This document shows positions 1 through 34,241 of a stretch of DNA of 34,241 nt, piece by piece. The DNA is from Catajapyx aquilonaris. Taxonomy: Eukaryota. A model generated the notes under the pieces. The model did not search any database, was not told the DNA's origin, and saw only the letters and a list, made by a program, of their open reading frames with translations. A program made the translations under genes and the position numbers. The DNA lies in NCBI GenBank assembly GCA_000934665.2, contig KZ539071.1, positions 1 through 34,241 on the forward strand, written 5' to 3'. Positions within the stretch are counted from its first letter, which is position 1. Every line of letters starts with the position of its first letter.

Positions 1-103
1 CCGATCGCACCAGTGGCGCCGCCAGTGGCTGGACCCACTTCAGCATTCTACCGTATCGATGAAGTCTGGCCACCATACCCTGTTTATACATCTTGGTCTC
101 AAC

Positions 104-431
104 CCATTTTTGGACCACACGATGGGTTCTTGTCCCTTCAATGAACACTTGATAGTGGTTGAGTCACCTTCATAAATATATTGGTTGCCAACATACTCCA
201 CCGCTGTCCCTGGAATACACGATTTGAACCATTAAAAATTCCACGTAATTCATACCTTGGTAGTATAGGACTGAGAAACACATGGCAATAGTATGACCCA
301 ATATATGGAAATAGCCCGAGGTCGTCCTCAGTCTATTTGGAGCTTTGTTACACGACAATGTACATACCTTGAGTACAGACGATGAATCCGACTGTGAGAA
401 GAGATATGATCAACCAACAATGGGACTCCAT
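104..431 (-). CDS. Ig-domain cell-surface protein, paralog A (5' part only; remainder beyond the left edge or disrupted)
   Basis: Exon 431-368 encodes signal peptide MESHCWLIISLLTVGFIVCTQ with donor gtatgt. A 15-nt micro-exon follows at 270-256 (VLYYQ). The exon from 209 reads GTAVEYVGNQYIYEGDSTTIKCSLKGQEPIVWSKNG, showing the Ig B-strand Cys and C-strand Trp and homologous to the first Ig exon of paralogs B and C. The next donor is uncertain (104 or 79). Confidence 0.75.
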
Positions 432-958
432 GGTGAGAGAATCTTCGTTGTGTACCGGACTTTGAACAGTGTGACGTAACTTGGACAACGCCCAACGTTT
501 CATATACTGGATGGCTGACCTTGACTATTACGTCATTATGCTTCATCTATATTTGTAAAAACGGAATATGTATGTGCTAAATTCCACGGAAGGCAATGTG
601 GGTTAGAAGCCATGTGGTTCGGGTACGGGCCAAGTGCGTTGCTAAAAATAGTGTAGCACATGTGTATACTATACATTGTGTAGATGTGGCAACAGTGTGC
701 CACATTTCCATCGTTAAGATGAATAGGACCTAATCAGATGATAAATCAGCGGGCATTCTTCGAGAGCTCGTTAAGGACCTATGACGAAGTGGAATCGATA
801 TGCACAGACCTTGAATTTTAGAGACACGTTCAACAAACAGTCGTGGGACTCAGTCTGATTAAGCAGCTATTTTGCTACTTTATAATAGCAGGTTTGTTCA
901 TTTTTAATTGCAATTTTACATAGTGACAAAAATATGATATCTACTTAATGATTACTTG

Positions 959-2467
959 TTACCCCACCCCACCAGCATTCAGTCTCCCCCACCACCCACC
1001 GACCAATATCAAAAGTGATGCCCCGGTGAAGTAGATGGCGCTGGCACCACATGTTGCTGCAGCTGAAACGACACAACATATTAATTATTAAATTTAATAA
1101 ATATTTGCAGAAACTTACGCTCAACATGCATCCTATAGATCTGCAGGTGGTTTGGTTTGCAGGTGTATGTCCCTGCATGTTTGCACTCTGCCCTTTCAGC
1201 CAGGAGACCTCCTTGTTCCCACTTCAGGTCAAACTCACTTATGTTATCGTGGATCATACGTTGTCCGTTGAAAGTCCTTAATTAGGGGGAAATATTTTTG
1301 AAATATTATTATCGATATTAATTTCTGATTATTACCATTCCATATCTAGTGCGGGATGGACGCTGGATTTACATGGGAGGAACAGTTGGGCACCTGGAAC
1401 TAGCTGGACTTTGGCCTTGTTGGCAATTACAGAGTTTTCTGTAACAATATTGGTTACATATAATTATATTGTAGTTACAATTTTTCAGTAGCGATACTGA
1501 CCAGTCAGAACACGAAGCATGTGCCTCTTGTCTGAATTTATACACTTGTACATTCCAGAATGACCATGTCTGGCCTTGTAGAAAGTAAGTTTAGACACTT
1601 TGGCGCTGTTGATTAGGACTCGTATCCTGCTGGATTCACTCCCTGAAGGCACATCGCCACCATCTTTGGTCCAGTGTGGGCTCTGACCAATGGCAGTGTA
1701 ACATGCTATTGTTACCTGCTGACCAGCTATGACCGCTCCTGGACCTTCGTAGAAAGTGTCGGATCCTGCAATACATATATGAACACAATGTGCCTGAGAT
1801 GCAATACGACATACCGGTACCGTCGACTATTCGAACACCAATTCCTGATGACCCTTCGGTGCACCTGTACACTCCTGTGTGTTCGGGACTAACATTGGTG
1901 ATGGTCAAATCGGAGGTCATCACACCTTTGGACTTCTCTTGGGTCAGAATGTTGACCCCTGTATTTCTCGTTATTTCCTGACTATTTCTGGTCCATTTGA
2001 TTGGTACATTTCCGAACGCTGTGCAGTTGAGGTGTATGTCATCTCCTGCAGGTACGTACGTATGACCGGAGTATTCCACATCAGCTCCTACGTCACGTAA
2101 AGAAATATATTCATTCTTATGCATGTGGCCATAGTGACCCTCAATTAAATGCCCAAATTGCGTCCTTGCTTGGACGGACAGCAACACATGGCATATGACA
2201 TCATCATTTTATATATGCCTTACATACCGATGTAATAGCTGCTGTAGGCCTACAATGCAAATTGGACCAAAATGTGACTCATCATGCAGATATTCAGAGA
2301 GGTCACTCATATTGATGTGATTTGACCCATTTTAAAAAGCTGACCTTCACATGACACCTTGCAGCCAACAATGTGAAAACATGCTAAATATTTGATAATG
2401 ACCAACCTTGACTGACTCCGATGCTGCATAGCATGAGAATACACGCGATTCGCAACCGCGACTCCAT
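959..2467 (-). CDS. Three-Ig-domain protein with signal peptide and GPI-like C-terminus (IgLON/lachesin/DIP-like architecture), paralog B, ~320 aa
   Basis: Exons 2467-2407 (MESRLRIACILMLCSIGVSQ), 2087-1815, 1765-1502, 1438-1336, 1276-1119, 1062-959. All introns GT-AG and phases consistent (963 nt). Ig motifs C..W..HTGVYRC, C..W..HSGMYKC, C..W..HAGTYTC. Tail TCGASAIYFTGASLLILVGGWWGRLNAGGVG*. Confidence 0.85.
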
Positions 2468-2838
2468 GGCGCGTCTAGTTCCTATAATAAGTTGCTGTCA
2501 CTGCTCCGTAGCATCATGGGAGAAGGGCGTGGGTTGCCAGATGATGTTGACCTTCCCCAAAATTGCGCAACGCTGGACGACGACAACGCCCAATGCGACC
2601 AATTAGGGAGGAGTGCAATCAACAGTTTTGCGAACGACGAGGACACGCGGGTCAGTCAGGCGGTGATTTTTCAACAGAGTAATCTGGGTGAAAATCACAG
2701 ATTTTTTTTTTGGTCAGTAGCAACCAAGTGTCCACATATGTGGACATCGGGTTAGTTTAATATAAATTAACAGATTTTTAAACACATTTATTTTTTTTTA
2801 CAAATCACACAACTTTTCTGTAATATCACCATGCTGCC

Positions 2839-3051
2839 CAAGGGGTTAGCAACTCCCCAAAATAGAGTGCACCAGATCCTGGAACCGGAGGTTCCAGCCG
2901 GTTCCGCCGGTTCCAGCCGGTTCCAGCCGGTTCCGCCGGTTCCAGCCGGTTCCAGCCGGTTCCAGCCGGTTCCGCCGGTTCCAGCCGGTTCCAGCCGGTT
3001 CCGCCGGTTCCACCCGGTTCCACCCGGTTCCAGGGAGTTGCTAACCCCTTG
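2839..3051. mobile_element. hAT-like MITE with internal GCCGGTTCC(A) minisatellite
   Basis: Perfect 19-bp TIR caaggggttagcaactccc (2839-2857) and gggagttgctaaccccttg (3033-3051). 8-bp flanks atgctgcc and atgctgct match 7/8 as a TSD. Interior 2881-3030 consists of 9/10-bp units. Confidence 0.85.
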
Positions 3052-3104
3052 ATGCTGCTTTGTTGCACTACAGTCTTTGTTGTTGTTTACACATTGATTT
3101 TTTT

Positions 3105-5246
3105 TTACAGTGCCCCACCCCACATTCGCACACACAAAGCACCAGTCACGACCAAAAGAGATGTCGTTGTGTAGATGGAACATGCACCACATGTGGAACC
3201 ACCTGAAAATATGACATTTAATGTCTTTTTAAGATTTAAAATATGATGGACTCACCTTGGACCTGGATGGTCTTATTCAACATATCGTGGTCAGCCATGT
3301 CAACATCCGGTTCTTCCAACTGACATGTGTATGTACCTGCATGTTTGCACTCAGCTTTCTGTACCACTAGTCCATCCTGATTTTGCATATATTCCTTGTT
3401 ATCTGGATTGATGGTCTGACCATTGAAAGTCCTAGAAGAAATAGTAGGTCAAGGTCACAGGGTCAAAGGTCAGCTTGGTGTGACATACCATGAGAATTCT
3501 GCACCTGGGATGTCCGTTTTGCATGGTACTACCAATTTGCTGCCTGGAGACATCTGAACAGTGTCTTCTGACATGATGTTGAGGACATGAAGTGCGTATT
3601 CCTTGTTAACACCATTGACGCAGGTGTATACCCCCGCATGGTCAAGCCTGGTCTTGTAAATGGTCAGTGTGGCCACTTTGGCTCTGTTTGGTAGAATCCT
3701 AATTCGCCCTGCGGTAACCCCTGCCGGTACATCACTTCCGTCCTTCTTCCACTGCAGGTTGTCAGTCTCTCTGGCGAAACAGGTGATGGTCACCTCCTGA
3801 CCAGGTACGGCCACCTCCGGACCATCGTACACCACATCAGAACCAGCTGTAAGAAAAATGATTAGCAGTCCGCTAGATGGCCACCTACCATGCTGCCACC
3901 TACTTTCCACAACTCGAACCGAGAAGCCTTTTGTAGACAATGCGGTGCACTTGTAGACACCTGATTGGTCAGCTCGTGCCTTTTCGATGATCAGTTCCGA
4001 CCCTTTGTTAGGTCTTGAGTTGACCTTAACGCCAAATCCGCTCACCACATGTCCATCTTTGGTCCATGCGATGGTCTCTTGGTCCGGGTTGGTACAGTCC
4101 ACTCGAATCTCATCGCCAGCAGGTACGACTCGTGTACCGGTGTACACCACATCTGATCCTGAATAAAAATTACAGGTATGACATGTTGCCAAATTGCCTT
4201 GAAATTACCAGTACAATATAGTAACACGTTGACTGACATGATAATACTAAATTTGACAAGGTGTCATTAAGTGAAGGTCACGTCAAAGACTGTCATCAAA
4301 ATCTAGCCATGAGAACATTGTAACTATTTCAGGATTTTTCACTGCGTGTGTAACGGTCTTGTAACGCGAAGAATAGCCACGGAAGCATCTCCTTTCTTGT
4401 GACCTTCCTGTGTACATGTCTTCGCATACCGTGCCCTTGAAACCGGTATGACATCAGCAGTTATATATTCTAGAGCACCGCAAAAATGTTTTTGCGAACA
4501 TTCGCGAACATTCCCAACAGGCCAGAGCGAGGGTACCGGTTCTAAAAATAAGTCATGTATGCCAGATAGACTATAGATGCGAACTACGTTCGGCGAACAA
4601 TTTCGCGGTGTTCTATATACTCGAACACCCGGCGAAAAATTGTTCGGCGAATTAGTTCGACGAACGCACTATTTCCAACAGGCCAGAGCGAGGGCACCGG
4701 TTCTAAACAAGGTTCTAAAAATAAGTCATATATCATATGCCAGATAGACTATAGATGCGAACTACGTTCGTCGAACAATTTTGCGGTGTTCTATACACTC
4801 GAACACCCGGCGAAAAATTGTTCGGCGAATGTATAGTTCGACGAACGCACTATTTCCAACAGGCCAGAGCGAGGGTACCGGTTCTAAAAATAAATCATGT
4901 ATGCCAGATAGACTATAGATGCGAACTACGTTCGGCGAACAATTTCGCGGTGTTCTATATACTCGAACACCCGGCGAAAAAATTTTCGGCGAACTATTTC
5001 CAACAGGCAATGAGAGGCTACGACTGGTTCTAAAAATAAGTCATGGATGCCAAATCTTTGACCGCATACTATCAAAACCTATTTTAAAAAGCTATAACAG
5101 CAAATTAGTTAAATCTACTTTCATAGTTCATAGTACATACTATGAAATTGGGGTCATCTATAGAGTGTGACAGGATCGATATACAGACCTTGAATGGCGC
5201 CAGTAAGTCCGAGTATAAGAAGAGCTGCTAGTAAACACGACTCCAT
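3105..5246 (-). CDS. Three-Ig-domain protein with signal peptide and GPI-like C-terminus, paralog C, ~314 aa
   Basis: Exons 5246-5189 (MESCLLAALLILGLTGAIQ), 4158-3904, 3846-3489, 3431-3256, 3202-3105. GT-AG, phases consistent (945 nt). Ig motifs DQSGVYKC, DHAGVYTC, KHAGTYTC. Tail GSTCGACSIYTTTSLLVVTGALCVRMWGGAL*. Confidence 0.85.
4514..5045. repeat. Tandem repeat, ~145-180-bp unit, ~3.3 copies, in intron 1 of Ig paralog C
   Basis: Unit ccaacaggccagagcgagggtaccggttctaaaaataagtcatgtatgccagatagactatagatgcgaactacgttcggcgaac... restarts at ~4514, ~4675, ~4856 and partially ~5000. Rich in short palindromes such as gttcggcgaac. Confidence 0.9.
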
Positions 5247-5294
5247 CGTGCTGAAATCCACATGAGACTGCGAATATTTGCCAAAGCGTGAAAT

Positions 5295-5362
5295 GCCACG
5301 CCCGCTAGAAGCGAGGAGTGACCATCCAATCACAGGGCGGGATTCACCTCATTAGGATAAGA
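5295..5362 (-). promoter_or_regulatory. Candidate proximal promoter of Ig paralog C (GC boxes, CCAAT, GATA)
   Basis: ccacgccc, ccaatca, gggcggg and gataag lie clustered 50-115 nt upstream of the ATG at 5246. Confidence 0.4.
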
Positions 5363-5679
5363 GCGTTGTCGCTTATGGAAGGTGATCAAATTTTATGTGA
5401 TGTAATGTATGGAGATAGACCAGATAAGGTATACAAAATGTCAGGATATAGATGACCTTGAGTGACGTTGACACGGACTGACGGACGTTGACGTAACGAA
5501 ATGGCATCTGGGCATGGCATTGTCTGCCTACATTTCCCGGTAAACAAGTGTGAATATGATATAGACGACAACAACAACAACAACAACAAAGCACTAACAA
5601 GGCAAATCAAACGAGCGTGATTCGAGTATATTTTTTCTAATTGGGCAGTTGGAGGCTGACAAATACCGATACAACACAA

Positions 5680-5858
5680 CAGTGACGTAGCCAGGATTCC
5701 AGTTCGGGGAGGGGGGGGGGGGAGCAATCGGNNNNNNNNNNNNNNNNNNNNNNNNNNNNNNNNNNNNNNNNNNNNNNNNNNNNNNNNNNNNNNNNNNNNN
5801 NNNNNNNNNNNNNNNNNNNNNNNGGGGGGCCCCCCCCCCCCCCCTGGCTACGTCACTG
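5680..5858. mobile_element. hAT-like MITE spanning the assembly gap
   Basis: 16-bp perfect TIR cagtgacgtagccagg (5680-5695) and cctggctacgtcactg (5843-5858). G/C homopolymer subterminal tracts. Degenerate 8-bp flanks caacacaa and cgagacaa. N gap at 5732-5823. Confidence 0.7.
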
Positions 5859-5943
5859 CGAGACAACAAAACATAATAGGACAACAATGACATTGATTGT
5901 TGTTCTCATTTCCAGTTGCTGCCTGTAAATTGACCTTGGATAA

Positions 5944-6221
5944 CCGAAGTAGGTTGGTATGGTGGATATGGAGTCCGCCTGCTAATCTGGAGGTTCTTGT
6001 TTCGAATCCCGGGGCTGGCGACCCTGTGGTTTCCCATGGTCCTCCCAGGATAATTCCGGGGTCGTTTCCGTATAATAGGCTACATCCGCTTCTTTCCGTC
6101 CCTACCCTTGGCCCCACCCAGGTGCGAAGTAAGAGGCAGAAAAATCGAAGAAAACTGATGGTGGTGTGCCACCCCCTTAAAAGGGCTCCACCCTATCACT
6201 ACTATCTATCACACTATCACA
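5944..6221 (+). mobile_element. tRNA-derived SINE
   Basis: A-box-like tggtatggtgg and B-box-like gtttcgaatcc (5999-6009) at tRNA-like spacing, a non-tRNA body, and a 3' simple-repeat tail (ctatcac)n. Confidence 0.65.
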
Positions 6222-6554
6222 CGGGGTAAAATAAATAATTAATAAATACATAAAAATAAAATTGACCTTGGCGGATAGAGTGAATCTGAAAAACCGGAAG
6301 TGGTGGGCCACCGGAAGTTTACCATGAACGCTTAATCCGAATCTGAAAACTGTTTGTTGATATTTCATGCGGTTTAGGCACTGATACCTGTCCACAGACA
6401 GACGGACAGAGCTATAAGAATTTTTTCCCACGAAAAAATGTTTAAAAAAATGTTTTATTGGCAAAATGATACAAAAGTGATAATTGCTGAAAATCTTAAT
6501 CACTATGCACATATTATATAGGCAGGTCCGTAAGCACATTATCCTGTCACATTG

Positions 6555-7576
6555 TTATATAACAAATTGTTCATATGCTTCCAGTAGGGAGTCGAAAGTG
6601 AATAGGCATTTTGATGGACTCTCGATGGGGATGCCAGCTATTCCTGCAGCCTGTGGAAATGACAACAATGAGTCGATTTGCAACAATTAGCCATTGTTGT
6701 CACTGCTTACTTACCAGAGCGATCAAGTCAGGTGTCTCCTTCTGAGGCGTGGTTGGTGGCAGTGGCCTCAAAGGTGCTTCCTCCATCTTGCGAGTTGTGG
6801 TGGCGACCTTGACCTCAACAGGCGGGCATTGGGTCAGGTCAACAATGGGGTGGACAACAAGACGTTGCTGGTGTATCCGAATAAGCTGGCAGTTGTGATG
6901 GTGCAAAATACGTTCCAAACACTGCTTCCTGTTTACCAACTGAAGGACATCAGCATCCAACCGCCTCTTCTTCTCCTCTTCTACTCTCGCCTCCTGAAAA
7001 ATTGACATCGGGGTCATGACCTAGCTAGACACAAAGATGACCATATACTTACGTCAATAAGGGTCAGCATGTTATGAAGTTTCTTATCCCTACATCTGGT
7101 TGCTGCTTCACGGTTCATCAACCGTTTTCTGGCCCTCTTGGCAGCCTGTTCCGGGGTCAGCTGAAATGACCTCAATGTAAGTACGGGATGATGGACAATA
7201 ATTGTTGTGGACATACCTCGTCATCATCATCTCTGGGCCTTCTTCCACCCCTTCTCCTCCGGCCATCCACGGACATGGCTTCCGGGTAGTTGCTGGCTGA
7301 ACTGCTGCTTCTGGAAGTGACCTCACTGCTGGTCATGGAGGTGCTGGAACTGGAGGATTCAACTTTGGACTCCATCAGGTGCTGTCCGGTCAGCTGGTCC
7401 AGTTGCTTCTGAGTTAATCCTAATATTTCCGCCAGGTTTTGCAGGGCAGCTGGGGTCAAATCAGATGGCGATATCTCGAAATCCCATGGCAACTAAGAGG
7501 AGGTCAAAGGTCAGTGGAGGAATTTGGGAGGAATAGTAAAAAAATTATGTGGACTTACCTTAGGTGTATTATCCAT
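6555..7576 (-). CDS. Fos: Fos/kayak-family bZIP transcription factor, copy 1 (~258 aa)
   Basis: Exons 7576-7559 (MDNTPK), 7492-7217, 7160-7053, 6993-6715, 6650-6555, all phase 0 GT-AG. The 108-nt basic-region exon LTPEQAAKRARKRLMNREAATRCRDKKLHNMLTLID has Fos-type intron positions. Zipper ends LERILHHHNC. C-terminal IAGIPIESPSKCLFTFDSLL resembles the arthropod Fos AGIPI.TPS...FNFDSL motif. Confidence 0.85.
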
Positions 7577-7689
7577 TGGCCATCTCACACTGCACGCTGT
7601 TCTCAGAACAGCGTGCAGTGTGAGATGGCCATGGATGGACCCAATCTGGTCATTCTGGTCCGGACATCCTGAGTGAGTCACTCAGGATG
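7577..7689. repeat. Two perfect palindromes upstream of Fos copy 1
   Basis: 27-bp arms 7577-7603 and 7605-7631 with a 1-nt spacer; 12-bp arms 7665-7676 and 7678-7689 centred on TGAGTCA. Absent from copies 2 and 3. Confidence 0.9.
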
Positions 7690-7789
7690 AGGACAAGAGT
7701 GACCAGGTCGGGTCATACCTTTTGGCCTCAGAATCACCTTCCGAGATAAAAACTAGGAATAACCATAACCTTTCAAAAACAAGAGTGTA

Positions 7790-7927
7790 TGACTCATTGT
7801 CATGCATATCTTAAGCCCCTGTAGACCGTGGGAAAGACTTGCAGCCCATTCTTGGCTCTATGGTTATGTGTATAGGGGACCCCTAGACTAGAGGCTGAGT
7901 CATATTTCTGGTTTTATGCATTAGTCA
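7790..7927. promoter_or_regulatory. AP-1 and CSL motif cluster upstream of Fos copy 1 (also in copies 2 and 3)
   Basis: TGACTCA 7790-7796, CGTGGGAA 7827-7834, TGAGTCA 7896-7902, TTAGTCA 7921-7927. Confidence 0.5.
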
Positions 7928-8019
7928 ATATCTTCTGGTATTTGTAGACTACCGTACTCCAAATGCGGAATATACGTAATGGCTTTTTAAATTAAATAAT
8001 CCAATGAATTTAAATCATA

Positions 8020-8155
8020 TCTTCTATATCTATATAAATAAAGCCGTTTGTGATCTGTCTGTCTGCCTGCCTGGAACGCCAACCATCGTTTTCCTGCCAT
8101 CTGTGGTCCGCCTCCTACATCTCCAACCTCTCCCGTCCTTCCGACCCGGCCTGCC
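8020..8155 (+). mobile_element. Possible Helitron-derived 5' fragment (second copy inverted at ~19455-19610)
   Basis: atctatataaataaag followed by a (ctgt)n/(ctgc)n microsatellite, a pattern typical of non-autonomous Helitron heads. No 3' CTAG end identified. Confidence 0.35.
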
Positions 8156-8702
8156 TTTAATTAAGATTCTTAATTACATGTAACACTCGCAAAAATCCGT
8201 ATCTTTCGCACCCCACGCGTCGCAGGGACAAAAAAGAGCCCCCTGCTGATATATCTGACCCGAAATTCACCCTTCTTGCCCACCTTGGCGTCCTTGACCT
8301 AACCACCCCTCCAAGACACGGGTCACTCAGCCAACCCATGACGACCCCCGTCCCTTCTATTCCCGCCAAACCCAGGGATTGTGACTAATCGTCTTGTGCA
8401 CAAGGTACAAGTCCCCCAAGTCCCTTATCTACTTGCCCCCCACGGTTTTACAAATGACNCCCCCATCCCGTGTGTGACCTACGCGGTCAAATACAACAAT
8501 CGTCAACAACCGGCTCAATGCCTCAAAACAATGAAACAGCATGCGCACAATTATTGACTCGATTTTAATTAGTCGGGCCGGTCTCATTAAAATCGACATT
8601 ATTTTCTACACCGCAAATAACTGGCTATGCGTTTGTCTCAATTACAATTAAACGATCATAAAAAAGTCACTATTCAGGTACCTTATACAAGTGTGTACTT
8701 AC

Positions 8703-8735
8703 CTCAGCGTGGGTTTCGTCCATGGTGACGTCCAT
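8703..8735 (-). CDS. Candidate alternative distal first coding exon of Fos copy 1 (MDVTMDETHAE)
   Basis: gccatcATGG context, 33 nt, strong donor GAG|gtaagt, phase 0 compatible with the acceptor at 7492. CCAAT box ~200 nt upstream. Near-identical to 18689-18721. Confidence 0.55.
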
Positions 8736-9366
8736 GATGGCGGGACCTGAGGGCGTTGATGAAGAAGACAATGGTCGGGCACTGAAGAGGGACTGGCCAA
8801 GACGACTTCTCAGGTGGGGAAGAGGCAGAACAATGGACAAGAAGGGTCCTAACTGCCCAAATTAGCGGCGGAATCCGCCCACTTTCTCCCAACCGGAGGA
8901 CCTCTTTGGTTCAAGGACGCGGGTCACTTCGGGTCAGCCAATAGGAACTGGCCTTCCCATCGTCACAAGACCAGCAGTGTGTGTGTCGCAGTCTTCGGCG
9001 CCTGAAATCTGCCTGCATTCTTGACGACTATGAAAAATAGAACAATAGAGCCATATTGTTACTAGTCGAAAATATGACTACGAAAATTTTGAGCACTTAT
9101 TAGTTATTACATACGCAGGTTTACTATTGAGATAGTGACACTGTAATTAATTCGTACATATTTTAAATTTAAAGTAATGTTACACTCAAGAGGGGGCATA
9201 TTGTTACAGTGTACCTGTCCCCGCTAAAAAGTTTTGTTGCAATTATCATTCAGTATTAGTTACAAAAATTTTAATATCGTAATTAGGGAGTGTGTCAATG
9301 TCAACAATGTAGGTGTTCATTGACTTTAAAACATAATTACAAGCCCAGGGAAGCCTAATTACACTA

Positions 9367-9778
9367 CATTGTGCTCTTGATTATCCGGGCTAGTAATGAC
9401 TGCACGGGTGTTGCCGGATAATCGGAAATGGCCATAGAAACCGTAAAAAATGAGCTATCCACAGGTTAGAGATTACCCTGCTTGGTTTAAGCAAAATAAT
9501 AAAACTTATAATATATTTTTTTTACTTTATCTTCTTTAAAAAAAAGCGTTATATTTCTTCGGCGGCGAGACATATTGACAGTGGCGCTAATTTTTGTCCA
9601 CTGCTAGTTACTGATAAGTTAGCAGTAGCAGTGGGACAAATAATTCGACACATTTTTTCGGGCTTTAATTTTAAATATTATTTTTAACTAGTCGTCGCTG
9701 GCTACCCCATTTCTGGGATTATGCCGTGTGTATCTATATGACCGGATAATCCGCACCCGGATAATCGGGCATACAGTG
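9367..9778. mobile_element. Tc1/mariner (pogo-like) MITE
   Basis: Imperfect ~23-bp TIRs cattgtgctcttgattatccggg and cccggataatcgggcatacagtg, flanked by TA on both sides. Partial inverted copy at ~18140-18330. Confidence 0.55.
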
Positions 9779-10120
9779 TATGTGAATACGACATGAAATG
9801 TATAGCGCAACTTTTTAAATAATATTTTAACAATGCTGTGATAAATTATTTCCAATGCAAAATATGGAAAAATATTCAAAGCCTTTTCCACCCTCCTAAC
9901 TTGGCCACCTAAATGGCACCAAGCTTTATCAGATAAGGGTTTCTTAGGACCAACCGCTAATGGCTTGACTAGCCGAAAGCAAAGGGGGACAAAATATGGT
10001 CAGCAGGTCATTCCGACGGGGCATGACCTTCCTTCCTTCCTGATAGCCTCAAGTGACATTCCCAGCCACCCCTGACTCCATTATGTCGCATGGTCAGTTT
10101 CAGAGGCTATTGTTTCAGAG

Positions 10121-10490
10121 GCTTCTGCGTGCCCAACGTTGGCGCGTATTACGTCTATACGTAATCGACTCTTACGTGTTCAACCCGAAACTCGACAGAG
10201 CCATACACTCATCAAGGTCACTCGCAATCGACAAAGTCGATTGACGTCAAAATGACGTCGCCAATGCCGACCAGGGCAGGAGGAGAATTGGCGACGTCAT
10301 TGTGTCGTCAATCGACATTGTCGATTGCGAGTGACCTTGGTGAGTATATGGCTCTTGGACTGCTGAATCGTGCGGGTAATGCTCGAGAATATCTGGTTCG
10401 AGATATTTTAGTAAGAAAAGCTTTATCTGAAACTATTGTGTCGAAAGAAACACTTATGAAGGAAATCCGATTACGTGGTCCGCAACGTGG
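10121..10490 (+). pseudogene. Decayed fragment of the Dpy-30/Arg-rich gene (matches ~16437-16232 inverted), interrupted by a palindromic element
   Basis: Translates to LLRAQRWRVLRL... and LGLLNRAGNAREYLVRDILVRKALSETIVSKETLMKEIRLRGPQ. Carries a 2-nt frameshift and an insertion at 10197-10355, and has no 5' part. Confidence 0.85.
10197..10355. mobile_element. Fold-back (palindromic) MITE-like insertion carrying CRE motifs
   Basis: ~69-bp near-perfect arms 10197-10265 and 10287-10355. The empty site is visible in the intact gene (ctcaac^ttggact). TGACGTCA at 10242-10249. No clear TSD. Confidence 0.8.
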
Positions 10491-11140
10491 TGCGTAGAAT
10501 ATATTGCTGCCATTTCGGATCGATTCCTGTCCATTTTGCAGAAGTCATCGATATCTGACTTTCGGTTATAACAGAGTCGAATGGCCGGTCCTGAAAAACT
10601 TCCATAAGGCACTGTGTATTTTTTACTCCTGATATAACATACTCATTTTTACCTCACCTTGGCTATAATGGACCATTGCATTTGGTACCTCGGCGGCAAA
10701 ATGTGCTGTTTTTGACTATTATTCCACTTCCTTTCCCACGCAAGGAAGGCAGAGAATACTGGAATAAGGTGATTTTAGCATCCGTCACTGATTTAAGCTA
10801 ATCAATCAATTTTCTGGTATATTTGGCGACACGGAGACGATAGAAGAAAATTGCGGGAATTTTGTCCTCAATGATTTAAGGGTGAGCTAATTTTGCATTT
10901 TTGTGGTTTGTTTCATTAATCACTTTGCAGTAGTGTGCATTGTAGGCAAGTAGAAAACTTGTGTATTCGCTGCAAAATTGGCGAATAGGCTATGACAGAC
11001 TTCGGTTATAACATACTTGTAAATGTAAAAAAAATGTTTTATTGGCAAAATGATACAAAAGTGAAAATTGCTGAAAATCTTAATTACTATGCACATAATT
11101 ATTATATTGGCAGGTCCATAAGCACATTGTTGTACAATTG

Positions 11141-12146
11141 TTAATATGCTTCCAGTAGGGAGTCGAAATTGAAGAGGCCTTTTGATGGACTCTCGATGGG
11201 GATGCCAGCTATCTCTGCAGCCTGTGGAAATGACAACAATGAGTCGATTTGCAACAATTAGCCATTGTTGTCACTGCTTACTTACCAGAGAGATCAAGTC
11301 AGGTGTCTCCTTCTGAGGCGTGGTTGGTGGCAGTGGCCTCAAAGGTGCTTCCTCCATCTTGCGAGTTGTGGTGGCGACCTTGACCTCAACAGGCGGGCAT
11401 TGGGTCAGGTCAACAATGGGGTGGACAACAAGACGTTGCTGGTGTCTCTGAATAAGCTCGCAGTTGTGATGGTGCAAGATACGTTCCAAACACTGCTTCC
11501 TGTTTACCAACTGAAGGACATCAGCATCCAACCGTCTCTTCTTCTCCTCTTCTACTCTCACCTCCTGAAAAATTGACATGGGGGTCATGACCTATCAAGA
11601 CACAAAGATGATCATACTTACGTCAATAAGGGTCTGCATGTTATTAAGTTTCTTTTCCCAACATCTGGCTACTGCTTCACGGTTCATCAGGCGTTTTCTG
11701 GCCCTCTTGGTAGCCTGCTCAGGGGTCAGCTGAAATGACCTCAATGTAAGTAGGGGATGATGGACAATAATTGTTGTGGACATACCTGGTCATCATCATC
11801 TCTTGGCCTTCTTCCACCCCTTCTCTTCCGGTCATCCATGGGCATGGCTTCCGGGTAGTTGCTGGCTGAACTGCTGCTTCTGGAAGTGACCTCACTGCTG
11901 GTCATGGAGGTGCTGGAACTGGAGGATTCAACTTTGGACTCCATCAGGTGCTGTCCGGTCAGCTGGTCCGGTTGCTTCTGAGTTAATCCGAATATTTCTG
12001 CCAAGTTTTGCAGGGCAGTTGGGGTCAAATCAGAAGGCGATATCTCGAAATCCCATGGCAACTATAGAGGAGGTCAAAGGTCAGTGGAGGAATTTGGGAG
12101 GAATAGTAAAAAAATTATGTGGACTTACCGTAGGTGTAATATCCAT
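11141..12146 (-). CDS. Fos: Fos/kayak-family bZIP, copy 2 (~253 aa), basic region altered (NREAVARCW)
   Basis: Exons 12146-12129, 12061-11786, 11729-11622, 11564-11286, 11221-11141. Open frame with GT-AG introns. C-terminus AAEIAGIPIESPSKGLFNFDSLLEAY*. Confidence 0.85.
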
Positions 12147-13059
12147 GACCATCTCACACTGCACACTGTTCTCACTCAGGATGTCAGGACAAGAATGACC
12201 CGGTCGGGTCATATACCTTTTGGCCTCAGAATCACCTTCTGAGATAAAAACCAGGAATAACCATAACCTTTCGAAAACAAGAGTGTATGACTCCATGTCA
12301 TGCATATCCTAAGCCCCTGTAGACCGTGGGAAAGACTTGCAGCCCATTCTTGGCTCTATGGTATATGTGTACAGGGGACCCCCAGGCTGAGTCATATTTC
12401 TGGTTTTATCCATTAGTCAATATCTTCTGGTATTTGTACTCCAAATGCGGAAGAGACTTTTGAAAATGGGCATCACATTTCAATTGCGATATATGTAAAA
12501 TTTATTTACGTGCAGAATAATGAATAACTATTCAAAAGCAAGGTCATGCTCTTCATGCCTTTCAGGCCAATCACAGGCCGACCTGCACCACATGACCCAT
12601 CACAGAACCACCCTGACAACATGCTCCTATATTATGAACCCAAAAGTTTCACTGAACACAATACTGTAAATTTATTATGCGGTATGACTTTTTAAAGCAA
12701 ATTTATTTGCAAGATTTTGTTGCCAATTCAGGTGACTACATTTACGGGTATATGCGTTTGGCGCACAAAATGCTTTTATATCTGGCTAATATGGAAAATT
12801 GCCTCACTATATTTTGCGAAAATCTCACGCCATGTAAAAATTACTACCTGTTATTTTGTAACTTGTTCCACCCCTAACTTGGCCACCTAAATGGCACCAA
12901 GCTTTATCAGATAAGGGCTTCTTAGGACCAGCCGCTAATGGCTTGACAAGCCGAAAACGATAATAATATACGTAAATGGTCAGCAGGTCATTCCGACGGC
13001 GCCCTTCCCAATGACCTCAGTCCCCCTTCCTTCCTGATAGCCTCACGTGGCATTCCAGC

Positions 13060-13175
13060 CAGGCAGAGCATGGAAGTGTGCTCGACGACGCCGACGATGT
13101 GACTGACAACGACGTGCCAGAAGGAAGCGTCATCGGAAAAGACATGCTAAACTGCGACGGGTTACGAAGACAAAT
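13060..13175 (+). pseudogene. Second decayed fragment of the Dpy-30/Arg-rich gene (Arg-rich segment, matches ~16624-16516 inverted)
   Basis: gcatggaagtgtgctcgacgacgccgacgatgtgactgacaacgacgtgccagaaggaagcgtcatcggaaaagac versus intact gcatggcagtgtgctcgacgccgacgccgacgtgacagacaacgacgtgccagaaggaagcgtaatcgg. In-frame TGA; preceded by a copy of the gene's upstream region (12870-13060). Confidence 0.75.
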
Positions 13176-13311
13176 CGGTTATAACATACTTGCAAATGTA
13201 AAAAAATGTTTTATTGGCAAAATGATACAAAAGTGATAATTGCTGAAAATCTTAATTATTACTATGCACATATTATATTGGCAGGTCCATAAGCACATTG
13301 TTGTACAATTG

Positions 13312-14315
13312 TTAACATGCTTCCAGTAGGGAGTCGAAAGTGAAGAGGCCTTTTGATGGACTCTCGATGGGGATGCCAGCTATCTCTGCAGCCTGTGGAA
13401 ATGACAACAATGAGTCGATTTGCAACAATTAGCCATTGTTGTCACTGCTTACTTACCAGAGAGATCAAGTCAGGTCTCTCCTTCTGAGGCGTGGTTGGTG
13501 GCAGTGGCCTCAAAGGTGCTTCCTCCATCTTGCGAGTTGTGGTGGCGACCTTGACCTCAACAGGTGGGCATTGGGTCAGGTCAACAATGGGGTGGACAAC
13601 AAGACGTTGCTGGTGTATCCGAATAAGCTCGCAGTTGTGATGGTGCAAAATACGTTCCAAACACTGCTTCCTGTTTACCAACTGAAGGACATCAGCATCC
13701 AGCCGCCTCTTCTTCTCCTCTTCTACTCTCACCTCCTGAAAAATTGACATGGGGGTCATGACCTAGCTAGACACAAAGATGCCCATACTTACGTCAATAA
13801 GGGTCAGCATGCTATGAAGCTTCTTGTCCCTACATCTGGCTGCTGCTTCACGGTTCATCAGGCGTTTTCTGGCCCTCTTGGTAGCTTGCTCAGGGGTCAG
13901 CTGAAATGACCTCAATGTAAGTGGGGGATGATGGACAATTGTTGTGAACATACCTGGTCATCATCATCTCTGGGCCTTCTTCCACCCCTTCTCCTCCGGC
14001 CATCCACGGACGTGGCTTCCGGGTAGTTGCTGGCTGAACTGCTGCTTCTGGAAGTGACCTCACTGCTGGTCACGGAGGTGCTGGAACTGGAGGATTCAAC
14101 TTTGGACTCCATCCGGTGCTGTCCGGTCAGCTGGACAGGATCCGGTTGCTCAGTTAATCCGAATATTTCAGCCAGGTTTTGCAGGGCAGTTGGGGTCAAA
14201 TCAGATGGCGATATCTCGAAATCCCATGGCAACTAGAGGAGGTCAAAGGTCAGTGGAGGAATTTGGGAGGAACAGTAAAAAAATTATGTGGACTTACCTT
14301 AGGTGTACTATCCAT
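13312..14315 (-). CDS. Fos: Fos/kayak-family bZIP, copy 3 (~254 aa)
   Basis: Exons 14315-14298, 14232-13954, 13900-13793, 13735-13457, 13392-13312. Basic region KRARKRLMNREAAARCRDKK intact. C-terminus ...GLFTFDSLLEAC*. Confidence 0.85.
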
Positions 14316-14840
14316 GGCCATCTCACACTGCACACTGTTCTCACTCAGGATGTCAGGGCAAGAATGACCAGGTCGGGTCATACCTTGGCCTTAGAACCAG
14401 TCATACATCACCTTCCGGGATAATCATAACCTTTCAAAAACAAGAGTGTATGACTCATTGTCATGCATATCTTAAGCCCCTGCAGACCGTGGGAAAGACT
14501 TCAGCACACTCTTGGCTCTGTGGTATGTGTATAGGGGACCCCTATAGGCTGTGAGTCATATGTCTGGTTTTATCCATTAGTCAATATCTTCTGGTATTTG
14601 TACTCCAAATACGGAAGAGACTTTTGAAAATTGGCACATTTCAATTGCGAATTTGCGATATTTTATTTACGATAGTAATTATGAACTCAAAAGTTTCACT
14701 GAGCGTGTATTTATAGGTTTTGAAATTTTTTTAAAAAATGACAATTCAACAGTATGCTTAAACACCAACAATAATGGTCACCAGGCTGAACAATCATTCC
14801 TCAACGTTCATGGATTTTGCTGGCCATTGCTGAATCTTCT

Positions 14841-15364
14841 TCAGGATTCAAATGTGTCTCCAGTAACCAATCCATACAATAAGGCAAGACTAACAATGTC
14901 AGCATCTATCTGATGGTCATCTGCTGACCTCCATCCACTATCAGCAGGAAGGTGTCCAGCTGTGTCCGGATAAGATGCTTCTAAGGATTCGAAGAACTCC
15001 TGAACCATATCGCCGTCCAGTACTGGAAGAGGTGGTATGTCATCTTGATGATGCAGTTGCAAATATTCTGTTGGTTGCTGGGCAACGAGTGGTTGATCAA
15101 CAGTGGCAGGATCCTAAACATATCGAACAAGTTGTTGATTCTTGTTGCTCTTGGTAACAATATAATATGGAATGGACGTACCAAAAGACCACTGGTGTCA
15201 CTGTAGTCAGCCCCAAATCCACATGACTCCAGATACTCCTGGACAATGCTCCATTCCAGCTCTTCGTCCCAATGGTCCTGAATCGGGTCTGATGGACCCT
15301 GTTGCTCGGCAGTAGGGCTTGAGGTGAGATCTTGTGGAGAACAGGTTCCTGTCAAATTCAACAT
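14841..15364 (-). CDS. Acidic orphan protein, two coding exons (~150 aa; true 5' end uncertain)
   Basis: ORF 14981-15391 joins ORF 14841-15062 in phase 0 through a 68-nt GT-AG intron (15181-15114). Internal repeat IVQEYLESCGFGADYSDTSG / MVQEFFESLEASYPDTAG. The frame is open from a possible acceptor at 15418. Confidence 0.55.
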
Positions 15365-15569
15365 ATCAAACACCTGATGGACTGTGGACAACTGTCGTGG
15401 TCCAATGTTATGGACGATCTGTTAGTGTAAACAAGATTCACGAAGTTGGCTTGGTGATATGTTGACGATGGTTGTCTATAGCAATACAACAATCTGCCTG
15501 TTGGCACCACTTATTCCTCGTAGAGTGTCATGAAGAAAAGTTGAACACAAACAAGTTTATTCACAATAA

Positions 15570-16841
15570 TTATTGAGATTTCTTAGACATTTTTCGATGG
15601 CCTTTAGAATGCTTTCTATTCATTACAGTTGTTCTGACATAATCACCAAAGCTCCTATGAAGATAATTCCTGGCTCCAGTACCATGAGATGGATCTTCTA
15701 CAAATCGAATTGTTTTCCGACGAGGACTATCCTCAACAACTTCACACACACCGTCCTTACATTCAAGACTATCATGCTGGCCATTATCTTTTGATTGATC
15801 CTTCTGTTCAATGCTCACTTCAGCAAGTTCAGACATTCCAGATTGATCCTGTTGTTCAGTAGCTTTTTGATCAGTTCCTTCTAGAGATAGCTTATGTGGA
15901 GAACTACTTTGAGCAGCAGATGGTGATTCTCTAGAACTATAAGTTTCTGCAGTATGCGGCCGCCGATAAGTCTGACATTTTGGCGATTCAAACTTTTCAG
16001 GCAGATTTTCTCGCGGTACTTTTTGTGATAGAATTTCTCGCGGAACTTTTTCTGATAGAGTTTCTCGCGGAACTTTTTGAGATAGAACACCTCGTAATCG
16101 AACATCTCGTGATTGTGTTATAGGAAATAGAGCATCTCGAAATCTGACACCTCGAGAGAGACTTGTGTGAAACAGGGTTTCTCTCAAGCGAGTCACATGA
16201 GAGGGATCCAATTGAGATAGAGCTTGACGATATTGAGGACCACGTGATCGGATTTCCTTCATTAGTGTTTCTTTCGACTCAATAGTTTCAGATAATGCTT
16301 TTCTTACTAAAATATCTCGAATCAGATTTTCTCGAGCATTACCAGCACGATTCAGTAGTCCAAGTTGAGTTTCGGGTTGAATACGTAAGAGTCGATTTCG
16401 TAGACGTAATACGCGCCAACGTTGAGCACGCAGAAGTATACGTCGTTGTTGAGCATGACGTTGTCGAGAACGTAAGCTTCGAACTTTCGAGGCCTTTGGA
16501 CGTTCTGTATCATCTTTTGTCTTAGCCCGTCGCAGTTTAGCACGTCTTTTCCGATTACGCTTCCTTCTGGCACGTCGTTGTCTGTCACGTCGGCGTCGGC
16601 GTCGAGCACACTGCCATGCTGTGCGCATCAGATGACTTCGAAGTTTTCGGTTGTAATGTGGGGGAGGGTACGTGCGATTTTCATGCTCGTACTCCGAGCT
16701 GACCTTCAGGAGCATGCAGAAGAGGTGGTACATCGGGTCCGGGGGTCGAACCCTGTCCAATGAAGTGACCGCAACCAGAAGCCCAGGGGCTATTTTGCGG
16801 TTTATGTAACACCTGAAAGACGAGGTGTTGATGGGATTCAT
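15570..16841 (-). CDS. Dpy-30 (D/D)-motif protein with protamine-like Arg-rich region and peptide repeats, 423 aa
   Basis: N-terminal RCYINRKIAPGLLVAVTSLDRVRPPDPMYHLFCMLLK aligns by eye to the Dpy-30 motif [37 protein letters not shown]. Followed by CARRRRRRDRQRRARRKRNRKRR and 9-aa repeats LS(Q/E)KVPRE. AATAAA lies just after the stop. Confidence 0.75.
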   Translation of the reverse strand: MNPINTSSFRCYINRKIAPGLLVAVTSLDRVRPPDPMYHLFCMLLKVSSEYEHENRTYPPPHYNRKLRSHLMRTAWQCARRRRRRDRQRRARRKRNRKRRAKLRRAKTKDDTERPKASKVRSLRSRQRHAQQRRILLRAQRWRVLRLRNRLLRIQPETQLGLLNRAGNARENLIRDILVRKALSETIESKETLMKEIRSRGPQYRQALSQLDPSHVTRLRETLFHTSLSRGVRFRDALFPITQSRDVRLRGVLSQKVPRETLSEKVPREILSQKVPRENLPEKFESPKCQTYRRPHTAETYSSRESPSAAQSSSPHKLSLEGTDQKATEQQDQSGMSELAEVSIEQKDQSKDNGQHDSLECKDGVCEVVEDSPRRKTIRFVEDPSHGTGARNYLHRSFGDYVRTTVMNRKHSKGHRKMSKKSQ

Positions 16842-16908
16842 CTCTTCCTTAATCTGTGGGTCAAATGATTAATACTTTTTAATTAAATATGAATTTTTTA
16901 ATGAGCTC

Positions 16909-17092
16909 AACCGAGTGCGCAACACAGTTCGCGCAAATTGTTTCCAACACTAATCTTGAGGGAATAACAATCTGGTCAACATTTGCGATGTTGCCAAGTC
17001 TTTGCAACGAGGCTTAGAGGCCTCTACGAAGTAACTGTGGCAACGTTGTGTCAGAACAATGGACTTGCGCGAGTGTGAATGCGCACTCGGTT
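16909..17092. mobile_element. Small TIR element (MITE-like)
   Basis: 13-bp perfect inverted ends aaccgagtgcgca (16909-16921) and tgcgcactcggtt (17080-17092) in AT-rich flanks. TSD not clear. Confidence 0.45.
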
Positions 17093-17229
17093 ACACTAGT
17101 TAAAAAATCTAAAGTAGGGTACTGTATGTGGTATACTGAAGTTGATTATTATTTAATATTTTCATATTTATTGATATTATTTTAAAATGGCGGTTAAATT
17201 TTTTTTCAAATTAGTACAACAATTACCTT

Positions 17230-17512
17230 CGATAAATATCGAGGAACACTGCCAGTACTGCTGTCAACAGAGCCCTTTCCGTCATTCGTTGTCTTATTAC
17301 TTGTCCCTCTCCTGGTTCCCTTTTGACCAGGCAGGTCGAAGGAGACATGCTGAGAAGCTAAGAACAAATTTTGATGGTAAGATAAGGAGAGCATCCAAAC
17401 CCTTCTCACCAAGCTTCCCACATTTTTATCTTATCTCAGAACCGGGAATCGAACCCAGGACCCCAGAGGTGGAGGTGACAATAAGGCATTGGCCATTTGG
17501 CACCATGCTTAC
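17230..17512 (-). mobile_element. tRNA-derived SINE (second family; 3' boundary approximate)
   Basis: Minus strand reads ...tggtgccaaatgg... then gggttcgattcccgg (B box, ~17441-17456), followed by a non-tRNA body. Confidence 0.5.
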
Positions 17513-17799
17513 CAATAGATGGTCCTCTTCTAGCAGGACCTTTAGTTACAGATGCTTTGGCAGCCGGTGACTTGGCGACACCTGAGCAAAGGACAAATTA
17601 TGGTGATTTTGTGAATATGTGAATTTGCATAATAAAGAGCTGAGTCACTTATACCTTCTTTCGGGCCCATCTTTCAGAATTGTTCCGAAAGCCAAACAAT
17701 GCAACAATGCGTTACATAGCGACATTGTTCTGTAAGCCTGTTACTATAGATGGGTAAAAACAGGAATTGACCTTGGCAAAAAAAAACCGGATTTAGCTC

Positions 17800-19650
17800 A
17801 CAATAGCCTCTGAAACTGACCATGCGACATAATGGAGTCAGGGGTGGCTGGGAATGTCACTTGAGGCTATCAGGAAGGAAGGAAGGTCATGGGAAATGCC
17901 CCGTCGGAATGACCTTCTGACCATATATTGTCCCCCTTTGATTTCGGCTAGTCAAGCCATTAGCGGTTGGTCCTAAGAAACCCTTATCTGATAAAGCTTG
18001 GTGCCATTTAGGTGGCCAAGTTAGGAGGGTGGAAAAGGCTTTGAATATTTTTCCATATTTTGCATTGGAAATAATTTATCACAGCATTGTTAAAATATTA
18101 TTTAAAAAGTTGCGCTATACATTTCATGTCGTATTCACATACACTGTATGCCCGATTATCCGGGTGCGGATTATCCGGTCATAGCTAAAAATACATACAT
18201 AACACACGGCATAATCTCAAAAATGGGGTAGCCAGCGACGACTTGTTAAAAATAATATTTAAAATTAAAGCCCGAAAAAATGTGTCGAATTATGTGTCCC
18301 ACTGCTACTGCTAACTTAGCAGTAACTAGCAGTGGACTAGTAACTATATGGCTCTATTGTTCTATTTTTCATAGTCGTCAAGAATGCAGGCAGATTTCAG
18401 CGGATTTCAGGCGCCGAAGACTGCGACACACACACTCTGCTGATCTTGTGACGATGGGAAGGCCAGTTCCTATTGGCTGACCCGAAGTGACCCGCGTCCT
18501 TGAACCAAAGAGGTCCTCCGGTTGGGAGAAAGTGGGTGGATTCCGCTGCTAATTTGGGCAGTTAGGACCGAGGTTAGGACCGTTCTTGTCCATTGTTCTG
18601 CCTCTCCCCCACATGAGAAGTCGTCTTGGCCAGTCCCTCTTCAGTGCCCGACCATTGTCTTCTTCACCAGCTCTCAGGTCCCGCCATCATGGACGTCACC
18701 ATGGACGAAGCCCACGCTGAGGTAAGTACACACTTGTATAGGGTACCTGAATAGTGAATTATTTAGAATCGTTTAATTGTAATTGAGAGTGGCCACCATT
18801 TTGATTTGAATAATTTCAAAAATTGACCGTTTAAAATTCTTTTAAATTGCGCTTAAAATGAAGCCTGAAATGTTTTCGTGAGGTTTTCGCAAAATATAGA
18901 GAGGCCATTTTCGATATTAGCCGGACATAAAAGCATTTTATGCGCCGCAAGCGCTTACCCGTAAATGTAGCCACCTCATTTGGCAACAAAATTTCACAAA
19001 AATATTCATTCTAAAAATTTATGCCGCATGTTATAATATGAGAAAGCTTGATTCAAGAACTCTACCGGCCTAGGTAATAGTAAATACCGATGTTAATGAC
19101 CAATTAAAAAAGAAAAATATTGCATTAAGTTGGAAGAGACCTCAATTTTTAAGTGCTCATAAATGTTGTATTGTTGTCTACGGACGTCCAAATGAATTGT
19201 CACGTGGCTCAATGATGAGCTCAATGATATATCGATTCACACATGTGACTGATCGATCCGCCGGATCCTATCCACTCTGACAAATTTCAACAAATAGTGC
19301 ATTTCCCGCTGCCCAACTAGAAAAATGTATACTCGAGTCACGCTCACGTCATTTGCCAATCTGATTTATTAACTAACTAGCTACGTCGTTGCTCAGGAAG
19401 AAATGAATGGAAAGCAAGCTGAAAAGGACAGGAAAAAAAATACAATCAATGGCAGACCGGGTCGGAAGGACGGGAGAGGTTGGAGGTGTAGGAGGCGGAC
19501 CACAGATGGCAGGCATCCGACGGTTGGCGTTAGGTTGGCGTTCCAGGCAGACAGGCTGGCAGACAGACAGGGTACATATGGCTTTATTTATACAGATATA
19601 GAAGATATAATTTAAATTCATTGGATTATTTAATTTAAAGAGCCATTTCA
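17800..19650. repeat. Inverted segmental duplicate of ~7980-10115 (region between Fos and the Dpy-30 gene)
   Basis: 17800-18330 is the reverse complement of ~10112-9590; 18340-18790 of ~9065-8635; 19455-19650 of ~8150-7980. ~18900-19030 matches ~12830-12690. Confidence 0.9.
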
Positions 19651-20682
19651 CCTTAGTATCATTCAAATCTATTTAATTATCTCAAAAATACATTTTTATA
19701 TGAGTAAATTTTTAAACATAAATTGGCACTTAGATCACGCTTGTGCGTGACATGTTGTTACGACTTTGGTGTCACATACAGTATATTTCGTAACACATGA
19801 CACTATATGAACTGTCCAGTGCTTGTATTTTGTCGTACTGTCTCCCAATGATGATTTTATCTAATACCAATATTGACCTTTCCAGTTGGCCCGTCCGTCT
19901 TATGCTGTGCTGGAGTCCACTGTTGGATTGTCCATCAGTGGCTGCAGTGGCAGCTCTTCCAGCAACCAGCAGGCCACATTGCCCGTGGATGGCCAGAAGA
20001 GGAGAGGCGGAAGGAGGCCTAGAGAAGACGATCAGCAGGTACGACACACGACAATTGTTAATCATCCCCATACTCACCTTGATTGTCATGTCAGATGACA
20101 CCTGAGCAGGCGGCCAAGAGGGCCAGGAAACGGCTGATGAACAGGGAAGCAGCGGCCCGATTCAGGAGTAATCAGGCTCAAGATATGGTGTACCTGATGC
20201 ATGTAAGTGTGCTGGTATCTTATGATGCTCATATGTGTTTCACCATATGTGCTTACGCCCATGTGCTATTTTCAGAATATCAGACTTGAACAGGATAGGC
20301 AGAATCAGCTGGACGGGGAGGTCAATGATCTGAACATCACAAGGCAGGGTATGCAGCTTATGCTGGAGGAGCACACTGCCATCTGTCCGTTTATGCTGAT
20401 CAACGGAAATCAACAGCAACAACGACAGCAGCAGCAGCAGATGATGATGACCATGACCCCACAGGCAGTCGTTGGCATGCCTGGTCCCCACACCCCTACT
20501 GCAGTACCTGTTCAGAGGAACTACAATGCACAGGTGGCGCCAAATAATATTATCTATATGGTAAGAATCATCAAATAGCAGCTATTTTGACTTACAGGAC
20601 TGGCAATAATGTTATTTTGTTTCCATAGGCTCTTGAGATGGCTGGAATCAACCCCGAGAGTCCAACTCGACTGACAGAATGA
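18689..20682 (+). CDS. Fos: Fos/kayak-family bZIP, copy 4 (divergent, ~210 aa, poly-Q)
   Basis: Exons 18689-18721 (MDVTMDEAHAE, tentative first exon), 19886-20038, 20095-20202 (108 nt, MTPEQAAKRARKRLMNREAAARFRSNQAQDMVYLMH), 20276-20560, 20629-20682 (ALEMAGINPESPTRLTE*). All phase 0 GT-AG. Confidence 0.8.
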
Positions 20683-20989
20683 AGAGGTAGGGAGTAGCGA
20701 AAAGATAGTCTCTGATGGTACTGATGTACCGACTTGGAGACAGGATATTAAGTGTTTTGTCAACTTAATCGACTAATACCACTCTACTTCCAGATATGGT
20801 TGTCCTTGGCAGTGAAAAGCACAAGTAACGAGAATCTATTGGACCTGCATGATTTTGGACAGAGCTGGCTTCTGGACATGGACAGATGAACAGATGGAAC
20901 CAACAACCAACCTTTCGGATTAAAATATAATTATGTACTATACATCACACTGTATATAGGAATAAAATTAATATTGCTGATGTAGTGCC

Positions 20990-21490
20990 TCGAATATTGC
21001 TGTCATTTCGGATAGATTCCTTCCAATTTTGCAGGTCATCGGCATCAGACATTCGGTTATAACAGACTCGAATGGCCTGTCCTGGGAAACTTCCATAAGG
21101 CGATGTGTATTTTTACTCCCGATATAACATACTCATTTTTACCTCACCTTGGCCATAACGGACCATTTTTTGGTACCTCGGTGGGAAAATATGCTGTTTT
21201 TGACTATTCCATTTCCTTTCCCAAGCAAGGAAGGCAGAGAATACTAGTAATGTGATTATAACATCCGTCACTGATCTAAGCTACGCAAAACCACCCCTTT
21301 TCTGGTATATTTGCGACGCGGAGACGACAGAAATGGAAGGCCCGTTCTCATTGGCTGACCCGAAGTAATCAATGTCCCCCAACCAGAAAGGTCCTCCAGT
21401 TGGGAGAAAGTGATGGGTGGAGTCCACTGCTAATAATTTGGGCAGGTAGAACTTGGGTAGGACCCTCTTTCCCATTGTCCTGCCTCTTCC
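20990..21490. repeat. Direct duplicate of ~10495-10850 followed by a decayed third copy of the Fos distal promoter (~18465-18610)
   Basis: Shared ttcggttataacaga.tcgaatggcc...acatactcatttttacctcaccttggc; then attggctgacccgaagt...ggtcctcc.gttgggagaaagtg. Confidence 0.8.
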
Positions 21491-21808
21491 CTTGCCTGGT
21501 TCACTCAAGTTATACCTACAGATATAGAGTCTTCCCTTTGTATGTACGTATATAAGCAGCCCCAAAAATAAATTCATTGGTCAGGCCCTGGAAGGTTCCT
21601 GGACAGTTCCTGGAAGTGAATTTTATCATATAAAAATTACATTAAAATGTTTTCAGAAAAACCTTTAATTATGCATTTCCTATACTCACTATTGAGTTTT
21701 CAAATGTCACTTTTTGTAGGTGCATTTTTCTTTTGTGAGTATAGTCCACATAACAAGATATTCCCCAGCATGGTTAAAAGCTGTTCTTGAGTCTCCAGGT
21801 TGCAGCAG

Positions 21809-23951
21809 TTATTGGCACTGGAAACCTGGAATTGCAGGCCATATTTGGTTGGGCTCACAGATGGAGTAAGCATAGGGGAATCCAGTGGTGCTCTGGTAAG
21901 GAGTCTTGCACTGGTACATGGCCATGGTGCCCTCCACATGCAGAACGTCACTGCATTGCACTTCTGTCCCACTCGGTTTGTAGCATCTCACCTCTTGGTT
22001 CTCGGACAACGGAGGAGCCTCACAAGTGACCACATACTCAACTGACAAAAAAGTGCAGTAATGGAAGGCGTATATGGTTTAGAAGAGAAAGTTAACCAAC
22101 AATACTTAACTTACCTCCACGTCTTTTACACACCGATGCATACAATATGTATTTTGATGCGCTTCTCACAGTCATTCGACCTCCACTAGCTATGGTCAAG
22201 AACGCAAAGTGGTAAAACCCTCGCCTTCTTTGAGGATGGCCTTCAGACCATTTTCTACAGTAGAGGAATTTTGTATTTACAGATTATTCATACTGTTCAT
22301 TAGTAATGGATTGTACTTGCAGAAATGTGGAGTTAGTTGGAACAGTGCGTCCATCTGTCCACTCCCAGACTCCATCCCGGTCCGTGTCTGACAGACCAAT
22401 CCAGTAAAGGTCATCTATGAAGTTTTTCGTAACATATTCCAACCATTCCTGTAATCGATCAGACTTGGTGCACATAGTTTCACCTATACTGTATAAGGTA
22501 TAGTCCCAAACAATACCATTTCTGCAGGTGAATTGATGGAAATTAAGTATCCGTCCTCTCGCTTGCAAAATGCGTTCGCGTCGTCCCATGACATGTAAAA
22601 TATTTTCAGAGCCAACAAGTAGCAGCTTGAAGAACCGCGTCTCGGATACCAATGGTCTGGACAATTCCCATTGGCTCCGTTTCCATTCTCTGAAACACAT
22701 TACCTAGACTGAATGAATTTGAATTCACCGCGGTTTTCTGAGAGAAATATAAGTACACACAGAAAAATTGCCGCGTCAGGTGACACGCTATGGTAGTCAG
22801 GTGACGATATCCAGTTTGACTCGCCAAGCAGAGTCAGGTTCACTCTCCAAACAAGTCGCCTGACACCTCAGGGGAGTCAAAGGACACCCCAGAGGAGTCA
22901 AATTACTCACCTTTTTAAAGGTGAGTAATTTGACTCCTCTGGGGTGTCCTTTGACTCGCCAGGATGGTCGAGAGACTCCCCAGGGTCATCAGTAGACCCG
23001 CCAGGATAGTCAGAGCAGTTCTAATCGGGGAGGGGTGGTCCTTTGACTCCCCTGAGGTGTCAGGCGACTTGTTTGGAGAGTGAACTGACTCTGCTTGGCG
23101 AGTCAATCTGGATATCGTCACCTGACTACCATAGCGTGTCACCTGACGCGGCCATTTTTCTGTGTGATATGTAACTCTAAAGTACCTTTCTCGCATACAA
23201 ATTGCCAGATTTCCTTACAACCGTGGTCAATAAACCTGTGGTATTCCCCGCTACTTGATAACACGCAGTCTTCGCTGTAGATTCCTTTGTGTAGGTGGTC
23301 AATGTCCCAGGTTCTGTAATAGAATAGGGTTGTAGAATTTTTTTTTACAGCAAGTTCACGGGTACTTGCGTACAGAGATGTGTCATTGTTATAATCATTG
23401 CCATCCACATCCACCCACTTCCATTGGTAGGTTCCGTCGTTGGAAGATGCTTCAGTTGCTCTCAGTCCAATCCACCACCTTCCTACAACCGTAGCCCCTA
23501 ATACTTTGCGACTAATTCTTGAAGCTATCCACTCCTGAATTTAGGACATGGTTAGCATAATAATTATGATCATGTACCAAAAGACTGAACACCACGGGGT
23601 CTCCTCACCAATTCTTTCTCCGAGTTGATAACCAGAAGGTCTGATTTATGATTTTGGCATGATTCACGTGCTTCTTGCCATGTCAGTGCTTCATCCTGAA
23701 GCAGATAGCAGTAAGGCTCGTCCGGAGGAGAGATCCAATTATGGGGACATTTAGTAGCTGAAGGTTGTGATTTTAGGACATCAGGCATGATATATCAGTG
23801 TTCAAAGAAAGTGACTGACGAACAGCCAAAATGGTCAACACCCCCAGAAACTGAACGATGATAAAATTTTATTATTATTGCATAACTTACTGTCTGCAGA
23901 AATACAGGTTATGAAGAGGAAAATGCAACAGAACAATCCACTTGAATCCAT
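21809..23951 (-). CDS. Secreted 2xC-type-lectin-domain + Sushi/CCP-like protein, subtype A (CTL1, ~390 aa)
   Basis: Exons 23951-23891 (MDSSGLFCCIFLFITCISAD), 23757-23609, 23534-23374, 23313-23186, 22689-22517, 22448-22321, 22254-22115, 22041-21809. CP..W...CY and WIGL motifs occur twice. C-terminal CEAPP..C..C..EGTMAMYQC..PY..C....W......C. One GC-AG intron. Confidence 0.9.
22756..23166. mobile_element. Long-TIR fold-back MITE (CAC...GTG termini; CACTA/EnSpm-like) in CTL1 intron 4
   Basis: ~130-bp inverted arms starting cacacagaaaaa (22756) and ending tttttctgtgtg (23166). Nested perfect 41-bp palindrome 22874-22914 / 22917-22957. Absent from the homologous introns of CTL3 and CTL4. Confidence 0.85.
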
Positions 23952-24339
23952 TGCATACCAAAGTTACTTGTAAGCACGTATGCTGCGCCAGGATGTACAG
24001 CGATAGGGCGACCACATCAGGAAAAGACAATATTCGTTCCTGCCTGTCCCAAGCTACAACTATGAGGTAATGATAAGCAAATGTGAAGTTCCTTTGAAGT
24101 TCCTGCTGGAAGTGAATTTTATCATATTAAAAATTACATTAAAATATTTTCAGGAAAACCTTTATCTATGCATTTCCTATACTCACTATTGAGTTTTCAA
24201 ATGTCACTCTTTGTAGTGCATTTTCTTTTGTGAGTCACCCAAATAATAAGATATTCCCCGCCACACACATCCTGAATGTCTGATAACATCACTCGACATG
24301 CAACCAGTCTGGGCTAATACTCATTACCAGCAGCACCTT

Positions 24340-26459
24340 ATGTACTACTTTGCACTCATCTTTCTGGCTCATGGTACGGTCAGAGGAAATACTTCTGCCA
24401 ATATAAAATTTTTTATAATCAGTATGTTCAATGAAACAATGATCTCCCCTTTACTGTAGGCGCCTTGGCTGCCCGATGTCCTGGAGTCTGGATATCTCCT
24501 CCAGACGAAACCTCTTGCTACTTGCTCCAGGGTGAGTACTATACTTGGCAGGAATCTCGCGACTTGTGCCGAGAGAAGGGCGGTGATCTGCTGGTGGTGA
24601 ACTCTGATAAGGAATGGGTAGGCTTAATATTCCACAAAAATGCTTACAACAATGGAAGTACTAACAAAATCCAATGAGCAGGATTGGATAGCTTCAAAGG
24701 TGTACGACAACGTCCTGGAGTATGACGTGATCTGGTCCATTGGACTGAGAGCAGTGTACGAGAAGACATCTCAAGGTGTCGGAGGATACAAGTGGAAATG
24801 GATAGACGGAAGGGAATTTGAAAGCTCTCCATCACTGTATGTATCCACAGGCAACTTATGGGTTCATACGACAAGACAGTGTCGTTGTTTTTGCTGTTGG
24901 GTGGTTGCAGTTGTGTGCCACCAAATCAAATCGTGCACCATGCTTCCTACTCTAATCCTACACATGATAGCACCATATACTGACAGATCCTGTTCGTAAT
25001 AAAAATCTTCAAATAATTCACTTGCATGCCGTTTAATGTGCCCACTAATTAACTTGAATTATTCCAGGAAGTGGGCTCTTGGTGAACCTTCAGGAGAATA
25101 TTTCGCCGATCATTGTGGTATTGTGATGATTTTGTACAACAACATCCTGGCTCTAAATACAGAGTGTATTATCGGTTGGCACTCTGTATGTGAAAAAGAA
25201 AAGGGTGACTTTTTCATTTATTAGTTACATTCTAATTTAGATTAGGTGTAATTTGTGCAATGCACGTCTCTTTAAATAGGTATTATTTTCTATTTTTTTT
25301 CAGAGATACACGACTCATGTCCTGAGAATTGGTTGAACAGAGAAGGCTCCACAAGTTGTTATTACCTGGACACCCTTCATCAGGCAACATGGTTTGAAGC
25401 CAGGGAGAAATGCAAAGCTAGTGGAGGGGATTTGGTGTCGATCAATTCACATGAAGAGAAGGTATGCTTAATTAAAACCCTTCGAAGTCAATTGGAAGCA
25501 CCCAATTCCAATGTTATGATTAAGGAACGGATTTTTATGTTCTAAAAATTTTTTATACTAGATTATAATAGACTGTAACGCTTTCCTGTAACGCTAGGGT
25601 TTGCCTGCATACCCCCGCCATGGGCCCCTGGCAGGACCCCCTGGCAGGACCCCCTGGCAGGACCTTGCTGTAACGCTTTTCTGCAACGCTCGAGTTTGCC
25701 CGCATGCCCCCTGATCCGATTTTAAATCCGATTTAGAAATCCGTTCTGTAGTAGTTACGATGAACTGAGAAATTCCGTTGCTAACAATAGCCACACTTTT
25801 CGCTTCAGGAGTGGCTGAGAGAGGAATTGAGATATTACATCATTTTGGCTTATTGGATCGGCCTCTCCAAGAACAACATAACCAAAGAGTGGGAATGGAC
25901 TGATGGAACCAGTCATGACTCAAGCATCTTGTAACTATCTGGCCTTCTGTTGCAGATATTCATGTATGATTATCCACACTAATCATTTCTGTTGCAGGCA
26001 ATGGGCTCAAGATTTCCCGACAAAAGGAAACAATTATCCAACATCATTAGAAGGGCCTGCACACTTTGCTTCATATGCACCAACCATTCATGCCCTTACC
26101 ACCTTTCCACATTACTTCAGACTCCCTTCAGTGTGTGAAATACCAGGAGGTGTGTTGATGATGTAGTGGTTTACAATCAGTGAAGTCATCACCAACGTGT
26201 ACTTGTCTCAGTCCCCTACAGGATTGCTTGTGAGGCCCCTCCTCCTCCTCCGATGGAAGAGATGGAGATGAGTTGCCATGCCCCGAGTGGAAGGGAGGTG
26301 CAGTGCCACGATGTGCGGCACTCGGAGGGTACCATGGCCGTGTACAGGTGCAGGGAACCCTTCCAGAGCACCACTGGCCTCCCTCTGGCCTATTCAGTCT
26401 GCGACCAAGATCAGAACTGGCCTGCACTTCCTAGCTTCCAATGCGTTCTTCCTGTATAA
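24340..26459 (+). CDS. Secreted 2xCTLD + Sushi/CCP-like protein, subtype B (CTL2, ~387 aa)
   Basis: Exons 24340-24373 (MYYFALIFLAH; in-frame upstream ATG at 24298), 24460-24617, 24682-24836, 25068-25204, 25304-25461, 25809-25930, 25998-26149, 26212-26459. EPS motif in CTLD1. All introns GT-AG. Confidence 0.9.
25573..25711. repeat. Composite repeat insertion in CTL2 intron 5
   Basis: Two ~43-bp direct repeats (ctgtaacgcttt.ctg.aacgct...gtttgcc.gcat.cccc) flank three copies of ccctggcaggacc. The homologous intron in CTL3 and CTL5 is only 66-82 nt. Confidence 0.7.
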
Positions 26460-26689
26460 TCACGTTTGATGGGGACATAATATATTATTTAATTCGGTCA
26501 CCAGTGCATGTAACCACTCCTTGTGTCATCTAAAACTATTAAAGGAAAAACTTGATATCCAGAAGAATTGACAGCATTATTGCGTTGTAATTCTACTTAT
26601 ACAAACTGTATATTGTGTATACAGTGTATGAATAAATATTGCTGATATAGTGAGTAGAATGTGCAACACCGTGCGACGTAGCGATAGTG

Positions 26690-26990
26690 CCATTCGGGGT
26701 CATTCATCGTGGTCCCACGTCCAGATATGTTTATATGTGTCCAAAGAACTAGTGTACCGAGTTTCACGTCTTTATCACCGAATTCAAGCTCCCAATTCAC
26801 ATGGTCTAAGCAGAGAGGTATGTTGGGTCCGTTATATCTGGCAACCCTTCGAGTGACCCACAGCGGGGTCAGTCATCATGGCCCCACGTTCAGAAATGAT
26901 CAGAAGTGCCCAAAGAACAAGTGTACCGAGTTTCTTACTTTAGTCACAAAATGCAAAGTCTGGGCCAAATTGTCCCTTAGCACATGGATA
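26690..26990. repeat. Imperfect ~80-bp direct repeat, possibly a non-autonomous Helentron-type element
   Basis: cggggtca.tcatc.tgg.cccacgt.caga.atg....a.gtg.ccaaagaac.agtgtaccgagtttc at ~26695 and ~26864. Family assignment is a resemblance only. Confidence 0.45.
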
Positions 26991-27574
26991 TTGTGGACAC
27001 CTGTATATGCACATACACAGATTTACACAAGGTCTACTTTTAGATGCCGATGACCTTAAAGGGGTGGCCAATAGAAGATTGCAATGGACGCTTATGCTGG
27101 TAGGGTAGAGGACATCAATTGCATATACATTCAATGAGCTTATCATGTTTTCGATTTATGAATGTCATTGTCAAGATTGTTTTTAATGCGAATAACAATA
27201 GAATAACCATTGCATTGTCCCATTTTTGGAGGCAATTTGATAATGAAAGTATTGGATTGATACGTTCAATACCTATTGTTCCTTATGTTGTCCTCGATGT
27301 GACAGTAAATAATGATTGCATTGTATATGACACGTACTTTAAATGTTAAAATTTGATATCGGGTTTTAAAAATTTATTATAAATATTCGACATAGCATTC
27401 AATGCCTCTACACTACTTGTGACCTCATCAAGCTGTTAGGCACTTCACTATGACTTCAGTCGCGGAGTACGAAGGACTTCATAAGTAACTAATCCCTCAC
27501 TAGAACCTCAGGCCGCAGCCTACGTACGTCTTACAGGTGTGATAATTACCTGTCACAAATAACTTGAGTTTGCC

Positions 27575-30500
27575 ATGGCTTCATCTGATGGATTGTACCA
27601 TTGCATTTTGCTCGTCATTTTCTCAATTTATTCAGACAGTAAGTTGTGTGAAATAACTTGTCTTTCAATGGCTGTTGAGCTCCACCACCACGTTTCACAC
27701 ATGCCATACCTGCTGTAATATTCCAATCCTCAGCTGCAAGATGTCCACAGAGCTGGATATCTCCTCCGAAGGAGCCTTACTGCTGCTATCTGCTCGAGGA
27801 ACGAAGATTGACATGGCAAGAAGCACGTGAATCGTGCCAAATGCAAGGAGGAGATCTTCTGGTTGTCGACTCGGAGAAAGAATTGGTAAGGAGACCCTTC
27901 TACTGCAGCATGTACATGATACTAATAATATCTGCTAAACGCAGGGGTGGATATCTATAATGATCAGTCGCAAAGTCCAACGAATATGGCATGCAACATG
28001 GTGGTGGGTTGGGTTGAGATCAACTGAAGAATCCTCCAACAATGGAAATTTCCAATGGAAATGGGTGGATGGTCCTGATTATGACACCTACTCATCACTG
28101 CAAGTACACTACAAGTGAACCTTCCCACAACATCTTTTAAATACTAACCGATTATCTCAGACCATGGGCCAGTGGACATCCATACAAAGGTCTCTACAGC
28201 GAAGACTGTGTGTTATCTCGTAGCACAAAAACCCACATATTTTTTGATCAAGATTGTACAAGCATGTCCCATTTTATTTGCGAGACAGGTATAGCGTAAC
28301 TTGATTTTGTTTTACAAGGGGTGAGATCAAATAAATCAGGTGAATGTAATTGCAGAGAACGAAACCACAAGCAGACGTGGATGTCCAAACTTCTGGCTTT
28401 CGAGACGTGGTTCCTCAAGCTGCTACCTGTTGGATGCGAGGGTGACTAAATCATGGAAGGAGGCTAACAAGTTTTGTAAGGAAAATGGCGGATATTTAAT
28501 ATCAATCAATTCACCTGCAGAAGAGGTATTGCTCATAGACTGTAGGCGAAACAAGGTGTGTCAGTTCTGCTTGTTTCTAGGCATGGTTGAAAGATGTTAC
28601 GAATACCCCAACAGGTAGAGCTTATTGGATTGGTCTGTCAGACTTTGATCGGGATGGAATCTGGGAATGGACGGATGGTCGCACTGTAGCAACTAACTCT
28701 ACATTCTTGCAAGTAACTTATATAGCAATCTATCTGAACAGGAATAATTGTTTTTGCTAATCTCTCTGACTGTAGAAAATGGCCTGAAGAATATCCACTC
28801 AGAAGGCAAGGGGTTTACAAATTTGCATACTGGACATATAATGATGCTGAAAGTGATCTGATGAGCGACTCGGAATACGGACGTCATGGATCAGTTTGTA
28901 AAAGGCGTGGAGGTAAGTTATTTGCTTTCTCTATACACAGTATTGTTCATGAGCACAATTGTTTGTAGCCTCCAGGGCTGCCCGATGTCCTTCATACTGG
29001 ATATCCCCTCCAGACGAAACCTCTTGCTACTTGCTCCAGGATGAGGACAATACTTGGCAGGGATCTCGCGTCTCTTGCCAAGAGAAGGGCGGTGATCTGC
29101 TGGTGGTGAACTCGGATAAGGAATGGGTAACAGTCTCTTACTTCACATGATCACAATAGTGTAATAACACAACCCACTGAGCAGGATTGGATATCTTCAA
29201 AGTTGTATCCCTCCTACAACGGAATTCCAGTGGCCTGGTTCATTGGACTGAGAGCAGTGTACAAAGAGACATCACCTGGTGCTGGAAGATACACCTGGAA
29301 ATGGATAGACGGAAGGGATTTTCAAAGCTCTCACTCACTGTATGTATTCACAAACTTCCAAAACTTTTAACATGTTTTTACAGCTTAAAGTCCGGTACCA
29401 TCAAAGACTAAGATAATCAGCATCTCTTGTCCCATGCAGTACCCAACACTGATTAACGTGAATTATTTCAGGAAGTGGGCTAATGGCGAACCTTCAGATA
29501 AAATTTACTCACCAATTAACCACGATTATTGTGGTTTGGCAATATTTAACAGCAACTTCACTGGGACTATTAATTATGTGTGTCTTCTGCCATGGCCCTC
29601 TGTATGCGAAAAAGGAAAAGGTAGGTTTTTACCAATTAATACCTTTTTAATTTAAATTAGGGGTAATTTGTGCCAAAAATGCCTCTCCTGTGATTATAAG
29701 GACATTATGGCAGTATAATTATGCATCACCTCTCCTACTAGGGCATTTTGTTTTGCAGATGGAGGACAAGATGAATGTCCTGAGTATTGGCTGGATAGAA
29801 AAGGTTCCACAAGCTGTTACTACGTCAACACCTTGAAGAAAACGTGGTTAGAAGCCAGAGAGAAATGCAAAGATAGCGGAGGAGATTTGGTGTCAGTCAA
29901 TTCAAACGAAGAGAAGGTAATCAAAGTTAAATCAAGACTTCCAAGGAAATACTGCTAGCAATGGCCATACATTCATTTGCAGGAGTGGCTGATAAAGGCA
30001 ATGGGATATTCCGGCATTACAGTTTTTTGGATCGGCCTCATCAAGAATAGCCCAACAGAAGAGTGGAAATGGACTGATGGAACCAGTCACCACTCGAGCA
30101 TCTTGTAACAAACTGCCAGTTCATCGCGATACACGATTATTGGCCACACTAATATTATTTCTGTTGCAGTGAATGGCACAAAAGTTACCCGGAGGTACTA
30201 GACGCTCCGTTACACTTTGCGATGTACGCACCAAACATTCATGCTATTTCCACCTTGCCATATTACTCCGGGGAGTATTCAGTGTGTGAAATAACAGGAG
30301 GTGTGTTGATGATGTAGTAGTTTACAAAGAAGTCATCACCAACGTGCACTTGTCTCCAGTCCCCTACAGGATAGCTTGTGAGGCCCCTCCTCCTCCTCCG
30401 ATGGAAGAGATGGAGATGAGTTGCCATGACCCGAGTGGAAGGGAGGTGCAGTGCCACGATGTGCGGCACTCGGAGGGTACCATGGCCGTGTACAGGTGCA

Positions 30501-30610
30501 GGGAACCATATCAGAGCACCACCGGAATTCCTCTGGCCTATTCAGTCTGCGACCATGATCATAAATGGCCTACATTCCCTGCCTTCCAGTGTGTCCTTCC
30601 AGTCGAATAG
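27575..30610 (+). CDS. Chimeric A::B lectin, signal peptide + 4 CTLD + Sushi/CCP-like (CTL3, ~685 aa)
   Basis: 14 exons: 27575-27638, 27734-27885, 27945-28099, 28161-28288, 28356-28525, 28581-28708, 28776-28912, 28969-29126, 29185-29339, 29472-29620, 29759-29916, 29983-30104, 30170-30300, 30360-30610. 2058 nt with no stop or frameshift; two GC-AG introns. Confidence 0.85.
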
Positions 30611-30793
30611 TCACGTCTGATGATGGGAGCATAATTTTGGTACGGTCACCATTTCTGGTGTCATGTAAAACGAAGAACTTGAAATACAGGAAAATAGGCA
30701 ACAACCAGCATTTATTGCATTGTATCCTACGTATGCTGTACATTGTAAGAATAAATACTGCTGACAGAGTGGGTAATATAATTCCTTGTCATT

Positions 30794-32502
30794 TCAGGTA
30801 GATTCCTCTCCAGGTTGCAGCAGTAATTGGCACTGGAAACCTGGAATAGCAGGCCACTTCTGATTGGGCTCACACATGGAGTAAGCATAAGGGAAGCCAG
30901 TGGTGCTCTGGTAAGGAGGCTTGCACTGGTACATGGCCATGGTGCCCTCCATATGCAGCACATCACTGCATTGCACTTCGGTCCCACTCAGTTTGTAGCA
31001 TCTCACCTCTTGGTTCTCGTGCAACGGAGGAGCCTCACAGGTGACCACATATTCAACTGACAAGAAAGTGGAATTATTAAAGGCCTGGGGTTTAGAGAAA
31101 GCAATTCAACCACTTACCTCCACGCCTTTTACAGACCGATCCATAAAGTCCGTATTGCGATTGGCTCATCAGATCACTTTCATCATCATTATAGGTCCAG
31201 TAGGCAAAGTTGTAAAATCCTTGCCTTCTGCGAGGATATCCATCAGGCCATTTTCTACAGTCATGGAGATTAGCAAAAAACTTGTCTTCCTGTTCAGATA
31301 GATTGTTATATATGTTACTTGCAGGAATGTAGAGTTAGTTGGAACAGTGCGACCATCCGTCCATTCCCAGATACCATCACGGTCAAAGTCTGACAGACCA
31401 ATCCAATAAAACCCACCTATTGGGGTTTTCGTAACAGCTTTCAACCATGCCTAGAAACAAGCAGATTTTGTACACCTTGTTTGGCATATAATCTATATGA
31501 GTAGGGGGATAATACCTCTTCTGCAGGTGAATTGATTGATATTAAATATCCGTCCTTTTCCTTGCAAAATTCGTTAGCTTCTGGCCATGACTTAGTCACC
31601 CTCGCATCCAACAGGTAGCAGCTTGAAGAACCGCGTCTCGAAAGCCAGAAGTTCGGACATCCACGTCTGCTTGTGGTTTCTTTCTCTGCAATTACTTGCA
31701 CCTGATTTATTTGATCTCACCCTAGTTTTGTAAAACAAAATCAAGTTACTTTATACCTGTCTCGCAAATAAAATGGAATGTGCTCGTACAATCTTGATCA
31801 AAAAATATGTGGGTTATTGTGCTACGAGATAACACGCAGTCTTCGCTGTAAAGTCCTTTGTATGGATGTCCACTGGCCCATGGTCTGAAATGATGGGTTA
31901 GAATTTTTAGCAAGTGTTGGGGAAGGTTCACTTGTAGTGTACTTGCAGTGATGAGTAGGTGTCATAATCAGTGCCATCCACCCATTTCCATTGGAAGTTT
32001 CCATTGTTGGAGGATCCTTCAGTCGCTCTTCTCAACCCAACCCACCACCATGTGGCATACCATCTTCGTTGGACATTGCGACTGATTGTTGTAGATATCC
32101 ACTCCTGCGTTTAGCAGATGATAGTATGTGAGCATGTACATGTAGGAGAAATACCATCACAGGGGGTCTCCCTTCTCCCTACCAATTCTTTCTCCGAGTT
32201 GACAACCAGAAGATCTCCTCCCTGCATTTGGCATGATTGACGTGCTTCTTGCCATGTCAGTCTTTGTTCCTCGAACAGGTAGCAGTAATGCTCGTCCGGA
32301 GGAGATATCCAACTACGGGGTCATCTTGCAGCTGAATATTAGAATATTAAGACAGCAAACATTGCATCTGAATAAATGTGACATGAGAGGAGTGCGGAAC
32401 TCAACAAATAATTGAAAGACAAGTTATTTCACACAACTTACTGTATGAAGAAATTGAGAAAATGACGAGCAAAATGCAGTGGTACAATCCAGATGAAGCC
32501 AT
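30794..32502 (-). pseudogene. Subtype A lectin (CTL4), intact except one in-frame TGA at a conserved Cys codon (32323-32321)
   Basis: Exons 32502-32442, 32331-32183, 32104-31947, 31884-31757, 31685-31516, 31450-31323, 31254-31118, 31056-30794. GCA AGA TGA CCC versus GCA AGA TGT CCA in CTL3. All other codons and splice sites are intact. Confidence 0.75.
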
Positions 32503-32690
32503 GGCAAACTAAGTTATTTGTGATAGGTTATTATCAGGCTGGTAACACGTAGCGGTGTACGTAAAATTCTCTTTTCCACTTAGAGTTGTCCACAGAGTGA
32601 GTTATTTCCTGCCACACACATCCTGCATACCTGATAACAATTGACGACATTCAATCAGTCTTGGCTCATGCTCGCTACCAGAAGGACCCT

Positions 32691-34241
32691 ATGAACTACT
32701 TTGCACTCATCCTTCTTGTGCATGGTAAGGTCAAATTAATTTCGTCTGCTGTGATCGTTATACTTGAATATCAGTCAATGAGCAGAATTGTTTGTAGTTG
32801 CATTTGCAGCACGATGTCCTGCCGACTGGATATCCCCTCCAGACGAAACATCTTGCTACATGCTCCAAGATGAGTACTATACTTGGCAGGAATCTCGCGA
32901 CTTGTGCCAAGAGAAGGGCGGTGATCTGCTGGTGGTGAACTCTGAAGAAGAATGGGTAACAATCTCTTACTGCACAAAAATGCTTACAACAATGGAACTA
33001 TGGAAGTACTAACAAAATCAATTGGGCAGGATTGGATATCTTCAAAGTTGTACCCCTTCGTCTACGGAATAGATGTGGCTTGGTACATTGGACTGAGAGC
33101 AGTGTACGAAGAGACATCACCTGGTGCTGGAAGATACACCTGGAAATGGATAGACGGAAGGGATTTTCAAAGCTCTGACTCACTGTATGTATTCACAAAC
33201 TTCCAAATCATTTAACACGTTTTTACATGTAAAGTCCGGTACCATCAAAGACTAGATAATCAGCATCTCTTGTCCCATGCAGTACAAAAAGCACACTGAT
33301 TAATGTGAATTATTTCAGGAAGTGGGCTAATGGCGAACCTTCAGAGGAAATTTACTCACCAATTAACGACGATTATTGCAGTTTGGCAATATTTACTAGC
33401 AACTTCACTGGAGCTATTAATTATGTTTGTCGTCTGCCGTGGCCCTCTGTATGCGAAAAAGGAAAAGGTAACTTTTTACCCATTCATATACCATTTCAAT
33501 TTAGATTAGGGGTAATTTGTCCTCATGAATGTCTCGCCTAGCTATTAGGACATAAGGACTATCCTTTAGGTGTTTAGGAGATTATAATTATTATGCATCT
33601 CCTCCTATACTAGGACATTTTGTTTTGCAGAGGGAGGTCCTGAGTATTGGCTGGATAGAGAAGGTTCCACAAGCAGTTACTACGTCAACACCTTCAAGAC
33701 AACGTGGTTTGAAGCCAGAGAGAAATGCAAAGCAAGCGGAGGAGATTTGGTGTCGGTTAATTCACAGGAAGAGAAGGTAATCAATGTTAAATCAAGGCTT
33801 CCAAGGAAATACTGCACTTGCTAGCTATGTCCATACATCGCCATACATTCACTTGCAGGAGTGGCTGATAGAGGCAGTGGGACGTTATTACAGCATTACC
33901 GTTTTTTGGATCGGCCTCTTCAAAACCAACCAAACAGAAGAGTGGAAATGGACTGATGGAACCATTCACGACTCGAGCATCTTGTAACAAACTGCCAGTT
34001 CATCACGATACATGGTTATTGGCTACACTAATGATTTCTGTTGCAGTGAATGGCACACAGGTTTCCCGGCTGTACGAGAAGAAGCTTATATACACTTTGC
34101 GATATACGCACCAAACATTCAAGCTATTTCCACCTTGCCATATTACGCCGGAGAGTATTCCGTGTGTGAAATACCAGGATGTGTGTTGAAGTAGTGGTTT
34201 ACAATGAAGTCATCACCAACGTGTACTTGTTTCAGTCCCTT
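32691..34241 (+). CDS. Subtype B lectin (CTL5); last (Sushi) exon truncated by the window end
   Basis: Exons 32691-32724, 32798-32955, 33030-33184, 33319-33467, 33631-33776, 33859-33983, 34047-34180 and 34236 onward. Open frame. Confidence 0.85.

Follow-up and report, generated by a model that had tools for sequence, protein, structure and literature searches.

Besides a retained normal Fos gene, Catajapyx aquilonaris has a local, fast-evolving expansion of Fos-derived genes, an expansion that had been proposed from the DNA alone. Four such genes (copies 1-4) lie in the window, the whole stretch of 34,241 nucleotides that was analysed. The canonical Fos that was to be sought elsewhere in the genome was found as a single gene on another contig (C34), and the copies are extra to that gene. 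In our best reading, to which we assign a probability of about 0.5, the copies would be tail-less, Fos-type partners of Jun that modulate AP-1. No paper on this Fos copy cluster was found in the literature searches made.

Each of the four gene models has five exons with open frames and phase-0 GT-AG introns, and copies 1-4 translate into 258, 253, 254 and 210 amino acids, respectively. The description of these as open-frame genes was confirmed, since none of the models has an internal stop and all splice sites are intact. Copies 1-3 lie on the minus strand and copy 4 on the plus strand, an AATAAA is present downstream of every stop codon, and copy 4 has a Gln-rich stretch C-terminal of its zipper. 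The first coding exons are models with predicted 5' ends. The features are as follows.

6454-6459, minus strand: AATAAA, 96 nt past the copy 1 stop
6555-6650, minus strand: copy 1 exon 5 and stop, with Fos-type GIPIESPS..FTFDSLL motif, tail lost
6715-6993, minus strand: copy 1 exon 4, with zipper heptads 2-5, His, Cys and PLRP
7053-7160, minus strand: copy 1 exon 3, the 108-nt basic region, 5/5 base-contacting residues retained
7217-7492, minus strand: copy 1 exon 2, with LTP block, Ser-rich stretch and GGRRP
7559-7576, minus strand: copy 1 proximal first coding exon (model)
7790-7902, no strand assigned: two AP-1 sites (TGASTCA), 210-330 nt 5' of the copy 1 proximal first exon
8636-9067, minus strand: inverted copy (91%) of the copy 4 promoter and first exon
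11141-12146, minus strand: copy 2 exons (12146-12129, 12061-11786, 11729-11622, 11564-11286, 11221-11141)
13312-14315, minus strand: copy 3 exons (14315-14298, 14232-13954, 13900-13793, 13735-13457, 13392-13312)
18335-18788, plus strand: promoter region of copy 4, with an ATTGG box and strong start context, together with the first exon
18689-18721, plus strand: copy 4 first exon, inside the preceding interval
19886-20682, plus strand: copy 4 exons 2-5 (19886-20038, 20095-20202, 20276-20560, 20629-20682)
11043-11038, 13215-13210 and 20961-20966: AATAAA after the stops of copies 2, 3 and 4
12388; 14451 and 14552: homologous AP-1 sites of copy 2 (one of two retained) and copy 3

Upstream of its proximal first exon, copy 1 carries a fold-back insertion of 75 nt and one additional base that disturb this region, and an exon at 8735-8703 that splices in frame onto copy 1 exon 2 is a candidate alternative start. 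The original prediction had overlooked the inverted duplicate of the copy 4 promoter and first exon ahead of copy 1, as well as the loss of the C-terminal tail and a second Jun gene. An acidic two-exon open reading frame (15364-14844) was considered as a Fos first exon and is unsupported, with a best E of 0.05 among 121 proteins. Recent duplications, both direct and inverted, abound along the entire contig, and among them are fragments of a neighbouring open reading frame.

By exon layout and motifs held in common outside the bZIP, the four copies derive from Fos/kayak, in agreement with the identity first given to them. Their exon layout and phases are those of arthropod Fos (kayak, Fos-related antigen), including the genome's own Fos, with phase-0 introns before and after the basic exon and before the last exon in 4/4 copies and in own Fos. 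Also in common are the LTP block, GGRRP, the TPE start of the basic exon, the His and Cys at the zipper end, and the GIPI..PS..FxF.SL motif. Compared with own Fos, exon 2 (the block with GGRRP) scored above 2000/2000 shuffles in all four copies and exon 5 (GVPI..PS..FNF.SL) in three; exon 5 of copy 4 was not significant (162/2000 shuffles as high). The reported AGIPIESPS..F(T/N)FDSLL was indeed found in copies 1-3, in exon 5, and copy 4 retains AGINPESPT only. The heptad repeat is in register in every copy. When basic exons alone were compared with Pfam bZIP_1 (cut-off 27.6 bits), copies 1 and 3 scored 31.6 and 31.1 bits, and copies 2 and 4 fell under the cut-off with E values of 1e-4 and 5e-4.

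A 108-nt basic-region exon between phase-0 introns (AG/GT ends) is present in all four copies as described, but it is not diagnostic for Fos because the ATF3 gene of this genome (contig C1649) carries the same exon. ATF3 is the sister family of Fos (PMC4736632). Descent of the copies from ATF3 or another bZIP family, with only a superficial likeness to Fos, would also fit the nearness of the ATF3 bZIP (10-15/36 basic-exon residues identical, versus 12-14/36 for Fos) and the AU tests over 69 columns, in which grouping the copies with ATF3 (p 0.34) or with Jun (p 0.23) was not rejected. The bZIP phylogeny suggested as a check put the copies on long branches, nested in the Fos clade in the best tree (support 86/96) and sister to own Fos (88/76), but AU tests rejected none of four alternative placements (p 0.09-0.34). 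Such descent is nevertheless extremely improbable because of the motifs outside the bZIP, those of exons 2 and 5 fitting Fos with 0/2000 shuffles as high. The five-exon layout and a Glu at the second zipper d position (d2) are common to the copies and own Fos and absent in ATF3, which has Leu at d2 and no motifs after the zipper in common with the copies. Exon 4 tails and exon 5 gave no significant match to the tail of own ATF3 (440-1986/2000 shuffles as high). ATF3 is a short Jun partner, often repressing.

The copies differ from Fos in length (210-258 versus at least 389 amino acids), in being clustered rather than one gene, and in lacking the AGFVPP block, the RPTSL motif and the conserved C-terminal tail. 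This tail (GTGL to SSPD and PKLVSL) is present in own Fos, and its GTGL motif occurs in 67/80 arthropod Fos matches; because it is absent in 4/4 copies, we filed these as Fos-derived variants and not as ordinary kayak members. By extension from vertebrate Fos and fly work, the insect Fos tail would be a degron and kinase target. Several Ser/Thr-Pro sites are retained in the copies, and therefore kinase control is not necessarily wholly lost. Vertebrate DeltaFosB resembles the copies in having a basic region and zipper without the C-terminal tail, and truncated FosB, which misses two C-terminal degrons, is a stable protein (PMC5408019). However, DeltaFosB arises by splicing (PMC5408019) and its bZIP is unchanged, whereas the copies are separate genes with a fixed truncation and a changed bZIP. 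A dominant-negative Fos construct is in use in flies (PMC2845820).

The arthropod Fos basic region is nearly frozen, with 24/33 positions invariant in 79/79 matches, and nine positions invariant in all of these matches are replaced alike in the four copies. Identity between copies and Fos is 12-14/36 in the basic exon and 10-11/38 in the zipper, and KRARKRLMNREA is invariant in 4/4 copies. In vertebrate Fos duplicates the basic region is almost unaltered. By contrast with that family, the copies described here stem from local duplication and have a rebuilt basic region, although in both cases Fos duplicates stand beside the parent gene; the vertebrate members (c-Fos, FosB, Fra-1, Fra-2) arose by duplication (PMC4736632 and PMC8369891).

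Base contacts in Gcn4 and Jun/Fos come from five positions, N, A, A, C/S and R (PMC6545440). Copies 1 and 3 retain Asn, Ala, Ala, Cys and Arg. Two of these are lost in copy 2, which has Val for the second Ala and Trp for the invariant Arg and reads NREAV rather than the NREAA reported earlier; in copy 4, Cys is replaced by Phe. Judged at these positions, the basic-region changes that matter are copy-specific, in copies 2 and 4. Yeast Yap factors have two marks, of which one is Phe at the Ser/Cys position (PMC6545440), corresponding to Gcn4 Ser242; copy 4 carries Phe at this position. The other mark, a Gln in place of the second Ala (Gcn4 Ala239), is absent from copy 4, which has Ala there; the likeness is one of a single residue, and there is no homology beyond the bZIP. 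Assignment of copy 4 as a Yap-type bZIP was rejected, as the pair of Gln and Phe/Tyr is required and copy 4 has Phe only. A profile of the four basic exons found no relative among 1.84 billion representatives, a search that excludes only close relatives because even ordinary Fos stayed out of its reach; its sole match, a repeat protein over 11 positions, was rejected as chance. Searching PDB sequences returned nothing beyond weak matches to JunD and Gcn4 (E 0.03-0.07).

The synonymous distance is near 1 at the split between copy 4 and copies 1-3, and 0.07-0.08 among copies 1-3. Across the old split the basic exon is constrained, with dN/dS of 0.19 and 0.23 for copy 4 versus copy 1 and copy 3 (p 0.0005 and 0.002), whereas the zipper gave 0.70-0.78, not different from 1. 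Synonymous difference in the same comparisons was 0.55-0.60 in the basic exon and 0.43-0.49 in the zipper; because it is not lower in the basic exon, recent gene conversion does not explain the conservation. The "diversified basic regions" of the original prediction thus hold as a difference from Fos, but this is the part under the strongest constraint when copy 4 is compared with copies 1 and 3. Among copies 1-3, dN/dS below 1 is borderline in these sequences, at 0.64 by likelihood (p 0.13) and 0.55 by a counting method (p 0.03). These copies have 14/108 divergent sites in the basic exon versus 5/114 in the zipper (p 0.03). Diversifying selection on the basic exon was considered, and we make no such claim because the excess fails a scan over the gene (p 0.22).

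The borderline dN/dS among copies 1-3 would also suit birth and death, in which the sub-family was once functional and only one or two copies still are, the young copies being largely redundant and drifting and copy 2 a nascent pseudogene. The Ala to Val and Arg to Trp changes of copy 2, the disturbed proximal start of copy 1, and the recent duplications and broken neighbouring pieces across the contig point the same way. However, none of the three young copies has a stop or frameshift, although their introns hold 4 indels and their flanks 16, and the counting test and the constrained basic exon across the old split also speak against this reading. One in-frame indel was found in 762 coding bases versus 4 in 244 intron bases, a difference with p 0.03 when one indel just before the start is counted as exonic. 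We regard birth and death as possible but doubtful.

Identity among copies 1-3 is 92-93% across 1.2-1.5 kb, and the original prediction had named uncollapsed haplotypes as grounds for rejecting the expansion. No contig spans from any copy to the next, a single N stands at 8459, and all three DNA runs represent the same sample, possibly the source of the assembly, all of which would be compatible with haplotypes or an assembly error at one locus. On the other side, there are three versions with changes spread evenly over three branches (0.078, 0.080, 0.079), their flanks differ, and 4/4 matches fall on this contig, with no allelic contig elsewhere. A read contig common to the copies has depths of 81, 60 and 85 versus 33-35 for a long unique contig, depth being a hint only, and identical contigs at depth 20-38 cover the stretch that separates copy 2 from copy 3. 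Given contig depth and the lack of an allelic contig, copies 1-3 are probably not uncollapsed haplotypes, and a single-locus origin is highly unlikely. Exons 2-5 of copy 4 are covered by one DNA contig without differences in 3/3 DNA runs. A run from a second study (X5) contains a 170-base contig (depth 2.8) at 6801-6970, inside copy 1 exon 4, that equals copy 1 exactly and differs from copy 2 at 5 and from copy 3 at 3 places; it is not counted as expression because it has no splice joint and its library type is unrecorded.

At the zipper d positions, copies 1-3 have L-E-L-L-L-H and copy 4 has L-E-L-L-M-H, in each case with a Cys after them. The zipper end with Leu, His and Cys that had been described for the four genes was thereby confirmed. 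The replacement of Leu by Glu at d2 was also seen in every copy, but it is no mark of them because the canonical Fos of this genome already has Glu; EARVE at this position applies to copy 1 only, copies 2 and 3 having EVRVE. In a survey of 120 arthropod matches, 80 of which were used after excluding 40 (intron run-in or too short), d2 is Leu in 79/80 other Fos matches, the sole exception being a read-through into an intron. The Glu of the copies thus matches own Fos only. At the zipper a positions, copies 1-3 agree with own Fos (small residue, Lys, Val/Ile, Lys, Leu), two of these core positions being Lys. With the same Glu in own Fos and the Fos a-pattern kept in copies 1-3, the claim that this Glu signals altered partner choice of the sub-family does not hold. 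A word-based protein search with the zipper exons of own Fos and copy 1 returned 0/113 and 0/155 candidates, which is weak evidence. Complex prediction for the copy 1 zipper and canonical Jun scored 0.06 (mark 0.34) and is evidence neither for nor against pairing.

In the second, divergent Jun (contig C546), the third d position of the zipper is Lys and the basic region is unchanged. A parallel AP-1 is conceivable, in which the copies would prefer this Jun (or each other) and their own DNA sites in a separate activator programme, copy 4 acting via its Yap-like Phe. By counting g-e' charges, a crude measure of pairing, attractive and repulsive pairs number 3/3 for copy 1 with canonical Jun and 3/1 with the second, and 1/1 and 2/0 for copy 4, so that the count is more favourable with the second Jun. 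The nine replaced positions under selection and the Phe (one of two Yap marks, PMC6545440) and Gln-rich stretch of copy 4 agree with such a programme. However, the charge count indicates no separate pairing because own Fos reaches 3/0 with either Jun protein; pairing of a copy with the second Jun would place polar residues at two successive d positions, and copy 4 lacks the Yap Gln. We consider this reading unlikely. Quite improbable, too, is a second AP-1 system in which tail-less copies with a rebuilt, selected basic region would work with the divergent Jun on their own DNA sites, canonical Fos would tolerate a charged zipper-core residue, copy 2 would be a natural inhibitor and copy 4 a specificity variant.

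AP-1 sites number 12 in the window versus 6.3 expected, and 3/100 shuffles were as high. Those before copies 1-3 are not independent because they were inherited by duplication, and AP-1 feedback control of the copies is only a lead because several sites are copies of each other.

For the reading we prefer, tail-less Jun partners that modulate AP-1, we propose the following history. An ancient duplication would have brought the Fos (kayak) gene to this site, where the duplicate changed fast and then acquired a new but constrained basic region. The ancestral duplicate would have given rise to two lineages, copy 4 and the forerunner of copies 1-3; these three would have arisen recently in tandem, and a recent inverted duplication would have set the copy 4 promoter and first exon ahead of copy 1. 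We infer that the copies are expressed and pair with a Jun protein via a zipper with the Fos core pattern retained, copies 1 and 3 binding AP-1-type sites. Because the conserved tail is gone, they would escape its control and compete with canonical Fos, and AP-1 output would be damped or prolonged, as with truncated FosB. Copy 2 would retain pairing and bind DNA poorly, and copy 4 may prefer a shifted DNA site. We counted against this reading the dN/dS among copies 1-3 (0.64, not different from 1 by likelihood), that of the zipper across the old split, the repulsive pairs of copy 1 with canonical Jun (3/3, versus 3/0 for own Fos) and the two lost base-contacting residues of copy 2.

Should the copies be no more than redundant duplicates in a region full of duplications, their value is one of careful annotation. 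Intact copies with a basic region rebuilt and then selected would be a natural experiment on bZIP DNA contacts, partner and control, and the Glu that the canonical Fos carries in its zipper core offers a rare test of the weight of one d position in AP-1. In this organism, the copies may be tuners of the AP-1 stress-response switch.

The 286-Mb genome of Catajapyx aquilonaris includes contig C2258, which the window spans from end to end. It carries the following features.

6555-20682: four bZIP genes, copies 1-3 in a head-to-tail array on the minus strand and copy 4 on the plus strand
7978-10485: patchy inverted copy of 16233-19647 (83-95% identity)
1488-4204, minus strand: exons from a gene encoding multiple immunoglobulin domains, neighbour of the Fos cluster
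21600-34241, both strands: C-type lectin and sushi-domain gene cluster containing large duplications, inverted as well as direct (68-85% identity)
16841-15573, minus strand: intronless open reading frame of 422 codons; its N terminus matches a Dpy-30 motif (Pfam E 5e-5), and it also contains an Arg-rich stretch and a 27-nt repeat; no match in the Atlas
10122-10485 and 13063-13174: broken pieces of this Dpy-30-motif frame
15364-14844, minus strand: possible two-exon gene for an acidic protein of 151 aa (intron 68 nt), present once in the genome; its second exon gave no Pfam match
21335-21491: third occurrence of a portion of the promoter of copy 4 (75-79% identity), directly downstream of copy 4
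22756-23166, 10197-10355 and 7571-7714: inverted repeats of the fold-back type, 65-420 bases long

The canonical Dpy-30 of the genome lies on C285. The fold-back repeat near 10200-10355, whose bin has high contig depth, is possibly a mobile element.

Each of the four copies has five coding exons, the first being a predicted gene model, separated by phase-0 GT-AG introns; the open frames comprise 258, 253, 254 and 210 codons in copies 1 to 4, respectively, each with AATAAA downstream of the stop. The original prediction had described a 108-nt basic exon, Glu at the second d position of the zipper (d2), His and Cys past the zipper and a motif in exon 5, all of which were borne out with minor corrections. 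Among these corrections, copy 2 has NREAV in place of NREAA.

Copies 1-3 are 92-93% identical across 1.2-1.5 kb and their flanks differ, and a DNA search of the genome with the copies found matches at these four places only. Depth was taken from three DNA runs, all on one sample that may itself have been the source of the assembly. In these runs copy 4 was recovered as a single contig with zero differences, and the sequence separating copies 2 and 3 as identical contigs at depth 20-38. The contig of the part common to the copies had depths of 81, 60 and 85, compared with 33-35 for a 2.3-kb unique contig, and the summed depth of the three bins holding most of exon 4 was 124, 96 and 116, ∼3-fold the unique depth. 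No contig of the three runs bridged two copies. Contig depth is not copy number, and the pattern serves as a hint that points away from the copies being haplotypes of one locus.

A bZIP profile search of the genome gave 41 matches; 30 of them were retrieved, and 27 located outside the window were read. Among these were one ATF3 (C1649), two Jun genes (C466 and C546) and the canonical Fos sought elsewhere in the genome, a single gene on C34 whose named relatives, among the 120 of 740 matches listed, are arthropod kayak proteins. Three divergent zipper exons (on C2936, C11368 and C4524) resemble a further bZIP, which we take to be CREB3-like; the latter two, almost the same in sequence, may be alleles.

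On the bZIP alone, the copies are as near to ATF3 as to Fos. Trees do not discriminate either: the best ones nested the copies within Fos (support 86/96) as sister to the genome's own Fos (88/76), but AU tests rejected none of four alternative placements. As judged from sequence, the evidence outside the bZIP decides for a Fos origin: in all four copies exon 2, and in copies 1-3 also exon 5, matched the own Fos above all 2000 shuffles, the post-zipper parts gave no match to the ATF3 tail, and the exons are arranged as in Fos.

The zipper exon of the own Fos (C34, L036:5982-6359, minus strand) begins ETEEE and has Glu at d2 as in the copies, which supports their origin from this gene. We surveyed d2 in arthropod Fos matches, keeping the 80 of 120 with the zipper in register and omitting 40; 79 of the 80 have Leu, and the remaining one is a read-through into an intron. 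Read most simply, the change to Glu arose in the Fos of this lineage and was then inherited by the copies. The original interpretation is supported in part: the Fos-derived sub-family stands, but d2 Glu falls as an argument for new partners because the own Fos has the same residue, unless the own Fos itself switched partner.

Lys at two zipper core positions disfavors self-pairing. Copies 1-3 retain the Fos pattern at the a positions, including these two Lys, whereas the two positions are Gln and Arg in copy 4. By a crude g-e' charge count, copy 1 comes out neutral against canonical Jun, at 3 attractive and 3 repulsive pairs, and does better with the second Jun (3 attractive, 1 repulsive); the own Fos scores 3 attractive and 0 repulsive with either. 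The second Jun (C546, L038:3637-4428, plus strand) is encoded by a single 263-codon open frame; its basic region is unchanged, its zipper is divergent (Lys at the third d position, Gly-Gly), and its Pfam Jun and bZIP_1 matches exceed the respective cut-offs.

In the Fos basic region, 24 of 33 positions are invariant across 79 of 79 Fos matches, and at nine of these 24 all four copies share one and the same replacement. For copy 4 compared with copies 1 and 3, at a synonymous distance near 1, a custom codon-model fit gave dN/dS of 0.19 and 0.23 for the basic exon (p 0.0005 and 0.002); the values for the zipper were 0.70 and 0.78 and did not differ significantly from 1. A 24-codon core of the basic exon, picked post hoc from data already seen, gave 0.05. 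The basic exon shows no reduction in synonymous difference, and recent conversion therefore does not account for its conservation. Copies 1 and 3 retain the residues at all five base-contacting positions as defined in PMC6545440; two of the positions are Val and Trp in copy 2, and in copy 4 a Cys is replaced by Phe, one of two Yap marks according to that source. Among copies 1-3, dN/dS was 0.55 by counting (p 0.03) and 0.64 by likelihood (p 0.13), with one in-frame indel in coding sequence versus 4 in introns; constraint among them is borderline.

The inverted copy at 7978-10485 places the promoter and first exon of copy 4 (91% identical) 1.2 kb ahead of the second exon of copy 1 and in frame with it, and the proximal start of copy 1 carries a 75-nt fold-back insertion. 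Copy 1 may therefore be a chimera driven by the promoter of copy 4. Alternative first exons joining one common acceptor are usual in kayak, and two isoforms are described for cricket kayak (PMC6140108).

Fos duplication as such is already known, for the Fos/ATF3 split and in vertebrates, as described in PMC4736632 and PMC8369891. Our literature search, which covered open-access papers, found no published report of a comparable arthropod Fos cluster, and a search of protein collections, of limited sensitivity, found no close relatives of the copies. The four copies form a tail-less sub-family, derived from Fos, whose basic region has been rebuilt and is under constraint.

All four copies end ahead of the tail, which in the own Fos runs from GTGL to PKLVSL; the GTGL motif is present in 67 of 80 Fos matches. 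The dominant-negative Fos construct of flies is a bZIP fragment. Use of a dominant-negative Fos construct in flies is described in PMC2845820, the tail region is called the C-terminal regulatory domain in a cricket paper (PMC6140108), and the vertebrate splice form DeltaFosB, which is without two C-terminal degrons, is described as long-lived (PMC5408019). The copies resemble DeltaFosB in also being without the C-terminal tail. From the tail loss, DeltaFosB and the dominant-negative Fos of flies, we infer, in steps past the sequence itself, that the copies may act as modulators.

Follow-up and report, generated by a model that had tools for sequence, protein, structure and literature searches.

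Two head-to-head gene pairs and an in-frame fusion in a cluster of predicted secreted CTLD-CTLD-CCP genes of Catajapyx aquilonaris

Positions 21809-34241 of the window, the whole 34,241-nt stretch of C. aquilonaris DNA that was analysed, hold five paralogous genes (G1-G5) of two subtypes, A and B. We consider it probable, at roughly 60%, that these genes are a lineage-specific, tandemly expanded cluster for small secreted CTLD-CTLD-CCP proteins, in which A and B cooperate without a covalent link. We joined ORF fragments manually at splice sites to obtain the models, with splicing predicted throughout. They encode, in order, a predicted signal peptide, two C-type lectin-like domains (CTLDs) and a C-terminal module with six Cys, and all of the 8-exon genes have the same intron phases (1,0,2,1,0,2,1). 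Splice sites are canonical, plus one conserved GC-AG intron; two choices are uncertain, the donor of G1 exon 3 and the acceptor of B exon 4. These models and their common phases bear out the 8-exon plan of signal peptide, two CTLDs and a Sushi-like module that had been proposed in a first-pass annotation of this DNA. Its two diverged subtypes were recovered as well, A and B being ~40% identical with synonymous sites saturated between them. It had described two divergent gene pairs, and both are present; however, the cluster comprises five genes, including one with a premature stop codon (G4) and one that had gone unnoticed as an in-frame A-B fusion (G3).

The reading frames of these models leave a clear trace in the way the paralogs differ. 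Exon indels were all multiples of three, with 0/3, 0/4, 0/5 and 0/6 off-frame in the comparisons made, whereas intron indels were mostly off-frame (9/10, 8/10, 13/15 and 11/15), and indel density per kb was 5-7 times higher in introns than in exons. The signal of coding-frame constraint is far above chance. Each model begins with a hydrophobic stretch, called as a signal peptide by hydrophobicity only. Besides it there is no TM-like segment at a 19-residue Kyte-Doolittle mean of at least 1.6 (the best internal mean is 1.47), and trypsin-type motifs (GDSGGP, TAAHC and similar) are absent from all six frames of the window, in agreement with the earlier statement that the genes encode neither a TM segment nor a protease domain. 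The proteins are probably soluble recognition molecules outside the cell.

In the first pair, G1 (type A, minus strand, 23951-21809) is intact and encodes 390 aa in eight exons (23951-23891, 23757-23609, 23534-23374, 23313-23186, 22689-22517, 22448-22321, 22254-22115 and 22041-21809). The donor GTACGC was chosen for its exon 3 because the donor homologous to that of G4 would shift the frame; an unspliced reading of this region is also open. Its partner G2 (type B, plus strand, 24340-26459) is also intact, with 387 aa in eight exons (24340-24373, 24460-24617, 24682-24836, 25068-25204, 25304-25461, 25809-25930, 25998-26149 and 26212-26459). In the second pair, G4 (type A, minus strand, 32502-30794) has eight exons and 402 codons, of which codon 24 is an in-frame TGA. 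Its partner on the plus strand, G5 (type B), starts at 32691 and runs beyond 34241; it is open through exons 1-7 (299 codons), and its Sushi exon lies past the end of the window. The fusion gene G3 (plus strand, 27575-30610) is intact, with 14 exons, all open, and 690 aa.

We assign the paired N-terminal domains, by sequence comparison, to the C-type lectin-like family (PF00059). Because every CTLD spans three exons, only exon pieces were scanned with Pfam. Lectin_C matches were obtained on seven of the 12 CTLD exons of G1 and G2, including exons 2, 5 and 6 of both genes (partial matches in G1); one match, at 24.3 bits, exceeded the cut-off of 22.6 bits and the others scored 19.2-22.4. Spliced models over both whole CTLDs aligned to the tandem CTLDs of PF00059 proteins with iE values of 1e-19 to 1e-26. 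These alignments covered residues 21-298 of G1 without a break (iE 6e-21, to multi-CTLD proteins), residues 16-262 of G2, and residues 126-557 of G3, where an unbroken alignment to multi-CTLD proteins spans the A-B junction (iE 2.5e-26). A profile search with exon 6 found PF00059 in all 120 matches listed and PF00084 in none of them, with giant multi-CTLD proteins predominating; since such a search favours proteins with many CTLDs, it cannot prove that the CTLD-CTLD-CCP architecture is absent elsewhere. The W[IV]GL core is present in 12/12 CTLDs. Most CTLD1 copies have the six Cys of the long form; that of G3 has seven, and in G4 the first Cys codon is TGA. CTLD2 keeps C0, C0', C1 and C4 and lacks the C2-C3 pair, and the CTLD2 of G5 has also lost both Cys of the N-terminal extra disulfide (the C0 pair). 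Motifs for Ca2+ and sugar binding are mostly lacking: EPS occupies the EPN position in B-type CTLD1 only, and no gene model contains WND. Therefore, Ca2+-dependent sugar binding is doubtful for most of these CTLDs, and their ligands may be proteins. EPN strings do occur in G1 and G4, where they fall inside the Sushi exon.

The C-terminal module is encoded by the Sushi exon, of which there are four copies in the window, in G2 (26212-26459) and G3 (30360-30610) on the plus strand and in G1 (21809-22041) and G4 (30794-31056) on the minus strand. All four copies end in a stop codon 0-12 codons past the last Cys. We interpret the module, from its sequence and its modelled fold, as a CCP/Sushi domain with one predicted extra disulfide. 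As in known CCP/Sushi/SCR modules (PF00084; factor H CCP1-2, beta2-glycoprotein I, CD46, MASP, C1s), the four consensus Cys, Y.C and W...P.C are present. Unlike them, the module has two extra Cys in its first third (six in total), lies just under the Pfam cut-off and lacks close relatives by sequence in the three large protein searches described below. Pfam Sushi scores, against a cut-off of 20.7 bits, were 19.8 (G2 exon 8) and 19.3 bits for the B type and 14.5 bits for the A type, with none for the fourth copy, and the matches spanned profile positions 7-56 of 56. A PDB profile search placed factor H CCPs in the top 5/5 rows (E 4.5e-4 to 2.3e-3). The module folded by AlphaFold2 from a four-sequence alignment reached a pLDDT of 71.4; a single-sequence fold (pLDDT 46.5) was unusable. 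In VIA-align this model matched beta2-glycoprotein I (Z 7.2), CD46 (6.6) and factor H (6.3), as well as CCPs of MASP, C1s and MAP-1 (Z 5.5-6.2); against 6v09_A, 66 residues were aligned at Z 7.2 and rmsd 2.5 A. To all appearances the 50 rows listed are chains of CCP or Sushi type, although one of them (2yra) carries an unrelated title. Foldseek returned no row with E ≤0.001, nearly all of its listed rows being CCP proteins, and 22/30 ESM Atlas matches were in the Sushi set. The CCP-likeness of the module, on which the first-pass annotation had staked its proposal, has thus held up on the PDB profile and the fold matches, with a Pfam score (19.8 bits) just below threshold.

The three sequence searches for relatives of this module were uniformly unproductive. 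A word-indexed search of longer proteins gave three candidates, none significant, and the four-copy alignment gave no candidate among proteins of near length. Exhaustive phmmer over 1.84 billion representatives gave four matches at E ≤0.001, to repetitive proteins without a lectin or Sushi family, which we treated as spurious; an 81-residue query needs ~36 bits in this library, so relatives below ~40% identity are missed.

The lectin domains and the CCP evolve at very different rates. In one comparison of gene pairs, the Sushi exon had a dN of 0.045-0.060 and an omega of 0.19-0.26, and the CTLDs of the same pairs had 0.23-0.28 and 0.44-1.17. At the protein level the Sushi module has evolved ~5 times more slowly. 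Within each CTLD, variability peaks in the third exon: in the old pairs, exons 4 and 7 are 44-53% identical in amino acids (dN 0.32-0.45), whereas the Sushi exon of the same pairs is 89-92% identical (dN 0.04-0.05, omega 0.16-0.20). That variable CTLDs stand against a conserved six-Cys C-terminal module had been noted on first pass, and the dN/dS comparison now gives it a size; 42 positions are invariant in all four Sushi exons, including the motif quoted then (EGTMA, Y.C, P.QSTTG.P.AYS.C) and all six Cys, with C6, C46, C63, C77 and W69 among the residues that never vary. The Sushi exons of G2 and G3 are little diverged, and so is the intron stretch before them, with 3 mismatches over 58 nt; the conservation of the B type may therefore be due in part to gene conversion rather than selection. 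We do not claim positive selection, as the exon-level omega values above 1 (e.g. 1.92 and 1.16 for exons 2 and 3 of G2 against the B half of G3) come from ~50 codons each and were not repeated in other pairs. Varied binding surfaces would be provided by the C-terminal third of the CTLDs, which changes fast, and the slow-changing CCP may serve as a constant docking piece for another protein.

Both divergent pairs are tightly spaced. The ATGs, estimated earlier as ~390 and ~190 nt apart, are separated by measured spacers of 388 nt for G1/G2 (23952-24339) and 188 nt for G4/G5 (32503-32690). The longer spacer holds a copy of a 158-nt repeat at 24106-24259, which matches 21610-21766 at 90.5%. The two spacers are homologous: positions 24249-24337 match the G5-proximal 32600-32688 at 77.5%, this conserved B-proximal 89 nt including a CTGATAACA (GATA-like) motif, and the G4/G5 copy has TCAGTC, an Inr-like motif, at 32655. 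At the other end of the G4/G5 spacer, 50 A-proximal nt are conserved upstream of G3 (84%). On these grounds the G4/G5 spacer is likely a bidirectional promoter, and a common two-way promoter is the most probable role for the ~190-nt spacer of the A/B pair. Since the spacers of both pairs are homologous, the head-to-head layout arose once, not twice, and the sequences identify G1/G2 and G4/G5 as copies of one ancestral pair rather than independent events. The A/B pair was duplicated as a unit, with a dS of ~0.4 for the split. As judged from pairwise identities, A was co-duplicated with B and their histories are symmetric: among type A genes, G4 shares 86% identity with the A half of G3, with G1 at 58-66% to both, and among type B genes the B half of G3 and G5 are 80% identical, with G2 at 65-68% to both.

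G3 joins the two subtypes in a single chain, in the order signal peptide, A CTLD1, A CTLD2, B CTLD1, B CTLD2 and B Sushi, and thus has four CTLDs and one Sushi module; the A Sushi exon and the B signal exon are missing. Relative to G4 and G5, both of its halves have only in-frame exon indels. The 56-nt junction intron (28913-28968, plus strand), which gives local alignments to intron 7 of G4 and to intron 1 of G5 and G2, is chimeric: its 5' ~25 nt resemble the last intron of the A type and its 3' ~31 nt the first intron of the B type, with 19 of the last 20 nt identical to G5 intron 1. Therefore, the A-B fusion is derived. This gene, still in frame, arose after the A/B pair had been copied, by a rearrangement that broke the last intron of A and the first intron of B. 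A single inversion could have made it; the reciprocal product, a minus-strand B signal exon beside an A Sushi exon upstream of G3, was looked for in vain, as homology to the G4/G5 spacer is confined to 50 nt before the G3 ATG and a fifth Sushi exon is absent from the window. Positions 28501-29025, which span the junction, showed zero differences in the contigs, presumably of DNA, from three runs on a single sample, which may be the assembly's own source. G3 resembles other chimeric genes formed from neighbouring duplicates in combining the front of one gene with the back of its neighbour through phase-compatible introns, but here the parents are both members of a conserved divergent pair, and the fusion therefore has some value as a hint of cooperation.

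The in-frame TGA of G4 (32321-32323, minus strand) replaces the TGT of the first CTLD Cys found in G1 and G3, changing ARCP to AR*P, and both strands were read directly. No difference at this codon appeared among the 40 listed of 144 differences in DNA contigs. Selenocysteine is very unlikely, as neither a SECIS element nor any other Rfam match was found within the window and the residue would replace a disulfide Cys of a secreted lectin. Compared with the A half of G3, G4 shows 86% identity and an omega of 0.31, and the sole contig from a second study (X5, 154 nt) matches its Sushi exon at ~93% identity. The premature stop counts against an obligate A/B pair, one of the two pairs perhaps being half dead already.

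Taken with the fusion, the two-subtype head-to-head layout hints at joint action of A and B, which would probably be co-expressed and take part in the same process without forming a covalent dimer. It is possible, if less probable, that the pairing has no functional meaning, an old inverted duplication having simply been copied, with the proteins acting solo or as homo-oligomers and G3 being a neutral or young chimera. The single origin of the layout fits this explanation, as do the common architecture of A and B, which could make them redundant, the broken A copy G4, and the lack of statistical weight in the orientation of five genes. However, the layout and its very short spacer outlived the G1/G2 vs. 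G4/G5 split at a dS of ~0.4, A and B have retained distinct CCPs (89-92% identical within and 57-59% between subtypes), and neither half of G3 has suffered a frame-breaking exon indel.

An A-B heterodimer, in which co-made chains bind as a four-CTLD sensor and G3 is the single-chain form, appears unlikely. Divergent pairs with spacers of 188-388 nt, the joint duplication of A and B and the in-frame maintenance of a derived A-B fusion (Rosetta-stone logic) would favour it. However, fusions of neighbouring duplicates also arise without prior interaction, and G4, the A partner of G5, has a stop codon. Mature G1 and G2 have 16 Cys each, an even number; all of them fit the disulfide patterns of the domains, so that none is spare to link the two chains. 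A complex prediction limited to Sushi A vs. Sushi B, run without alignments, scored 0.01 (mark 0.34), which speaks neither for nor against binding. The model for such a sensor is mosquito CTL4/CTLMA2, an analogy drawn in the first-pass annotation. CTL4 and CTLMA2 lie "back-to-back" on Anopheles chromosome 2L with near-identical tree topologies (10.1101/565705), and their dimer needs an N-terminal CXCXC/CXCPC disulfide motif (PMC2719400). The analogy survives for gene layout and symmetric trees, diverged lectin paralogs being close inverse neighbours in both systems and one partner having lost the sugar-binding residues. It fails at the N-terminus, as neither CXCXC/CXCPC nor any CXC motif occurs in our models, whose chains enter the first CTLD Cys directly after the signal peptide (e.g. 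..ARCP..W). The mosquito proteins also differ in having one CTLD each and no CCP.

It is improbable that G1-G5 are protease-less kin of lectin-lectin-CCP-serine-protease genes, acting as decoys or regulators much as MAp44/MAP-1 regulates MASPs, for while the module order up to the CCP is the same and CCPs of MASP, C1s and MAP-1 are among the fold matches, these match no better than other CCPs, no protease exon or motif lies 3' of any Sushi exon, each of which stops within 12 codons of its last Cys, and the trypsin-type domain that follows the CCP in ModSP and MASP modular proteases is missing. Equally speculative is a combined proposal, under which A and B would pair as chains of a four-CTLD recognition unit with G3 as its natural single-chain form, and their slowly evolving, subtype-specific CCPs would dock onto lectin-lectin-CCP-protease enzymes as adaptors or protease-less regulators.

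The proteins share part of their plan with insect immulectins. In PMC7379682, insect C-type lectins are classed as CTL-S, IML and CTL-X, and immulectins consist of a signal peptide and two CTLDs only. The cluster genes are like immulectins in these features, in having no membrane anchor, in their lineage-specific tandem expansion and in their fast CTLDs; however, immulectins end after the second CTLD, whereas G1, G2 and G4 add a CCP and G3 has four CTLDs. With a CCP after the second CTLD, they would be CTL-X rather than IML in that scheme, but the CTL-X proteins named in that text form conserved orthologous groups, two with predicted transmembrane regions, whereas the present cluster is expanded and predicted to be secreted. 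Vertebrates also have extracellular proteins in which a CCP-type module comes after a CTLD, namely selectins (CTLD-EGF-CCP), CD93 (CTLD plus Sushi-like; PDB 8a59, among the fold matches listed) and lecticans (EGF-CTLD-CCP; PMC514892). Each of those is either a membrane protein or a large proteoglycan and has a single CTLD, unlike the ~390-residue, predicted soluble products with two CTLDs here, and we do not imply homology with them beyond the domains. Our literature searches yielded no published description of a secreted signal peptide-CTLD-CTLD-CCP family.

Insects rely on dual-CTLD lectins as major soluble sensors in immunity, while complement-type cascades use CCP modules as their standard docking pieces. 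Proteins of a secreted CTLD-CTLD-CCP type would join insect lectin sensing with complement-type docking and, were the docking proposal true, would point to a home-grown lectin pathway built of CTLD and CCP modules in an early-branching arthropod lineage. Should A and B act alone, the cluster would amount to a further lineage-specific expansion of lectins, with a neat compatible-intron fusion. To our knowledge, mosquito CTL4/CTLMA2 is the only defined invertebrate lectin hetero-complex shown so far. The genes described here may offer three handles on such complexes: old subtypes arranged head-to-head, a pair copied as a unit, and a natural single-chain fusion.

The DNA of the window is of animal type with short introns, and exon-sized open pieces bearing C-type lectin landmarks (CP..W, WIGL, W.W.DG and a C-terminal.CE[KT]) were found on both strands in the six frames of 21000-34241; these landmarks are confined to the right-hand third of the window. 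Gene models were assembled by hand from the open pieces, guided by GT-AG sites, reading phase and consistency among paralogs, and were then translated. They describe five paralogous genes, G1 to G5, that combine a signal peptide and two C-type lectin domains (CTLDs) with a C-terminal six-cysteine module and fall into two old subtypes, A and B. G1 (type A, 23951-21809, minus strand, 390 aa) and G2 (type B, 24340-26459, plus strand, 387 aa) are intact, as is G3 (27575-30610, plus strand), an A-B fusion of 14 exons and 690 aa. G4 (type A, 32502-30794, minus strand) has 402 codons with one in-frame TGA, and G5 (type B, plus strand) runs from 32691 to the window end, with seven exons (299 codons) inside the window and its last exon outside. 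The intron phases 1,0,2,1,0,2,1 are common to every 8-exon gene, and G3 carries the pattern twice over. Because this pattern is identical in both subtypes, A and B are paralogs; the two CTLDs within a gene appear to stem from an earlier internal duplication.

Indels between paralogous exons were always multiples of three (off-frame 0/3, 0/4, 0/5 and 0/6 in four comparisons), while those in introns were mostly off-frame (9/10, 8/10, 13/15 and 11/15) and 5-7 times denser per kb. When spliced proteins were aligned to consecutive CTLDs of multi-CTLD proteins, residues 21-298 of G1 matched without a break over both CTLDs (iE 6e-21). The frame of all three A-type copies requires a GC-AG intron between exons 6 and 7 (donor GCAAGT at 28709 on the plus strand and at 31322 and 22320 on the minus strand), whereas the B genes have GT-AG at the equivalent position, after a 4-nt difference. 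The choice of site is uncertain in G1 exon 3, where a donor homologous to that of G4 would break the frame, a GTACGC donor 13 nt upstream was chosen, and the sequence likewise reads open without splicing. It is also uncertain in exon 4 of the B genes, where G3 and G5 have an extra upstream acceptor and the acceptor common to all three was used.

The C-terminal exon encodes six cysteines, four of which fit the CCP (Sushi) pattern, as do Y.C and W...P.C, and its four copies (G1 to G4) share 42 invariant positions. Against Pfam Sushi (cut-off 20.7 bits) the B copies scored 19.8 and 19.3, one A copy scored 14.5 and the other had no match. A profile of the four copies searched against solved structures had complement factor H CCPs in all of its top five rows, at E 4.5e-4 to 2.3e-3, and AlphaFold2 modeled the exon with a pLDDT of 71.4 from the four aligned copies vs. 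46.5 from a single sequence. Foldseek with the module's model gave no match at E <= 0.001, and the rows it listed were nearly all CCP proteins. An all-against-representatives fold search gave Z scores of 7.2 for beta2-glycoprotein I, 6.6 for CD46 and 6.3 for factor H; values below 8 are middling, and the weight rests on the uniformity of the match list, since all of the best 50 rows listed appear to be CCP- or Sushi-type, one (2yra) under an unrelated title. In an ESM Atlas feature search, 22 of 30 matches belonged to the Sushi set. Taken together, these results identify the module as a CCP that carries an additional disulfide; the first-pass annotation had already called it strongly conserved and Sushi-like.

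Pfam Lectin_C matched exons 2, 5 and 6 at 19.2-24.3 bits (cut-off 22.6); as a CTLD spans three exons, only pieces of it could be recognized. Canonical sugar-binding motifs are mostly missing, with only EPS in the first CTLD of type B and no WND in the gene models. The models also contain no TM-like segment beyond the N-terminal hydrophobic stretch, and no protease motif occurs in any frame of the window, in line with what had been proposed from the sequence. Some copies depart in their cysteines: G3 exon 2 (27734-27885) reads PYCCYLL, with one C more than G1 and G4 at this place, giving the mature protein an odd cysteine number and a possible free thiol. In G5 exon 5 (33631-33776) CTLD2 has lost the entire N-terminal extra disulfide, one cysteine through a 12-nt deletion and the other through a Cys-to-Ser change, a joint loss that would be compatible with a still-working protein.

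Nei-Gojobori estimates for the Sushi exon (dN 0.045-0.060, omega 0.19-0.26) and for the CTLDs of the same gene pairs (dN 0.23-0.28, omega 0.44-1.17) bear out the earlier contrast between a constant C-terminal module and variable CTLDs, relaxed and positive selection being inseparable at this sample size. In an exon-by-exon comparison, the Sushi exon was 89-92% identical, and conservation was lowest (44-53% identity in the older pairs) in exons 4 and 7, each the third exon of its CTLD, which in canonical CTLDs encodes the long-loop region. CCP identity is 89-92% within a subtype vs. 57-59% between A and B, so each subtype has its own version. Part of the B-type conservation may be due to gene conversion, because G2 and G3 also have an unusually similar intron just ahead of the Sushi exon (3 mismatches in 58 nt).

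We also examined the arrangement of the genes. The ATGs of the head-to-head pairs diverge across 388 nt (G1/G2) and 188 nt (G4/G5), matching the gaps of ~390 and ~190 nt reported at first. The 89 nt adjoining the B start are 77.5% identical between the two spacers, which are homologous; both B-proximal segments contain the GATA-like motif CTGATAACA, and an Inr-like TCAGTC occurs in one copy only. The G1/G2 spacer owes its extra length to a 158-nt repeat (24106-24259), which recurs just past the G1 stop (21610-21766) in the same orientation and at 90.5% identity. Since the spacers are homologous, the head-to-head layout arose once and was then inherited; two divergent pairs are indeed present, but their occurring twice is not independent evidence. 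A vs. B divergence is beyond synonymous saturation. Among A-type sequences the A half of G3 and G4 are closest (86%) with G1 as outgroup, and among B-type sequences the B half of G3 and G5 are closest (80%) with G2 as outgroup; from these matching groupings it follows that A and B were copied together. Given the short shared spacer, joint transcription of A and B is likely. Nearby, two stretches of deep coverage in DNA runs, 25471-25889 in G2 intron 5 and 26728-27146 in the G2-G3 spacer, are high-copy repeats (summed contig depth ~1,600-2,300 and 6,500-12,400 vs. 20-170 in most other bins). G3 and G4 lie tail-to-tail with ends 183 nt apart (30611-30793), and their AATAAA signals, at 30750 (plus, G3) and 30716 (minus, G4), lie past each other, so the 3' UTRs would overlap.

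The fusion gene G3 opens with an A-type signal exon and the two A CTLDs; a 56-nt intron then leads to B exon 2 and the following B exons up to and including the B Sushi exon, so that the A Sushi exon and the B signal exon are missing. Its junction intron is chimeric, the first ~25 nt resembling the last A intron and the last ~31 nt the first B intron (19/20 of the final nucleotides as in G5); therefore, the fusion is a derived state, and each of its two breakpoints fell in a phase-1 intron. A scaffolding artefact is argued against by contigs of three runs from one sample (X1-X3, DNA by guess), which cover 28501-29025 with zero differences, although this sample may be the assembly's own source. 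Residues 126-557, spanning the fusion point, align unbroken to multi-CTLD proteins (iE 2.5e-26), and both halves have in-frame indels only. Retention of the intron would bring the A half to a stop 18 codons further on and leave the B half lacking both a start codon and a signal peptide. In G4, codon 24, that of the first CTLD cysteine, is TGA, vs. TGT in G1 and G3. As the remainder is open, with an omega of 0.31 vs. the A half of G3, this TGA is either a recent change, a polymorphism or an error; no SECIS or other Rfam family was matched in the window.

Elsewhere in the window, 1485-4204 (minus strand) holds exons of an immunoglobulin-domain gene in three ORF pieces (Ig_3/I-set matches down to E 4.6e-21). 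A ~1.3-kb unit occurs in three tandem copies (6529-7864, 11100-12362 and 13271-14525), with two minus-strand open frames of ~106 codons, one Ser- and Arg-rich, for which no convincing Pfam family was found. A 432-codon open frame at 15570-16868 (minus strand), very abundant in Arg, Lys and Ser, scores 23.4 bits for a Dpy-30 motif at its N-terminal end, against a cut-off of 22. The assembly has a gap of 92 N at 5732-5823 and a lone N at 8459.

The component parts of the A/B genes are textbook modules. Standard insect classes, as outlined in PMC7379682, include immulectins (secreted dual-CTLD lectins) and CTL-X (a CTLD plus another domain). A CTLD adjoins a CCP in lecticans (PMC514892). The same holds for selectins and for CD93 (PDB 8a59, among the fold-search rows). 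No small secreted CTLD-CTLD-CCP protein was found in limited protein-database and literature searches.

The first-pass annotation had interpreted these genes as a possibly heterodimeric A+B recognition system; its observation stands with corrections and its interpretation is partly supported. Contact between the A and B proteins is a possibility with arguments on either side. In its favor are the co-duplication of A and B, the subtype-specific CCPs, the preservation of the fusion gene, and a parallel with mosquito CTL4 and CTLMA2, whose genes lie back-to-back as inverse neighbors with mirrored trees (10.1101/565705). However, the mosquito dimer depends, according to PMC2719400, on an N-terminal CXCPC motif that the A/B genes lack, cysteine counts in G1 and G2 are even, and one A partner is broken. 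The A/B pair structure, the co-duplication of the pair, the fusion of A with B and the copy with the in-frame stop are new here. The A and B products would be secreted soluble recognition proteins, whose varied CTLD surfaces may bind targets, possibly proteins instead of sugars, with the CCP serving as a putative constant docking module.
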